This document shows positions 1-64,000 of a stretch of 64,000 bases of DNA, in pieces; within the stretch, counting starts at the first letter, position 1; every line of letters begins with the position of its first letter. A program made the position numbers and the translations under genes. Source of the DNA: Cladosporium halotolerans (Eukaryota); contig NW_027191454.1 of the NCBI RefSeq assembly GCF_011745625.1, positions 558,001-622,000 on the forward strand. The letters are read 5' to 3'. The notes below the pieces were generated by a model, which worked only from the letters and a program-made list of their open reading frames with translations, was not told the DNA's origin and searched no databases.

Positions 1-545
1 ATATCATTATCACACACTAGCTTTTGACAATGCACTCGATAGTCTGTGTCCACGCATGTCTGCGTACGTACTGCATTGTTAGGTGAATGCCAACGCCAAG
101 CCTGGCGACTCGCTGCGCGAATGTACTATTGTAAGATATATTGTGAAGTCCGCGGATTGCTCCGCCTCCCTCGTATTCGGGCCAGTAGGGAAGCGCACGT
201 CCAAAGACTTCTGCCTCACCGATATACAAAACCCATGCAACGGTACTCTTCGCAGTGAATATGCACGCTTCGACGTCCACTGGGGCGGACGTTCTAAGCC
301 CGCGCAGGAGACGCGTCGTCGTCGCCGCCACATGAGGGCACGCGATCTAACCTCACCTCACAACGGCCGCTTTGAGACACTGCTGCGTCACCCTGCTTGA
401 GGGCGGAAGTTCCAAGCCACACCTTCCGAAATACCTACTGCTCGATCACGGAAGACTGCTCCTGAGATCATATTTAACTAAGTCTGTGGGATAGTCTCGT
501 TCTCGCCACAGAACAGCGGCTCGCCATAACCAGACAGGGCTCAAC

Positions 546-2312
546 ATGGCGCCGTACGGCGGAACCCCATTATTCTCAGAACGCAACCGGTCCGCCAAAG
601 ACGGCGGGCCCAGCGGCGTGCAACGCAACTATGCCACACAGTTGAAAGAACACGAACCGCTCTTCAACACCTACGAGCACCTGCAAGGCCTGCCGCGCGG
701 CGACGCCGCCCTCACGCTGCTGCGCAAGGTCGCCTCGGCGGTGAAACCCATCATGCGCAAACGCGGCTGGCGCGTCCAGATCCTAGCAGAGTTCCTGCCG
801 CCCGAGGGCAACCTTTTGGGCCTGAACATCAACCGCGGCTACAAGATCTGCATCCGCCTGCGCTACCACAACAACCCGGACCTCTTCTTGCCGCTCGAGC
901 AGGTCGTCGACACGATGCTGCACGAGCTCTCGCACAATCGCTGGGGCGACCACGACGCCCGGTTCCACGCGCTGTGGGACGAGCTCAGGGACGAGCACGA
1001 GACGCTCGTCCGCAAGGGCTACACGGGCGAGGGCTTCATGGGCGAGGGCCAGCGCCTGGGTGGCGGGCGGCCGCCGACGGAGCGGGATTTGAGGAAGCTT
1101 GCGCGCGCGGGTGCCGAGAAGCGCAGGGCGACGAGTACGCTCAGTTCGGGATCGGGGCGCCGTTTGGGCGGCTCTGATATCATGCTGGGTCAGGATGCGC
1201 GCGAGGTGATTGCGGGCCAGGCGCTGCTGCGCAATACGATCAACAGGGGCTGTGCTTCGACTAGGAGCGATGCTGAGTCTCTGGCGAAGTCGAGTGCAGC
1301 GACGACGTTTAAGACGAAGGCGGAGGAGGACGATGCAAACGACAGGGCCATCACGCAGGCGCTTTATGAGCTCATGGAGGAAGAGGAGGCAGCTAAGCTG
1401 AACGGCACGTTCACGAGTGCACCATCGGGTGGCGGCCTTGCTTGGAGCAGAGAGCATGGATTGTACGACCCTGCGACTGAGCACCCTCGCGTACCAACCG
1501 AAGAGGAGCAGATGAAATGGGCTATGGAGGAAAGCGTCCGCGCTGACAGAGAAGCCCGAGTCCCCATGGCATCTGGCGCCTTGCCTCCGGAATCCCTGAT
1601 CTCACCCGTCAACCCATCCTACACGTCCTCGCGGTCAGCACGCTCCGCCACCGGCACCTCTCGCGCCTCAACCGTCTCTTCCGCCCCACCACCGAGCCTC
1701 GTTTCCCCCATCAGCCCGAGGCATAAATCCTCCCGCTCTACTGCCAGCAGCTCGCGTACGCACTCCCTCGCAGACGCCAGTCCCGTCTCGCCCCTCTACC
1801 AAGAATCAACACACTCCTCCAACTCGCACTCCCACAAACGCAAAGCGTCCTCCGTCGCGCCCCCTCCCTCGCGCTCCTCCGCCCGCTCGGAAGCAACAAC
1901 TCTCAGCTCCCCCATCACTGCCATCGACCTCTCGGAGCCCTTCAACCCAGACCAGTGGATCTGCGAAATCTGCACCTGCATCAACCCGACGCGCTACCTG
2001 GCCTGCGACGCCTGCGGCATCGAGAGGCCGCAGAGCGTCAAGCCCGCGCGGACGTATCAGCCGAGCGAGGTGGGGTCGCGCGCGAGTGTGGCGAGCTCGG
2101 GGAGGTATAGCAGTAGTGTCGTGGGCTCGGCGGCTAGGTCGTCGAGGAGGAGTGAGGCGCCTGCGTCTTCGGTTCCTTCGACTTCGTCGAGAAGGAGGGA
2201 GAGGGAGAGGGAGAGGGAGAGTCTGGGGTGGGCTTGTGGGAAGTGCGGGACGTACATGGAGCATCGGTGGTGGACTTGTAGTGCTTGTGGCGCTTTGAAA
2301 CAGAGTTCATGA
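546..2312 (+). CDS. WSS1: WLM-domain DNA-dependent metalloprotease (Wss1-like) with C-terminal RanBP2-type zinc fingers
   Basis: WLM core LLGLNINRG...DTMLHELSH (HExxH), SHP-box-like FMGEGQRLGG, UIM-like TEEEQMKWAMEES, and two W-x-C-x2-C...C-x2-C fingers (WICEIC..CDAC, WACGKC..CSAC). The exact start is uncertain. Confidence 0.88.
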   Translation: MAPYGGTPLFSERNRSAKDGGPSGVQRNYATQLKEHEPLFNTYEHLQGLPRGDAALTLLRKVASAVKPIMRKRGWRVQILAEFLPPEGNLLGLNINRGYKICIRLRYHNNPDLFLPLEQVVDTMLHELSHNRWGDHDARFHALWDELRDEHETLVRKGYTGEGFMGEGQRLGGGRPPTERDLRKLARAGAEKRRATSTLSSGSGRRLGGSDIMLGQDAREVIAGQALLRNTINRGCASTRSDAESLAKSSAATTFKTKAEEDDANDRAITQALYELMEEEEAAKLNGTFTSAPSGGGLAWSREHGLYDPATEHPRVPTEEEQMKWAMEESVRADREARVPMASGALPPESLISPVNPSYTSSRSARSATGTSRASTVSSAPPPSLVSPISPRHKSSRSTASSSRTHSLADASPVSPLYQESTHSSNSHSHKRKASSVAPPPSRSSARSEATTLSSPITAIDLSEPFNPDQWICEICTCINPTRYLACDACGIERPQSVKPARTYQPSEVGSRASVASSGRYSSSVVGSAARSSRRSEAPASSVPSTSSRRRERERERESLGWACGKCGTYMEHRWWTCSACGALKQSS

Positions 2313-3080
2313 GGAGGGAGTTTGTGGGATGACACTGTCACTGAGCGAGGAGTTCCGGGTTTCTGTTGGTTCGGTTGAAAGCTGTACTTTGGAGAGCATG
2401 AGATGCTATGGCTGTGGCTGGCTAAGCGAGGCGTTCTGGCTAGCATGATGAACGATTTTCTTTCCCTGCGAATGACACTACTTGCACTGGTCTCACGTGC
2501 TCATTTGGATTCCGATGAAGTCTAAAGCATCGACAATGATTCTACCATTGCTACTTGGGACCGTACATGGACAGATTTTCGGCTAAACATTGCCCCGGTG
2601 GGATGAATCGGCGTTATCGGGAGTAAACCGCAATGATCAATGGATCGATTGGAACGAGTGGAATGGTCAATTAATTGCTGCTTCTGCTCTAAGGAAGCGG
2701 TGTGTAGACTCCCCTATTGACGGAATACCAAGTAGCACAAGGAGGTCGTAGGGAGAGTTTTATCATAGAAAGGCTATAATAAGATGCGGCTAAGATGAAG
2801 CAGCCCTCGGTTCAGGGTCCCCCTCCAGCTGCGACGCGAGACAGCGGAAGCCAAGTGGCAGCAGCGAACAATCCACTCCTCCCCTTCGCGCTCCTTATAC
2901 GAAACAAAACGGCCCAAGTCGGAGAAACCGCTCCTTCCATGACACCAATGCCTACCGACTGATCGTTTCATTCTTTGTCTTCACCAATCCCCTTAACCAA
3001 TTCCTTTCCAGCCGCCTACGGGCTTCCAATACTGTAGATCCCCGACTTCGAGACGCGGCTCGACCAACACCTTATCAACA

Positions 3081-4449
3081 ATGCCCGCCAAATCGCGCTT
3101 CACAAAGCTCGATGCTTTCACCAAAACCGTCGAAGATGCGCGCGTACGAACGACCTCCGGCGGCATTGTGACCGTCACCTCGCTGCTCCTCATCCTTTGG
3201 CTGGCATGGGGCGAGTGGGCCGACTACAGGCGTATTGTCGTCCACCCGGAGCTCATGGTCGACAAGGGCCGCGGCGAGAAAATGGAGATCCACATGAACG
3301 TGTCCTTCCCGCGCATACCCTGCGAGCTGCTCACACTCGACGTCATGGACGTCTCGGGAGAGATCCAGACCGGCGTCATGCACGGCGTCAATAAGGTGCG
3401 GTTACGGCCGGAGAGCGAGGGCGGCGGCGCGATCGAGAGCAAGGCTCTGCAGCTTTCCGAGGACGACGCGGCGCAGCACCTGGACCCGAACTATTGCGGT
3501 GAATGCTACGGAGCGCCGTCGCCGTCAAACGCGATCAAGGCGGGCTGCTGTAACACTTGCGCCGAAGTGAGGGAGGCTTACGCCGGCGTGAGCTGGTCCT
3601 TCGGTAGGGGCGAGGGCGTCGAGCAGTGCGAGCGGGAACACTACAGCGAGCACCTGGACGCGCAGAGGAAGGAGGGATGCCGCATCGAGGGCGGCATCCG
3701 CGTCAACAAGGTGGTTGGAAATTTCCACTTTGCTCCCGGCAAGAGTTTCAGCAACGGCAACATGCACGTACACGACCTGGAGAACTACTTCGCCGGCGGC
3801 GACGGCATCGAGCACACCTTCACGCACAAGGTGCACCACCTGCGCTTCGGGCCCCAGCTGTCGGACGAGGTCGTCACGCGCATTGGCAAGAAGGGCATGG
3901 CCTGGTCGAACCACCACCTGAACCCGCTCGACGACACAGAGCAGAAGACGGAAGAGAAGGCCTACAACTACATGTACTTCGTCAAGGTGGTCTCGACCGC
4001 CTACCTGCCGCTCGGCTGGGAGCAGAAGACTAGCGTCTTCGACATTCCCTCCGAGCTGATCAAGCTGGGCGACTACGGCAAGGGCGAGGCAAACAGCATT
4101 GAGACCCACCAGTACAGTGTGACGAGCCACAAGCGTAGCCTGACAGGCGGCGATGCCAGCAAGGAGGGCCACAGCGAGCGACTGCACGCCAGAGGCGGCA
4201 TTCCCGGTGTCTTCTTCTCATACGTATGTCATCATTAATCTCCCACAAATGTGAATCCCATACTGACTTTCCCCCTCACAGGACATCTCCCCAATGAAGG
4301 TCGTCAACCGCGAGGCGCGCTCAAAGTCCTTCTCCGGCTTCCTCGTCGGCGTCTGCGCCATCGTCGGCGGCACCCTGACGGTCGCCGCGGCGGTCGACAG
4401 GGCGCTGTACGAGGGCGGTTCGAGGCTGAAGAAGATCCACTCGAATTAG
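3081..4449 (+). CDS. ERV46: ER-Golgi intermediate compartment protein Erv46/ERGIC3; exons 3081-4223 and 4282-4449
   Basis: N-terminal LDAFTKTVEDARVRTTSGG plus TM helix, Cys-rich CGECYGA..CCNTC, and GCRIEG..VNKVVGNFHFAPG. Intron 4224-4281 (GTATGT..TACTGAC..CAG) restores PGVFFSY|DISPMKV, the second TM helix and a C-terminal KIHSN (KxHxx-type retrieval signal). Confidence 0.93.
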
Positions 4450-5279
4450 ATGTAAGGGTTTTCGCGTTTCCTCTTTGGTTCTGCGTGTATGTTTTTGCTG
4501 TCTTTCGGTCGAGGTTGCATTTGCATCGAAAATTGGCGTGGCGCATGTAGAGGGGAGATCTTGGTGTTTACTAGGAGAAATACAAAAAGAACAATCTTCA
4601 AAATACTTATCTCCCAATCGTACTCGCTGATTGATATCGAACTTTTCAGTTTCTCTTGTTCGAGACGACTTGATAACGTTGTGCCCGGCTAGAGACGGGC
4701 CTCTTTGCTTCTGCGGGCTGATGCGACTTCACTTCACCTTTGATCATCGCTTTGCAGCCCAACCCAGCCTCAGGCCCGCTTCACCACTCGGTCTTTCACA
4801 TGCCTACCTTCGCTAGCCGCCCTTCGCCAGCGCTTCACTTGCTCAACGTTCACGTGTATCGGTTCGTATCTGTCTTATTCCGCCCGTGTCTTCGTTAAGC
4901 CCGTCACTTTGAACTACTGACTCACATACTACCCCTAGCGCCTCACATGCCTAGCCTCCTCGTCCGCCCGGTATAACACCCCGGCAGCTTCACCAATACC
5001 TTTTAACTCCGACATCCACTCTCCAATATCCACGCAGTGTCTCCAGTCCACTACGCACCTCGACTTCCGACATCCAATTAAGAAACATCCTCAACTATAC
5101 CCATTCCTTATATCGCCTCGACGCCTCCTCTTTGAGAGTATAACCTTAGAGTGATACTCTCTAATCTGCAACACGAAGGCCGTACCTTGGAGTGTACCCT
5201 CCCTACCCTCCTAGTCACTATTACAGACGCCTTGGAACCACCCTTGGGCACCTACCTCATACTCGACTCTTTTCGACGC

Positions 5280-5434
5280 GTAAGTAGAGATAACACTTCA
5301 GTTTAGGTAGACGCTTGTAATGGTCATAGAGGCTTTACCTATCCGACCCTGATAACGATTCTAAGCTGTCTACTCTAGCCTGATCTACCATATTGGATAT
5401 CTCTTTCGCCTTTCTACTAACACTTTACATCTAG
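5280..5434 (+). other. Putative 155-nt 5'UTR intron of the small tandem-repeat gene, containing an imperfect inverted repeat
   Basis: Canonical GTAAGT donor at 5280, perfect TACTAAC branch point at 5415-5421 and TAG acceptor at 5432-5434, 74 nt before the ATG at 5509. Confidence 0.55.
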
Positions 5435-5508
5435 TACCTCACATCTTCCGAGTCTTAAGCCACCCGACCTATTTCCCTGTCGACCTTCGGCAGCTCTCCT
5501 CCCGCAAG

Positions 5509-6019
5509 ATGGTTGGAAACTTGACTTTCGGCAACCTTACCAATGCCAACCAGCAGCGTCTTGCTGCCACCTTTTTCAACATCAACCCTGGCTCCCGTAA
5601 CACGATCATGACAATGGTAGACCAAAGACTCGTCCTTTAATTGTCATCTTGATCGCATGCTAACGTTCTCTTTGTAGATCAATTGGGGAAAAGCTGCCAC
5701 GGATTTTCGCTCAGACGGAGCGATCACCGGTGCTTCGTTCAAGACGAGCATTTTGCGTATCCTGAAGCGCAGATGGGCTCACGTGTCTGATTCCGATAAG
5801 AGGCGCCTCGCCGCGGCCCTCTGGAACGCCCACGACCCAAGAGCTGCTATAGCCCATGTGAGTGATCCCAGCGTCCTGAGTATGTCGTAGTCACCATGCC
5901 TTTGCTGACTATCTTCGTCATAGGTCGACTGGAATGGTGCCACGACCACTTTTAGACCTACAGGGAATTCGATCACGCCTGCCTCATTCAGGACCAGCAT
6001 CAGTCGCCTATTACCTTGA
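5509..6019 (+). CDS. Small 127-aa protein with two tandem Myb/SANT-like repeats; exons 5509-5616, 5678-5857 and 5924-6019 (absent from the ORF track)
   Basis: Introns 5617-5677 (GTAGAC..GCTAAC..TAG) and 5858-5923 (GTGAGT..GCTGAC..TAG), both phase 0, join into one open frame: MVGNLTFGNLTNANQQRLAATFFNINPGSRNTIMTM|INWGKAATDFRSDGAITGASFKTSILRILKRRWAHVSDSDKRRLAAALWNAHDPRAAIAH|VDWNGATTTFRPTGNSITPASFRTSISRLLP*. The internal repeat is visible across the junctions. Confidence 0.75.
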
Positions 6020-6503
6020 TTTGCACGGGGAGACCACCCTCGGTCGCCCAAGGAAAGCAACAGCTAGTGGCAATGTCGATGAGAAGATATTTCATGTCAG
6101 CAAACCGGTCAATTGACTTAGTAGGCTCCAAATGTGTCTGCACGACACATGATCTTGAACAAGGATGCCCTGGCAATTGTCGGACTTGGAACTGCTGGAG
6201 GAATGCAGAATCCAGGCTCGTGTCAACTCAAATGTGCAAGGGCTTTTTCTTTTTTTTTTCTACTCCGGCATGGATTGATCGGGGTTCCGGCGGATGCCCT
6301 TAGGCGCCAGAGTTCTCCTGGACCGGAATTTCGGGTTGCGTCTCTTCATTGGTGAGCGACATTCAAAGACTCAGTCTCTTCAAGATGGCTATGAGTCTTT
6401 GCGTGTAGCTCTGTGGCTTGAGCTTGCGTCTCCTACAGACTGACTTCACTTTGGTCTCAGATCAAAAGCTAATGATTGTTGAGTTTGCCTATTTCAATTC
6501 TTC

Positions 6504-9176
6504 CTATTCCTGAGTTCTCACTTCTTGAGCTACAGCGTGGCACAATTCAACCGCCACGCCAGCTCCCGACAACACATCTATCCACATACGCTGCGTATCA
6601 CTCAAGCGATCGTTCTCGCTCTTGACTTCAGCAAACATGACCTGCCCTCCCTCTTTGCCAGCCAATGCCCCATTGCCGATGCCTGATCCGGCAGCGGCAG
6701 GGTCAGATATGTGAGCTCCGTCCTTCCAGAGAAATAAGTCAGGAACCCCGCCACCGCGCTGACCGTACTCCTGAGCAAACACTTTCATAACCGTACCCAA
6801 CGCGCTCGGGGGGAAAGCCCGGCAGATCTCCTGCAAGTCTTCAAGCTCGTACGTCCAGTCTAGTCCGACCACGCAGGTGCGCCTTTCGTTGTGGTCCTGC
6901 CATACTCGTGAGAGGATTGATTCAGCATCCCCGTTGCTGATCTCGTTACAGCGCGCGTTAACCTCGCTCATCCGTGACGGATAGAAGGCATCGGAATGTA
7001 GATCCAAAGGACACGTCTGGAACTCTGTCTGGAAGACATTCGGGATATAGACGAAGAGAACGTCGTAGAAGAGGAAAGCGAAGAGTGTACGCAAGAGGCG
7101 CCCTTCGCAATGATAGCCTTTCCAACCGAGTGCGCGGTAGGACGAGAGACACATATCTTCGACGCTGCATTCACCTTCTGCTTTCACTCCTTCCCCTGTC
7201 TCGGAGTTGGTGTTTGTGTGCAGCTCAGGATCTAGCCAAATCGTCTTGGCACCGCGGAAGGATGGTTTGCCTTGCTCGCTACTTCGGCGAGAAGTCGCTG
7301 GACGCTCAATGCGAGTGCCGCTGAATGTTCGCTCGAGTGGCTTTGTGAGGCGGACGTGTCCAAAGTCATGCTGGAACCGTTTCGGTGTCTTCAGCGCTTT
7401 CTCGAGTTTGACCGTACGTTTCTGTAGGTCATGGTGGTAGATGAGATGGGTGAGCTGATCTTCCAGTCCCGTTTCGCATGTCTGCAGAGCCATTCGTCTC
7501 CAATGCTTCTTCTTGGTTTCCGTGTCCTTACACGTCGGTGGCGAAGGTAAATGGAGATGCATGTAATGTTCCTCGAGCAAAGCCTTTCGCTGGTACCAAT
7601 CGCCGCGTCGCGATGTGTGAAAGAGTCGCTGACCCAAGAGTTCGCAAAGCACCTCATGCTCGCGCTTGTGATCTTTGAACTTGCCGAGCACGTATGCAGC
7701 TTTGTGTATGATCCGTGTGTAAACCCATGCTGGTGATAATCGGCGGAGATACGCGCCTTCACCAGTAGAGTAAATACTGTCTTCCTTTCGCTGCTCATCA
7801 TCCAGCAGAACTTTCCAACGTGGATGAACCTCCTCGAAAATATCGAGGATCATTTGCAATTTTTCCGTAGTCGGAGTACCATTGAATTCAAGGATGTTGT
7901 CAACCCTAAATTGCGTGCGTATCGATGCTTCGAATTCTAACAGAAGTGGACGAGAAGCAAAGATGTTGGCACTTCTGCTCACGATATATTCTGGGAAGTT
8001 CCATCTGGCGATGCGGGCAAGTATGATTGTCGTAAGTGATTTCTCGGTCCATTCGGTACTGCGGTAAAACACAAGATGAACACGCTCGAAGAGCTTCAGG
8101 ACGGGAAAGGAAAGGCGTATACACGGTCCCGTCTCTGCCATGATCTTGTCCACAAAGTATGCGTCGCGGTTCTCGGCTCGACTAGGTGTATTGCTTCGGC
8201 TGCGGCCATCTTCCAGACCTGATCCTGCTGAGGCGGCACTTTCTTCGGTTTCAGACCGCTTCAGGCTAGCGAAATCTAAGCCGGTCTGTTTGCCACTTGC
8301 CTTTCTCAAGGCACGCAGAAGTTCTCTCTTGTTCTTGCCTTGGGCTTTTGCGTCTTTTGCGATGGCTTTGAGTTCATCCAACAACAATAACGACGACGCC
8401 TCTTCTAGATCTTTGATGCAATCTTCAGAGCGATCTGCGAAAGTGAATTGCTCACCAAGAAACGCACCCTCTGGTGGATCCAACTCGCCTGGATTGTCCT
8501 GGGGAGCTGCCGACGTGCTCGGAGTTTCCCGGACGAGTTGTAGGTCAGAGATGGCTTGAGGCATGTCTGCAATGTCGCTATGGTATCCAAGTCGATTGAT
8601 TCGGTGCCAACTGGAAGTCTTTCGTAAGAACAGACGGACGTAGAGATACTGCGCTTCATAGCTAAGTTCCCGCCATTGCTGGAAGACAGAATGCTCTGCT
8701 TCGTCGAACAGGTGGCTCTCATCCTCCAACACTGTCTCAAGCGCCAGATTGAAAGCGTCCACATATATCGAGCTTTTGCCTCGCACCCATTTCGAATCTG
8801 CTAGCCGGCCCTTTAAGTCGAACTCTCCCGCTGCGCGTGAAGCCTCGTACGCTTCTATGGCTTCCTTGTCGGACTGGATGTGAGGCAAGGCCGTCTCAAG
8901 GTCTGTACGCTTGTCCCCTTGAGGCTCGTCTTCGTGTACGACCTCATCATCGCTATCCGCATCCGAGTCTGCGATCTCGCTTTTGTACGACCTCTTTTCT
9001 GTTTTTTGCGGGCTTGCCTTTTTCGTCACGAAGTCCGAGATGTCGCGCTTGATGCGCTTGGGAGGTGGCGTCGCAAAGTCCTCGTCGCCCTCATCATAGT
9101 TGGTGGCCTTGGAGTGCGGTACCCGCGTACCCACCATGGCATTGTGCTTGGATGGACTGCTGGCCTGCAGCACCAT
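6504..9176 (-). CDS. FAN1: Fanconi-associated nuclease 1 (VRR-NUC domain)
   Basis: 890-aa ORF with the winged-helix region YLYVRLFLRK..W, a SAP-like segment, the TPR region (RRGDWYQRKAL) and the C-terminal PD-(D/E)xK nuclease motif GGVPDLFLW...FAEVKSENDRLSDTQRMW. Confidence 0.92.
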   Translation of the reverse strand: MVLQASSPSKHNAMVGTRVPHSKATNYDEGDEDFATPPPKRIKRDISDFVTKKASPQKTEKRSYKSEIADSDADSDDEVVHEDEPQGDKRTDLETALPHIQSDKEAIEAYEASRAAGEFDLKGRLADSKWVRGKSSIYVDAFNLALETVLEDESHLFDEAEHSVFQQWRELSYEAQYLYVRLFLRKTSSWHRINRLGYHSDIADMPQAISDLQLVRETPSTSAAPQDNPGELDPPEGAFLGEQFTFADRSEDCIKDLEEASSLLLLDELKAIAKDAKAQGKNKRELLRALRKASGKQTGLDFASLKRSETEESAASAGSGLEDGRSRSNTPSRAENRDAYFVDKIMAETGPCIRLSFPVLKLFERVHLVFYRSTEWTEKSLTTIILARIARWNFPEYIVSRSANIFASRPLLLEFEASIRTQFRVDNILEFNGTPTTEKLQMILDIFEEVHPRWKVLLDDEQRKEDSIYSTGEGAYLRRLSPAWVYTRIIHKAAYVLGKFKDHKREHEVLCELLGQRLFHTSRRGDWYQRKALLEEHYMHLHLPSPPTCKDTETKKKHWRRMALQTCETGLEDQLTHLIYHHDLQKRTVKLEKALKTPKRFQHDFGHVRLTKPLERTFSGTRIERPATSRRSSEQGKPSFRGAKTIWLDPELHTNTNSETGEGVKAEGECSVEDMCLSSYRALGWKGYHCEGRLLRTLFAFLFYDVLFVYIPNVFQTEFQTCPLDLHSDAFYPSRMSEVNARCNEISNGDAESILSRVWQDHNERRTCVVGLDWTYELEDLQEICRAFPPSALGTVMKVFAQEYGQRGGGVPDLFLWKDGAHISDPAAAGSGIGNGALAGKEGGQVMFAEVKSENDRLSDTQRMWIDVLSGAGVAVELCHAVAQEVRTQE

Positions 9177-9402
9177 CGCAGCAGCTGAACATCTGGAGTA
9201 GAGTTCGAGGCGTGATGCGTGACCTGCTGCAGCCTAGCGGGTCACCAACGCGAGAGCACGTGAAAGTGGATAACCGATGACCTCATGCAGCATGAATGGA
9301 TGGTCCAAGTCTGAGGCCTGCGACAGCGCCGGCGCTCTATCCTGCATGCACCACAAACATCGCAGTCTATAACCCACTCGCCATACCTATGTACTCCACA
9401 CA

Positions 9403-10053
9403 ATGAAACCCTTCAAAGCCATCCTCGCCTCCAGCCTCGTGGTCACCAGCAGCGCTTTCCTCGTCCTGCCCTTCCAGTCAAAGCCTTCGCCCGCACCCCG
9501 CCTCAACGACCACAATCAGTCACCCATCATGAACCCCGGCATCCAGCTCCCAGCAGCAGAAGACGGCCCTCCTTCGACCGCTCCTCCCAAGGGCGATGTC
9601 ATTCTTTCCGACGTGATCGGCAACCAGCGCGGCATCAACGTCTTCGCCAGCTTCACCCGCGACATTGGCTCCGTCACCTCTCGCCTCGAAAGCGCAGGCC
9701 TCAACACGACCGTCCTCGCTCCCGTGAACAGTGCTCTCTCCGCTCTGCCTCGGAAGCCGTGGGAAGACCCTGAAGACTACGCGAAGCTAGGTGCCGAAGC
9801 TTACGATGGGAAGAGCGGCGAAAACCGCGCGAACAGCAACCTGAAGCGCTTCACCGAGGCACACGTTGTTCTCGCCAGTCCCTGGAAAGAGGGCGAGAAG
9901 GTCGACCGGATGGAAGGTGGGCAAGTCTGGTGGGAGAAGAAAGACGGGAAGGCGTATGTCCAGCCCGGTAACATTGAAGTTGACAGCGTGGTGAGTAAGG
10001 TGGCGAACGGCGAGGTCTGGGTCTTGAAAGGCGTGTTGAACTACGCTTCTTGA
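9403..10053 (+). CDS. Secreted single FAS1 (fasciclin) domain protein, YDR262W-like
   Basis: Signal peptide MKPFKAILASSLVVTSSA and FAS1 motifs TTVLAPVNSAL..LPRKPWEDP and NGEVWVLKGVLNY. Confidence 0.82.
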   Translation: MKPFKAILASSLVVTSSAFLVLPFQSKPSPAPRLNDHNQSPIMNPGIQLPAAEDGPPSTAPPKGDVILSDVIGNQRGINVFASFTRDIGSVTSRLESAGLNTTVLAPVNSALSALPRKPWEDPEDYAKLGAEAYDGKSGENRANSNLKRFTEAHVVLASPWKEGEKVDRMEGGQVWWEKKDGKAYVQPGNIEVDSVVSKVANGEVWVLKGVLNYAS

Positions 10054-10351
10054 ACAGGGCATTCTGCGCGGGCGGATGATAGTGGTCAATAACGGCGTTT
10101 CGACTTTGATGAGCACATGTGCATGATATTAATACGTACGAGCATTGGAGGTAAACTGGACCTAGAACATATATAGTCCTGCTGCTAAGCAAGCATATAT
10201 GATATCTTATGAGCAACGATCTAATGCTATATACTTTGTTCAAGATCTATACTCTTTTCAGCCGATTTTGGGTCCAGCACTTGGATCCCTTGTCGCCAAA
10301 AGACTCCCGAACGGTGCATTGCCAGACGCTCGATGATGACGCATGTACACT

Positions 10352-11686
10352 TCAGACAGCAAGCACTGACGCCTTCTCGGGCACAGTCGCTGGTCCCATC
10401 TCCCGAGCAGCATCTGCTGGCATCTCCAGTTCGGCGGTCTCGGCAGATCGCTTCTGCCCAACAACCTGCGCAGCCTCTTTGCCTTCTTGCGACCCATTCG
10501 TCTCGTTGGACTGCGCTGCGAGTTTTGCGGACTCCTTGTTAAGCTTCTTCCTTTCAGCTTTCGTAAGCTTTGGTTTCTCGAATGCGCCGATTTCAAGCGC
10601 CTCGTCTGTCTTCTTTGCCAATTCAGCAAGCTCGGGCTCTTTGCCCCATCCAAGGGCCTCGACCAGCTCTCCGTAGCTCTTGGTCCGGGTCATCGCTTTG
10701 TAAGCTGGTTGTTTCCCAGGGATCATCTGGCCGAGGAGGTATTTCGTGTTGCCCCAGCGGTTCTCTACCTCCATGGAGATCTTGACATACTCCTTGACCG
10801 CTTCTTCCCACGATGCGATGCCACCATCTGCTTCTGCGCGGAAGCATGAGGGGTTAGTCTCGGCAGCTGTCGCGATCATCGCACCGTCCACGCCGTACTC
10901 TTCCATGAGCTTGTAGGCCTCGTCGCGCGAAGTGACATCTCCATTCATCAAGCATGCGACGCCGGCTTCGTGGCAAGTGTCGGCGACAATCTTCAGTTGG
11001 GCTCTGATTGCTCGTTCGCGCGGTCGCATGGGTGTTGTTCGACAGTGAAGGGTAAGACCGGTGATACCTGTGGCGCAGAGTTGGCGGACAAGAGACTGGG
11101 TTTCCTCGGGCGTGTCTAGAAGACGGATTTTAACGCTGATTCCGATTTCGTTGGGCTCGCCAACTTCTTTTACCAGTGCGCGGAGGATTGAGCACAGCTT
11201 CTCTGGTGTTTTAAGCAAGGCCGCACCCATGCCGCCGGTGGTGCTGAAGGGCTTAGGGCATCCAGCGTTCACATCGATGCCCGCAACATACTTCGCGACA
11301 AGACTTGCGGCTTCGACAGCGGTCTCTGGGTCCGCTGTGCCGATCTGATAGATCAGGCGCTTGCCTTCTCGCTCGGGATGAAGCCGGTAGATGATGCTTT
11401 CTTTCTGGTCGGGGTTGATCAAAGGATTTTTCGAGCCGTTCGAGGAGAGCCTCGAAAAGTCCACGGTCTTCGTCTGTTCGTTGAAAGTCCTCGTGGTTCC
11501 GATCATGGCCTTGTCGATGGTTTCCGGGCCCCAGACAAGATCGGCACCGTACTTCAGCGCAATGAGGCGCGACGGGCACTCTCCAGAGCGCACCATCGGC
11601 GCGAGCACGATTTTGCCGCGGTAGTCGACGCCATTCTTGGGGATTGGGACCTGCTTCGTAATGGACCCCATGATTCTCCTAAGCAT
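10352..11686 (-). CDS. DUS2: tRNA-dihydrouridine(20) synthase (Dus2/Smm1-like)
   Basis: LAPMVRSGE, LIYQIGTA, GIDVNAGCPKPFS..GGMGAALL, SVKIR, TLHCRT and NGDV motifs of FMN-dependent Dus enzymes. The likely start is the ATG at 11686 or 11671. Confidence 0.88.
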   Translation of the reverse strand: MLRRIMGSITKQVPIPKNGVDYRGKIVLAPMVRSGECPSRLIALKYGADLVWGPETIDKAMIGTTRTFNEQTKTVDFSRLSSNGSKNPLINPDQKESIIYRLHPEREGKRLIYQIGTADPETAVEAASLVAKYVAGIDVNAGCPKPFSTTGGMGAALLKTPEKLCSILRALVKEVGEPNEIGISVKIRLLDTPEETQSLVRQLCATGITGLTLHCRTTPMRPRERAIRAQLKIVADTCHEAGVACLMNGDVTSRDEAYKLMEEYGVDGAMIATAAETNPSCFRAEADGGIASWEEAVKEYVKISMEVENRWGNTKYLLGQMIPGKQPAYKAMTRTKSYGELVEALGWGKEPELAELAKKTDEALEIGAFEKPKLTKAERKKLNKESAKLAAQSNETNGSQEGKEAAQVVGQKRSAETAELEMPADAAREMGPATVPEKASVLAV

Positions 11687-13027
11687 TACCAGGGTCTTGC
11701 AAATCACGGGGGGATGGCGGGATGCACAAAGCAGACACAATGAGCTTCGATGGTAGTCGCGTCGGCTCGAGAAACACTGTGCAGTAATCTGCTTGTAACG
11801 AAAAGAGAGTTTGGCGTGGCACGGGTCGGACTCAAAGCCTTGCGGGCGTGCAAAATGAATTTGCCCCAATCCGAAATATGAGCGTCGTCGGGTTTAGCTT
11901 GCCGTTCCAGACGTAACCCAGAACATCGGATGCGCTAAGGGGTAGACGGGTGATCCCGCTGCCTCACGCCTCAGGCATCTTGGCAGCGCGAAGGACTGCA
12001 CCGTTGCGAGGTGCAGCGACGTACAGGCAGGTCGGGCAACGCGTTATGGCGATGGGAGCGGGTGCCAGCGAGCAGAGTACAGCTCATTCTACGGCGAAAG
12101 GCTCCGCGGCGATGGAAATGTCGCATTGCGGCATGATTGAGGCGCAACGTCACGAGTCCTGCACCTAGCATACAAACTACAACACCGTGCAGACACCAGG
12201 CGTGATGTCTTCAGTCAGGCAGGGCACGTTGGCTTTGTCCGGTTTCAGTGAGTGCGTCGCTGGTTGGCCGCATTCGTGGCACGTACGACTCCCTTTCAAA
12301 CAGTGGTCAGCCGCGGAAGAAGCACACCAAGGGCGGTCGCCAGCTTCTCGGCCGCGCGCGCTTGGCCTGCCCTGCCTGGTGTATGTGCCCATCCCGGCAG
12401 CGTTCGCTTAAAATTGTCATTACGCTCGCGTGCTGAGCCTCGTCGGCGCTGACATGCGTCCATTAGCACCCAAGTTCGAGAGTCGCGCACGCGCAGTGTC
12501 GTGCCCGAGCCAAAGCGCCCGGCTCGGGGGGCCTCTCTTTGTGTCGGTGGCCATGTGCCTGGGTGTTGCCGAAGGTTCGGCGGTGCGGTAACGTTCGCGA
12601 TTTGCGTGGTCATCGGTCGGGCTGGGTCCCTGCGCTGCGCTTAGTGCACTAGCGCCGTCCCTCTTCTCTATCTCCAATACACTCGTGTTGCTGGCTCCGA
12701 GCACATCCTCCCTCTTCACTGAATCACCCTGCTGCTAGCCGGCGACGTCGCGTGCCTCTTTCGCTGTCACCCACGCGCCCCGCGCCGTCTCCCATCAGTA
12801 GCATGTGGTCGCTGCATCTATAATTTTCTGGCGTTCAGCGAATGGTTTGCCGCGACTTTCTGTCCTCGCCCTTCTCGAATCAACGATCCTCCTCCAGCCC
12901 GTCGCTCCATCTCGCGTGGACTGATCCTGTCGCCACGCTGACTCCTGCCATTTTTTACTCTTCGACTCATCGACGCGCCTCTGGCTGGAATCGGTAGCGA
13001 TTTTACATTTAGCGTGTCATCATCAAA

Positions 13028-16000
13028 ATGGCAGGGTCGCCTTCTGACGATGGTCCCGCGATCGGGCAGGCTGGCAGCGACGCAACCCCCGACGTATCAG
13101 AGTCGCATTCAACGCCACAGCCGACCACGACAGGTTCTTCGTTCCAGGCCATCAACAGATCGAATGGTAGCCAGAACGATAGTGGCCGCCAGTCTCGCGA
13201 TGTGAGCGCTCGCGCCACGCCTCAGGCGGATGGCGCACCAACAGCAAAGCAAACCACCCAGGCACCTGCCTCAAGCACACTCAAGGCATCAACGCAAGCA
13301 GAATCTACAGAAGGCACTGGCAGCTACGGCACGCGCTCACGGCGGACCGGTAAGGAACGACTCAATTACGCAGAGGACCAGGACGCCGACTTCGACTTCA
13401 CGTCTGCCGCCACGACGACGTCCTACAAAAAGAACGCATCTTCTGCTGCAAATGCGCAGGGCAGTACTGATGCGAAGCGCGCAAAGGAGTCTGTCGCCAC
13501 CAACGGCGCCCATTCCAGCGCAAATAACCAGACCACAGCCAAGGATTCCGCTCCGGGCGCCCCGTCCAGCGGCAGCACCACAAACCCGAAGAAGCGGAAA
13601 GCCGCTGGCACGGCTACACCGACGGGCCAGACGTCAACGCCTCCGGTGAGCGCCGCGCTCGCCACGGCCAACATGCGCAAACAAGCACCTTCGGCCATGG
13701 CGCGCGAGACGAACATGTTGTCGTTTTCGCGGACGAAAGCATGCCTGAACAAAAAGGGCGAGCTCGTCGCGGATGACGGCACGAAATTAAACGTCAACGG
13801 TAAGCGGACGCCGACACATCCCTTTCTGCGAAGCGCGCGATCTTCGCAGAGGTCGCAAGACTTTACCCCGCATTGGGTCTGGCTGGCTTCACTCTGAAAG
13901 GATGCCTTAGGCTAACATGATATGTCTCTAGATCACGTGTACCTCGTTTGCGAACCGCCCGGAGAGCCTTACTACCTCTGTCGCATCATGGAATTCTTGC
14001 ACACAAATTCTGAGGACCGAAATTCCCCTGTCGACTCCCTCCGTGTAAACTGGTACTACCGCCCTCGAGATGTACAGCGCTTCAACAGCGACAGCCGCCT
14101 TGTCTATGCGACAATGCACTCGGACATGTGCCCACTCACGTCTGTCCGTGGCTTGTGTACAATTAAACACCGCTCTGAGATCGACGACTTGGAGCTCTAT
14201 CGCAAGGAAAGGGATACATTTTACTTCGTCCAAGTCTTCGACCGCTTCATCCGCCGCTGGTACGAATGCATTCCAACCTCTCAAATCATCAACGTGCCGG
14301 AAAAGGTCAAGAAGGCCCTCGACGAGCGCTGGAAATTCGTCGCAGTCGAAATCGGCAGGGTCAAAGAGCTCACCAGCGCCGTCAAGACATGCAAACGCTG
14401 CGCGAGATATTGCGCGGCGAATGAATCGGTCGACTGTGCTATATGCAAATTCTCATATCACATGAACTGCGTGCAGCCGCCATTACCGAAGAAACCATCT
14501 CGCGGATTCGCCTGGGCTTGTGCTCCTTGCAGTAGAGCTTCAGAGCGCAAAATCGAAGCCCAACTGACGCCATCCATCAGCGGCGACGTTACTGAGGCTG
14601 AAGCTGAGGAGGAAGAAGTTGCACCTGCGGAGGAAGCGCTGCCCCCGGTTTCGAATGACACCACCAGAGCCCCCAGCCCGAGCGAGTCAGACATAATAAT
14701 CGACGATCACCCGGCCACGCAAGCAGAAATCGCGTTGGCTCAGATGTGGCCTATGCGATATCTCGGAATCCACTGCCGAGTCGAGGATGCATTACAGTAC
14801 GATGACCGCGCCATTTACCCAAGAGCCAGCTCGCGTCTGGGTCCGCGACACCAGGCCAATGTCAACGTGTGGCATGGTCGCCCTGTAGAGCTTGTCAAGA
14901 CGGCCGAGATCAAGAAGCGGTACATGAAGGGTGGTAATAAAAAGGAAGGCAAGCTTTCAAAAGAAACTGTTGCCGCCATCGAGGCCGACCGTGCAGAAAA
15001 GGCCAAGAGGCCTAAATGGGTGCAGGACGAGCCTGTTGGCTATGTCGCGCGTGGCGAGGACTACCCGGAAGATGATCCCCGCTGTACAGCCAAGCTCATG
15101 TTCAAGCTGCCAGAGGAGCCGGACAAGGCTGCCAAAGCCGAGCGAGCCCTCGATCAGTATCTCCCTCAGGCAAAACCATTGGCGAAGAAAATCGGAGTTC
15201 CCCCATTTGGCACCAACTTTCTCGACAAAGCCATGGAGCTCTTTACCAAGACTGGCTACAACACAGACGTTGCGCTCGAAAAGCTTTCCAGGGTCAACCG
15301 TGTCAAGGATCTCCACGAACCTGTGCTGAGCAAGGCCGACTTGGTGAAGTTCGAGGAAGGAGTGGCAAAATACGGTTCCGAGCATCGCCTTGTGCGCCTG
15401 CACATGAAGACTTCGCTACCCAACTCGGACATTGTGCGCTTTTATTACCTTTGGAAGAAGACGCCCAGAGGACGGGAAATCTGGGGTGGCTATCCAGGAC
15501 GCAAGGGCAAAAAGCGACCCGACAACGACACAGCAGCGCGCTTGCACGAAGAAGTCGCCCACGATGCAGATGACTCGGCTTTCGACAACGATAAGGCGGC
15601 AAAGCGAAAGCGTAATTTCCAGTGCAAGTTCTGCGAAACCACACACGCGAGGCAATGGAGGCGAGCTCCGGGCGCTGCTTCTGGTCAAACCGTCATGGTC
15701 GAAGTCAAAGGTGGGCCGAAGGAGAAGCGAGAGCGGATGTTGGTGGCGTTGTGCTTCAGATGCGCCAATCTATGGCGCAAGTACGCGATCCAATACGAGG
15801 ACGTCGACGAAGTCGCGAAGAAGGTGTCTTCAGGCGCCGGTCGAGCCTGGAAGCGCAGGGTTGACGAAGAGCTGCTTCGCGAACTCATCGCAGCGAATGA
15901 AGCTGCCGCTCAGTTCGCGCCAGTGGAGCCATCCGTATCTGGTGCAGATGAACCGCCGAAGAAAAAATCGAAGAACGACGCATCTGGAACACCTCCGGTC

Positions 16001-18406
16001 GTGGAAACAGGGAGGAAGAAAGAGAAGCAGCCTCCCGCGCCGAAGCCCCCTACACCTCCACCGGCTCCGATCATACCAGTTCAGCCCACTTGGAAACCCT
16101 TGCCGTGCGCAGTATGTCACACCGGCAACGACACCATCGCATGTGCGCAGTGCCTGTTGACAGTGCATCGGGGCTGCTTCGGTCTAAGTGAAAATCAGGG
16201 CCCCAACTGGGTTTGCGAGCAGTGCCAGAATGATCGCAATCCCCAGGTGTCTACTGATTATTCTTGCTGCTTGTGCTTGACTGAGGAAACTTTGGTTGAT
16301 CTCGTTGAGATGCCGAAGTCAACCCACAAAAAGAAGACCGATAGAGATCGCGAAAAGGAACGTATGGAGAAGGAGCTGGCCGACAACATGCGCACCGAAT
16401 ATACGCAAAGACAGCTCGCGCAGCATCGCCCTATACTCCCGAGAGAGCCCCTCAAGCCGACGACAGGTAACAACTGGGTCCATGTCTATTGCGCCGTCTT
16501 CACACCAGAGATACGTTTCAGCAACTCTCAAGCGCTTCAAGTCGCTGAAGGTTTCCAAATGATTCCGTCTGCCAGGTACGAAGCTGTCTGCAAGCTTTGC
16601 AAGAACCGCGACCATCAGAACAAGTTGCGAAACGACAAAGGCGCTTGCGTCAACTGCTACCACTGCAACGCAAGCTTTCACGTGTCGTGTGCATTTGAAG
16701 CCGGCTATCAGTTCGGTTTCGATGTCACGCCTGTGAAGGCTTCGCGGAAGGATCAGATAGTCACCGCGAACCTGAATGGAGAATCTGGTGCCTTGACAGC
16801 AGCGATATGGTGCAAGGAGCACGCTGTGAAGACGATCGTTCACCCCATCCAGGAGATCGCAGATGAGAGTGGCAAGACTGCGCTTCAGATCTACGCGGGG
16901 CTCTACAAGCAAGCCGACCTCACATTGACTGGTACTGTGCGCAAGGCTGATCAAGTTCAACTTACTAAGAATAAGGGCCAACACGTCAGTCAAGCAAATG
17001 CTGCGAGCAGGCGCGAATCCACAGCAACCAACGCCACTGTTGGTGCGCGCAGAGGTGCAAGAGCGTCGACAATCGCCGATAGCAAAATGGAAGATGCCGA
17101 TGGTGCGACGGATGCCTCGAGCTTGCGTGAGGGATCAGCTGCTCCAGAGAAGCGCTGCGCAAAGTGTGGAATTGATGTCACTCCTAAATGGCATCTCAAG
17201 CCTAAGGATGGTGCTATCGGCGGTGCCGCTTCACCCAAGGCGGACGATAAGCGCATGTCTATGACATTGGGCGAGATTGCAGACCAAAAGCGCGACCAGT
17301 CTGCAGACTCCAATGGATCTGGGATGAACGGTCTCCACACATCTGACGCTTCGAGACCCCAGCAGAACATTCGCTTCATGGCGCCGGGCGCAAACGGGCG
17401 AGCCTGGGACGGCATGCCCGAGCGCAACGCACCTAGGCTGTCGGAAGCTGACGGTATTCCTGGAAATTCGGCAATGCCTGGTGATGCGGCGATGAACGGA
17501 GAGCAGCGAGGAGCTATCACATCAGGCCCTGTGAACGGTATTGGGGCTGGCAACCACACAGCGGCGGCCAACAAGGCTTCACAGGAGTACTTGTGCCACA
17601 GGTGTTTCGTCAAGAGGAAGCTGGATCCAACTCCACCTCCTGCATCTCCTCCGCCTCGTCGCGAGCTGTCTCCTCCCAAGTCATATCCCCTCCAGTTGGA
17701 TTGGAATGGTCAGAACTCTGCACAGCGGCCACCGCCGCCCACGCCGTGGGACGACCAAGCGAGAGCGGCTCAACCGCCTCCGATGCCTCATGGGCCTCCT
17801 GCAATGGGCGCCATGGGGCCTTCGCCAGGTTTCATGCATCAGCCTCCGCCGCCACCGCATCAGGCCCATGGCTTCCCACCCACTTACCACCATCCGCCCA
17901 ACGGATACCCCGGACCACCTCCTCCTCCCCATGGCAGCTATGGAGCATATCCGCCTCACCAACCACCACCCAACGCGGCCCCGTTCCATCCTAGCCACCG
18001 GCCTCCGCCTATGAATGGATTCCCACCGCCAGGCCAGCCAATGTCCAACGGCATTGGCTCTCCGCACGCGTCGCACATGGGCTTCACGCCGCCCGGAGCT
18101 CCGCACCCGCAGTATGGAGCACGACGGACAGAATCACCATTCTCTACGCAGCTCCCTCCGCTCGGTGGACAGCTGTACGGTGGATCGGGCGCGCACTTCC
18201 CGCACCCTGAGGCGCAACAGCAGCCGCAGCCGCCGCCGCCGAACACTTCGGCCCCGGTCCAGCCGAGCCCTCAAACGGCTCACGCCAGGGTTGAGAGCCA
18301 GAGTGGTCAACCTGGAACACCACATGAAGGCCGTGGCAACGGGACTCCAGCGGCCGGCCCAGGCGGCGCGAGTGCGAGTCCGAGTGTGAAGAACTTGCTT
18401 TCGTGA
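13028..18406 (+). CDS. SNT2: Snt2-like chromatin protein / E3 ligase (BAH, PHD, ELM2, SANT, GATA-like Zn, PHD, ePHD); exons 13028-13799 and 13932-18406
   Basis: Intron 13800-13931 (GTAAGC..GCTAAC..TAG) gives LNVN|DHVYLVCEPPGEPYY (BAH). Also PHD CKRC..CAIC..YHMNC..WACAPC, ELM2 SRLGPRHQA, SANT FEEGVAKYG..VRFYYLWKK and further PHD fingers. Confidence 0.92.
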
Positions 18407-18926
18407 GCGAGGTCTGCGGATACGAAGATCAAAGAGATGAAGAGAAAAGTGTCGGATGATGTATTAGTAGGACTAGACGACCCGAGAGCTATAGCTGTGT
18501 GTATGATGGTGATATCAATTCAATCAGCAATTTTAATTTCACACCACCTTCCCAATGCTGTCGTGGGGTGCCATCGATTCAATTCATGGTTGTCACTACT
18601 AGTGAGACGCCCACAGAGGGCGGTTTGAACATCGCTGCGCATCTCCAATGATTTTTATGCGCTCCATCATTACACTTCACTTTCACATTGCTTGACACTC
18701 GCAAATCGATCCCTAAGTGAATTCGCACCGGCGCCCTCGACTTCCATCAACCGAGCCACAAACCCCATTCCAGCTGGCCAAGGCCCGCCCGCGCCCCACG
18801 CCCCTTCGCGCCGCAGCCCGCCAGCCCGCCGGAGCCCTCACGCATTCACTTTTGACATCGCAACTACATCTGGCACGCGGCATCGCGGACCACCGAACAC
18901 AAGCGTGCAACGCTCGCCCGCCGCAA

Positions 18927-20565
18927 ATGGGCAAGGCCTACAACCAGGACCAGCGCGACCGCGTCAAGCTGCTACTCGAGGCCGGCCGCGATGAGGACAC
19001 CATCGAGAAGGAGACGGGCGTCTCCGACCGCACCATCCGCCGCTGGAAGATGGAGCTCGAGCGCACCGGCCGCATCGGCAAGCCGCCGGAGAGCAGGACG
19101 GGCAGGCATCGGGTGCTGAATGCGGAGGTTGAGAATGTGAGTTTTTGCGCAGGGTATTGGTGGGGAGATGGGCGCGAGCTGACGCGATCGCTTCTAGGCA
19201 CTTTGCGAACATGTCAAGGACAAGCCGGAGATGTCGGTCGACGATATGCTCTGGTGGCTGTACGACACCTACAAGATCGTTGTCGGCACGCGCACGATTC
19301 GCCGGGTTTTCGAGCGCAAGGGCGAGGCGGGCAATAGGTTTAAGAAGGGCAAGCCGGGCGCTGCTGCGACGGATGGCGCGAACAATGCGCCGGACCCTGC
19401 GATCACTCCATCGCCAATGGCGCCGGCGGTGACTGCTGCGGAGGAGCAACAGTACAACAGTCCGTATGCACCGATGGCGGATATGACGCCCCAGCAGAAT
19501 CAGGCCGAGTTGCAGCTTGCGCAGGCGCTTACGAATGCGAATTACCCGCCTCCTCCGCCCGCGCCTTTGGAGATGCCGGTGCAAGAAGAATCGGATGACG
19601 GAGATGACGAGGAGACGCTGCAGCTACAGCTCAAGCAGATTGAGCTGCAGAGGAAGGAGGTGGAACTGAAGCTGAAGATGCGACGGTTGAAGAAAGGCAA
19701 GGACCCGAACACGCCAGAATCAGGGCGCAAGCCTTCCGTTCCCTTCAACGAGACGAGTTCTCTATACAAGCCCGAGGCGCATCTTGGGAACGAACCGCCG
19801 AAGCGCGATTCGCGCAGCAAGAAGAAAATCGAAGAGTCCAAGCGTAGGACTGCCGAACGACAAGAGCGCATGCTGCGCGATCTGGAGCGCCGCAGTAGGC
19901 GTCGCGAGCACCTTACAGCGGAGTGGGTGCAGAGCAAAGACATATGGCCGCTTCGCGCGCAAGGTGTTTTGGCAGAGCTCATGCATCAGTACATCTATTA
20001 CACGTTCAACCAGAACAGCATTGAAACGTTTGAAGCTATGTATCGCGACCTTTATCAGCTCGTCGATCTCGGCAAAGGCGACTGGGACCCTAGCATCCAC
20101 GATGAGATGCTGCGCGAACGCATGAAACGGAAAATGGGCCAACTGCGCTCCAAGATGCAGAAGACCGGCGAGATCATTGGGCGTGGCGATGGCTACGGCG
20201 GGTGGCAGAAAGCCGACGACTACACTGGCGAGCAAGCGGGCAACATACTCGGGGGAGACGATACACACGACCTCCACGACGACGGGATGGATCCCCATCA
20301 CGACCCTGCGATGCAGGTGGCGCAAGCGAGCATCCAGGCGCAAGCAGGCGCGCAACGGCAAGTGCCGTCAGCGGAAGAACAAATGCATTACGAGCCTGTA
20401 CCAGATCCCCAAATGGGCGCCCAGCATGGCCAGCCGATTTATGGCAACCCTCCGATGATGCATCACCAGCAGGCCCCGCCTTATCCCATGATGGATGACC
20501 ACCATGCGGCGATGCTACCGTACGGCCAGCTCCCACCCGGTCATGAGAATGGTATGGTGATGTGA
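18927..20565 (+). CDS. ~525-aa protein with an N-terminal IS630/Tc1-transposase-like bipartite HTH domain, a coiled coil and Q/P-rich tails; exons 18927-19136 and 19198-20565
   Basis: Intron 19137-19197 (GTGAGT..GCTGAC..TAG, phase 0) joins MGKAYNQDQRDRVKLLLEAG..IEKETGVSDRTIRRWK..TGRHRVLNAEVEN|ALCEHVKDKPEMSVDDMLWWLYDTYKIVVGTRTIRRVF in frame with the 444-aa ORF at 19231. Confidence 0.8.
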
Positions 20566-21106
20566 GGTCTTGTGGCGGTGTGGGCGGATATTGATCTTGG
20601 TCCGGGCTTTTGCACGGTTGTCTGTTACTCGCGTGATACCACTTGCTTTCCGCGTTACTCCGATGTATTGGAATTACTTTTTTCTCAGGCGTCCATCCTA
20701 GGTACCTAGGACGTCTGCAGTCACTCGACGCCTCTATCTGCCCGCTCCTCCTTCCATTTCCCTCCGTCACACGCACCTGGGCAATCTCCACGAGCTTTCC
20801 GTCCCAGCCACAATGCATGGCCTGACGCGTGGCTCAGTGCAAGAAACCTGATTGTGGCATCTGCGCCCAGAAGCTTTAACCGACCCCCCTGTCGCTCTCG
20901 TTCCTCACTACTTGCTCGGTGACGTAGCCAGCCCTGCAGCCTTGCGACAGGATCACCCCACGCGCGAGCCCAGACTTCGACCCCACCAACCGCGATACCC
21001 GGCGGGGCGCGCACCTGCCGCTGGAAGCCAGACGGGCCACAAGCACGCAGGCAAGCAACCGTGCCGCCGCGGGATCGTCCCTTGCTCATCCCTAGAAACT
21101 CAGATC

Positions 21107-22850
21107 ATGGACGCGCCGCACTCGAGCAGCACGTCCAGCGATCCGCTCGCGCTCCCGCCGCCTGAGGTTCTCGCGGAGATTGCGCGCAAGCAAGATGCGC
21201 GGGCCGCGGAGCTGCGCGCGGCGAGGGCAGAGCTGCGGCGGCAGTCGAAAGAGGTCGCCGGCTTCAGCGAGGAGCAGAAACATGCCGCCGTGTTGATCCA
21301 GAAGAACTACCGCGGGCACAGGACGAGGAGGGCCATGCAGGGCTTTTCCATGGATCCGAGCGTGCGGTGGATCGAAGTAAGAGCTTGCCGTTGCGACGAT
21401 TTGGTGGGGAGACGTGTGCTGACGACGGTGTGATAGGCGCTGAAAGAAGGTACCGAGATGGTGTAGATCAGGTCTCCGAGGGGTGTAGCTAACACGAGCC
21501 ACAGCTCAGTATAACAATGCCACCGCGCCCAGGTCGCGCAACGATCGTCGCCATCCCAGCTTGTCCTCTCCCTCTGCGACTCCTGCTCGCGAACGCTGGA
21601 AGCGTGCTACTGCGGTTGCGCACAGGGCGGGGAGCGACGATACTTCTGAGAGCGAACATGACGGCGACACAAAGGAGGACAAAGCGCTGGCGCGCGAGCG
21701 GAAGGCACGGGAGAAGAGGCGAAGGGAGAAGTACGCAAAGACGATGGGTCTGGACTACTTCCTGGAAATGGTAGATCACAAGCACAGATATGGGAGCAAC
21801 TTGCGGCGGTATCATAAGGAGTGGAAGCAGTCAGATACGCACGAGAACTTCTTCTACTGGCTTGACTATGGCGAAGGGAAAGACATCGATCTACCCGACA
21901 GACCACGCAAACGCCTGGATACTGAACTGGTTCGCTACCTCTCTCGCGAGGAGCGACAGAAGTACCTCATTCATATCGACAATACCGGTCGTTTTGTCTT
22001 CTCTAAAAACGGCGTACCCGTTACCACCGCTCCAGAGTTTAAAGACAGCATTGACGGCATAGTACCATTCGACGACCCCACGCCCACCTGGCGCGAAGTC
22101 ACAACAGGAGTAAAAGATCCTCCTCCCCACCCAGCCGACTCGGACTCCGATTCCGCCTCGCTCTCTTCCCTCTCTTCCATAGGCACTGGCGCGCAGGAGG
22201 ACTCTTCAAAATACACCAACGACGAGCTGCACGACGCCAAAGGCCTCGCCAAACTCAACCACCTCAGCACCAACAGCCTAATGAACCACCTCCTCCGCAA
22301 GACGACCAAGAAGAACACCTGGATCTTCGTCGCCGACACCAGCATGCGCATGTACCTCGGCATCAAGCAGTCCGGCGCCTTCCAGCACTCCTCCTTCCTG
22401 CACGGCGCCCGCGTCGCAGCCGCGGGCCTCATCAAGATCAAGCGCGGCCAGCTGCGCAAGCTCTCGCCGCTGTCCGGCCACTACGCGCCGCCCGTGCGCA
22501 ACTTCCGCGAGTTCGTGCGCAGTCTCAAAGAAGCCGGAGCCGACATGAGCCGCTGCTCGATCTCGCGCTCGTACGCCGTCATCCTGGGGCTGGAGAGCTA
22601 CATCCGGACGAAGAACCAGGCCAAGAAGGCTGAGCGCGGCGTCATAGAGCTCGTCAACCCGGACGAGAAGCGCAGGCGCGAGCAGAAGGAGTTCGACAAC
22701 AGCGAGAGCGCGGCGAAGGAGCGCGAGGTGCTGAGGCTGGAGGAGGAGAGGCGGAAGAGCGAGAACGGAGTCGGTGCTAGGGTTCGGCGGGGGTTTTCGA
22801 CGAGCTTACCTTATCGGGCGAGGAGTGGGAAGCACGAGGAGCCTGTTTGA
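21107..22850 (+). CDS. IQ calmodulin-binding motif protein of the IQM type; exons 21107-21376, 21437-21449 and 21505-22850
   Basis: IQ motif AAVLIQKNYRGHRTRR. IQM-family motifs YFLEMVDHKHRYGSNL..YH..W, FFYWLDYGEGK, WIFV, FQHSSFLHG..AAG and SGHYAP. Two GT-AG introns with branch points keep the frame. Confidence 0.82.
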
Positions 22851-23247
22851 TTGGTGGTGTGCGGAACCTGTGGTTGGGCGCGTTGGCCTGGGAATTGTTG
22901 CAGCCTTTTTCTTTGCGATGATACCTATCATGCGATCACGTGCCTACGGCTTGCTTCTTGTGAATATGATTGAACGAGATATTAAGGTCACCGTCTTGTG
23001 TGTCAACTGCTTATAATGAGTATACCTTTCAAGGTGTCAGTTGTCGACTGTGACGGAGATCGGTCTGATCGTAGTGTCAACCAGACATGGACGTCGGATT
23101 CGATCGGATCACGTTCTAAAGGCAACAGTGAGATGCAAGTCGACACACACATTTCATTCACCCAGGGCTTTGATATCGGTACCCCCAGCTCCTTTTTTGT
23201 CACCTTATGTTTCAATGTACCACAAGGGAGTGAGAAAAGTCAAGGAA

Positions 23248-23276
23248 GGGAAGGGTAAATAGGGTTAGGGTCAGGG
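23248..23276 (+). repeat. Degenerate telomere-like (TTAGGG) G-tract cluster
   Basis: GGGAAGGGTAAATAGGGTTAGGGTCAGGG: five GGG runs with short spacers. Confidence 0.5.
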
Positions 23277-26004
23277 TAAATGATGAAAGTATCACAACCG
23301 CCGGTCTAGACACTACTCGTGTGAAGGATGTTTGGTCCTCGATGACGGAAATGGAACTCCGTCTACATGTCACGGAGATATGTCAATACGTTGCAATGGT
23401 TGATCGAGGTCGCTTTCTGTCTCGACGTATAATTCAGCGTTCACATTCAGACTGATCGAAGAATGGTTGAACGAGAAAGCTTCGAACTTTGGTGACACAC
23501 AAGCTATGCACTCACCGAAGCAAGTAGACATGTACTGTTTCACTAGCGATGAGACGATGCTCGAAAACCTGTATTCCTACATGCCCAAGACATCGAGAAT
23601 TGCGGATCGTCAGGGTCGTTGCTGCCGGATCGCCAGGGCAAGCACGGCAGAATGTCTGTTCTAGACCGATTTGTACCCTTGGCCTCAAGGATGGATGCAG
23701 AAACGTCCCGTCTTGGGCAAACGAGGGCGGTACAGTAGACAATCAAGAATGGTCGTCCATCGCACGGCAAATAGCAGAGTAGAAGGAGCGGTCCATTCGT
23801 GACAGTGGTTGAAGCCAGGCAGGAGCAAAATGACTTCGTTCACCTTGTTCTGACTTCACCCCCGTTACATCACCGCCACTCTGCGCGATCCAATCACCAC
23901 TACGGGGTGCCTGACACGACGCATACTTCTGAAGCGGGCCCCGATACTGTCGACCCTTGTCGACGACCAACACCTGCGCCCATCACACTGCAGCTGGAAA
24001 GTCAATCGAACACTCGTCCATGTTTCAGAACCCGCAGCTATCTAGTTGAACACGATGGTACTCACGCGGGCGTATTCCCCTGCTCGGACACCGCAAGCAG
24101 TCGGGCAAAACCATCCACAAAAATCCCCAAGTGATGTATGTACGATGTCAACGAGCTCCCGGACGCCCGTCCGAGCCTGGAACCAGGCACACAAGACCGT
24201 GAGATCCGAGGGCGCTAGGATGTCCATTGATGAAAAGGCATGAACCTTGCGCAACTCGCTGCAGGAACAGACGAACAGCCACGGGGAAAGCTGTCATTCT
24301 ACGCCATCGCGTCATGCCCCCAGAGAAAAATCGCAACTTGGAAATTCATCGACCGGCTGGTCGGGAGGTGGACACCAGCCACCGACTCCTGCCGCCTGGC
24401 GACCGCGCCGCGACTGCTGAAAAGGGCATGAGCATCGGAGACAAATGCGACTGACTTCCCGCCCCTTCTATTGGTCTCAGGCCAGACTGCATTCTGTGGC
24501 AGCGGCCGGAGTTGACTGCCGAGTTGGTTTTGCGTGTCGCCCGCCTGCATAGATCGATGTCTTTGTGCACGAATCCACAGACTATCTGCAGACTTATATC
24601 ATCCTACTTCATGTGGTCGAAGCGTCCTACCGCCATGCCGGAAACTACTCATCGCAAACGGCGTCCGAGCTTCAGAGCACGTTTTCTCAGCGTCCTAGTG
24701 TCGCAATAAGATTGCAGATTAGATCAGTGGTACGCAACGCTTGGAGGCCGCATTTTGGCTCGACCACGCGCGACGCAATTGCTAGCCGGAAGCTTGAGGC
24801 CTGCAGGCTCGCCAACGGTCGCCAATCATGCCGGACGCTGGCCGCGAGACTTCAGCGTGCAACTGCAAGCGGCTAAAGACAGGCGAGAGCGCTGCACAGG
24901 CCAGAAGGACACGAAGGGACTTACCACGCGTGTAACCTTCTTCTCCAGCATACAGCAATATGCACATAGACGCACGCCATGTTGCTTTCGTCGCAACTCT
25001 GTAGATCAACCAACTATGGGCCATCTTGAATCGCGGCCTGCGCGATGCAGGAGGTGGCACGTATCGTTGTGGCTGGCCTCGCAAGCGCTCAACCGCTCTT
25101 GGTCGCGCGGATCGACGATGGTGCTCACTCCTGCTGAGCCATCACGATCGGAGTGGCTGACGAGCAGGAGACGCTACAGCTCGCAGTGACAAGATGCTCA
25201 GGCCTGATTCGGGCAGAGCTGTCCGAGGGCACGGCAGAGCGGCCACACGAGAGCCACCACAGCAGAGCTACCACACTCACAGCTACCACATCATGGCACC
25301 TGGTCGTGGCTCGTTGTGTGGCTCACAAGCTACACACCACTGCTCAACGACACGTGGGTAGCCAAACTCACAGTGTCACTTTCACGAGTCCTCGAGTCTA
25401 CTGTAGCCGGGTATGACGTAGGGCGCGAGCGCTGGACTCGAGCCAAACTTGTATCGCATAACCCCAGCCCAACGTCAACACGACGCAACGGAGGGCACGG
25501 TTGCGATTCCACGAAACATGCCGTCACTCGCTTGCGTCGTACTACTCCAAACCTGCCGACAGGCCGGAGGTAAGTCTAGCCAGCACCAATGGCCACGATC
25601 GACACCATAGTTGCTTGGCCAGAGCGGCCACCCGGCCTTGCGCCCCTCACCTGTGGCTGCAGCTGCGCTGGGATAGCTGGCGCCATCCCTGTCGTCTTGA
25701 TGCATCCACCCGCTGCGCGACGCTGTGGCGACGTCATGTCCCGTCTTTCGATTGCGATGCGTTCAGTCGATGGCCGACCAGATGGGACCCTGGCATGTCA
25801 TGTCCCATGCCCTGTGCTGTGGTAGCTGCTCGTCGAGCTCCCAGCTATATCAGAAAAACCACAGCCACACTTCCCTCCCTTCCTACTTTTTCCCCCATTA
25901 TTGTTTCCTCCCAAACAATTTCCTCCCTCCTCAAACTCCCAATTCAATTATACGAAGACTGTACGATTGTTACGACCTACACTCAATCTAGTTAATGCTC
26001 CCTG

Positions 26005-29000
26005 TTGTGCATGCCCACCAGCAACTCTAGTCAATACGCCTACTACTCTTTCCCCCCAACTCCCGACAGACGCTCTCCAGCCACAAGCCGGGGATCTTCA
26101 TCGAAAACAGACTCTTCCAACAAGACAATCCGCAACCTAGACAGCATGGCTCCCTCTCCCGCGGCCGGTAAGCAGCAGGCCAGCGCCGCCCCCAAGACTC
26201 CCACCAAGCTTGGAAGGAAGCCCGGAAACACCCCCCAGAAGCTCGGCCAGTCCGCGACCAAGGGTGCGCAGGGCGCAACCAAGTCCACTCCCAAGTCCAC
26301 TCCCAAAGGTGCCGCCTCGAACGTCGGCCAGCAGGCCGGCAAGGCCCAGGACACCGCCAAGGGTGCCGCTGAGCAGGCCCCGAAGAACGTCGAGCTCAAG
26401 GATGATGAGAACGACGACGACGAGGGCGAGGGCGAGGGTCTGATGAGCAAGGTCTCTCAGGCCGGCGAGAAGGGCAAGGAGGGCCTTGAGGAGGCCGCTC
26501 CCGAGCCCGTCCAGGACGACGACGACGAGAACGAGAATGACGACGACGATGACGACAACGCCGTCGAGGGCGCCACCAAGCAGGCCGAGGGCGCCGCCGA
26601 CGATGCCCAAGAAGAGGGCGAGGACGTCGCCGATGACGCCACCGAGAAGGCTGGCCAGGTCGGCGAGTCCGCTGACGAGACCCAGGACGACGGCGACGGC
26701 GACGAGCAGGAGGGCCAGGAGGGTGGCCAGCTGCTCTCCGGCGCCAAGGGTCTTGCGGGCAAGGCTTCTGGCCTCGCTGGCAACCAGGACCCGAAGAAGG
26801 CTGCTGAGGACGTCAAGGACGGCGCTCAGGAGACCGCTGAGGGTGCCGCTGAGGAGGGCCAGAAGGTCGCCGGCGAAGCCACTGATGAGGCTGGCGAGGC
26901 TGCCGAGGACGCCAAAGACGGCGCCGAGGATGCTGCCGACGACGCCAAAGAGGGCGTTGAGGGCGCTGCTGATGACGCTCAAGACCAGGCCGAAGGTGCT
27001 GTCGAAGGCGCCGAAGACACCGCCGAAGGCGCCGAAGACGCCGCTGAGGATGCCCAGGACCAAGCTGAGGGTGCCGCCGAGGGCGTCTCCTCCGTCGGTG
27101 ACTTGAACGTTCTCAAGGGCCTTGAAGTCCAGCCTGATGGAAACATCGTCGACGCTGAGGGCAACCCGATCGGCAGACTGTCCGAGGGCGACGCCGAGGA
27201 CCTCGAGGGCTACCCGATCGGTGAGAACGGCGAGATCCTCGATGACGACGGCGATCTTGTCGGCCGCGTTGAGCTCCTTCCTGACGAGATCAAGAGGCAG
27301 GTCAAGGAGGCTCGCGAGCAAGGCGAGGAGCTCCCCGAGGGCGCTGAAGAGTACCTCGACGACGATGACGAGGAGGGTGAGGGTGAGGATGATGATGAGG
27401 GCGATGACAATCTCCCTAGCCTCGCCATTCTCGACGGTCTCACTTGCCAGGTCGACGGCCTCATCTACGACTCTGATGGCAACACCATCGGCAAGGTCAC
27501 CGAGGGCGACCCCTCTGAGCTCCAGAACGCTACCCTCAACTCCGAGGGTGAGTTCATTGACGAGGATGGAAACGTCGTCGGCTACGCTGCCATTCACGAG
27601 GATGCTGCGGATCTCGTCGAGCAGGGCATCTACGAGCCCGCCAGCGCCGCCACTGATGCCGCCGAGGGCGCCGAGGATCAGCTCGACGACGCTGCCGGCG
27701 AGGCCGGTGACGCCGTCGATGGTGCCGAGGATGCCGCCGAGGATGCCGCCGAAGACGCCCAGGACCAGGCCGAGGGCATCGAGGACGAGCTGCCCGGCAT
27801 CGAGGCTCTCGAGGGCAAGGAGCTCAATGAGGCCGGCGAGATTGTCGGCTCTGACGGCGACGTCCTCGGCAAGATCGAGGACGACGAGATTCGCCAGAAG
27901 ATTGAGGATGGCGAGATCGATCCTGACACCCTCAAGATCAACGAGGATGGCCAGGTGGTCGACGAGGATGGCAACATCCTTAGCGCCACAGAGCTCGTCG
28001 ATGGCGCTGCCGAGAAGCTCAGCAAGCTCGCTCCTACCTACGACATCCGCATCCTTGGCGACCGTAAGGTCAACAAGAAGGGCAAGGTCCTCGACGACGA
28101 TGGCGAGGAGATCGGCCAGCTCACTGAGGGTGACCCCGCCAAGTGCGCCGGCAAGAAGATCAACGAGAAGGGCGAGGTTCTCGACAAGGATGGCAAGGTC
28201 CTTGGCAAGGTTGGCATCACTGAGGGTGAGGCCGCCGAGACCGCCACCAAAGAGCTCCTGGAGGAGCTTGGCGAGCTGCCCGGCCAGGACCTGCCCGGTC
28301 TCGAATCTCTTGAGGGCCTGAAGGTCAACAAGAAGGGCCAGATCCTCGATGAGGATGGCGAGCCCATTGGTGAGCTCACCGAGGGTGATCTTGCCCAGTG
28401 CGCTGGCAAGAAGGTCAACGACCAGGGCGAAGTCCTTGACAAGGATGGCAAGACCGTCATCGGCAAGGTCCGTACTCTTGCTCCTCAGGGCGAAGAGGAG
28501 GAGCAGGAGGAGGAGCAGCCTGAAGAAGGCGAAGGCGAAGGCGAAGGCGAGGAAGAGCAGGAGGGCGAGGGTGAGGAAGAGGAGGAGGGTGACGGCCTTC
28601 CTCCCCTTTCCATCCTCGATGGCCTCACCGTCAACAAGGCTGGCAAACTGATTGACAGCAACGGAAACGTTGTTGGCGAGCTTGTTGAGGGTGACGCCAA
28701 GAAGCTCTCCAAGTCCGGCCTCACTGCCGACGCCGAGGGCCAGTTCTGGGACAACAAGGGCAACGTCATCGGCCGTGCCCAGACCGTTCCCCAAGAGGAG
28801 AGTGAGGAGGAAGCTCCTTTCGCCGGCCTCGAGGGTCTCAAGGTCATTGAGAACGGCTACGTTGCTGACGAGAATGGCAACATCGTCGGTGTCGTCACCG
28901 AGGGTGAGGCTAAGAAGCTCATTGGTCGCGCCGTCGACGAGGACGGTGATATCATCGACAAGAAGGGCTCCGTCGTTGGCCATGCCGACCGCTACGAGGA

Positions 29001-31179
29001 GGAGGAGGCTCCTGAAGAGGAGGCCGCTGACCTCTCCTTCTTGCAGGGCAAGACCGTCAACAAGGCTGGTGTTGTCATTGGCGACGAGGGCACTCCCATT
29101 GCCCGCCTCGTCGAGGGCAAGGCTAAAGAGGTCGCCGGCAGGAAGCTCGACACCGAGGGTCAGCTCTGGAACGACCAGGGCCAGGTCATTGGACGCGTCG
29201 AGCTCATCCCCGAAGAGGAGCGCGAGTCCAAGCCGGAAGGCCCCTTCGCCGGCCTCGAGGACCTCCGTGTCATCGAGGGTGGCAAGGTCGCCGACGAGGA
29301 CGGCAACGTTGTCGGCGAGATCGTTGAGGGCAACCCCAAGCGCCTGGTCGGTCTCTCCGTCGATGAGGATGGTGACATTGTCGACAAATACGGCAACGTC
29401 AAGGGCCACGCCGAGCCGCTGCCCCAGGAAGAGGAGGAGGAGGTTGACAACAGCATCCTCGAGAACAAGGAGCTCAACAAGCAAGGCTACGTTGTCGACG
29501 AGCAGGGCATTCCCTACGGCCGTCTCGTCGAGGGCAACGTGAAAGAGCTGGCTGGTCGTCGCTGCGACGAGAACGGATACATCTACGGTGACACCGGCAA
29601 GGTCGTCGGCCGCTGTGAGGTCATTCCTGAGAACGAGCGTGTCGCTCGTCCTGAGGGTCCGTTCGCTGGTCTCGAGGGCCTGCGCGTCGTCAAGGACGGC
29701 AAGGTCGAGGACGCCGATGGCAACGTCGTTGGCGAAATCGTCGAGGGCAACGCTAAGCGTCTTGTCGGCCTTGCTGTTGATGAGGACGGTGATATTATCG
29801 ACAAGTACGGTAATGTCAAGGGCCACGCAGACCCGTGGGAGGAAGAGGAGGAGCCTGAGGTCGACCTCTCTGCTCTCGCTGGCTGCACCATCAACAAGAC
29901 TGGCAACGCCGTCGACGGTAACGGCACCATCATCGGCCACGTCGTCGAGGGTGACGTCAAGTCTATGGTTGGCAAGAAGGTCGATGGCCAAGGTCAGATC
30001 TGGGACAACGCTGGCAACGTCGTCGGACGCTGCGAGCTTGCTCTTGGTGAGGACACCAGCCCTGAGGGTCCCTTCGCCGGCTTCGAGGGTCTTCAAATCA
30101 ACAAGGACGAGACCATCACCACACCCTCTGGCGACATTGTCGGTCGCATCATCGAGGGCGACATCAAGAAGCTTCTTGGCCACACTGTCGAGGAAGATGG
30201 CGACATCATCGACAAGAACGGCAACAAGATCGGTGCTGCCGAGCGCTGGGAGCCCGAGGAGAAGGAGCGTCGCGTCAACCCCATGTCTGGCATGCGTGTC
30301 AACAAGGAGGGCGAGGTCCGTGACGAGAACGGTGACCTGGTCGGCCGTCTCACTGACGGCAACCTCGGCCACTGCGTCGGTCAGGAGATCGACGACAACG
30401 GCAACGTCGTCGACCAAGACGGCAACAAGATCGGCGAGTGCACTCTCCTCGAGAACATCGATGAGGAGGAGTACGAGGGCCCCTCTGAGGAGGAGCTCGC
30501 GGAGGCCGCCAAGCGCGAGGAGGAGCGCAAGATCGCCGAGAAGATGGGCTCCATCTGCCAGCAGACCCTCGAGCGTGTGCAGCCCGTGTGCAAGCAGATC
30601 AAGGAGCACATGGAGAAGGCTGACCGTACGCCCAAGGACGAGCTGGACGAGGAGCAGCTCGTCAACGACGTCAAGCCTCTCATCGAAGAGGGCGGCCGTA
30701 TCCTGCAGGAGTGCAACGGCTCCCTGCGCGGTCTCGACCCCGACGGCAAGATCGCTGCGCAGGCCAAGGGCCGTGCTGGCACCGGCGAGGCTACCCCCGA
30801 GGAGCACCGTCTTGCCGAGACCCTCAAGGAGATTACCACTACTGTCGTCACCACCATCGACGACGCGAAGAAGAAGCTGAACGACATGCCTCACGCCAAG
30901 AAGAAGCTGAACCCGCTCTGGGGCCTGATGACCCAGCCGCTCTTCCAGATCCTCGCCGCCGTCGGCCTCCTGCTGGCCGGTGTCCTGGGTCTCGTTGGCC
31001 AGCTGCTCAACGGCCTCGGCCTGGGTGGTCTCGTCAACGGTCTGCTCGGCGGCCTCGGCATCAACAAGCTGCTCCAGTCCTTCGGTCTGGGCGGTGATGA
31101 CAAGAAGGGCAAGAAGAAGGGTGGCAGCGCCATTAGCAGCCTGCCCATCGTCGGTGGCATGCTCGGTGGTGGCAAGTAA
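26005..31179 (+). CDS. Very acidic LEA-like / DUF3659-repeat protein (~1700 aa) with a C-terminal helical and Gly/Leu hydrophobic domain
   Basis: Intronless ORF with strong C-ending codon bias. Many repeats of L.GL.VNK.G.I.D.DG..VG.L.EGD.KKL.G..VDE.G.I.DK.G.V.G, LEA-like AEDA repeats, and a C-terminal LFQILAAVGLLLAGVLGLVGQLLNGLGLGG. The true start may be the ATG at 26011 or 26146. Confidence 0.85.
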   Translation: MCMPTSNSSQYAYYSFPPTPDRRSPATSRGSSSKTDSSNKTIRNLDSMAPSPAAGKQQASAAPKTPTKLGRKPGNTPQKLGQSATKGAQGATKSTPKSTPKGAASNVGQQAGKAQDTAKGAAEQAPKNVELKDDENDDDEGEGEGLMSKVSQAGEKGKEGLEEAAPEPVQDDDDENENDDDDDDNAVEGATKQAEGAADDAQEEGEDVADDATEKAGQVGESADETQDDGDGDEQEGQEGGQLLSGAKGLAGKASGLAGNQDPKKAAEDVKDGAQETAEGAAEEGQKVAGEATDEAGEAAEDAKDGAEDAADDAKEGVEGAADDAQDQAEGAVEGAEDTAEGAEDAAEDAQDQAEGAAEGVSSVGDLNVLKGLEVQPDGNIVDAEGNPIGRLSEGDAEDLEGYPIGENGEILDDDGDLVGRVELLPDEIKRQVKEAREQGEELPEGAEEYLDDDDEEGEGEDDDEGDDNLPSLAILDGLTCQVDGLIYDSDGNTIGKVTEGDPSELQNATLNSEGEFIDEDGNVVGYAAIHEDAADLVEQGIYEPASAATDAAEGAEDQLDDAAGEAGDAVDGAEDAAEDAAEDAQDQAEGIEDELPGIEALEGKELNEAGEIVGSDGDVLGKIEDDEIRQKIEDGEIDPDTLKINEDGQVVDEDGNILSATELVDGAAEKLSKLAPTYDIRILGDRKVNKKGKVLDDDGEEIGQLTEGDPAKCAGKKINEKGEVLDKDGKVLGKVGITEGEAAETATKELLEELGELPGQDLPGLESLEGLKVNKKGQILDEDGEPIGELTEGDLAQCAGKKVNDQGEVLDKDGKTVIGKVRTLAPQGEEEEQEEEQPEEGEGEGEGEEEQEGEGEEEEEGDGLPPLSILDGLTVNKAGKLIDSNGNVVGELVEGDAKKLSKSGLTADAEGQFWDNKGNVIGRAQTVPQEESEEEAPFAGLEGLKVIENGYVADENGNIVGVVTEGEAKKLIGRAVDEDGDIIDKKGSVVGHADRYEEEEAPEEEAADLSFLQGKTVNKAGVVIGDEGTPIARLVEGKAKEVAGRKLDTEGQLWNDQGQVIGRVELIPEEERESKPEGPFAGLEDLRVIEGGKVADEDGNVVGEIVEGNPKRLVGLSVDEDGDIVDKYGNVKGHAEPLPQEEEEEVDNSILENKELNKQGYVVDEQGIPYGRLVEGNVKELAGRRCDENGYIYGDTGKVVGRCEVIPENERVARPEGPFAGLEGLRVVKDGKVEDADGNVVGEIVEGNAKRLVGLAVDEDGDIIDKYGNVKGHADPWEEEEEPEVDLSALAGCTINKTGNAVDGNGTIIGHVVEGDVKSMVGKKVDGQGQIWDNAGNVVGRCELALGEDTSPEGPFAGFEGLQINKDETITTPSGDIVGRIIEGDIKKLLGHTVEEDGDIIDKNGNKIGAAERWEPEEKERRVNPMSGMRVNKEGEVRDENGDLVGRLTDGNLGHCVGQEIDDNGNVVDQDGNKIGECTLLENIDEEEYEGPSEEELAEAAKREEERKIAEKMGSICQQTLERVQPVCKQIKEHMEKADRTPKDELDEEQLVNDVKPLIEEGGRILQECNGSLRGLDPDGKIAAQAKGRAGTGEATPEEHRLAETLKEITTTVVTTIDDAKKKLNDMPHAKKKLNPLWGLMTQPLFQILAAVGLLLAGVLGLVGQLLNGLGLGGLVNGLLGGLGINKLLQSFGLGGDDKKGKKKGGSAISSLPIVGGMLGGGK

Positions 31180-31242
31180 GCAATTACTCGCTAGCCAGCG
31201 CTTCTTACTTAGCATGATGTTGTAGAAGAAAGAGCTCGGACC

Positions 31243-31332
31243 GGTGGGAGGAGAGTTTCATTTGTCAGACCAATAACCAATACGAAGAGGAGGTTTACGC
31301 GCCAGGTGGGAGGAGGGTTTCATTTGTCAGAC
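31243..31332 (+). repeat. 28-bp direct repeat (2 copies, 1 mismatch) in the 3' region of the LEA-like gene
   Basis: GGTGGGAGGAG(A/G)GTTTCATTTGTCAGAC at 31243-31270 and 31305-31332. Confidence 0.85.
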
Positions 31333-32104
31333 ACCAAGGGGACGAGAAAGGAAAGAGGAATTGACGACTTTCTGGGAGGAAAGTTGAAACATTTTGGATA
31401 TCCATCTGGAGGCTGGAGCTGAGTGAGAGGAGATTCCTTCCCATCTTCTCCTTGGGAGGGGAGGGGATGGGATGGCCTTCTTTCCTCAGATTTCTGTCTT
31501 CTTTTTGCTGATTTCTTGCTGCGTTCTCGTACGCTGTGTTCTGTTTTAATGACCTCTTTGCTCTTTTGCTTTTCGGCCTTGATCAAGCATGTATTTCTAG
31601 CTTATAGTTAGTTTCTTAGTTTTACGGACGCGTAATGACGATGAACTACTTCAAAACAATCCTATTTCTCAGTCTTCTGTCTGCACCATCTCAGCTGTTC
31701 ATCTTGTACACAAGATCTCCGAACGGTAATGATCATGCTTGTTACCGCAGCCGCAGCCGGTGCCTCAGAACGAGCAGCTTATATCACGTGATTAGAGGTG
31801 AAGGACAATTCAGCCAACCACAACCATCTTATCAGCCTTGTAGGGTGTGATGAGATATCAATTGCAAGATGGAAGGAAGCAGATTCACGTAAAGACATAA
31901 CATTCATACGCATCATTTGTACGCCCCGCGCACCCTCGCCAGCGAGCGAGCCCGTATAGACAAACCGAACGACCGAAAGCACTCGCACTTCTCGGAAAGC
32001 CATTATTTACAGAATGCCTCCCTGGCCCATCCAGGCCACCTCAGCCACAGCCTAAGCCCCTGCCCACCCACTCCGTCTCCCCCGCCCGTATCCAATCGCA
32101 CCCC

Positions 32105-34249
32105 TCACACAACAACACCCTCTCCAATCCCCCTCGCCCTTCTTTTCCTCTCCGCCCTCCTCCTCCGCCTCTCACCCGCATCCTCCGTCACGCCTTCATC
32201 AAACTCCACCCCACTTTCAAACGTCCTCCGAAACCCCATCAACCCTCCCAAACTCCGATCCCCATTTGCAACAACCATCTCATTCCCCCCATCCACCATC
32301 GCCACGCCCGCGACCGTGCCCAGAAACCGGATATCCTGCCTGAATCTCCCTCCCGCTTTCTCCCACCCACTCTCCCTCTCCCCCTCGCGCAGAATCCCCC
32401 TCGCGTCAAAAACACTAACCACATCCTCATTCTCCGCGCTAACCAGCAATCCCCCATCCGCACTAAAACTCAACGACCTCGCGCACGTCAGCGCGCTCGT
32501 GGCCACCGCCAGCGGCTCGCTCCACTTCCGCGCATCCCACAGCACGACCTTGCCGTCCTGCGCCCCCGTCGCCAGCACCCGGTCGTCCGGCGCCCAGGCG
32601 CACGCGAAGATATGGTCCGTGTGCGCCTTGAGGGTGGCCAGGACGTCGCCGGACTCGGCGTCCGTGACGAGCGCGTCGGGCGCGTCACCGACGACGGCTC
32701 TCAGGCGGGCGCCGCAGGCGGTTGCGGCGGCGTTGAGGGGGTGGGGGTGGGAGTGGGAGAGCGTGAAGGTCTGCGTGGTCAGGTCGAGGAGGCGCAGGCG
32801 CTGGTCGTTGGCGCAGAAAGCTGCGACGGGAAGGCCGGAGCGGTGCGCGGGGTGCGTGTGGATGTGGGTTACGAGGGCGTTAGGGTCGTGGGTTACGTGG
32901 CCTTCGTGGTGGGAGGGGGAAGGGGCGTCGAGGGAGGTGAGGGCGTATTCGCCGTCGAAGCCGCCGGCTATGAGGTGGGAGTCAGTGGCGGCGAGGCAGG
33001 TGATGCGGATTGGGGTGCGGGTTGTGGTGGATTTTGTGAGGTCGAGGAGGGTGCTTTCTTGTGTTGGGAGGGAGAGCGGGGCGCGGAGGACTTTGCTGGC
33101 GTTGGCGTAGAAGAGGTCGCGGCCGCTGGAGGCGAGGACGTGGCGCAGCTGGTGGTGGGCATATTTGGGGCGTCGGAGGCCGTTGAAGTAGTGGAATTTG
33201 TAGTGAGTCTGGGCTTCTGTGCATGTTGGTCCGTCTTCGTCGGGCATTTGGTGTGAGGTAGACGGGTACTGGAGGTATGTTCGATTTCGAAGAGCGTCCA
33301 CCCTCTGCATGCCGATGTCGCGCCAGTTGATACCCTGGACATCGACGTCTTGATCCGTCAACTCCTGATGACTGAAGACAGGTGGAGCACTGTCATCCAT
33401 ATCGCTGCGTTTGATGAGAGCATCTCTAAGCCTTTGCTGTGGCTCAGAAACGTCCCATGTATCCAAATTGTCCAGAACATCTGCGCCATAACGAGGATCG
33501 TCCACAGACCAGGCCGTCTCGGCCATGTCTGACAAAACGGTATAGTGCCCCGTACCGCCATATCGCAAGCTCAGCTCGGGTGAGAGGTCGGATTGAGTGT
33601 CAGGGTTAAGGGTAGATGGTGTAAACGAGAAATGCGACTGCATGCCAGTCGCGGATAAGGCGGAGGTATTCCTCAGGCTGTCGCATGAGGGCTGATGCGA
33701 GATCGCCCGTGATCGTGCTAAGGAATTGCTTCTAGAATCAAGCTGGGGGAGTAGTTCAGGACAAATCGTTTCAAGATCGCAGCTCTCGTCTTGTTCAGCG
33801 ACAGTCTCATCTGATTCCGATGGCCCATTTTGACTGCGGAAGTCCGCATCCAGGTCCAAGTCTAATACACTCCCGGATCCAATAGTTTCTCCCTCGATGG
33901 CGTCGTTCGCAAGAGACCGCTCCCCAGCCTGCTCCTCCTCAACAGCAGCATACACCTCCTCCCCCTTCACCCCATCATCACCCCTCAACCCTTCCTCACT
34001 CTCCTCTAACACCTCCAACCCTCCCCTCACCAACAACGGCGTCTCTGCCTCCAACAACTCCATCCCAGATCCCCAAGACCCAGTCGGCGCAAACACCACC
34101 TCCTCAAACCGCGCCATACAGGCCCTCTCGACCTTAGAGCCCCTGCGATCCATCATCGGCCGTCTCCAGCGAGCCCGCTTGCAAGTAGTGGCAGTAGTGA
34201 AGGAGTGCTCTTTGAACGGTGGGCTGCAGAAGTAGTACATCTCGGGCAT
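32105..34249 (-). CDS. WD40-repeat protein (DUF2415-like C-terminus)
   Basis: DVQGINW, HHQLRHVL, LIAGGFDGEY, ANDQRLR, the WD repeat LKAHTDHIFACAWAPDDRVLATGAQDGKVVLWD, and ARSLSFS..AENEDVV. The N-terminal extent is uncertain because the ORF-track start at 34297 is TTG. Confidence 0.75.
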   Translation of the reverse strand: MPEMYYFCSPPFKEHSFTTATTCKRARWRRPMMDRRGSKVERACMARFEEVVFAPTGSWGSGMELLEAETPLLVRGGLEVLEESEEGLRGDDGVKGEEVYAAVEEEQAGERSLANDAIEGETIGSGSVLDLDLDADFRSQNGPSESDETVAEQDESCDLETICPELLPQLDSRSNSLARSRAISHQPSCDSLRNTSALSATGMQSHFSFTPSTLNPDTQSDLSPELSLRYGGTGHYTVLSDMAETAWSVDDPRYGADVLDNLDTWDVSEPQQRLRDALIKRSDMDDSAPPVFSHQELTDQDVDVQGINWRDIGMQRVDALRNRTYLQYPSTSHQMPDEDGPTCTEAQTHYKFHYFNGLRRPKYAHHQLRHVLASSGRDLFYANASKVLRAPLSLPTQESTLLDLTKSTTTRTPIRITCLAATDSHLIAGGFDGEYALTSLDAPSPSHHEGHVTHDPNALVTHIHTHPAHRSGLPVAAFCANDQRLRLLDLTTQTFTLSHSHPHPLNAAATACGARLRAVVGDAPDALVTDAESGDVLATLKAHTDHIFACAWAPDDRVLATGAQDGKVVLWDARKWSEPLAVATSALTCARSLSFSADGGLLVSAENEDVVSVFDARGILREGERESGWEKAGGRFRQDIRFLGTVAGVAMVDGGNEMVVANGDRSLGGLMGFRRTFESGVEFDEGVTEDAGERRRRRAERKRRARGIGEGVVV

Positions 34250-34882
34250 CGAAGCCGCCCACCTGGGCGCGGGAAGAAAAGGGGGTTGAAGAGGCAAGTG
34301 AAGTATTGATATGCCGACCAGACCAGAGACGAGGGATTTGCTGACCAGTATTGATCAGGGCAGGCGTTCGGTCGTATTTGTGTATTTGATTTGCACCCCC
34401 TGCGTTATTGCCCGCCTGCCTGTCGCCGGGGGATGCAGACGGGACCCAAGGGTTGATGAGGTTAGGAAAGGGAAAAGAGAGACGACGAACGGACGGTCGG
34501 AGGCCAGCGACGAGTGATACCTGCGCCGGCACGCAGCGTAAGCAAGCGTTCGGGAGCGGGACTCTAGGGCCTGTCAAAGTAATTGCGTGCAGGCGCGGTG
34601 CATGGAAGCGACTGATGCGCGCGCGCTCTTCTCTCTCTGTCTGGTTTCCAGACCGACGGCTTCAGGCAGGGGAAAAACGCACGCACGCAAGCAAGAAATG
34701 CAGCTATGCAGGGCGGTGCGGTGGGTTCGCGTTTTGAGTTTGGCAATGCGGGACGTGGGTGTGCTGTCCGGCTGGTTTCTGCGGCTTCGCGAGGTATCGG
34801 CAGGGTCGGTGGGGACCGAATGCAAGAGAATAGCGGAGGTCGAGATGTACAGTGCGGGATGCGTCGGTCGTTTCGTGTCGTC

Positions 34883-34913
34883 TCGTTCGTTCGTTCGTTC
34901 GTTCGTTCGTTCG
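34883..34913. repeat. (TCGT)n tetranucleotide microsatellite
   Basis: About 7.5 perfect TCGT units. Confidence 0.9.
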
Positions 34914-36935
34914 CCAGTCTCTGGGTCGCGCCACCTCTCGTATCGGCTGTGGTCGAGTCGTGGTTCTGGTTCTGGTCCGCAAGATTCCTTTCGTCGAGCA
35001 GCTCGTGTGCTGAGCGACGGTAAATGCAACGCACGCAGCGCGAATGCAATACCAACCAGGCCCCCCAGACTGCCTGCAAGCAAGCAGGCCCCGGCAGCAC
35101 GTCTCAGACTGCACCAAGCGTCGAACCCGCGGGAGTGGATCAATAAAACAAGCAAAGCACCTCACGCGGCGGAGGCGGCAGCGGGGGCATTCTTCATGCA
35201 AGGTTCTGGCTGTGCGTTTCTGTCTTCTCGTGAGGTTCTTCAGCCCCCCCGCGCGCGCGCTGGGGGATGCGAGTGACCGACCGGGGTAGGACGTTGCAAG
35301 GGTGCCGAGGAGAGCAGGGGTTATGTGTGAGGTCCGTCGCTTGACTTCACCCACCTGGACGTTCACTTCACTTCACTTCTTCACGGCGCAGGCGGGGGAG
35401 GGGTTCTTGAGGGCGGGGAGGGGCGAGGTTATCGGCACGGGTGCGGTATAGCAGAGGCAGGCAGGCGGCGCGTGAGACACACTCACGATGGGGGGCTTGT
35501 CATCGGTCAGGTTCAGGTTGGGCAGCAAGCGCGACGGCGACAGCCAGACAGACAGCCAGGCGGAGCAGGGCCCTGGTCCCTGTGGGACGTATCGTCGGAC
35601 GGAGCGAAGCAATTGTGGGAGCGCGCAAGCGACCGTCAATCAGGCAGTCAGTGGCAGGGCGGCGGCGCTACCTTGCCTACCTTGGTCCACCACGTGAGCT
35701 CAGTGGTACGGAGCAACGGTCAGGCCGGCGCGAGGGAGGCCAGCCAGGATTGAGTGGGCGAAGAAACGCAAACGCCATGGGGATTCGACGAGCGCTCGAA
35801 ACGCGACGAGGGCCCTTCAAGAGCGGGTTTGCGATTCGCAACCCACGCTCTCGCGGCCGGAAGAGGAGCGAGGCGCGTCCACGGCCCCTGCTAGCGCGGC
35901 GCATTTCAGGCGACGCGCAGCCTGTCACATTCCGCCCGGGGGCCAATCGCCGCCTGCACCTGGACCCGGGCGGCGGCTGGCCGAGGGTGGAAAACGCAGG
36001 CCCCGGCGGCGGTTTGTGGGCGTTGCAGGTCGTGGTTGTTGCACTGCAGGGCGCGGCGGGGAGAGGTGTGGGTGGGGATGCAGCTGGCTGGGATACTGAG
36101 GCGAGTGAGGGTATGTACAGGTACGGTACAGCACCCAGCAGACCCCGTCGAAACTCTCGCCTGGTGCCACCAATCATGCGGCGCGACGCTCGACTTCACG
36201 GCATGGCTAGACAGCACGGTAAGCGAACAAGGCGGACCGCGGGCAGTCCGTGTGTCCCTCGTGGCCAGGCTGCGAAGACGCACAGCCCGCGGCCCTCTGT
36301 CCCTCCCATGCCGCTGACAGGCCGGATGGCTCAGGCGGCACGAGGCAGACGTGTACAGTAATTAGCAAGGCAGTAGTCAGACAGTCGGTGCGAGCCTCGG
36401 TCCGGGAGCGCGTTGCGTTGCGTTGTGCGGCTACGGCCACGGCTACGAAACGCTCGCCGAAGCGCATGCATGCTATCTTCCGGCATGCAGCAGCGGCGGC
36501 GGCGGCGGCGACGAACGAAGAACAAGGGCGGCGTCAGCAGCAGCAACAAGGAGTCCGAGCTCCGACCGGCGGTGGCACGGGTGCATGCGGAAGTGAGACA
36601 GACAGACGGGGCGGTGGAGGGCGTTCCGTCCCCCGGGCTCGCCTCTCTCGCACGTGGTAGGTCCGTGTGGGTTGAGCCAGCGTCGCGCAGCAGGCCGACA
36701 GAGAAAGGCGACAGTCTGGTGGAACAAAGATCGAGGGCTTGATCGTGTTGCCCACGGCGCAGATGGCGCGCTTGCGATCTCGTGGGCGATGAGATGGTTG
36801 TGGTGAGTCTTGGTGCGGGAGTAAGGAGGATGGTGATGAGGGAGAGGGAGAGTCGTTGCTGGGCGTATTGTAGAGGTGAGGTTGGAAGAAGGATGTGCAT
36901 AATCCTAATTGAGTTATTACCTTATTACTCAAATG

Positions 36936-37406
36936 GCAGGCACGGCTCGTGATGGGTGCTGCGGAAGCTCGTCATCTCATTGACCACATCAACTAAGTTA
37001 CCAATTGAAAAGATGATCACATAGACCAGATATCAAGTCAAGGAATCAGAAATAGCACATACACATCTATACACCATCATTAGATATCTCCTCCGACAGG
37101 CCGCAATGCGCAACACATCTTCGACGCAACATGTAGAGAATCTCGCATGAACAAAGACAGCCGCTCTCAGCAGGCACAACTCGTGATGGGTCTCGCTCAA
37201 GCCCATCATCTATTTGACCACATCGATACAAATCATCAAATTGAAGACGATCAAATAGACCAGATCCTGAGATGAAAAAATAAAGAGAAATTGCACATAA
37301 AATTCCATACACCATCATTATAAATCTCTCCCACAACCTGATCCCCAGCATATCTCGCAACCCAACACACGAGGAGAATCTCGCACGAACAGAACCAGCC
37401 GCTCTC
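36936..37406. repeat. Diverged tandem duplication, unit ~234 bp, downstream of the chitin synthase stop codon
   Basis: Colinear shared blocks in both copies: GCAGGCAC..CTCGTGATGGG (36936/37170), TTGACCACATC, ATAGACCAGAT, AGAAAT.GCACATA, ATACACCATCATTA, GAGAATCTCGCA.GAACA and CAGCCGCTCTC. Confidence 0.85.
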
Positions 37407-37605
37407 GACAATGAACGAATGAACGCCCCTACTCCCCATCAAATTTTGTGCCCGAAAAAGAGACAAGAAGCGACTGAGCTCACTTCCCTTCCCCCGCCCT
37501 CCCCGCAAAACAAAATATGTGGCACAATTTTTTCTCGCTCAACAAAGACATCCATCCATATCTGCAAGAGAACAATTAAAAAAAGAAATTAAGAAAAGGT
37601 CAAAC

Positions 37606-40600
37606 CTAATCCCTATACGCACTCTCCCAGCCCCTCGACGCGCTCCTCCCATGCCCTCCGAGCATAGGCGTCGTGACGGCCGACGACGCGCCGCCCATCG
37701 TCGCGGCGCCCTGGCTCCTCGGCCTGCCGCCGGCAGCCCCGCTCCAACTGCCAGCGGGAGCCCTCAGGCGCCTCTCCTGCTCGAAATCCCCCCACCTCTT
37801 CATGGTGATCTTGCTGCTGTCGAACTCGCCGTCCTCGTCGTGCCCGCCCTTGTCGGCGCCGGGCTTGGCGCCGGCCGTCTGCCGCGTGTCGCCCCAGGAG
37901 AAGTCGTCGAAGTGCCAGAAGCTGTAGGTCGGCAGGATGAAGTTCCAGATGGGCAGGGAGATGAGGTAGATGATCATCCAGAGGACGTAGACGAGGCGGT
38001 GGGCGGTGATGATGATGAGGACGCCGGGGAGGCCGAGGATGAGCAGGAGGAGGATGAGCGGGATGGTCGGCGTGGGCGTGTCGGTGAAGGCGGATTTGAG
38101 GCCGAGGGCGACTGGGAGGGCTGATTAGTATCTTTACTTTTGGCAAATTGGATTTTGGAGAGGGCCGAATGTGGTACTTACCAACGTAGAGAGTGAATGC
38201 AATAGCGGCAGGCAGGACGAGGGTACCGACAAGCTCGATGAAGACGACGAACTGCATGCTGAAGCAGAAGGTACCGCACAAGTCGCGGACGAGCACGAGC
38301 TCCATCAGGTTGTGCACGGTCGAGTTGATCCAACGGCGGCGCTGCGATAGCAGGACCTTGAATTCGTCGGGGACGGTGGTTTTGCACACGGCCTGCGGGA
38401 CGAAGATCTGCTTGCGCTTGGGGAAGGTCTTGAGCATGAGGGTGGACAGGTAGCGATCCTCGCCGAGCAGGAGCAGGTTCTTCTTGTGCAGCGTGTCGAC
38501 GACGTTCTCGGAGTAGTGCTCGACGATGTCCGGGTTGGCGAGGATGGGGACCCAGTAGTTCTGGCCGCCCTTGGGCGTCTTAATGCGGTACATACAGAAG
38601 CAGCCGGGCAGACAGGTGACACCACCGAAGACGGATTCGAAAGACTTGCTCTGGTGGTGGGAGATGAAGTACTCGAAGACTTGGATCATGGTGACCCAGG
38701 AGTCTGTCTTGTTTGCGATCTTCGTCTCACCGCAGAGACCCATGACCTCAGGATCCTTGACCATAGCGCTAACCATGTGCGTGAGAGAATCGGGGAAGAC
38801 CTTGGTATCGGCGTCGACCATGAGTGCAATTTCGTAGAAGTCAGGCGAAATGCCTGTGATTTTCCAGATACCGTTGAACATTTCGTACTCCAGTTCAGTC
38901 ATACGCTCGTCGAACATCACCTTCTGCAAGAAAGACATGAGGATGATCTGAGAGTCACGCTTGCCACGGTTACCGGGCTTAGCGAGAGAAGCCTCCTCGG
39001 GGGTACCGCACTTGACGACGACCATCATAGGAACGCGCTGTTGCCTCTCGACGGGGATGACAGACTCGGCGCCGTAATCGTAGAAACCAGAGTAGACCTT
39101 AGCCATGTTGTGACGCTTGCTGCCAGAAGCGACAGCCACGTAGGAGAACGGCTCGACATCCTCCGGAGCGACGGCGTGGTCCTTCATCATGGAGAGACAG
39201 ACTTCAGGTGTCGACATAGCCTCGCCCTTACCCTTGATCAGACCGTCACAGACGACGAAGATGAGCTTGTGACTGTTCGGGTAGTCGGTCATGGCGACGG
39301 AATCCATTGTGGTGCGCATGCCTTCGGGACCTTCGGAGTAGGCAGTGATGAGACAGATCGTGTGTGCAAGCGGGTAACCGAAAGGCTGCCACTCAGGCGG
39401 AGGCTGCGGGACAACTGATTCGTGGATGAAGCCTTGAGGACCAGAGCCTTCGGAGTCGCCGTGCATGCCGCTGAAGCGCTGGGTGTGGGCATTGGAAGGC
39501 ATGAGACTGGACCTATCATGGCCGATGCTCTGCCTGCCAGGGCTGTCCATGGTCATCAGAGTACCTTCAGAGCGGTTAGAGCCGCTGTACGCGCCAGCAC
39601 CGATGTTCGAGGGAGGAATAAGACGAGTGGTCGAAGATTGGCTGGCCATTGTCATCGGAGCTGGCCTGGCCTTGGTATCGATGGCGTAGGGACTGGTGAA
39701 ACGACTGGTCGTAGGCAAAAAGCTGTTACGCTTGTTGCTGCCTCCGCTGACCGTGGAAGCGGGATCGGTGACCTTGGGTGGCGCGCTGTAGATATCTGCA
39801 GACCAGTCCTCGATTTGGTTTTGCCTCTTCTTCTTGTCGCTGCTCATGCTAGTCTTGTCAGCCGCATACTTGCGACTGAGGACCCATTGAAAGATCAGGG
39901 CGAGCGCAAACTTGGCCACGACGATGGACAGAATGAAGATGAGCGAAACGTAGAGCACGACCTTGGACGCAATGCAGCCAACAGTCTCCGTGTCGATAGA
40001 CCCGACTTTAATGATCTCCTGGAAACACTGGGCGACTTCCTTCTGAGAGCTCGAGACAAAGGCAAGAGTGTTGTCCTGGCCACGGACGGCCTCGTTTGTG
40101 CGAATGTCGTCAAAGAGCGGAGGGTACGACACCTGGGTCGTGTTGAACCACTGGAGGAGGTCCAGATCCAGGACGTCGCCAGAGTAGACCATCAGGTTGC
40201 GGCTGCTGTTGCGGATATCATCCCAGGTGAAGAAAACGTCGCCAGAGCTCTGGAGACTGTAGAAGGCATCGCGGGCGTTGCGCGAAGTGTGGCACGAGTA
40301 TCCGAGATAGTAACCAACCGATGCGTTTGGCGAGGAAGAACCGTCCTGGTTGAAGGTGTTGCAAGGGAAGTACCAAGCGAGGTTTCCATCGTCGTCGGTG
40401 GGGACGTCGGAGTCCTCTGCGGCAGTGATGAGGCCCTTGCACTTGCCGTTGACATTCTGGAACAAGAAACTGCCGTCCTGGCCACCGTGGGGCTCGTCCA
40501 TGTCCCAGAGAACGTTTCCACCACCGGAGATACCGCGCGCAAGAGGATGACGTGACCTAGTCAAGTCATAAGCCTTGCCGTGGAAGATCATGTATCCCGA

Positions 40601-41563
40601 GCCGACCTGGTTGATCTGTAGCCTAGAGGGCCCGCCGCCTGGACAGACAACCTGGGTGAAACCGAAAGTGAGGAAACCGACAAAAGTCGCAATGAGCAAA
40701 ATGATACTGATCAAGCCGATCTTCTCTCTCCAAGCTCTTTGCTGTTCCTTCTTAGGCATGCCGAAGCAGCTCAAGACAATGTTCGGGATCCAGAAGGTGA
40801 TCATCTGGCAGTATGTGCCCCATAGTGTAGGCGTACCAGATGCCTCCTTGATCTTCTGGCGTCTCTTCTCTTTGCCGTCAGGCTTTCGCGCCAGCTTGTT
40901 GGGCTGTCGTTTGCTGCCGCTCCTGGCTGCCACATCGCTGTGCGCAGGCGCCTTTTCGTTGTGAGGCGAGCCGGAGCTGCGCGGCTCCTTCGAAGCGTCG
41001 GATCTCGAGCTTACTGTGGCATAGTCGTCCTCCAAATGAGGGTCGTTGCCGGTGATCGAGGGCATGACATTCATGTGCTGCGCATGTTTGCGGTAGTAGT
41101 AGTTGGGATCTTCCGGGTCCTCGCGTCGCCTCTCCGGCCTGATCATGCTCCTTTTCCGAGAGAGGTCCTCCGCGCCGCCATTCGAATGGCCGCGGGAGTG
41201 CATCATTGGCTCTCGGTCGGTGGGAGCATGTGTGGGAGAGGGAATGGAACGGGAGTGTGCTTCGGCGGCCATGGCTTTCTCAGACATGTACCGACCCGAA
41301 GGTTGGTGGTGCGACGAGCTCCTCCTTCTGCGATCCCTGGATTCGTCGTGGGAGCGGTGGTGTGTTTGGCTGGCACGGCGCGGGCGAGTGGCACTGGAAG
41401 AGCGACGGGCGGCTTCACCGTCTGACGAACGCCTCGGGCGGTCTCTGGCGGCGGAGCTGCGGCGCCGCGTCTGGTGCGAGGGTCGGGGATGGGTATCGTA
41501 GTAGGATTCCCTCCGCCGTGAAGAAGCTTGCTCAGGGCGCGATGGCATGTTGTAGGAGGACAT
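37606..41563 (-). CDS. CHS3: Class IV chitin synthase (Chs3/ChsD-type); exons 41563-38182 and 38111-37606
   Basis: AWREKIGL, a cytochrome b5-like region, [39 protein letters not shown] and QRRRW catalytic motifs, with no myosin motor. Intron 38112-38181 (GTAAGT..CTAAT..CAG) joins the last exon containing [17 protein letters not shown]. Confidence 0.95.
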
Positions 41564-42811
41564 GCTGGGCTGTGGCGTATGCTTTGACTACGGTCCAAGC
41601 TGATGCGCCGGAGCGAGTAGTCTCGGCTGCGCCCTTTGGCGGCGCGGGCTAGTGGATATGGGCAGGAATGTGTTTTTGCGTGAAGCGAGCGACCTGAGGT
41701 GTGAAGCGAGGGGGAAAGTCGGCGAGGATAGTTCGCGCCTCGCTGCGCCTTCTACACGACTCGGAAAGCAAATACAGCAGGCAGCGAGCGAATGTGGCAA
41801 GCAAAGCAATGGCAAATGGGCGACAACGAGGGTGAAACGGTAGGGCACGGGGTGTTGCTACGCGACAAGCGACAAGCGGCGGGCGTGGAAGGCCCCAGGC
41901 CCGCCGTGTCTCTCTGTGCTCTCTCCCCTTGGGACGTGCGCCGCTCCCGCGCTTTTCGCCACTGGCTCCTACATTAGGCACTTGCTGCGCTCAGAATAGC
42001 ACGCGTGACGACGGACGCGCCTCATGAAATTAATCGAGGGCGGCAGACACGGGCAAATCGTGTAGTGCATACGAGCACAAATGGGTGATGTAGGAATAGT
42101 GCAGACTGTCGCACGTCCAAACTCCATTGCGCCCACGAACTTACAGACGCCACTGTTGTGAGCTGGCGGCGCCGCCAAAACAACCTTGAAGGCATTGCGC
42201 GATCTGATCTGACCCCGATGCGCAGGATGACGGCGGATGCTAAGGCTGCTATAAGGATTGGCGGCGCGGTTGCTGGGGACATATGGGCAGGGCCGAAAGT
42301 CTGTTCGGGCCGCGTGGTCTCAGCAGACCCTCGCGCAAAGCATAATTGACGGAGCGAGTGCGTGTGCGCGTGCCCACGTCTTGTACCTCTATGCACTACG
42401 GTTGAGTCTGTAAGAACGAGCGGGGTGTGCTGACGGGCGGTCGGCGTGTTCGGATGGCCGGAGGACAACGGCACGGGCGGGCAGCGCAGTGAGGTGATGC
42501 TGGCCGCAGCGCAAATCGCACCTGCGTTCAGTGCACACCATCGCCAACATCCCAGGGCGGGCGTGCGCCACGACGCAGTAAGGTATTACCTACCACGCAT
42601 TATTCAGACTTCCGGTAGGAGAAAAGGGAGCGCGCACTTTGTCTCCCCGCCCAATCAGCGCCGCTCAGGGTCTACACGCGCGCGGCACTGTGGGCGCGGT
42701 AGGCCAAGGGCAAATCTGGTAAACACGTCGCCGTTTTCGTCTTGCCATCGTGCGCGTAATCCCCCTCGTCCACCAGCGCTGCGGACGCGCAGGGAGGCAG
42801 TCGGGCGGTTG

Positions 42812-42862
42812 GTGTGCGTGTGTGTGTGTGTGTCTCTCTCTCTCTCTCCCTCTCTCTCTGTC
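42812..42862. repeat. Compound (GT)n(CT)n microsatellite in the chitin synthase / activator divergent intergenic region
   Basis: GTGTGCGTGTGTGTGTGTGTGT followed directly by CTCTCTCTCTCTCTCCCTCTCTCTCT. Confidence 0.85.
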
Positions 42863-43354
42863 TGTGATGCGCAAACCCTCGTCGCACCGGCCGCAATACC
42901 AATCACACCTTAATAATTGTCACACGCCGCCCTCGCGCGCACCACCTCATTGCTGCCTGAGCTTGTCCATTTTATTGCTTCGGCTCCCGCGCATCCGACT
43001 TCACAGGGCTGTTCGCCCACCACCGCCGGCGCGACTCCCTGGTCTGATCGGGCCATACGCCACCGCGCCAACGCTCTCGTCCCTCATTATTTCCCCATTG
43101 CCTGCCCGCCCTGCCTTGCGCCGCCGATGCTTGGTTCCTGTGTCCCGTGATCTCTCCGCTAGTCAGCTCCTGCCACGCCTGTACCTTCGCTCTTGTTCCC
43201 CGCCGATCCATCCTCCGCTCCGCCCTTGGGACACACGCCGCCTACTCTCTCATCCCGTCTGCACCACTCGACACTTTCACTTCACACCTGAGGGGACCTC
43301 CCGACCATCCTGCGACTACTCCCTGGCCGCAGCACCATTACTATCATTTCCAAC

Positions 43355-45403
43355 ATGGCCGCCGAGAACGGCCGTCTTCAGGCGCCAAGCGACTCTCCAA
43401 CACGAAGGTCGATCAGGACCGTCGAGCAAACGCCGCCCGTCTCTTCGCAGGAGTTTCCTTCGCGCAAACCCGTACCTTACCTGTCACAGCCGGAGGTGCG
43501 ACTCCAGGAGTCGCCCTCCAGCCCCGTCAACATCAACCCTCCGCGTCCCGGCATCCAGGACCCCGAGACCGCATCGATCAAACAGGCCCCAGACTCAGAC
43601 TACCGCTTCCCCGCCCAAGGTGTGCAAACACCCGACTCGGCACATCTGAGAAATTCCTCTGGATCCCTGCCCTACCGAAGCAGGCCTAGTTCCGGCCAGG
43701 CGAAGCACCGGGAGGATGGTTCGTCCGGTGGGAGGACTTCGACCGGCGCGCTGAAACCAGACGGATACGGCGGAGACGAGTCACCGCAGGAGAACGAGGT
43801 GGAGAGGTTGCAGTACAGCGCCTTCGACGACGGGCCTAGGAAGAGGGAGCACCAGCAGCATCGCGTGTCGCAGGCAACCACCCATTCGGTTGGTTCAAGC
43901 TCAGGCTCAGAACACAAGCTGCGAGTACCTGGGCCGGGCGCGAACCTTCCTAGACCTGCATCAACATATTCTATTGGCGCAGACAAGAGAGGGAGAACTG
44001 GCACACCGATGAGCGCGCACGACTCCGACACCAGCTCACCGAACCTGCGTCCAAGGGATGTCTCAACTGCACGACGCTCGCCTGGTCTACGACCACACAG
44101 CTACATCGATCTACTCAACGAAGTCCCATACAGTCAGCAGATCGCGCCTGGAGGATCTTTGAACAACGCAGGTCTCCAAAGCGTGATTGGCAACGCGGCA
44201 AGTCTTCTAGACACGAAAAAGACATTAGAGATGTACCGCGCGAACGTCAAGAAGACAAACGACGCCGCCGTGCAATACGAGTTCGCGATCTTCATGATCA
44301 ACGCATCGCAATCAGGACAGGCCGAGGGAGACGCAGACGCCGGGCAACTGATGTCGGAAGCCAAATCGATCCTCCAACGCCTGTCAGACCGAGCATACCC
44401 CTTCGCGCAATACTACCTCGGCGACGGCTACTTCTCCGGCGTCTTCAACAAAAACAAGCCCGACTACGACAAAGCCTTCCCCCTCTTCGTCGCCGCCAGC
44501 AAGCACGGCCACGCCGAAGCCGGCTACCGCGCAGCCCTCTGCTACGAATTCGCCTGGGGCACCGCAAGAAGCTACCCCAAAGCCGTGCAATTCTACCGCA
44601 ACTCCGCCTCCAAAGCCCACCCGGGCGCCGCGACCCGCCTCGGCATGGCCTGCCTGAAAGGCGACATGGGCCTGGGCCGCAGCGCGCAGCGCGCCCGCGA
44701 GGGCCTCACCTGGCTCAAGCGCGCGACCGAGTCCGCCGACTTCCAGTACAACTCGGCGCCCTACGAGCTCGGCCTGCTGCACCTCAACGGCTTCGGCGAC
44801 GACGTCTTCAAGGACGAGGCCTACGCGCTGCAGCTCGTCACGCAGGCCGCCGAGCTCGGCCACGTCAAGGCCAACTTCCTCATGGGCCAGGCGTACGAGA
44901 GCGGGCTCCACGGCTGCCCGCCCGACGCCGCGCTCAGCGTGCACTTCTACAACGGCGCCGCCGTCGGCAGCATGCCGGAGGCCATGATGGCGCTGTGCGC
45001 GTGGTACATGGTCGGCGCGCCGCCCGTGCTCGACAAGGACGAGGGCGAGGCCTGCGCGTGGGCCAAGCAGGCCGCTGAGACCGGTATGTCGTCCTCAACC
45101 CCCATTCCCTCTCCCCCCGGAAAGAAAACATCACCCGCTAACACTGTACTCCTTCCAGGCATGCCCAAGGCGCAGTACGCCGTCGGCTACTTCACGGAAA
45201 TGGGCATCGGGTGCCGCCGCGACGCGCTCGAGGCCAACGTATGGTACGTCAAGGCCGCCGACCAGGGCAGCGCGAACGCCAAGCAGCGCCTGGACATCAT
45301 CCGCAACGCCGCCGCCGGCGGCGACCCGGGGATTCCGATGAGCAAGGCCGAGGCGAAGTCGAAGGAGTTGGGCGGGAAGAAGAAGGTGCTGGGGATTTTC
45401 TAG
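43355..45403 (+). CDS. CHS4: Chitin synthase activator (Chs4/Skt5-like, Sel1 repeats); intron 45084-45158
   Basis: Disordered N-terminus, TLEMYRANVKKT, and Sel1 repeats AYPFAQYYLGD, AASKHGHAEAGYRAALCYE, APYELGLLH, AMMALCAWYMVG and AQYAVGYFTEMGIG. Confidence 0.9.
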   Translation: MAAENGRLQAPSDSPTRRSIRTVEQTPPVSSQEFPSRKPVPYLSQPEVRLQESPSSPVNINPPRPGIQDPETASIKQAPDSDYRFPAQGVQTPDSAHLRNSSGSLPYRSRPSSGQAKHREDGSSGGRTSTGALKPDGYGGDESPQENEVERLQYSAFDDGPRKREHQQHRVSQATTHSVGSSSGSEHKLRVPGPGANLPRPASTYSIGADKRGRTGTPMSAHDSDTSSPNLRPRDVSTARRSPGLRPHSYIDLLNEVPYSQQIAPGGSLNNAGLQSVIGNAASLLDTKKTLEMYRANVKKTNDAAVQYEFAIFMINASQSGQAEGDADAGQLMSEAKSILQRLSDRAYPFAQYYLGDGYFSGVFNKNKPDYDKAFPLFVAASKHGHAEAGYRAALCYEFAWGTARSYPKAVQFYRNSASKAHPGAATRLGMACLKGDMGLGRSAQRAREGLTWLKRATESADFQYNSAPYELGLLHLNGFGDDVFKDEAYALQLVTQAAELGHVKANFLMGQAYESGLHGCPPDAALSVHFYNGAAVGSMPEAMMALCAWYMVGAPPVLDKDEGEACAWAKQAAETGMSSSTPIPSPPGKKTSPANTVLLPGMPKAQYAVGYFTEMGIGCRRDALEANVWYVKAADQGSANAKQRLDIIRNAAAGGDPGIPMSKAEAKSKELGGKKKVLGIF

Positions 45404-46386
45404 GGGCGGGTTGAAAGAGAGGCAGGTGGGGGGCTCGCGGTTTTTTTTTGCACACCCAGTGGGCTTTTTTTTCTTTCCTTTTTCTTTTCTTTCGGCTTGC
45501 ATTTCTGGAGTTGCTCTGGTTCTTTTCTGAGCGAGCTACCGCTTTATTCTACTTTTGGTTCTTGGTAGGAGTTTAATGGGCGGGTTGGGCAAGCGGGGCA
45601 GGAGGAGGCCAGGGTTCAAGTGATCTACCGGAGAACCCTTTTCCATGGTTCTCTCACAGGAGTTGGGGGGTTTTCTTTCTTGTCTCTCCGGCCGCAGATG
45701 GGAGCGCGGTCAGCACATGGGATTGGCGTGCTTTTTCTTGTTTTTGTTGTTTGCATATCTTGTCGCATTCGATGGGGATGGTTCGGAGTGGGAATAAAAG
45801 GAGGTTTGGAGGACCCTGATTTGATCTTCGCGGATTTTTTATTTTTTTCCCTTTTTTCTGTTTTTCTTTTTCAATCTCTGGAATGTGAAAGAATGGGAAA
45901 GCGGCGGGGTGTTGGTTGTCGTTGGTGTGTAGATAGATGAGAGTAATTAGAGGTGGTGGGCGGAATGGATCGGGGTGATTGACATTGTGCTTCTCTCGCT
46001 TTCTTCACACCTTCTCTGAGGAGATCCTGCTCGTCCCATTTATTGCTCAACGGCAGCTTGCTGTCATATTCAGACATGCGTTGTGTCTGAGATCACAGGC
46101 ATCCGACTTCCTGTTAAGTGAGGTAAGGCTTTTGCAGCTGATAGGCTGAGAGCCAGGGCGGCGGAGGCGTTGATTGGACGAGCGCTGGCGCTACCGCTAT
46201 ACCGTCAATTGCAGATCAGAAGCTCTTTGTGCCGGACATTGTTCCCGAACATCTGGAGGGGCAGCTCAGAGCGTCGTACGTGAGTGAGGTAGATCTCCGT
46301 GTGTCGAGACGATTGGCCCGCCAAAAGCGGAAGCTAGTGGCTGGCTGCGAGTTGCATCGCCTGGGCGAAAAAGCACAGGCTCGAGA

Positions 46387-46403
46387 AGGGTTAGGGTTAG
46401 GGT
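46387..46403 (+). repeat. Short interstitial telomeric repeat / telobox (AGGGTT)n upstream of the kinase gene
   Basis: AGGGTTAGGGTTAGGGT. Confidence 0.55.
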
Positions 46404-46712
46404 AACATCCACCTGCAAACCTCAAGGGCCCTTCCGCGAAGTGATACGTCAGCAGCCGTTCCTGGCTGGCCAGCTGCACCTGCGCGCATCCCCAATTGGC
46501 TTCATGCTCGTTTCCACTTCCACGTGCTCGACACCTGTCCCCCATACACCTATAACCGTGCAGTTGCAACGAAACTCAGAACGCTGCTACAACCGATCAA
46601 TGGCTCGCGACTCATAGCCTCTTCCCACCTACCCATCTGCGCCGCAGCAGCTCCACACCTCACGAACCTCACAGCTCCGCGCAACCCCAACCCTCACCAC
46701 CCACCCGCCAAA

Positions 46713-47996
46713 ATGCAACAATCCCAACCCACCGCCCTCACGCACCTAACCTCCTACGTCCTCGACGCCCTCTGGTCCCTCACCAACTGCGTCTCCTGCT
46801 TCCCCTCCACGCCCACCCTCCGCATCAACTCCCGCCCCTTCAAGATCCTCCGCCTCCTCGGCGAAGGCGGCTTCAGCTACGTCTACCTGGTGCAAACGCC
46901 CGGCGACCCGACGCTCTACGCGCTCAAGAAGATCCGCTGCCCCTTCGGGCAGGAGAGCGTCGCGCAGGCGCTGAAGGAAGTCGAGGCGTACGCGCTGTTC
47001 GAGGGCGAGCAGAACGTGATCCGCGCGCTGGAGCACGAGGTCAAGGACGAGGGCGGCGAGGCCGGCAAGACGGTGTACGTGCTGCTGCCGTACTACCGGC
47101 GCGGGAACCTGCAGGATGCGATTAATGCGAATCTGGTCAATCGGGGGAGGTTTCCGGAGGCGAGGCTGATGCGGTTGATGCTCGGGGTGTGCAGGGCGTT
47201 GAAGGCGATGCATCAGTATAAAGTTGGTAGCGGAGGGGGACGGGGGGCGAGGGGCGTGAGAAGGGAGGCGGAGAGGGAGGGTGGAGCTGGGCACAAGGGG
47301 AAGGGCAAGCAGAGGCTGAGTGGGCGGGAAGAGGGTGAGGAGGACGTCGAGATCGAGCCGTTGATGGAAGGTGAGGTGAGCGCGGCGCAGGAGGGCGTGG
47401 GTGCTGGGCAGGTGCGGGCGTATGCGCATAGGGATATCAAGCCTGGAAATATTATGATCTCGGACGACGGGGCACAGCCAGTGGTCATGGACCTTGGAAG
47501 TCTGGCGCCGAGCCCAACGCCGATTACGAGTCGGGCGATGGCGCTGCAGGTCCAGGACCAGGCCGCTGAGCACAGTACGATGCCGTACCGGGCGCCGGAG
47601 CTGTTCGATGTTAAGACGGGAACGACGGTTGATGGAAAGGTTGATATCTGGTCGCTTGGCTGCACGCTGTATGCTTGTCTGGTGGGCAAGTCACCATTCG
47701 AGGCGAGGTCAGAGGAGACGGGTGGATCGCTTTCGCTATGCGTTCTGGGTGGCGACTGGAGGTTCCCTGACGAAGGGCCCCAGGAAGTCAAGAGGGGAAA
47801 GCAGAGGGTTGTCGATGAGCAGCAGCCACAGAAGCGGGACGATGTGATATCGGAACCGGTAAAGGAGGTCGTGAGGAGGTGCCTTCGCGTGGAGCCTGCG
47901 GAGAGACCAGATATTGACGAGTTGATTGCGCTGGTTGAGGAGGTGATTGATCAGCTACCTGATGATGGTAGCGGAGAGTCCGCTGGCGACATATAG
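46713..47996 (+). CDS. ENV7: NAK-family Ser/Thr kinase, Env7/STK16-like
   Basis: N-terminal Cys cluster NCVSCFP (palmitoylation-type), LLGEGGFSYVY, YALKKIRC, HRDIKPGN, MDLGS, STMPYRAPELF and DIWSLGC. Confidence 0.88.
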   Translation: MQQSQPTALTHLTSYVLDALWSLTNCVSCFPSTPTLRINSRPFKILRLLGEGGFSYVYLVQTPGDPTLYALKKIRCPFGQESVAQALKEVEAYALFEGEQNVIRALEHEVKDEGGEAGKTVYVLLPYYRRGNLQDAINANLVNRGRFPEARLMRLMLGVCRALKAMHQYKVGSGGGRGARGVRREAEREGGAGHKGKGKQRLSGREEGEEDVEIEPLMEGEVSAAQEGVGAGQVRAYAHRDIKPGNIMISDDGAQPVVMDLGSLAPSPTPITSRAMALQVQDQAAEHSTMPYRAPELFDVKTGTTVDGKVDIWSLGCTLYACLVGKSPFEARSEETGGSLSLCVLGGDWRFPDEGPQEVKRGKQRVVDEQQPQKRDDVISEPVKEVVRRCLRVEPAERPDIDELIALVEEVIDQLPDDGSGESAGDI

Positions 47997-48235
47997 ATTG
48001 TTTTGTCTTCTTGTACGATCATGAGGTGTTGCATATCCGGGTGGTTGTGTAATAGTATACCCCTTTGTGCAGCTTGCGAAATCGAAGGACTATGGTCTCC
48101 ATGACAATGTTTATACATGGCCTCGCCAATGCCCCTCGAAACCCTCAACCTACTTTACATGCATCTTACATGGCTGAACGCTATCTTTATGATACAGCTC
48201 CTGTTCGGCCCTCCTAGACCCGAGCCTGGTTATAC

Positions 48236-49180
48236 CTAACCACTCTCCAACACCTTCTTCGCACTATCCACAACCTTCTTCACCTCCGCGCTGCCCTTCT
48301 CAACGACCTTCTCCATAAGCGTACCCGCCTTTTTCAGCTCATCCGGCCGCGCGCTCTTGTCCAATTGCATCGCACGAAGCTTCTTCTGCTGCTTGCCTCG
48401 CGCATCCTTAACCGCCGTCGCCGCTTTGTCGCCCGCCTTCGCCGCCTCAGCAACAACCGCTTTACGCGAGTCTGCCGTCGGCGGCGGGATGTTTATCACC
48501 AGCAGCAGCGGGTTCGCGCCAGTCGGATCCGGCTGCGGCGTGAGCGACAGACTGCTGCTCTGAATCGCCGAAGAAACCGGTTTCACATGCTACAATCGTC
48601 CGTTAGCCAAACCTCCCCTTCTCTCAATCTCCCAGAAAGAACCTACCTCCTTCTCCCCAACAACAACCTGCACCGTCCGCCCCTTCGGCACCACCTGCGC
48701 GACATCCCCCAGCTTCACCTTCGCGCCCTTGTTGCTCTTGTCCACCACTACGCGCAGCTGCTCCAGCACCTCCGGGTTGAACCGCCCGCCCGCGCGCAGC
48801 TTCGAAAGGTCGTCTTTCAGCCGCTCGACGGCCGCCGCGATGTCTGCTTCCAGCGCGCTGAAGTCCGAGGGGTCTTCGGCAGGTCCGCCGGCGTCGGGGG
48901 ATTTGGCGGCGGCGTCGCGGGCGGCTTTGGCGCCTTTTTTGAGGTGGATGGGGGTCGAGGTGAAATTGCGGATTGAGGGATTGCTAGGCTGGAGGCGTGA
49001 TCGTGTGGTTGGGGCTGGTGTGCTTGTTGTGAGAGCTAGGCGCGTTGCGGTGCATGTTGGCCTGCGGTTGGGTTAGCTGGTGCAATTGGCATCGGAGGTT
49101 TGGGGGTGATCGCACTTGATGCACCGGCAGGATAGGCGCAGGGCGCCGCCTGATCTGAGGTATAGTTGTGAGGGGTCCAT
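48236..49180 (-). CDS. RRF1: Mitochondrial ribosome recycling factor; exons 49180-49125, 49061-48647 and 48589-48236
   Basis: Spliced frame gives an Arg/Ser/Thr-rich presequence (..IRNFTSTPIHLKK), LSKLRAGGRFNP, LGDVAQVVPKGR, and IPPPTADSRK..VKDAR..KKLR. Introns 49062-49124 and 48590-48646 have GT..CTAAC..AG. Confidence 0.8.
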
Positions 49181-49703
49181 TCTTTCTTTGGAAATGTTCG
49201 TGAGTTGGCAACTTTTTGAAGATGTTCGCGGAATCCAGCTTGCGCTCGGCGGCGTTTGAACCTCCGATCAGCTCTCCTTTGACGAGACCCTTGGACCTGG
49301 TTCCTGACCTTCCCTTGACAGCTATGAAGTTATCAATAGACCGTATGACAATATTCGGATGCCCGGCGATCCATACAAATGGCAAGAATATTTGGAAGGA
49401 ACTCTAGTGGATATTGCTGCATGAGTAACTTCATTACGCACGTTCGAGCAAAGCGTAAGGTATCCGAATACAAAGACCAATCTTATCCGATCGAACACGT
49501 TTAGACGCAACATATATCAAGTTCGAGAAGCTAAAAAGCGCATGCAAGATTGAGAACTAGTGTTTCGTTATTAACAGAAAAGGCAAGGATCGTGATCTCA
49601 ACATTCTCTGGAGCTATCGTAATCTGTAGTTCCGACAATACTAAATTTCCCATCTCTTTTAGGTTCTTCATATCTTGTCATATCGTACCATCTTTCCGAA
49701 GGC

Positions 49704-51237
49704 TTACAAGTCGCCCTTAGCGACGTAAGGCTCAAGCCTCTCCATGAGATCCTCGACTTCGAGCTCTTCGCCAGTCCACTCGACACCAGGGCCACCAGGA
49801 AGCTTCTTCGGCGGGATAAGCACGTCGCTGACGACCTGAATCACACCATCCTCCGCAACGCCATCCTGGACAGTGACACGACCAAAACCGTTGATCTTAA
49901 TACTGATGAAGCCACCGTAGCGCGCAATATCAACGCTCAAGCTGCGGTCCTCAAGCAGCGTCGGCAGGTCGACGTGGAAGTAGCCCTTGGGCACGCCCTC
50001 GTGGCTCTCGCTGCTGTCGGCTTTGTAGTAGGCGTCGGAGTAGAGCGTGTTGTCCGGCACGATGTGGTACTCGAGCAGCGCCTTGAGGTACTTCTGGCCG
50101 TACTTGCTGAAGAGGAAGGCGTTGATGCGCGGGCCCAGTTTCTGGAAGGCGAAGTTGGAGGGCGCGAAGAAGGTGCCGCCCTTGTGGTCGGTGCTGTTGA
50201 TCATGTCGAAAAGGCCCGTCTTGCCTAGGCCGAGCTCGAGCGTCGAGAACTCGCCCGGCAGCAGGTCGATGATGGTCGCGACGTTCGGGGGCGGCAGGAT
50301 GATGCTGTCGACGCCGTGGATCACGCCGTTCGTGCCGAAGATGTTGACCGCCACGATGCGGGAATAGAAGTTGACGGTCAAGCCTTTGAGGCCGATGTTG
50401 AAGGCGAGGCGCTGGGGGAGGGGCTCGCCGCCAAGGTGGTCGCCCTTAAGGAGGGTGGGGACGGTGTGGGTGAAGAGGACGCGCTTGGCGGGGTAGAGGT
50501 CCTCGACGACGTGGTAGGACAGGAGGGCCTCAAGGAACTCCTTACTGGGCTTGTGGTGGTGCTCAGGGATCTTCTCGAAGGCCTTGTCGGTCGGGGCGAA
50601 AACAGTCTGTAATGTTGTCAGTCTACCTGCAATTCAGGTTGTGAGAGAACATGAGACGTACGTAGTTAGCCTTGGTGCTGTTGAGCTTCTCAACCAGATC
50701 CGGGAAGTCATTGACGAGCTTAGCAAGCTTGGTGGTGTACTTGCTGTGGGCAATCAACTCGTAGACGGTGTGATTCGGGGGGCCGTGGTGGGGTGGGTGG
50801 TGAGGGCCGTCGTGCGGCGGGTGGTGGGGACCATCATGAGGAGGGCCGTGGTGGGGAGGGCCATGGTGAGGGTCATCGAGGGCCTCATTGAAAGACTCCA
50901 ACTCAGACTCGAGCCAGGACTGAGTGTCGAAAGCGGTATCATGGACCTTCTCGTTGAAGCCTTGAATGGCACCATCGGCTTTGGAGAAGGCGGCATCAAG
51001 CGCGTTCTTCGACTGCTCGGAAGCCTCGTTCCAGGCATCCTTCGTTGTCTCGGTCACTTCGTCGAAGTGCTTCTTGAAGCCAGAGAGGACGTCGTCCTTG
51101 GTGGAAACGGCATCATCATACCATGAGTTGCCACCGCGGTGGTTCTCCTCGATGGAGATCTCCTGGAGGACTTCCTCTGATGGGAGGACCAGGGCAGAGC
51201 CGGCTGCCACGAATGGCAAGACGTGAGAAAGCTTCAT
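49704..51237 (-). CDS. Secreted fasciclin protein with two FAS1 domains and His/Pro repeats; intron 50607-50661
   Basis: Signal peptide MKLSHVLPFVAAGSA, FAS1 motifs NY|TVFAPTDKAF, NGVIHGVDSIILPP, TFFAPSNFAF..LLEYHIV and DGVIQVVSDVLIPP. Confidence 0.88.
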
Positions 51238-52437
51238 GATGTCTGAAGCAGTATCACAGCAATGATAGATGGAAGGTGAAAGGAAACAGCTCAATGATGG
51301 AGTGAAATAGTGTTGCCTACGCTTATGCGCACGCCATGCCTACGAGCCGATGACGACTACGACACGGCGGTCCGGCAGGACAGAGCTCCGTCCTCCACGT
51401 CTTCGGTGTTGCGAACGCGAGGGCAGCGCCATCTCGGGTTTCAGTTAATGGTGGTCTGGGATCCATTGCTCTCTGGTATGGAGGCTGTCGCAGTCGCTGC
51501 TGGGAAAATACAAGTTTCTTGATTTCTGTTAGGGCCGAGCGTCCATTCAACTCAACAATAGTTGCGAATGGTTACTGTTTGGAGCGAAGAGGATCATGAC
51601 ATCAGAGCCTGTGGATGCAGACATCGTTTCTCTCGCCTTTTGAGAGAGAGAGCTGCAGGCGAGTCGTTCGAGACACATGCTGACCCTTTGAACCGTTGGT
51701 CGATGGTGTTAGTTGGCCAGCCCCAGGGCCATTGGTTTCAATCCAACAATTCAGACATGTCCTGCACCATTCACCTTCTTTCGTATTCCTCGGTCGATCA
51801 GCAAATGATCAGTAGCATGCGTGAAACGCCAACGGACGAGCACGGATGTGCCAAGTGTGATCCCCCGGAGCCAAGGCGAGCTGGTGCATCAGCGTGGTCT
51901 GAACATATCGCGGGGCAAGTAAACACCGTGCCTGAAATGTTTATACCGTGATGTCCATCAACGGATACCAGATCACGATAATCGGACCTTTCATGTCGTC
52001 CTCGGTCCCACATGCTGCATCTCCGCGCTGGGTAGCCTGAAGCCTGCCATTCGTCATAGCAGCGGAGGGCGGCGGATCAAGCTCTCCGTCCCAGCCGAGC
52101 GAGACCACCCAAATGCTGGCCGACCACGCCAACCACGCAGCTCTTACGGCACGGCCATACACTGCTCACCTCCTTGCGTAGGCTGATCCACCGCTCTCAC
52201 CCGCATCTTCGTATGCTCTTTGTCACGCTTGACGTCAGCCTGTGGTCCCCAATGGTCTATTCACGGTAGTCGCGGTGCGTGAGAAGCATCTGATCTTAGA
52301 ATGGATAAGTACAAACAAACCGACTCCCCACCTTCCCAGCTCTTCCACACCTCAATTGCCCTCACAACCTGCCGTTGACCCTCAATTGCCGTCCACTTTC
52401 TTTGAAATCAATCTCGGCAAAACTCACTTAACCCAGC

Positions 52438-54223
52438 ATGGCCGGACTCGCACGCCACGTCGATCCCGACGAGGTCATTGCCCGCCTCCACGAGCACCCT
52501 CATCTCGCCCACCGCGCGAAGCATCGCAGCACTGTCTCCAACCTCACACCCTACAGCAGCCGCTACAATGCCCAAACCGAGCTCTCCAAGTACCGGATCC
52601 CGCAGGCCGGCGCGCCTGCCGACGCCGTGCACGAGATGCTCAAGGACGAGCTTGATCTCGACGGCCGACCCAACCTGAACCTTGCGTCGTTCGTCGGCAC
52701 CTACATGGAGCGCGATGCCGAGGCGCTCATGGTCGAGAACCTCAGCAAAAACTTGGCCGACGCCGACGAATACCCTGCCATGATGGACATCCACGCTCGC
52801 TGCATCAGCATGATCGCCCATATGTGGGGCGTGCAGAAGGGCGAGAAGGCCATTGGGTCTGCTACGACGGGCAGCAGTGAAGCGATTCACCTTGGCGGTC
52901 TGGCGATGAAGCGTCGCTGGCAGGAGAAGCGCAAGGCCGAGGGCAAGGACACTTCGAAGCCGAACATCATCATGGGCGCCAACGCGCAGGTCGCGCTGGA
53001 GAAGTTCGCCCGCTACTTCGAGGTCGAGGCTCGTATTCTGGATGTCTCGGCGAAGAGCTCCTACCGCCTTGATCCGGAGCTCGTGAAGAAAAACATTGAC
53101 GAGAACACTATTGGTGTCTTCGTCATCCTCGGAAGCACCTACACTGGGCACTACGAGCCTGTTTGGGAGATCAACGATATCCTCGATGAGTATGAGAAGA
53201 AGACTGGTGTTGATATCCCGATCCATGTGGATGCCGCGAGTGGAGGTTTCATTGCGCCTTTCACAAACGCGCAGGTCGGAGGACACAAGTGGAACTTTGA
53301 GTTGCCTCGAGTGAAGTCGATCAATACGTCCGGCCATAAGGTAAGTTCAACATGTTCTCCCGCACTGTTGTCCGTAATTATCACGGTCCACTAACGTCGC
53401 TGTAGTTCGGTCTCGTCTATGCCGGCGTCGGCTGGATCGTTTGGCGCGACGAAAGCTACCTGCCCAAGCACCTGATCTTCGAGCTTCACTACCTGGGCGG
53501 CACTGAAGAATCCTTCACCCGGATTCTTCACCCTCAACTTCTCCCGCCCTGGCGCCCAAGTCATCGCGCAGTACTACAACCTGATCCACCTCGGCTTCGA
53601 CGGCTACCGCGCGATCATGGAAAACAGCCTCGCAAACGCCCGCCTGCTCAGCAAATCGCTCGAAGCGACAGGCTGGTACCGCTGCATCAGCGACATCCAC
53701 CGCCCCAAGGGCCAGATCGAGTACAAGCCGGGCGAGTACTACGAGGGCAATGACGGCGAGACCTCCGCGGACTACAACGCCGGCCTCCCCGTCGTCGCCT
53801 TCACGCTCACGGACGACTTCAAGCAGAAGTTCCCGCACGTCAAGCAAGTCAGCATCTCAAACCTGCTGCGCGCGAAGCAGTACATCATCCCCAGTGAGTA
53901 GTCCCTTCCCACCCGCCCCTCGCACCCCGCCGCTAACAAACGCCGCAGACTACCCCCTCCCGCCCAAGGAAGAGGGCACGGAGATTCTGCGCGTGGTGGT
54001 GCGCGAGAGCATGTCGCTGGACCTGCTCGACCGACTGATCACGGACATCTTCGCGGTGACGGAGAGTGTGATGAACAGCGATGCGATCGACCTGGGCATC
54101 TGGCAGCCGTTCCAGAACAACAACAGCACGGAGAAGGAGCACAGCAGCGCCGGCGCCAAGTCGCACGAGAAGCACAAGCACCGCCAGCCGATGGAGAAGG
54201 GCGTGCACAGGACGGTGTGCTAG
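52438..54223 (+). pseudogene. GAD1: Glutamate decarboxylase (PLP-dependent) with an apparent +13-nt frameshift at 53521-53533; exons 52438-53340, 53406-53893 and 53949-54223
   Basis: LDGRPNLNLASFV, KNLADADEYP, TTGSSEA, HVDAASGGF, PLP lysine INTSGHK|FGLVYAG, and NYPLPP..LRVVVR. The conserved GGTEESFTLNFSRPG is split by an inserted GGATTCTTCACCC. The gene identity is secure, but pseudogene versus assembly error is unresolved. Confidence 0.75.
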
Positions 54224-54366
54224 ATTGTCGGTGTTGGGATGGTTCACGAGCGACAATGATGGGTTTGCAGATGTAGTAATGAAAAAGGCGATGCAAGCGT
54301 AAATGGGTAATAGTTTTAGTGTTGGGACATTTCTCTTTCATTTCTCACGTTTGAAGTCGTTTGTTC

Positions 54367-56679
54367 CTAAAAGCTGCCGCTTTCGAGCACCTCGTCTTCG
54401 GCCTCCGCCTTGGGAGCCTTCCTGGGGTCGTCTCTCGCCAGCAGCACTTTGGTATCTTCCCTCTTGCCCTCAGTGAGGTCAATCCCGCTGTCTCCATCCC
54501 CTCCACTCAGCATCCCCGGTCCACCCTTCTTCGCAAGCTCCTTGTCGTAGCTGCTCGGGTCAATGCCCAAAATGCCGCCGACATTATTGCGGTCGCCCGG
54601 CACAGAGAACTCGCGGAAAGCGTACCGCCACTCGGTCAAATACTGACGAATCGCCTTGCCGACCTTGTCCTTCCCGTTCTTGCTGTGGTGCCCCGTGCCC
54701 GTGATGGCGTACACCGGGCGCGCCGAGGCCTTGTGCTCCTGCAGGCAGTCGGAGAGGTACGCGACGGCCTCGTCGGCGTGCAAGCCGTGCAGGTCGACGT
54801 ACAGCTCCTTCTGGCGGCCGTCGGCCGCGGCCAGCAGCTTGTTGCGCTCCTCGTACAGCACGCGCGCGGCCTCGCGGTGGGCCTCGCGCATGAGCGCGTT
54901 CTCGTTCTGACCGCGGAGGGAGAGGGCTTTGGCGCCACGCGCGTCGTTGCGGTTCCAGGCTTGCGCCGCGGACTGCAGGAACTTGTTGCGCAGGCCGCCG
55001 TGCCGGACGGCGTCGGAGCGCGCTTTGAGGTACGCACGGTTGACGTTCTCGCCCGTCTCCAGCCAAGGGATATCTTTCGGGGGTGGGATGGCGAGGGAGG
55101 CGGTGCCGTTTTCGCGGGTCGAGGTGAAGCTGCGGTTGTTGCGGAGGCCGCGGCGCATGGCTTCGCGGGAGTTGGGGTTTGAAGGCGCGGGCGAGGGGCT
55201 CATGCGCACGACGTCCGCGAGGGATCCGGGCTGTGGAGTGACGATCGCGTTGTTGTTGTGGTGGCCGTGTCCGCCTCGCTTGCCGTGATGGCGTTTCCCG
55301 GGTCTACTAGCAGCAGCAGATCCGAGGGAAGGAAAGGCCTCGTCGTCGTTGAAGTTCGGCTGAGACCCTGGGGTAGGTGCTCTGGAATTATGTCTGCTCC
55401 CAGGGCGAGATGCTGGTAGAGATTGATTGCGCGGCCCCGTCGGGACAAAGTTCGGGAACAGGCCTGGCGGAGCGGCGGCAAAAGCCTGCTGGTTCTGCAG
55501 AAGGACAGCACTGATAGTCTGCGGGTCTACTAGGGGATCCGTGTCTTCGTAGGGATTGCTAGTCTGCGGCTGCAAAGATGGGAAACTGTCGTAGTCCTGG
55601 AGTTGGAGATTGGGTGGTACTTGCTGAGGCGTGCCGGCTTCGCTGTTGCTGTTCGTAAGAGACAGCTGCTGCATCATCGCTACCGGGTCATGCGAGAACT
55701 GGCAGAGATTGCCTGCAAGACAGTTTCCCTGCAGCCAAAACTTGCAGACGTGGTTCTCGAGGGTGTGAGCAAAGCGACAGTCAGCGCGAGCGCAGTGGCC
55801 CGACGAGAGCCAGTAGCGGCAAACGATTGGGGACTTCTGCTGGCCGACTGGAGTGATCGGCCGGGAAGAGGGAGACATGCTTTTGCCGACCAAATACGTG
55901 TGACTTTGCTGCTCCTGTCCTGCCGCTCCGGTAACGCCTGAATCTTGGGCCTCCATCAGGAAGTTGATTGTCTGGCTGAGGTCATAGCCGTTGGCCTCCA
56001 GTATCTTTTCCAACTCATCGTCGCTCCTATTGTCCTGCAAGATGGAGCGAAGCATGTCGTAGGGGCTCATGTCTGTCGTGTAAGGTTGCATATACTCTGA
56101 CGTGCTTGTGAAACCAGCGTCACCGAAGCTCGTGTTGCTGCTGGTCTCGTCATTGACGAGCCAGTCCACATTGTCGCTGCCGTAATCGCCATAATTTTCG
56201 GTCGTGGGCGAAGAATCACTGAATTGGTAGATACTAAGCCTCGGTGAATGTGGGATTGCTGGCGTTGAGATCGGAAGTCGAGGCGAAGGCTTGGGCGAGG
56301 TGAAGGGAGAGGCAGTCGAGCTCATAGTACGGGCAAGCGCAGGCGGCTGTGGTCCCAGGCCCGGAGGTGGGCCCGGGGTGGCATTTGCAGGGCGCGGCGA
56401 GCCAGCATTTGAAGGCGTACTCGCGCGCTGCAACCAGGGAGCAGGCGAGCGCGAACGGATGATGTTCGCACCGCGCATGGTCTGAGGACTCGTTGTCTTC
56501 TCCTTTGCGCCCTTCCATCTCCACAGCGCGCCCAAGACAGCATCCTCCAGGGCTTTGCCCTTCAGCGAAGCAGGCTCACTGCTCAGCAGTTCCTCCAACT
56601 TGTCTGTCTTCTCCTCATCTCCCAGGTCGTCATCGTCCAGCACAGGCTGGCAAAGCTCGTATATCCGGTCGGACACCAT
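54367..56679 (-). CDS. CCCH zinc finger / CUE-like / DUF1771 / Smr-domain protein (putative RNA endonuclease)
   Basis: Two CCCH fingers (CRYWLSSGHCARADCRFAH, CKFWLQGNCLAGNLCQFSH), a CUE-like helix bundle, DUF1771-like AAQAWNRNDARGAKALS, and Smr motifs VDLHGLH and ITGTGHHS. Confidence 0.88.
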   Translation of the reverse strand: MVSDRIYELCQPVLDDDDLGDEEKTDKLEELLSSEPASLKGKALEDAVLGALWRWKGAKEKTTSPQTMRGANIIRSRSPAPWLQRASTPSNAGSPRPANATPGPPPGLGPQPPALARTMSSTASPFTSPKPSPRLPISTPAIPHSPRLSIYQFSDSSPTTENYGDYGSDNVDWLVNDETSSNTSFGDAGFTSTSEYMQPYTTDMSPYDMLRSILQDNRSDDELEKILEANGYDLSQTINFLMEAQDSGVTGAAGQEQQSHTYLVGKSMSPSSRPITPVGQQKSPIVCRYWLSSGHCARADCRFAHTLENHVCKFWLQGNCLAGNLCQFSHDPVAMMQQLSLTNSNSEAGTPQQVPPNLQLQDYDSFPSLQPQTSNPYEDTDPLVDPQTISAVLLQNQQAFAAAPPGLFPNFVPTGPRNQSLPASRPGSRHNSRAPTPGSQPNFNDDEAFPSLGSAAASRPGKRHHGKRGGHGHHNNNAIVTPQPGSLADVVRMSPSPAPSNPNSREAMRRGLRNNRSFTSTRENGTASLAIPPPKDIPWLETGENVNRAYLKARSDAVRHGGLRNKFLQSAAQAWNRNDARGAKALSLRGQNENALMREAHREAARVLYEERNKLLAAADGRQKELYVDLHGLHADEAVAYLSDCLQEHKASARPVYAITGTGHHSKNGKDKVGKAIRQYLTEWRYAFREFSVPGDRNNVGGILGIDPSSYDKELAKKGGPGMLSGGDGDSGIDLTEGKREDTKVLLARDDPRKAPKAEAEDEVLESGSF

Positions 56680-57369
56680 GCCTGTTCGTTGTTGCTGAAG
56701 TGCTGGTGGTGGTGATATTATATTACTCGTGCAGCATCAAATCGTCAGAAGGTCGTGATCAAGGCGGTTAGGCGTGGGTGGTCATAAGCGCGCGGGAAGC
56801 CGTCGTGGCTGCCGTCAGTGGTGCCGTATTGCCACGACTCGGCTCGTACGCGAGGCGCGGCGTGAACGTGCGTGAGCGTGGTCGCGCAGTGGTTTCGCAG
56901 GGATAGACAGCGGCGTGTCTGGGGAGGTTGGGGAGTGGAGGGCGAGGTGTCGGTGTGAGGTGAACGGGTCGACAGGTCTCGGAGCGGCGTGGCGGGGACG
57001 AGTGAGCGGTGGGAGCTTGATCAGGCTGGCGCACTCGTCGCCGTCGAACGTGTGGGGAGACGACCGTGCACTCCTTGCGTTGTCTTTGCTTCCTGCTTGG
57101 ACGCGAGCACGTGCAATCCTGCCGACGATGAAGTGAAAAGTATCAGCTGCACCATATGCGATCCAGCTTTCGTCGCTCGTGAACAAGGATACGTCACGTA
57201 AGCAGTCTGCCACAATCTACGACGGCAGGGCCCTGGAAAGCTTCGTCTCGAGAGTTTGGCCCGAGCCTTGTGTAGGCTTGACCTGCCTATGAGCGATCTC
57301 TAAGCTATCTCATCGCACGGCCACACCATCTCTCTCGACATCTCCTGGTGGTCGCCTCCCGTCACAGCC

Positions 57370-58176
57370 ATGTCGGCGACTGAGACTCAGGTTCCCATAG
57401 TGGAGCAGGTCATTCACCCGGAGTCTCTATCCACACCCACTTTCGCGTTCTCCGGCTACCTCGCGCGGTCCCTCCCAACCCTCGGACGGCCCTCGAAGAT
57501 CGCTAGACCCATATGCGCCGAATACAAGGCTGGCAACTGCCCACGCGGCGTGCTTTGCCACGACAGACACTACACTCCGCCCTCTGAGCGCAGCGGCATC
57601 AACAACCTCATCTGCAAACATTACCAACGCGGTCTCTGCAAGAAAGGCGACGCCTGCGAGTTCGCGCACACCTTCAACCTACGCGATGAGCGCGAATGTA
57701 AGGAGTTCTCGCGCTTCGGCCTGTGCTCATCGGGCGACGACTGCACGTACCTACACATATCTCCCACCAGCGAACTGCGACGGCCCGCCTGCCCTCACTA
57801 CACGCGCGGATTCTGCCCGCTGGGACCGCACTGCGCGATGCGCCATGTCAAACACCCGAGGATATGCCCCTTCTACCTGGCGGGATTTTGCCCTAATGGC
57901 CGCGCGCACCCTCCAGGACCAGACAAGGTGGTGAGCTGCGAGCACGGCGCGCACGCGCGATGGATCAAGGATGATGATTTGCATCCGAAGAAGCCCGAGC
58001 CCAGGACCGAGCAGCACATCGAACAGGAGGCGAAAGAGCAGGAACAGAGAGAGCAGGAGTTCTACGAGGAATCTGAACGGATATTTGAAAGGAATGCAAG
58101 AGGCATGGACGGAGGAGGTAGAGGAGGTTTCAGAGGCAGAGGCAGAGGAAGAGGATTCCGTGGCAGACGGTTTTAG
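57370..58176 (+). CDS. YTH1: mRNA 3'-end processing factor Yth1/CPSF30
   Basis: Five CCCH fingers (e.g. ICKHYQRGLCKKGDACEFAH, CPHYTRGFCPLGPHCAMRH, CPFYLAGFCP) and an RGG-rich tail. Confidence 0.85.
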   Translation: MSATETQVPIVEQVIHPESLSTPTFAFSGYLARSLPTLGRPSKIARPICAEYKAGNCPRGVLCHDRHYTPPSERSGINNLICKHYQRGLCKKGDACEFAHTFNLRDERECKEFSRFGLCSSGDDCTYLHISPTSELRRPACPHYTRGFCPLGPHCAMRHVKHPRICPFYLAGFCPNGRAHPPGPDKVVSCEHGAHARWIKDDDLHPKKPEPRTEQHIEQEAKEQEQREQEFYEESERIFERNARGMDGGGRGGFRGRGRGRGFRGRRF

Positions 58177-58672
58177 TTGCTCGCTCGAAACATCGAGCTT
58201 GCGTCGTTCTGCATTATCGTGGCTTAGCATGGCGTTGGTGGGCATAATTCTTTGGCATTATTTGCGTCTCAAATATACGCGAGCAACTCTCTCGGGTGCG
58301 AGTCTACGGACAACCGTTCGAGGAAAATTGAATCTCCGGATCACTATCTCCCCATTTACAGAGGCTCCAGACCTCCATCCTGATGCGCAATCAGGTTGCC
58401 CTGTAAACACAAACAAATCCCACAATTTTGGAAACTGGTCTCGTCAATTTAAACGGCATATTACGCCTTGCTCGTAAATCCGCTGATTTGCCGCTATTCG
58501 ATCACTTAGATATACGGAGAGTAATGTTCACCTTTAAATTTATACATCGTTAAATGCTCTATCGTCCTATCATTATGCCGAGACCGGAGCCGAGGGCAGA
58601 ACCCGAGCTTCAGGTTGGTGGGGTGTCGAGCTGACCAGCCGCGCGCTATACACACCTCCTCATCCAGTCATA

Positions 58673-59540
58673 ATGTCTTTCTTAGCGAAGAGGCCGCTCT
58701 TCGCGAGCAATGCGTTCAAGTACGCCGCGGCTCCGGCATTCACTTCCTCAAGACATTTCTCCGCCACTTCGCCCGCCATGAGCACCCTCGCAGAGATCAA
58801 GCAGAACTGCCGCAAGGTACGCCAAGCAGGAGTCTAATGGCCGACGGACTGCAGGTAGCTGACATTCTGAACAGGTCATGTGCATTGGTCGCAACTACGC
58901 CGACCACGTCAAGGAGCTCAACAACCAGCGCCCCAAGCAGCCCTTCTTCTTCCTCAAGCCCTCTTCCTCCATCCTCCTGCCGAGCGAGGGTCCCATCCTG
59001 CGACCCAGCGGCGTCAACCTCCACTATGAGGTCGAGCTCGGCATCGTGATCGGCAAGACGCTGCGCGACATCGACGAGAACGACACGCAGAGCTGGATGT
59101 CCGGCATCGAGAGCTACCTGCTCACGATCGATATGACCGGCCGCAACGTGCAGGACGAGGCCAAGAAGAAGGGTCTCCCGTGGAGCATCGCGAAGGGTTT
59201 CGACACTTTCCTGCCGGTTGCTGGACCTATCGCGACGAGCAAGATCGCGGACCCGCACAATGTCGAGCTGTACTTGAAGGTCAATGGAGAGGTGAAGCAG
59301 CAGGACAACACGGAGCTGATGCTGTTCCGCATTGGCAGGCAGCTGGCGGACATCTCGAAGGTCATGACCCTCGAGAAGGGCGACATTGTGCTCACGGGTA
59401 CTCCCAAGGGTGTTGGCCCCGTTGTGACTGGCGATGTCATTGAGGCTGGGCTTAGGGTTGACGGTGCCGAGCTCGAGGAGGGTAAGATTAAGGTGGATGT
59501 GAAGGACCGCAAGAACTCGTACGAGTTTGCGGAGACTTAG
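58673..59540 (+). CDS. FMP41: Fumarylacetoacetate-hydrolase-family protein (FAHD1/Fmp41-like) with a mitochondrial presequence; intron 58817-58874
   Basis: CRK|VMCIGRNYADH, FFFLKP, LHYEVEL, DMTGRNVQ..GLPWSIAKGFDTF and GDIVLTGTPKGVG. The N-terminus MSFLAKRPLF..SSRHFS resembles a presequence. Confidence 0.88.
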
Positions 59541-59661
59541 AAGAACCTATTCTTGAGCCATGTAGATGCGCATACAGAGGAAATCCATATGATGTACAGC
59601 CATCACCATTTATCGTCAAATATGTACAGATTGCAGTGTTCGAAGTGACTTGGAGGCATTA

Positions 59662-61224
59662 CTAGGGCACTTCCGCATCGTCGTCGTCTCCTCCAAAGCC
59701 GAATGAGAAACCACCAGCCTCTTCCTCTTCATCCTGAGGCTTCTTGAGCTCCTCCCACTTGCCTTTGCCTCCTTTGCTCAGGCGCTCTAATTCTTCTTGG
59801 CCTTCCTCAAGAAGCTGCGGATCTTGCTCGCGAAGCCTCTCCACGAACAACGCATAAGGATCCTCAATGTCGTCCCTAAAGCCAGAAATACTCTGCTTCT
59901 GATCCCTGAGAAAGTGCAGCACTGCGCCAACCCTCGCACGAGGAACAAAGTTCTGCGTAACAGCAATGCTAGGCTCTAAGTTTAGAACCAAGTGGTACCA
60001 CCCAGACGGCACGTACAGGATCTCGCCCGCCTTGCAAATGCCTTCCTTGCAGCCTGGTGTCCTCCGCGCTTCGGTGTGGAAACCCAGCAGCCATTCGGCG
60101 ATACTTAGTGGGCTCGTGACCTCGCTTTGATCCTCGCTGACAAAGACACCCGGAGGAGGCGGGATCGAAGGTGAAGACGGAAACATGATCCAGTATTTGC
60201 TTCCGGTTATGACGGCGTTCCAGGCACTAGTAGCGTTGGGGTCTTTGTGGAAAGTGCTACCGCTTCTCGCGGGCCCGACAATGAGCCAGCGGTGGTCTGG
60301 CCGCTGTTTACCCAGAACAGAGAATGCATCAGGCCCGAAGCATGTTGGAGGCCAGTAGGCAGCCGTCTCGTCGGGCTCGCTGGCAACCTTCAAGTCCATC
60401 TTCTCCGCGAATGCGCGGTCAAAGAGATAAAGTGGCGATTCATCGCGGCTGTTGTTCAGATACTCGACATACGTTTTGAGAGGCCAGTCGACAGCTTCTG
60501 CGCGGAACGGCACCTCGGCATATCTCTCAAGAAGGGATTCCGCCGACCAGTCGCGGAAGATCGGCCACTGTGTCACCGGCTTCGTGAGGATGAAGGGCTG
60601 ATTGACCCAAGTCGATTGGAACTCTTCAAACGACAGGTCTTCCAGACGCGATATCTCGTTCGCGCGCGGAATGTTTCTGGCGTACTGCTCGAGTGAAACG
60701 TACGCGCAAAAGAACGGTCTGTGTAACACATCTGAAAAAAGATTGGAGCAGTCGACCTTCGGCTCTTTGCTCGATGGCTGGGACAGAAAGGTCGAGCGCC
60801 AAGTGCCCTGCCATGAGAATTGTGATGGAGAAGACCTACCGTAGAACGTGTCTCAGCATGCGTTCGAGACACGCCACTGTATGGGTGATGTGACTTACTC
60901 TACGAAAAGAGCTCGCCACAGCTCTTCATTGCGGGTGAACGCATAGATCCCGCGACACGTGCCTCCAAACCGTAGCAGTGTCGCAGGGTCGAGATACTCG
61001 AGGAACTGCGCTAGTATCTCGTCTGGCAAGTATGCGAACGAACCAAATGACGATTTGAGGTTTACCGACGAGGTAAGAGCATTGCCGGAGGGTCGAATGC
61101 CGAGCGGATGACGCCTCACAAGAGAAGAGTCAGACGAGTCATCCATAGACGATTCTTGCTCGGTCACAACCTCGATCCTTTGCTTCTTCACCGGTGGCAA
61201 GTCATGTAGGCGCTCTTCGTGCAT
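59662..61224 (-). CDS. F-box and JmjC domain protein (JMJD6-like); intron 60836-60898
   Basis: HPLGIRPSGN, F-box LPDEILAQFLEYL..L..TCR..ELWRALF, JmjC PLYLFD, RWLIVGPARSGSTFHKDPNATSAWN, and YVPSGWYHLVLN (H-x-D...H Fe ligands). The start is uncertain. Confidence 0.87.
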
Positions 61225-61764
61225 GCTGGGACTTTTCCCTTGAGCGGTAGCGAACGGATGCGAGTGACGCCGTGTGGGAATCGCACAAAGTGACGGATGC
61301 TCACGTGAGATTCCGGTTGAGAACGGTTTTAGAGCGGTCGAGGGCGATATTGCATGTGGCAATATGTTTGCCACGCCTGTGACTGGCTGGCCCGGACTCA
61401 CCGTTCAGAGTCGTGGCAAGCCGGCTCCAAAGAGAATTCGCGGCTGCAAGTGAACTTGCGCTGATTGCGGGCGAATCCACTCTGAGAGGCGGGTAGCCCC
61501 GCCCCGCGTGCCGCACTGGAAAGCCCTGTCCGACAGATCCTCTTCAAAAATTCGAGCGGTTCCCTCCCTCGCCCACACCACACCACCTTACCACACTGTG
61601 AAACCTTTACTACTAGAACCATCGACTCTCACACCGAGAGTTTGGTATCTAGTCCCCACCCACTACCTACGAACTACCGCGGCGGAATCCACAGGATTAC
61701 CCCCGCCCCCAACGCACATCGGCTCACAGCGCAGCGCGTGTGAGCTCGCACCAACACCGCAATC

Positions 61765-63187
61765 ATGGCCGACAAGGGACTTGAGGACATCGAGGCTGGT
61801 GAGTAGAGCCTTCGCTTCGTCCGCGCTCTCGCTGTGCGCACGCGCCGCGATCCGAGCGAGCGGTCGGGCGCCAGTATGCCGCCTCAACGACATGACACTG
61901 ACGAAATTGTGCGCTACAGCTCAGATCGAGTCCAACTACGATGAGACCACCGACTCCTTCGATGCCATGGACCTGAAGCCCGAGCTTCTCCGTGGTGTCT
62001 ATGCCTACGGTTTCGAGCGCCCGTCTGCTATCCAGCAGCGCGCCATCATGCCCGTCATCAAGGGTACGTTATCTTCACTGCAGCCCCACCTAAGAGACGG
62101 GAAGCTCACACCGCACAGGCAACGACGTTATCGCCCAGGCTCAGTCCGGTACCGGCAAGACCGCCACCTTCTCCATCTCTGTCCTCCAGAAGATCGACCC
62201 GAACATCAAGGCTTGCCAGGCCCTCATCCTCGCTCCCACCCGTGAGCTTGCCCAGCAGATCCAGAAGGTCGTTGTCGCCATCGGCGACTTCATGCAGATC
62301 GAGTGCCACGCCTGCATTGGTGGCACCAGCGTTCGCGATGACATGAAGGCCCTCCAGGACGGCCCTCAGGTCGTTGTCGGTACCCCCGGCCGTGTCCACG
62401 ACATGATCCAGCGTCGCGTCCTCAAGACCGACAGCATGAAGCAGTTCGTCCTCGACGAGGCCGATGAGATGCTGTCTCGCGGTTTCACCGAGCAGATCTA
62501 CGACATCTTCCAGCTGCTCCCGCAGTCCACCCAGGTTGTCCTGCTCTCCGCCACCATGCCCCAGGACGTCCTCGAGGTCACCACCAAGTTCATGCGTGAC
62601 CCCGTCCGTATCCTCGTCAAGAAGGACGAGCTTACCCTTGAAGGTATCAAGCAGTTCTACATCGCCGTCGAGAAGGAGGACTGGAAGCTCGACACCCTCT
62701 CCGACTTGTACGAGACTGTCACCATCACCCAGGCCGTTATCTTCTGCAACACCCGCAGAAAGGTCGACTGGCTCACCGACAAGCTCACTGCCCGTGACTT
62801 CACTGTCTCCGCCATGCACGGTGACATGGACCAGGGCCAGCGTGACGTTATCATGAAGGAGTTCCGTTCCGGTTCTTCCCGTGTCCTGATCGCGACCGAC
62901 CTGCTCGCCCGTGGTATCGACGTCCAGCAGGTTTCCCTGGTCATCAACTACGACCTTCCCGCCAACCGCGAGAACTACATCCACCGTATCGGTCGTGGTG
63001 GTCGTTTCGGCCGTAAGGGTGTGGCCATCAACTTCGTCACCGCCGACGACGTCCGCATGATGCGCGAGATCGAGCAGTTCTACAGCACCCAGGTCGAGGA
63101 GATGCCCATGAACGTTGCTGGTAAGTTTCGCAATACGATTCACAATCATGAATACCCAGCTAACAAACTACTCCAGACCTCATCTAA
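61765..63187 (+). CDS. TIF1: Translation initiation factor eIF4A (DEAD-box helicase); exons 61765-61798, 61920-62063, 62119-63120 and 63177-63187
   Basis: Q motif [40 protein letters not shown] and HRIGRGGR, ending MPMNVADLI*. Three canonical introns. Confidence 0.97.
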
Positions 63188-63745
63188 GCGATATCCACCC
63201 CAAACACGCTTGCCTTTAATTCCAGTACAGTCCACGGCAATACTTGTTGCTACACGACTCGGAGTCAGAGGCTTTTCAAGACTGCCCACGCTTTTACTGA
63301 AAGCCTGAAAAGGCTACGAGAGTATGGCGGCTTACATGCATCACGGCGTCCATTACGAGCGCACACCAAAATTGCTTTATGCGAGTTCTTTTAGACGGGG
63401 TTGCTGCTGCCAGGTTGTATTACATGCTTTCGCCGACCGAATGAAAGTGTTTTTGCTTAGGCTGCATTGCGACTTCGTATGTAGGGAATTGATTCAGAGT
63501 TAAAAAGAACTGTCACGTTTCATGTCTTGCCCTTGTCTTCGTTGACTGCCGAATTGCTCATGTTCGAGCGGGGGTCATAGGAGAGGAAGGCGCGATGGAG
63601 GCCTTGATTGCTGCCTAAGGTAAGCTTCTCTTGACCTCACCCTCTTTGCGTGCCGTGGCGCTTGACCAAGGTACGACTACTCTCATGTCTAGTATTCCCC
63701 CCTCACCGCGGTAAATTGCAACTCGACACGCCACTCAATGTCACG

Positions 63746-64000
63746 ATGGCACAACTACCGAAGCCCGCTGCTGAGCTCATGTGGGCCTACCAATTACAAC
63801 GTGAACATCGTCACTTGTTCGAACGTCTGAAAGCGTTAGAGGCTACTTCTGAAGAACAAAATAACTTGCTCGAACGTCTGAAAGCTCTAGAAGCTACTTC
63901 CAAAGAACAAGACAGTCGCATCAAAGCCAGTCAGGGTTCCATCTCCTCTGATGTTGACGCCAAAATTGCCGCACTTGCGCAGCGGATCAAATCACTAGAG
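63746..64000 (+). CDS. 5' part of a hypothetical coiled-coil protein (runs off the window end)
   Basis: Open frame MAQLPKPAAELMWAYQLQREHRHLFERLKALEATSEEQNNLLERLKALEATSKEQDSRIKAS...RIKSLE with heptad pattern. The in-frame 51-nt internal duplication has mostly synonymous differences. Confidence 0.6.
   Translation, partial: MAQLPKPAAELMWAYQLQREHRHLFERLKALEATSEEQNNLLERLKALEATSKEQDSRIKASQGSISSDVDAKIAALAQRIKSLE

Follow-up and report, generated by a model that had tools for sequence, protein, structure and literature searches.

A spliced two-repeat microprotein gene in Cladosporium halotolerans and its tailed relatives

Positions 5509–6019 of the window (the whole stretch of 64,000 nucleotides of Cladosporium halotolerans DNA that was analysed) hold an expressed gene that belongs to a conserved fungal family, and both have been overlooked by Pfam and by ORF-based annotation. 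A one-repeat gene with an intron before an x-D-W motif has been duplicated internally, and this has produced three exons with two identical intron positions. The full explanation offered here, that the locus is a lowly expressed, tailless offshoot of a small family of Cladosporium type and is still under selection, with its inferred fold and function, has as a whole about an even chance of being correct.

Gene structure, duplication and expression

The features of the locus are as follows (helix positions are taken from the model of a relative; L003 and L004 are related loci, X2 and X3 public read runs).

5509–5616, + strand: exon 1, 108 nt, 36 aa; repeat 1 helices 1–2
5617–5677, + strand: intron 1, 61 nt, phase 0, GTAGAC donor, branch point CTAAC at 5660, TAG acceptor
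5678–5857, + strand: exon 2, 180 nt, 60 aa, symmetric (phase 0-0); repeat 1 helices 3–4 and repeat 2 helices 1–2
5858–5923, + strand: intron 2, 66 nt, phase 0, GTGAGT donor, branch point CTGAC at 5905, TAG acceptor
5924–6019, + strand: coding part of exon 3, 96 nt including the stop, 31 aa and TGA; repeat 2 helices 3–4
5435–5508, + strand: 5′ UTR, minimum extent (X3 contig 5435–5604)
6020–6250, + strand: 3′ UTR, minimum extent (X2 contig)
6015–6116, + strand: possible relic of a lost basic tail (weak), in the +1 frame after the domain
3081–4449, + strand: ERV46, upstream neighbour; ERGIC_N and COPIIcoated_ERV domains; intron at 4224–4281
6504–9176, − strand: FAN1, downstream and convergent; VRR_NUC, FAN1_HTH and FAN1_TPR domains; neighbour kept at L003 and L004

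Splicing of 5509–5616, 5678–5857 and 5924–6019 gives a product of 127 aa (14 kDa, pI 11.9), and in-frame stops are present inside both introns. A preliminary description of the sequence had proposed such a gene of three exons and two phase-0 introns, and the coordinates are those at which it placed them. It had also read the protein as tandem repeats that carry matching introns before a shared motif, formed by duplication of an exon–intron module within the gene. Protein and DNA alignment statistics agree with this. Repeat 1 aligned with repeat 2 has a BLOSUM62 score of 88 (shuffled sequences 22 ± 4, with 0 of 5000 as high), and the DNA of the two repeats, introns included, scores 93.5 (shuffled 44 ± 7, maximum 77.5 in 500). 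Intron 1 is situated directly 5′ of the x-[DN]-W motif, the same position as in L003 and L004; intron 2 is a duplicate of intron 1 and both sit in register within their repeats. The gene is single-copy in its own genome. The region upstream (4560–5510) is also single-copy, which rules out a repeated element there.

Four public runs (X2, X3, X4 and X8, out of 24 listed) were compared over window positions 3900–6900. X2 has no library on record and was classed as RNA-like because the ERV46 intron is skipped in it. It displays a single 617-nt contig that spans 5507–6250 with 0 differing letters and skips exactly 61 and 66 nt, with GT..AG ends; the predicted junctions 5616/5678 and 5857/5924 are thus both found in reads. 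The contig shows no further intron past exon 3, and therefore the stop is present in the mRNA. As first described, the protein is essentially just the two repeats. Among the four runs the junctions are seen in X2 only, and X2 shares its sample with the DNA run that best contains the locus, so that the spliced evidence is that of one sample. In that sample the microprotein gene is expressed. X3, the second RNA-like run, covers just 5435–5604 and 5928–6237, and X4 and X8 read through the introns and are DNA-like.

Two further observations concern transcripts. Because exon 2 is symmetric, its skipping would join exons 1 and 3 in frame and yield a protein with a single domain; this form is absent from the one spliced contig. 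X2 also has a short contig at 5034–5135 (depth 5.8, loose ends on both sides), in C-rich intergenic sequence upstream of the gene, which may belong to a longer 5′ region or be a transcript of its own.

Tailed relatives and the rate of change

A search with exon 2 yielded 4 relatives among 1.84 billion representatives, and two profile searches listed 13 and 12 proteins, with about 8,000 candidates scored in each. These homologues and the related loci rule out a de novo or orphan gene. One relative, MBLNU13_g00686t1 of Cladosporium sp. NU13 (GAB7328795.1, annotated as a hypothetical protein), is properly spliced and has 267 aa, consisting of two repeats and a 142-aa tail; most of the remainder are gene models predicted from metagenomes, with the introns at the two corresponding sites left in. 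Two items were set aside: P0029 (E 0.36), which looks like a chance match, and the N-terminus of P0001, which is a wrong-frame prediction. At both L003 and L004 the gene has three exons, its introns are phase 0 and precede the same motif, and it is convergent with FAN1; the products, of 239 and 249 aa, end in a tail that is KRK-rich and acidic. In its family form the protein comprises two repeats followed by a disordered basic (KRK) and acidic tail, which is 110–140 aa in relatives, and the most invariant motif of the family, S-F-[KR]-T-S-I-x-R, is in the last helix of each unit. The suggestion that the gene is lineage-specific is not sustained: relatives with the same introns exist, and only the tailless form is lineage-specific. 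A literature search that covered few subscription papers found no description of the family.

The NU13 protein resembles that of the window in its two repeats, over which the two are 44% identical. It differs in its tail, in its domain pI (8.6, compared with 11.9 in the window), and in the opposite order of its short and long hinge loops. The long hinge loop of the window protein is in exon 1, and all 5 of 5 comparisons with the tailed relatives give a higher score when the repeat order is swapped. Each of the window's exons 1 and 3 is nevertheless closer to its own class of tailed forms (7/7 and 5/5). In the tree 1 of 15 branches is starred (P0025, P0022, P0023, P0026, P0004, P0005 and P0018, which yielded no whole repeat, were left out). 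The history of the repeats may include an order swap, re-duplication or conversion.

The ERV46–FAN1 interval, which had been proposed as a point of comparison with relatives, is retained on its FAN1 side (L003 and L004), but ERV46 is not upstream in L003. L003 keeps FAN1 plus the next two genes. Its upstream genes, which we take to encode a fasciclin-type protein and a glutamate decarboxylase, map in reversed orientation to window positions 49,711–54,225, and thus an inversion has its breakpoint on the gene's 5′ side. The inversion is ~44 kb relative to L003, with ends at window ~4450–5500 and ~49,700 (L003 1–6850 corresponds to window 49,711–54,447). A WLM-domain gene with a RanBP zinc finger, presumably Wss1-like, is located at 495–2312, two genes upstream of the microgene. 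Together with FAN1 this makes two DNA-repair-type genes at a distance of no more than about 4 kb from the microgene, which is probably a coincidence.

The window protein stops right after repeat 2, where the relatives run on into the tail. A relic of the tail was looked for in the sequence that follows: the best of 27 frame-by-tail tests has p = 0.0075, and in the +1 frame 5 of 9 tails give p < 0.06, compared with 0 of 18 in the other two frames. This weak resemblance of the +1 frame to the start of the relatives' tails suggests that the tail may have been lost through a frameshift. A decayed third repeat after the stop is unsupported (p 0.30–0.95 in 4 tests).

Over the repeats, the window and L003 show pN 0.37 and a pS of 0.73 that is near saturation (dN 0.51; dS about 2.6, saturated). 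With pN well under pS, the values indicate purifying selection over the long path between the two. The dN over the repeats is 0.52 between the window and L004 and 0.21 between L003 and L004; that of FAN1 is 0.10. At the FAN1 3′ end the window, L003 and L004 are about equidistant (81–85%), and the higher dN of the repeats therefore makes the window branch about four times longer, i.e. a dN of about 0.41 compared with about 0.105 for L003 and for L004. Loss of the tail and relocation at the inversion breakpoint would have gone together with about fourfold faster protein evolution.

Predicted fold and proposed function

The model of P0016, a relative, has pLDDT values of 81–95 by 10-residue block over residues 1–120, with four helices per repeat and a disordered tail. 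In a structure search with this model, 41 of the 50 listed matches align over at most 62 residues; all 41 run from residue 10 or earlier to residue 123 or later, and 0 of 41 are confined to one repeat. A single repeat modelled alone shows no fold (pLDDT 59, pTM 0.28). The 41 aligned ranges and the failed single-repeat fold imply a predicted contact between the N-terminal half of repeat 1 and the C-terminal half of repeat 2. On these models the repeats probably fold jointly, as a tandem domain swap. Exons 1 and 3 would form one helix-turn-helix/Myb-like “terminal” unit, exon 2 would form its circularly permuted twin, the “central” domain, and the two chain crossings would coincide with the intron positions.

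Tandem domain swaps are the subject of a review by Lafita, Tian, Best and Bateman (PMC6863430). In such swaps, according to the review, the end of repeat 1 and the start of repeat 2 form a circularly permuted central domain and the two ends of the chain form a terminal domain, as predicted here; it treats them as misfolds, with no experimental PDB structure as of 2019. The present case would differ in that the swap is the predicted native state and that its hinges are at intron positions.

The topology first proposed, in which each Myb/SANT repeat is self-contained and one follows the other, as in R2R3 Myb proteins, is the less likely reading of the fold. The sequence repeat is clear and its helix spacing is Myb-like, AlphaFold can artefactually swap homologous repeats, and the usual description of tandem swaps as misfolds also speaks for separate repeats. 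Against it, none of the 41 single-domain matches is confined to one repeat, a lone repeat does not fold, and the R2R3-MYB chain 6kks aligns over 44 residues only and not as a tandem.

A resemblance to Myb proteins shows at the level of predicted structure. Among the listed matches six are titled Myb/MYB, and many of the rest are HTH chains of the sigma-4 or response-regulator type. The three-helix alignments (rmsd 2.3–4 Å for the best ones) cover 44–59 residues; they are with Myb/SANT and GARP domains (PDB 6kks, 1x58, 6jui, 2cjj, 2din, 1x41; DMAP1 4iej) and with other HTH units (DosR 3c3w, sigma factors). The Myb/SANT core has a regularly spaced Trp/aromatic triad; the repeats have one Trp (in x-D-W; Cys in some repeats), a Y/F/W before helix 1 and an F in the last helix. 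Pfam scans show no Myb family in the window exons (scanned exon by exon) or in any homologue. The interpretation given in the preliminary description is partly supported.

The nearest comparison is with PF22980 (Myb_DNA-bind_8), a small fungal Myb-like family represented here by L007 and L008. The microprotein shares with it a short N-terminal helical domain and the x-D-W/Y motif, and the tailed relatives share the disordered KRK-rich and acidic tail after the domain. L008 has a phase-0 intron just before P-D-W, as do both microgene introns. The architecture of a small N-terminal domain, a KRK/acidic tail and an intron before x-D-W is found in the tailed relatives and in L008; the window form has such introns without the tail, and this architecture is a resemblance rather than a formal criterion. 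There are also differences: two repeats where PF22980 has one, a short additional helix, a tailless window form, a last helix with S-F-[KR]-T-S-I where PF22980 has R-M-R-L or K-R-F, a further phase-2 intron in L008 that is absent from the microgene, and no match at sequence level. The PF22980 HMM gives no score above 27 bits with the window exons, spliced P0016, spliced P0027 or 17 other homologue records, and a genome-wide PF22980 search gives four places, none at the microprotein locus. The repeat HMM scores 0.2 bits with L008 (145 of 2000 shuffles as high) and 2.6 bits with L007 (26 of 2000). Hhalign, with shallow profiles, gives a probability of at most 0.8%. No paper naming PF22980 was found in the literature search.

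Three loci elsewhere were noted. L008 (1377–1457, 1507–1559 and 1616 onward; G000:C175 ~287,700) is a PF22980-like gene of 117 aa with two introns (49 and 56 nt), the first just before P-D-W, and a KRK/acidic tail; scanned exon by exon it is below the Pfam cut-off. L009 (G000:C1 ~1,336,500) encodes a protein of two-repeat appearance that matches PF22980 weakly, and L012 (G000:C394 242,385–242,549) is a Myb-like DUF7626 member (85.8 bits).

The microprotein likely works like a small Myb/HTH protein, although it cannot be filed as PF22980, and its two repeated helical units probably bind DNA. The protein would enter the nucleus and would bind DNA or chromatin through the invariant S-F-[KR]-T-S-I-x-R helix of each unit. 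The likely localisation and activation functions of the tail would be missing in the tailless form, which may act as a passive binder or competitor and not as an activator.

A half-identical counterpart

P0027 (KAI3475341.1, 539 aa) is filed under Cichorium endivia, on a 42.6-kb contig. It is a mis-fused, frameshifted model that joins ERV46 to the microprotein gene, and its sequence indicates a fungal contaminant under a plant name. It was compared as protein, together with one flank, ERV46. In frame, the ERV46 part is identical to that of the window at 148/148 and 93/93 positions (241/241); in shifted frames, where synonymous sites are exposed too, 56/56 and 53/55 agree (109/111). One of the two differences is 4293 A>C, which is common to X4 and X8, carriers of the window-type gene. 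Because of this near-identity, the genomic background is that of the same species or nearly so.

Residues 414–539 of P0027 (the last 126) are a tailless microprotein with an open frame, both splice positions and the same end. It has 16 K+R, the same count as in the window, and a pI of 11.8, but only 61 of 125 residues are identical to the window protein (about 49%). A match to window 5436–5459 (7/8 aa) precedes it, which gives it the same position and start; the 75 nt upstream are likewise diverged. P0027 keeps 25 of the 44 residues that are invariant in the window and three tailed forms. The losses are clustered in the last helix of each repeat, and the invariant motif is lost. Identity to tailed forms is 31–35% for P0027 and 42–46% for the window. 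Neutral divergence to this level would need about 0.35 substitutions per site, far above that of the flank, and in a substitution-only neutral simulation 152 of 2000 copies stay open. The record shows that the tailless form predates the divergence between the window and P0027 sequences. The divergence itself may represent a hidden paralogue or introgressed block, an ancient balanced allele, or long decay of one lineage.

An old tandem paralogue, lost from the window haplotype, or a block introgressed at a breakpoint-prone site would explain P0027 without balancing selection. This is a tentative explanation, and P0027 is all that it addresses. The inversion breakpoint on the 5′ side of the gene and the diverged 75 nt upstream are consistent with it, as is the finding that both half-repeat types of the window are closer to the tailed exon-1 and exon-3 classes (7/7, 7/7, 5/5, 5/5), which fits re-duplication or conversion in the window lineage. 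A search of the own genome with P0027 found no second copy, however, and X4 is collinear with the window across all 3,001 bases.

A self/non-self (het-like) locus, or a balanced locus of another kind, is an unlikely reading; two ancient allele classes, about 49% identical, would lie between near-identical flanks in one species or complex. Changes in the recognition helices would then set specificity, which is compatible with the swapped fold. The near-identical ERV46 beside a half-identical microprotein at the same position and start, and the 4293 A>C shared with X4 and X8, favor this. Fungal heterokaryon-incompatibility loci (A. fumigatus hetA-E, N. crassa het-e) likewise have one highly divergent, syntenic gene beside a near-identical flank (one flank is seen here). 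At A. fumigatus het loci a single gene at the centre is divergent, and the footprint measures a few hundred bases (PMC11138114), and N. crassa het-e haplogroups are 26–30% identical (PMC4540973). The basis of the proposal is one mis-fused protein model, taken from an assembly that contains frameshift errors, so that the second form is known from a single record. Pfam scans show no HET, NLR, PNP, CHAT or patatin domain in the gene, the literature search found no paper linking Myb with allorecognition, and the divergence from the tailed forms is lopsided, which balanced alleles of equal age need not show. The combination of a natively swapped double HTH, exons that correspond to swapped domains, and tailless forms that are deeply diverged balanced alleles with different recognition helices is more improbable still; it would be a new kind of fungal self/non-self or conflict locus, with a DNA-binding microprotein instead of HET/NLR death domains.

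A decaying relic, in which a frameshift removed the tail, constraint has since relaxed, and transcription and splicing persist passively, is likewise improbable. There are 215 differences between the window and X4/X8, of which 40 were displayed; five of those 40 are coding, and four of the five are non-synonymous, which counts against strong present constraint. At three sites (M36, L62 and A87) the X4/X8 residue is the one in P0027 or the tailed relatives. In X4 one base is deleted at 5594, which would cut the open reading frame short at 33 aa, and X8 record 16 has three unplaced gaps within 5225–5878. The long window branch, the weak +1-frame relic and the motif lost in P0027 are also in keeping with decay. 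On the other hand, the X4 deletion, seen in one contig at depth 10.7, falls within a CCC run and may be either a null allele or a homopolymer error. The intron 1 branch point is CTGAC in X4 and X8 and CTAAC in the window, a change at 5662 that keeps the consensus. Finally, two tailless forms of 49% identity have both remained open, with the same end, both introns and the net charge kept.

Should the form with 49% identity prove to be an allele, non-self recognition or genetic conflict would be a candidate role for the locus, and its type of protein is unreported at such loci in the literature searched. If the swap is real, the protein would exemplify, naturally and in stable form, a topology regarded until now as a misfold, and its hinges would be marked by introns. 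The gene represents a clean case of exon–intron module duplication, followed by loss of the tail.

Follow-up and report, generated by a model that had tools for sequence, protein, structure and literature searches.

A two-exon gene on the forward strand of Cladosporium halotolerans DNA (18927-20565 of the 64-kb stretch analysed, hereafter the window), which encodes a 525-aa product, is probably a host gene that arose by domestication of a transposon. In this reading, to which we give a probability of about 0.78, the HTH module of a fungal Tc1/IS630-type transposase was kept and fused to non-transposase parts. A transposon-derived host gene had been proposed at this position in a first-pass annotation made from the sequence alone, and that proposal is supported here by the homology of the head of the protein, the loss of the DDE domain and of terminal inverted repeats (TIRs), conserved synteny, sequence constraint and spliced RNA. 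That the head was joined to host parts is what we infer because no transposase match was found in the C-terminal body. The features of the locus are collected in Table 1.

Table 1. Features of the gene and its upstream neighbour, in window coordinates.
Feature	Position	Strand	Evidence and details
SNT2-like BAH-PHD gene, upstream neighbour (context)	13922-18406	+	Pfam BAH, PHD, zf-HC5HC2H
Exon 1, residues 1-70	18927-19136	+	Translation; HTH1 (..IEKETGVSDRTIRRWK..) and basic GRHR linker
Spliceosomal intron	19137-19197	+	61 nt, GT..AG, phase 0
Exon 2	19198-20565	+	Translation: 455 aa plus stop
HTH2 (..MSVDDMLWWLYDTYKIVVGTRTIRRVFERKG), residues 71-115, start of exon 2	19198-19332	+	Pfam HTH_32 match, model helices, tblastn
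Linker, residues 116-208, poorly conserved	19333-19611	+	pLDDT <50 in ortholog model
Short conserved motif Y(N/Q)SPYAP in linker	19453-19473	+	Y, P and Y invariant across 22 orthologs
Amphipathic heptad helix (ETLQLQLKQIELQRKEVELKLKMRRL), putative coiled coil	19612-19692	+	Ortholog model helix 202-231, pLDDT ~80-85
Long, highly basic helix (PPKRDSRSKKKIEESKRRTAERQERMLRDLERRSRRREHLTAEWVQSK)	19795-19938	+	Model helix 270-312; near-invariant in 22 orthologs
Conserved C domain (DIWPLRAQ...TGEIIGRGDGYGGW)	19939-20202	+	Winged-helix-like: three helices plus a beta hairpin
Q/P/H-rich tail, residues 406-525, and TGA stop	20203-20565	+	Translation; pLDDT <50

The gene is transcribed as a host mRNA. One RNA contig (run X15) joins 19136 to 19198 without a mismatch, skipping exactly the 61-nt intron and so bearing out the spliceosomal intron called from the sequence. 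An intron of 56-71 nt is present at the equivalent position in all nine close loci examined, and the orthologs align without a break across the exon junction (..VENALF.HV..). RNA contigs from four runs, belonging to four studies, cover parts of the coding sequence. In the RNA runs X15-X20 just small shares of the sampled words are present, and stretches of the gene without a contig carry no meaning.

Residues 1-115 form two three-helix bundles with a GRHR linker between them, matching the order HTH1, GR linker, HTH2 noted previously. In an AlphaFold2 model of the ortholog P0018, helices occupy residues 7-18, 23-30 and 34-47 and then 66-78, 84-95 and 101-122, with pLDDT of 83-93 across both bundles and 61 in the linker block at 51-60. 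Over the same 115 residues the protein can be aligned, with no gap, to the DNA-binding module at the N terminus of IS630/Tc1-like transposases. In each of four orthologs tested, Pfam HTH_32 covered residues 36-107 (E = 1.6e-8 to 1.4e-6), exceeding its cut-off of 33.7 bits in just one of them. The NCBIfam IS630 model NF033545 aligned its positions 2-124 (of 299) with residues 10-130 (42 bits, E = 6.6e-11; short of the 100-bit cut-off that applies to the whole protein), and exon 1 alone matched it with E = 6.9e-7. Aligning a profile of the family (A1) with one of fungal HTH_32+DDE_3 transposases (A4) in hhalign gave a probability of 99.5% and E = 1.4e-22, with family residues 1-119 placed on transposase columns 5-123 of 370 and no match past these. 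Taken together, the HTH_32, IS630 and hhalign matches uphold the assignment of the head to the IS630/Tc1 type.

Pairwise searches led to the same relatives. By BLASTP, the head is identical at 34 of 112 positions (30%, no gaps, E = 3e-20) to a Botryosphaeria transposase, P0178, which is a 149-aa fragment in which a DDE domain is not demonstrated, and shares 27% identity over 133 residues (E = 1e-12) with a complete Tc1-like transposase, P0224, of Paraphaeosphaeria. With tblastn, the fungal transposases P0244, P0178 and P0204 matched exon 1 (E = 3.6e-9 to 6e-4), and P0199, P0242 and P0224 matched 19198-19374. When 1.84 billion representatives were searched exhaustively with an HMM, 193 matched at E<=1e-3. 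Among the matches confined to the N-terminal region, all 20 tested fit the NCBIfam IS630 model, which was the top family for 19, and three of the 20 are complete HTH_32+DDE_3 transposases; the named relatives of this kind are from Ascomycota, mainly Dothideomycetes. Generic HTH families are thus not all that the head resembles: outside its own family, IS630/Tc1-like transposases come closest to it.

In an unrooted tree of 72 HTH regions, built without an outgroup from 115 columns and with many open forks, the family's 14 rows group together (support 100/98) with P0178 as sister (97/92), and transposases bearing a DDE domain occur on either side of the remaining tree; because the tree is unrooted, a placement nested among transposases hinges on the position of the root. 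The top Foldseek rows were the paired domains of Pax6, Prd and Pax5, the SETMAR DNA-binding domain and the bipartite domain of Tc3 (E = 3.4e-3 to 0.12). No structural match reached significance by the tools' own thresholds (E 1e-3 in Foldseek, Z 8 in VIA), so the paired-like fold rests mainly on sequence profiles and predicted topology.

These limits leave some room for an ordinary lineage-specific HTH regulator, whose likeness to transposases would reflect old shared homeodomain-like HTH ancestry or reverse capture. We consider this unlikely. The Pfam scores are mostly under curated cut-offs, the tree is without an outgroup, and homeodomains, resolvase HTH domains and TrpR also match structurally at equal Z (6-7), but the colinear match goes beyond one HTH and spans the entire bipartite module of 112-119 residues, including the GR linker. 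Moreover, the nearest relatives are multi-copy DDE_3 transposases from the same fungal class, the outside matches tested were uniformly IS630-like, and the family is found in Dothideomycetes only, whereas the HTH_32+DDE_3 combination is widespread. This distribution and the unrooted tree together suggest that the head derives from a transposase rather than the reverse.

The remainder of a transposon is missing. Exon 2 matched no Pfam and no NCBIfam family, no DDE family was matched in Pfam at E<=1 in four orthologs, and tblastn of transposase catalytic parts against the 64-kb window returned nothing below E 0.2. Given also that the hhalign match ends at column 123, these results agree with the absence of a DDE domain reported from the sequence. 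The remarks that TIRs and RIP-like decay are absent held as well: no TIRs were found around the gene in 18300-21200, where the sole flanking inverted pair (19 nt, 89%) falls inside two neighbouring genes, and GC content is even across the locus (0.57-0.63). By tblastn there is one copy of the gene and no second within the 64-kb window, a count that covers the window alone.

Most related loci keep the same neighbours. The upstream ORF is SNT2-like by its Pfam domains, in keeping with the original placement of the gene beside SNT2. Synteny was counted in 15 loci whose upstream flank is 1.2 kb or longer and in 14 whose downstream flank is 1.7 kb or longer, not all of them independent (L014 = L015; L005 and L002 duplicate genes found in L008 and L010). 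Of the 15, 11 have the SNT2-like gene upstream and on the same strand, this arrangement being broken in four; of the 14, 12 have the same two genes downstream, and in two the downstream order is broken. Whole-gene dN/dS (Nei-Gojobori) was 0.032-0.081 in 28 of 28 pairs and that of the HTH part 0-0.071, with dS saturated in many pairs, including most comparisons involving the window. Pairs at pS 0.39-0.48 gave a whole-gene dN/dS of 0.032-0.075, with 0-0.03 in the HTH part and 0.02-0.05 in the C domain, and in three pairs at pS 0.30-0.33 the HTH part was unchanged in amino acids. The orthologs are thus syntenic with dN/dS well below 1, as anticipated for a host gene.

We also considered whether the gene is a decaying or non-autonomous Tc1/IS630 copy, or an OrfA-like gene still carried in a mobile element. 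Many N-terminal-only relatives in the databases are indeed short ORFs of 108-240 aa that resemble truncated transposase calls. The gene studied here, however, has no TIRs and keeps its neighbours, its dN/dS is 0.03-0.08 and some species pairs have identical amino acids throughout the HTH part, its conserved intron is spliced in RNA, the 64 kb hold neither a second copy nor a DDE remnant, and its 410-aa non-transposase body is conserved. We regard such an origin as extremely improbable, and the ordinary multi-copy, TIR-bearing element that the first-pass annotation had named as the alternative is contradicted by the synteny, the lack of TIRs, the strong purifying selection and the RNA splicing.

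The body that follows the head contains the coiled coil, basic stretch, helical C domain and Q/P/H-rich tail that had been described; all four are in the translation, and the first three were modelled as helices. Neither the heptad helix, the basic helix, the C domain nor the tail matched a named family. The linker that precedes them has dN/dS of 0.15-0.34 where computable. Across 22 orthologs, six residues of the heptad helix do not vary (L, L, I, L, E and K), and a homodimer prediction for two copies of residues 195-410 (heptad helix and C domain) gave a score of 0.01, uninformative either way. The basic helix may serve as an NLS or as a nucleic-acid contact. A bZIP assignment for it was dropped because Pfam returned no bZIP family at either E<=1 or E<=10.

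The C domain also occurs on its own, in the proteins P0185, P0186, P0203, P0209, P0210 and P0227. The stand-alone relative P0186 was modelled with pLDDT 82.9 and the order helix-helix-helix-hairpin, and tblastn with P0186, P0209 and P0227 matched 19930-20223 only; a search with P0186 for further stand-alone C-domain proteins recovered itself alone. Fold matches to the C domain were weak, comprising E2F8, the WHB domains of APC2 and cullin, and E2F-DP at VIA Z 5.5-6.1; elsewhere, Foldseek E was at least 0.56 and Atlas TM 0.38-0.55, all under the tools' marks, and an atlas feature search gave 0.77, under the lead level. The A2 profile found the family itself and one weak extra, P0282 (a 204-aa unnamed protein, E = 1.4e-4), and the family profile searched against solved structures gave a single chance-level row, a BAG5 helix (E = 0.24). 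The gene defines a new conserved C-terminal domain without a family assignment. In the tail, pN is just 0.07-0.10 against close relatives, and the motifs QYEPVPD and MLPYG are repeated among orthologs.

We propose that the gene retains the bipartite paired-like HTH module of a Tc1/IS630-type transposase (HTH_32+DDE_3) from fungi, that its catalytic DDE domain and the ends of the element have disappeared, and that the module came to lie ahead of the heptad helix, basic helix, winged-helix-like domain and low-complexity tail. The fusion would have occurred early in Dothideomycetes, and the gene would then have stayed at one locus throughout, under strong purifying selection. The two HTH bundles and the GRHR linker would bind a bipartite DNA site, as in Tc3, SETMAR and Pax paired domains; the heptad helix and C domain may mediate self-association or partner binding; and the Q/P/H tail may recruit transcription or chromatin machinery. 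The protein would accordingly act as a sequence-specific nuclear regulator, its DNA binding, nuclear location, oligomerisation and regulatory role all being predicted from its parts, and could be a transcription or chromatin factor.

The same origin could have led to another job, in which a genome-defence or chromatin-organising factor silences or clusters cognate Tc1-like elements through their ends and does not act at ordinary promoters. Fission-yeast CENP-B homologues bind retrotransposon LTRs, and SETMAR and KRABINER bind mariner TIRs. Related multi-copy Tc1-like elements exist in Dothideomycetes, and domesticated transposase DNA-binding domains are reported often to retain TIR specificity (10.1101/2020.05.07.082677; PMC9062482). 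Both recognition helices are nevertheless invariant across fungi with fast turnover of transposon families, and thus a fixed host target fits better than a fast-evolving transposon target; we hold a role at transposon ends to be possible, if doubtful. A further version, which we think very unlikely, would make the protein a Dothideomycete-wide genome-surveillance factor that still recognises cognate Tc1-like ends and of which copies of the heptad motif and C domain became integrated baits in the NLR-like NACHT proteins P0177 and P0131. A protein that controls transposons would in that case be guarded by fungal NLRs, and transposase domestication would be linked to fungal innate immunity.

To our knowledge, fungi offer only a few examples of domesticated DNA transposases, namely the pogo-derived CENP-B-like proteins and Kluyveromyces Kat1 and alpha3. 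A domesticated origin for the gene would add a distinct case, in which a Tc1/IS630-type DNA-binding domain alone was captured and fused, and conservation spans the whole class, including many plant pathogens and extremotolerant black yeasts. Members of the family are annotated as hypothetical, uncharacterized or by domain-based names only, and no paper on the family was found in the open-access literature searched; the reading would give these proteins a named origin and predicts a bipartite DNA-binding activity that can be tested.

The gene resembles fungal Tc1/IS630-like transposases (Pfam HTH_32, HTH_33 and DDE_3) in its colinear N-terminal 112-119 residues, at 27-30% identity, and in the equal placement of HTH_32. 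P0224, for example, belongs to a multi-copy 'Tc1-like transposase DDE domain-containing' protein type of Paraphaeosphaeria minitans. The gene differs from these transposases in lacking DDE_3 and TIRs and in having a fixed syntenic locus, purifying selection and an unrelated body of 410 aa. A comparable capture event is seen in the vertebrate proteins KRABINER, other KRAB-transposase fusions and SETMAR, and SETMAR's DNA-binding domain (7s03_A, E = 8.6e-2) ranks with the best matches by fold. KRABINER and KRAB-transposase fusions are reported to keep a Tc1/mariner-type DNA-binding domain without transposition, joined to non-transposase domains (10.1101/2020.05.07.082677). In contrast to these proteins, the gene has neither a KRAB nor a SET domain, its body has no named family, and it is fungal and long predates the primate and bat examples; SETMAR, moreover, retains an (inactive) catalytic domain, whereas the fungal gene has none.

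The likeness to Pax is at the level of the fold only, with 6pax_A matching at E = 3.4e-3 and an rmsd of 14.7 A over 119 columns, and Pfam PAX (PF00292) gave no match at E<=1 in four orthologs tested. Compared with Pax and with the Drosophila domestications of Tc1/mariner DNA-binding modules (CG4570, cag and toy), the gene represents an independent fungal event with another C-terminal architecture.

Fungal CENP-B-like proteins, such as fission-yeast Abp1, Cbh1 and Cbh2, likewise are transposase-derived and have two N-terminal HTH motifs. They retain a DDE_1-derived domain and come from pogo elements, whereas the fungal gene's transposon of origin belongs to the DDE_3 (Tc1/IS630) type; CENP-B_N, HTH_Tnp_Tc5 and DDE_1 gave no match at E<=1 in four orthologs. 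The CENP-B-like proteins are described as host proteins that derive from transposases of the wider IS630-Tc1-mariner-pogo group (PMC4231638). The Cryomyces ortholog P0281 carries the UniRef label 'HTH CENPB-type domain-containing'.

The gene at window 18927–20565 (+) is a transcribed, spliced and constrained host gene that carries a transposase-type bipartite HTH, and we put at about 0.8 the probability that it arose by domestication of a transposase DNA-binding domain and its fusion to other parts. Translation yields a two-exon gene encoding a 525-aa protein. The reading frame runs uninterrupted across the exon junction in full-length orthologs (..VE(N/A)ALF.HV..), and a 184-nt contig from the X15 metatranscriptome run joins 19136 directly to 19198 with 0 mismatches, confirming the junction and with it the spliceosomal intron proposed in the first-pass annotation. 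Other coding parts are covered by RNA contigs from four runs in four studies; as assembled contigs, these data inform on neither transcript ends nor expression level. An intron of 56–71 nt follows codon 70 in nine of nine close loci. Its position depends on lineage: in the window and in L001–L010 (related loci from a metagenome scan) it follows codon 70, in L011–L013 codon ~52 and in the Aureobasidium-like L024–L026 codon ~41. The last two groups have continuous coding sequence at the window's intron site, a read-through visible in the database protein P0111. In L005, L007, L008 and L009, the three codons before AYNQDQ are RLV or LLV, as against MGK, so the coding sequence there may begin elsewhere, at a different start codon or in a very short initial exon.

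Coordinates of the gene's parts and of neighbouring features in the window
Feature	Position	Strand	Description
FAN1-like nuclease	6504–9233	-	VRR_NUC, FAN1_HTH, FAN1_TPR
Dihydrouridine synthase	10352–11893	-	Neighbouring gene
Exon 1	18927–19136	+	Translation, 70 residues
Intron	19137–19197	+	61 nt, GT..AG
Exon 2	19198–20565	+	Translation, 455 residues and TGA stop
Small IQ-motif ORF	21107–21433	+	Neighbouring gene
Conserved 453-aa ORF	21489–22850	+	No Pfam family

An AlphaFold2 model of P0018, a full-length ortholog (57% identical), was built on 22 orthologs and contains two three-helix bundles (helices 7–18/23–30/34–47 and 66–78/84–95/101–122). Block pLDDT is 83–93 over both bundles and drops to 61 in the segment that joins them, which carries PPE.RTGRHRV, invariant in the 22 orthologs. 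The recognition helices SDRTIRRWK and GTRTIRRVFERKG are likewise invariant in the ortholog alignment, as is the GRHR linker. Pfam HTH_32 matched residues 36–107 in all four orthologs tested (E 1.6e-8 to 1.4e-6), exceeding its 33.7-bit cut-off in only one, and orthologs also gave weak matches to the Pfam families HTH_Tnp_1, HTH_29 and HTH_Tnp_IS630. The NCBIfam IS630 transposase model placed residues 10–130 on its positions 2–124 of 299 (E 6.6e-11), the NCBIfam IS481 model also matched (E 1.2e-8), and the window's exon 1 by itself matches IS630 (E 6.9e-7). Thus, the IS630/Tc1-type double HTH proposed in the first-pass annotation is borne out by both the modelled bundles and the IS630 and HTH_32 matches.

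Comparison of the P0018 model with the PDB by Foldseek gave no row at E ≤ 1e-3. The best five rows were the Pax6, Prd and Pax5 paired domains, the SETMAR DNA-binding domain and the Tc3 bipartite domain (E 3.4e-3 to 0.12), with an rmsd of ~15 Å because the model leaves the two bundles freely oriented. VIA-align placed Tc3 domains at Z 6.7–6.9, equally with resolvase and homeodomain HTHs and below the tool's Z 8 mark. The predicted topology is compatible with a paired-like bipartite HTH, but the structure searches alone are non-discriminating.

We then compared a 22-ortholog profile HMM exhaustively with 1.84 billion representative proteins, obtaining 193 proteins at E ≤ 1e-3, 73 at ≤ 1e-10 and 33 at ≤ 1e-30. 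The strong matches are family members (orthologs of the gene) and family fragments; those weaker than about E 1e-14 include proteins covering profile positions 1–130 only. All 20 of the N-terminal-only matches examined match NCBIfam IS630, the top family in 19; in the twentieth, P0252, an acetyltransferase match elsewhere in the protein outscores it. Three of the 20 (P0204, P0224 and P0244) lie above the IS630 model's 100-bit cut-off and have HTH_32 followed by DDE_3, the catalytic domain of Tc1/IS630 transposases in Pfam. The named organisms among these head relatives are all ascomycetes, mostly dothideomycetes: Botryosphaeria dothidea (P0178, two accessions), Paraphaeosphaeria minitans (P0224, with at least five near-identical 'Tc1-like transposase DDE domain-containing' members), Polychaeton citri, Acrodontium crateriforme and a Dirinaria lichen MAG.

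P0018 and P0178 align without gaps from residue 1 of each (34/112 identical, 60% positives, E 3e-20), and P0018 matches the complete transposase P0224 at 27% over 133 residues (E 1e-12). When the family alignment was compared with one of eight transposases by hhalign (99.5% probability, E 1.4e-22, 119 columns), family residues 1–119 fell on transposase columns 5–123 of 370, with no alignment past them. A maximum-likelihood tree was also inferred from 72 HTH regions (14 from the family, 6 carrying a recognised DDE part, 52 further rows; 115 columns, near-duplicate cluster members excluded); it has many open forks and no outgroup. The family lies on one side of a branch (support 100/98) with P0178 as its sister (97/92), and DDE-bearing rows occur on either side of the rest of the tree. 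Terminal branches are 0.03–0.2 for most family rows and up to 0.92 for the three most divergent, the median over all 72 rows being 0.71. This unrooted tree is consistent with, but short of proof of, a family nested inside the transposases.

Other transposon features were missing, as had been noted from the sequence. Pfam gave no family on exon 2 at E ≤ 10, NCBIfam none at E ≤ 1, and Pfam no DDE family on four orthologs. With seven transposase or transposase-fragment proteins as tblastn queries, the 64-kb window was matched at 18927–19374 only; their catalytic parts produced nothing below E 0.2, and tblastn found no second copy of the gene within the window. We found no credible terminal inverted repeats in 18300–21200, where the sole flanking inverted pair (19 nt, 89%) is inside the coding regions of the gene's two neighbours. 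GC is even across the locus (0.57–0.63), and its profile contains no AT-rich, RIP-like stretch. Membership in the transposases is ruled out by the lack of a DDE domain and of terminal inverted repeats; in Pax, by the lack of a PAX profile match; and in the CENP-B/pogo group, by the lack of CENP-B_N, Tc5 or DDE_1 matches. The profile comparisons for Pax and for CENP-B/pogo covered four orthologs.

Nei–Gojobori dN/dS over eight sequences was 0.032–0.081 for the whole gene in all 28 pairs, well below 1 as anticipated for a domesticated gene, ratios with the window being rough because those comparisons are near saturation (pS ~0.7). Nine pairs with unsaturated pS (0.39–0.48) gave 0.032–0.075 for the whole gene, 0–0.030 for the HTH part and 0.021–0.049 for the basic helix and C domain together, and three pairs had zero amino-acid differences over residues 4–115 at pS 0.30–0.33. 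The gene behaves as a host gene. The HTH-coding part (18927–19332) has a pS of 0.30–0.68, in most pairs below the value for the remainder of the gene (~0.65–0.75 in distant pairs); either codon bias or a constraint acting on the 5' nucleotide sequence could account for this.

Of the 123 relatives returned by a word-indexed search, every named one is from Dothideomycetes (Peltaster, Fulvia, Septoria, Pseudocercospora, Lecanosticta, Hortaea, Friedmanniomyces, Baudoinia, Neohortaea, Piedraia, Polychaeton, Acrodontium and Aureobasidium); other searches added Cryomyces and a 'Dothideomycetes sp.' Two relatives labelled Quercus suber are presumably fungal contamination. All relatives bear hypothetical, uncharacterized or domain-derived names. 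Synteny was sampled in 27 loci from one metagenome scan, including three redundant pairs (L014 = L015; L005 and L008 share an identical gene, as do L002 and L010). The expected syntenic orthologs were found: an SNT2-like gene is immediately upstream on the same strand in 11 of 15 loci with at least 1.2 kb of upstream flank (exceptions L004, L011, L012 and L016), and the same two genes are downstream in 12 of 14 with at least 1.7 kb of downstream flank (exceptions L021 and L026). In most relatives, synteny with the gene extends to the IQ-motif and 453-aa ORFs. At L004:12587–17056, the SNT2-like gene is inverted ~3.2 kb downstream of the gene, a local rearrangement. Elsewhere in the window, a 1727-aa stop-to-stop frame (25996–31179, +) almost fully overlaps one of 1706 aa (26137–31257, -).

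After residue 115, the translation bears out the overall layout first described from the sequence. A little-conserved linker, in which a single short motif (Y.SPYAP) is invariant, leads to an amphipathic heptad helix (ETLQLQLKQIELQRKEVELKLKMRRL); beyond a variable spacer come a long, very basic helix, a conserved C domain of ~90 residues (DIWPLRAQ...TGEIIGRGDGYGGW) and a Q/P/H-rich tail with short motifs conserved in orthologs. Neither Pfam and NCBIfam on exon 2 nor hhalign against transposases revealed any transposase resemblance, and we read the body, from sequence, as non-transposase. In the exhaustive search, the C domain turned up by itself in six small unnamed proteins (P0185, P0186, P0203, P0209, P0210 and P0227) and, in P0131, after an N-terminus of another kind. 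A model of P0186 (29-row alignment, pLDDT 82.9) has three helices and a beta hairpin in a winged-helix-like order. Because the best structural matches (E2F8, APC2-WHB, cullin-WHB and E2F-DP, Z 5.5–6.1), Foldseek (E ≥ 0.56) and the atlas (TM 0.38–0.55 to WHD families) all fall below the tools' marks, 'winged-helix-like' is a lead from the model, not an assignment.

By analogy with what is established for Tc3, Mos1/SETMAR and the paired domains of Pax proteins, each HTH bundle here would read a half-site in the major groove, with the GRHR linker contacting the minor groove. The heptad helix and C domain may serve self-association or partner binding, the basic helix nuclear import or an extra nucleic-acid contact, and the tail may be a low-complexity effector region. 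On balance, we favor a sequence-specific DNA-binding nuclear regulator; we consider it unlikely that the protein still targets cognate transposon ends. The mechanism of origin is already well precedented, and the gene is a clean, old, class-wide fungal example carrying an unassigned conserved C domain. We liken it to the host-transposase fusion factors of vertebrates (bioRxiv 10.1101/2020.05.07.082677) and to the 'DNA-binding-module pathway' of Tc1/mariner domestication in Drosophila (PMC13548663), and it has the features that both sources name for such genes. A full-text search of open-access literature listed no publication on the fungal family.

Related pieces occur in other contexts, in database proteins from outside the window. 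An IS630-like HTH module precedes an ArsN1-like acetyltransferase in P0252 and is present in P0243, a 754-aa Acrodontium protein with the UniRef name linalool dehydratase/isomerase domain-containing; P0217 groups with them as such a module before unrelated domains. These three are either further HTH captures or merged gene models. P0177 (777 aa) combines NACHT/NPHP3_N domains with two copies of the family's heptad motif (E 9.9e-16), and in P0131 (699 aa) the C domain (E 1.1e-48) is preceded by a zinc-finger-like module that P0177 shares (28% identity, E 2e-8). It looks as though NLR-like genes have taken up copies of parts of the gene.

Follow-up and report, generated by a model that had tools for sequence, protein, structure and literature searches.

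A recent templated insertion disrupts one of two glutamate decarboxylase genes in Cladosporium halotolerans and probably marks a transposon excision

The glutamate decarboxylase locus and its 13 extra nucleotides

All coordinates given here refer to the window, i.e., the whole 64,000-nt stretch of DNA that was analysed (NW_027191454.1, positions 558,001-622,000 of the forward strand; Cladosporium halotolerans assembly GCF_011745625.1). The plus strand carries a fungal glutamate decarboxylase (GAD) gene composed of three exons. Exon 1 (52438..53340) comprises 301 codons, matches PF00282 with an E value of 1.3e-40 and is 77-84% identical to fungal GADs; its last residue is the PLP-binding lysine of an SGHK motif that aligns with the solved GADs. 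Intron 1 (53341..53405, 65 nt, GT..AG) is followed by exon 2 (53406..53893), which bears the insertion, and intron 2 (53894..53948, 55 nt, GT..AG) by exon 3, which runs to the normal stop (53949..54223) and is left untranslated in the insertion allele. Read with an X at the break, the gene gives 551 positions and is 81% identical, over 549 aa, to the Zymoseptoria GAD P0007.

Alleles were compared in four runs (X1, X5, X2 and X15) of the 20 public runs that contain the stretch or part of it, using assembled contigs, which drop rare variants, and not raw reads. X15 is an RNA run; X5 and X2, whose library type is unrecorded, are taken as RNA because they are spliced. Intron 1 is removed in the contigs of X5 and X15, intron 2 in those of X5, X2 and X15, and exon 2 is unbroken in X5. 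The plus-strand 5′ leader (52307..52437) begins at the 5′ end of an independent transcript, the X15 contig, whose 21-nt loose end at 52307 we take to be a cDNA template-switch adaptor. Compared with this adaptor-like end, X5 and X2 reach further upstream, to 52074 and 52000, and the differing ends possibly reflect two transcript starts or read-through. On the other side, the GAD RNA contigs (54223-54824) enter a convergent CCCH zinc finger/DUF1771/Smr gene on the minus strand (54367-56679), so that the 3′ ends of the two genes overlap or nearly do so.

Exon 2 is interrupted by 13 extra nucleotides (53521..53533). The initial annotation described them as an inverted copy of adjacent sequence forming a 10-bp hairpin with a 7-nt loop, and its coordinates proved exact. 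The 10-bp left arm (53504..53513, plus strand), which is the template of the filler and contains the first half of a natural 5-bp quasi-palindrome, is separated by the loop (53514-53520) from a right arm (53521-53530) that is its perfect reverse complement. The same 13 nt can be read in another way, as an 8-bp direct repeat (copy 1 at 53513..53520, a candidate target-site duplication; copy 2 at 53526-53533) flanking a 5-nt inverted filler (53521-53525). The initial annotation noted a duplication of TTCACCC, but the direct repeat is in fact 8 bp long and lies around the filler; the two introns went unmentioned there. Five of the eight repeated bases can be explained by the inverted copy, so that the duplication strictly needed is only 3 nt. 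The first two bases of the filler mirror the last two of the flank.

The search for further scars covered 664 kb of the 27.9-Mb genome (2.4%). The combined signature, a direct repeat of at least 7 bp with filler within an inverted copy of at least 9 nt, is found a single time in these 664 kb of contig, at the GAD site, and in none of five Markov controls of 664 kb each; it exceeds what chance produces. Six coding-frame switches are found in the same 664 kb, the GAD site being the only one without a possible intron. Neither of these two scans, nor the comparison of repeat copies, yielded a second footprint: among loci of this genome, 296 kb of aligned repeat copies contain 10 insertions of 5-25 nt, with a direct repeat longer than 4 nt in 0 of them. 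As DNA, the hairpin folds at -11.3 kcal/mol (z -4.6), a stability equalled in 0 of 200 shuffles. The hairpin by itself is nonetheless not exceptional, because the window holds six perfect inverted repeats with arms of at least 9.

The 13 nt are present in both the DNA and the spliced RNA of the isolate. The X1 contig, which is unspliced and may come from the source run of the genome assembly, covers all 3,001 nt with 0 differences and carries them. X5, from the same sample as X1, and X2, from a different sample of the same study, are both spliced and both read through the site without a gap, the 13 nt included. In these three carriers, the 13 nt are flanked by more than 31 letters on each side, 0 other differences are seen, and none of the contigs listed lacks the insertion. 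X15 belongs to another study; its 1,903-nt contig has both introns out, exactly 13 nt missing and 0 other letters changed. A second uninterrupted form, the transcript-type protein P0274, differs by one residue. Among the related loci, the site is uninterrupted in 79 of the 79 that could be read, an 80th (L107) being excluded since its match ends at a contig end. When JGI metagenome contigs were searched with an exact 29-nt string for alleles from the same species, 0 matches were returned. The allele is young, because the exons are otherwise identical to X15, and its carriers are so far limited to the runs of one study. These data agree with the earlier description of a very recent frameshift in an otherwise intact gene, since X15 differs by the 13 nt only, and the comparison with other strains suggested at that stage has produced two forms without the insertion, X15 and P0274.

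Two functional interpretations were tried and rejected. An IRE1-type unconventional intron should leave the RNA, yet the 13 nt are kept in both spliced contigs (X5 and X2), and a conserved recoding signal is ruled out by X15, which lacks the 13 nt, together with the 79 uninterrupted loci. As a separate observation, no listed contig of X2 covers 53214-53478; the next one starts at 53479, its first 30 nt ending at 53508, inside the left hairpin arm.

hAT families in the genome

PF05699, the hAT dimerisation domain, has 37 matches in the genome. Two hAT families, each with terminal inverted repeats of 20 bp, are represented by stand-alone collapsed contigs. Family A (3,139 bp; G000:C202 and C193, i.e., L034 and L036, with contig ends L119-L144) has a 903-codon open frame with PF05699 and falls into several subfamilies of 88-95% identity. 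Family B (2,619 bp; G000:C236, i.e., L037, with contig ends L145-L170) has a 784-codon open frame with PF05699 and about 12 copies with identical ends; its exact translation is absent from the protein collection searched. The ends of both families recur at contig breaks (27 pattern matches for A, 29 for B), and 24 of the 24 contig-end copies of family B show 0 mismatches over ~98 nt. Pairing of the flanks recovered 7 family A and 11 family B sites, all 18 with a perfect 8-bp duplication, and left unpaired 8 of 22 flanked ends for A and 2 of 24 for B. A third hAT candidate (C219) was set aside for having no paired ends.

At seven of the 18 paired sites, the element interrupts an open frame that encodes a non-transposase Pfam domain, in each case past a Met. 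The split frames correspond to a transketolase paralog, a polyketide synthase, an NB-ARC protein, a methyltransferase, DUF6590, LicD and DUF3723; two further paired sites are in retroelement frames, and the Pfam scan on which these assignments are based covered 19 of the 36 flank pieces. For family B, 6 of the 11 paired sites are in open frames with host-type domains. Families A and B are young and hit genes. Individual family B copies split a transketolase-family gene (L148/L164; G000:C46 start and C507 start), besides which two other transketolase-like genes, at 50% and 36% identity, stay in the genome; a polyketide synthase frame with acyltransferase and dehydratase domains (L165/L160; G000:C580 end and C300); and an NB-ARC frame, ~20 codons past its first Met (L149/L145; G000:C46 end and C1 start). 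Family A has one copy within a copia-type frame and another within a DUF3723 frame. In the literature searched, which mostly excluded subscription papers, no account was found of transposons in Cladosporium halotolerans, of hATs in this species or of the GAD allele.

Origin of the scar

The insertion allele is recent, deprives one of the two GAD paralogs of its function and most likely, although with limited confidence, arose as the repair scar of a cut-and-paste transposon in exon 2. Repair routes were enumerated as single-step, fully templated routes for duplications of 0-11 nt. A plain break offers no such route, and neither do duplicated ends that lack palindromic bases; an Ac-type hairpin with a 1-nt offset gives no solution for duplications of 0-11 nt, falling short by a single base. 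When a flush hairpin is placed at 53520 and opened to one or two G, the junction is solved for duplications of 3-11 nt; 8 nt is the sole length that requires no trimming and uses the full 5-nt microhomology, while a duplication of 9 bp also works if 1 nt is trimmed. In the corresponding course of events, transposon insertion would duplicate 53513-53520, and excision would leave the left end capped by a hairpin, whose opening would add one or two palindromic G. Paired with the CC at 53512-53513, these could serve as a primer for snap-back synthesis along the left flank; the extended end would then anneal by 5 nt to the right-hand copy before being sealed. The footprint is favoured because the genome contains young hATs with 8-bp duplications, because a templated route exists that needs a flush hairpin, and because 8 nt is the optimal length. 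Against it stand the negative outcome for the Ac-type palindrome with its 1-nt offset and the shortness of the palindromic primer, only 1-2 nt. No allele with an element at the GAD site is present in the four runs compared, out of the 20 containing the stretch or part of it.

Comparison with known systems helps to define which type of excision could be involved. Like the hAT footprints of Ac/Ds and TcBuster (PMC5873905, PMC3499496), the GAD site combines an 8-bp duplication, an inverted flank copy and junction microhomology, and the genome harbours young hATs with 8-bp duplications and open transposase frames; the 8-bp direct repeat at the GAD site would be the duplication left at the empty site, 5 of its 8 nt being ambiguous with the inverted copy. 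In Ac footprints, according to PMC5873905, palindromes are centred on the complement of the border base. The GAD site, in contrast, keeps the border base, its true palindrome is just 2+2 nt, and its inverted arm lies 7 nt away from the template. The scar is not classed as an Ac-type hAT footprint, because the defining offset palindrome was looked for and is absent. Nothing specific on hAT footprints in filamentous fungi was found in the literature searched.

By its organisation, the scar seems to work like hairpin-end repair with snap-back filling. In Drosophila, snap-back SD-MMEJ uses primers of 1-2 nt less than 10 nt apart (PMC5728401). The GAD site shows the same placement of an insertion within a new inverted repeat (10-bp arms, 7-nt loop) by the break, primer repeats less than 10 nt apart, a primer of 1-2 nt and, given duplicated ends, a new 5-nt microhomology. 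It differs in needing a hairpin-derived primer and 8 bp common to both ends: the inverted primer repeat at the 3′ end is absent in the plain sequence and amounts to 1-2 nt only if hairpin-derived bases are assumed. A flush hairpin on flanking DNA is known from the MULE Muta1, with 43+43 = 86 nt, duplications of 8 or 9 bp and precise excision in more than 90% of events (PMC5499845). Both the flush flank hairpin and a 9-bp duplication with 1 nt trimmed would fit the GAD junction; the differences are that Muta1 excision is mostly precise and that no MULE transposase was found in the genome. A MULE origin was rejected, loose searches of a possibly incomplete genome having returned 0 matches for PF10551, 0 for PF04434 and 1 for PF03101, on a 1-Mb contig.

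More specifically, and as a speculative proposal that we regard as unlikely in its full form, a hAT of this genome may resemble RAG and Muta1, and differ from Ac, in nicking flush with its own end, and the break may be mended by snap-back templated repair without evident polymerase theta. A-family DNA polymerases have one match in the genome (G000:C217:321858-322574, within a 1,216-codon frame), which is presumably the mitochondrial enzyme.

A course that involves no transposon is plausible but less likely. A nascent strand, during replication or break repair, would switch strands at the natural 5-bp quasi-palindrome, copy 10 nt backwards and re-anneal by a 5-nt microhomology a few bases upstream, corresponding to a four-point event of type 3-2-4-1 or, in an alternative form, to two rounds of synthesis-dependent end joining. 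Indeed, the uninserted allele already has a 5-bp stem and a 4-nt loop that supply the return microhomology, and one four-point event gives the letters exactly, with no 1-nt discrepancy and no unseen element required. The target preference of the hATs is uninformative in this respect. Position 1 of the duplication is T in just 1 of 36 symmetrised A+B sites; against the target profile, which is weak (18 sites), the GAD site scores between the 51st and 82nd percentile with 0-3 flanking bases and between the 38th and 98th with 8, and other registers score as high as that of the 8-bp repeat.

The letters agree with four-point template switching (PMC5453318) in that one neighbouring inverted segment accounts for the entire change. 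However, one of the two switches would occur without primer pairing on either strand, the plain break having no solution in the enumeration. The order of events, with the return before the switch point, also departs from what has been recorded: in PMC5453318, switches producing an inverted plus a direct repeat (point 4 before point 1) are absent among 794 human-chimp events, a survey restricted to fragments of at least 14 nt, compared with 10 nt at the GAD site. The observed type, with point 1 before return point 4, fails at the GAD site, where the return lies 3-8 nt ahead of the switch. Finally, template switching would turn the mirrored filler bases and the exact 8-bp repeat into coincidences, in a genome with young 8-bp hATs. 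Excision footprint and template switching, two of the three mechanisms named in the initial annotation, are both still candidates, whereas the third, library fold-back, conflicts with the three runs that carry the 13 nt.

Product of the allele, the second gene and implications

The frame shifts after native residue 339 and reaches a premature TGA at 53751..53753, as annotated initially; this stop lies 140 nt 5′ of the last exon junction, and the product has 416 aa, of which the first 339 are native, out of 551. The uninterrupted protein P0274 resembles the group II PLP-dependent GADs (E 4.9e-76 against E. coli GadB, 1pmm; E 1.6e-99 against Arabidopsis GAD1, 3hbx) and has both the SGHK and the LNFSR motifs. 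The insertion allele retains the PLP lysine motif and homology to solved GADs; unlike group II enzymes, it has no complete large and small domain in one frame, its native sequence ending at 339/551. Alignment with E. coli GadB places the last native residue opposite position 314, directly before NFSR; from the conserved LNFSR motif on, the remainder of the large domain and all of the small domain are lost. The product of the insertion allele is very probably inactive, as judged from GAD structures, because the lost parts hold substrate and cofactor contacts. Nothing specific on fungal GAD paralogs or on the roles of GadB residues was found in the literature searched.

A public protein model, P0266, is derived from DNA with the same 13 nt and regains the frame through a 70-nt intron on the plus strand (53439..53508), with which it can be reproduced; no such joint is found in the RNA contigs, and the intron skips 23 conserved codons. 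P0266 masks the frameshift with a false intron. That the frame is recovered through this intron, through a different cryptic splice or through ribosomal frameshifting, so that the gene would not be null, is quite improbable. It is true that the 53439-53508 segment is bounded by GT..AG and that its removal brings back the frame, that the mutant RNA, which is spliced, has a high contig depth (depth not serving here as a measure of RNA level or nonsense-mediated decay), and that a contig break in X2 falls near the site. However, X5 is unbroken over 53404-53893 with the two normal joints only, the 70-nt joint is seen in 0 of the 4 runs (contigs drop rare forms), and the splice would cost the protein 23 residues, among them HYLGGTEES, a stretch identical in 76 of the 79 related loci; the two independent transcript forms without the insertion (X15 and P0274) likewise argue against a conserved recoding signal. 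Least of all do we believe in an assembly error, as contemplated in the initial annotation, or a library fold-back artefact, a reading that is largely refuted: X1 is possibly the assembly's own run, X1 and X5 share one sample and X2 the same study, and the comparison rests on contigs, but the same 13 nt occur in three runs that were assembled separately (two spliced, one unspliced) and represent two samples, no contig without them is listed in the carrier runs, and 664 kb contain no second such scar.

Initially, the allele was taken to mean loss of the entry enzyme of the GABA shunt, which was an overstatement. The search for a second GAD paralog proposed with it led to L002, an intact gene of 518 aa with 47% identity to the broken GAD, whose middle exon is a 100% match to the Cladosporium halotolerans protein P0124, possibly not independent of this genome. 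With this intact paralog in the genome, the production of GABA is not necessarily lost, and L002 may keep it going. Zymoseptoria tritici also has both GAD classes (P0007/P0243 and P0126). A third gene with the PLP-decarboxylase fold, L003 (G000:C89:175523-179083; 28% identity), looks to us like a sphingosine-phosphate lyase.

Altogether, the insertion is real and has recently turned one GAD paralog into a null allele; the isolate carries young hATs that split genes, and the scar is probably that of a transposon excision. Templated micro-insertions are already known, as are excision scars, and the GAD site adds one more example of an inverted, templated micro-insertion that shifts a reading frame; it is an ordinary kind of mutation with little general import. 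In practice, the public model P0266 gives a 531-aa glutamate decarboxylase for what is a null allele. As a natural single mutant, the isolate could be used to separate the roles of the two GAD paralogs that other Dothideomycetes keep as well. Young hAT families split several host genes in Cladosporium halotolerans, and their excision chemistry is directly testable. If a flush-nicking hAT did produce the scar, the isolate would amount to a strain mutagenised by transposons in nature, its host genes being split by an ongoing hAT burst that also leaves null footprints hidden by annotation pipelines.
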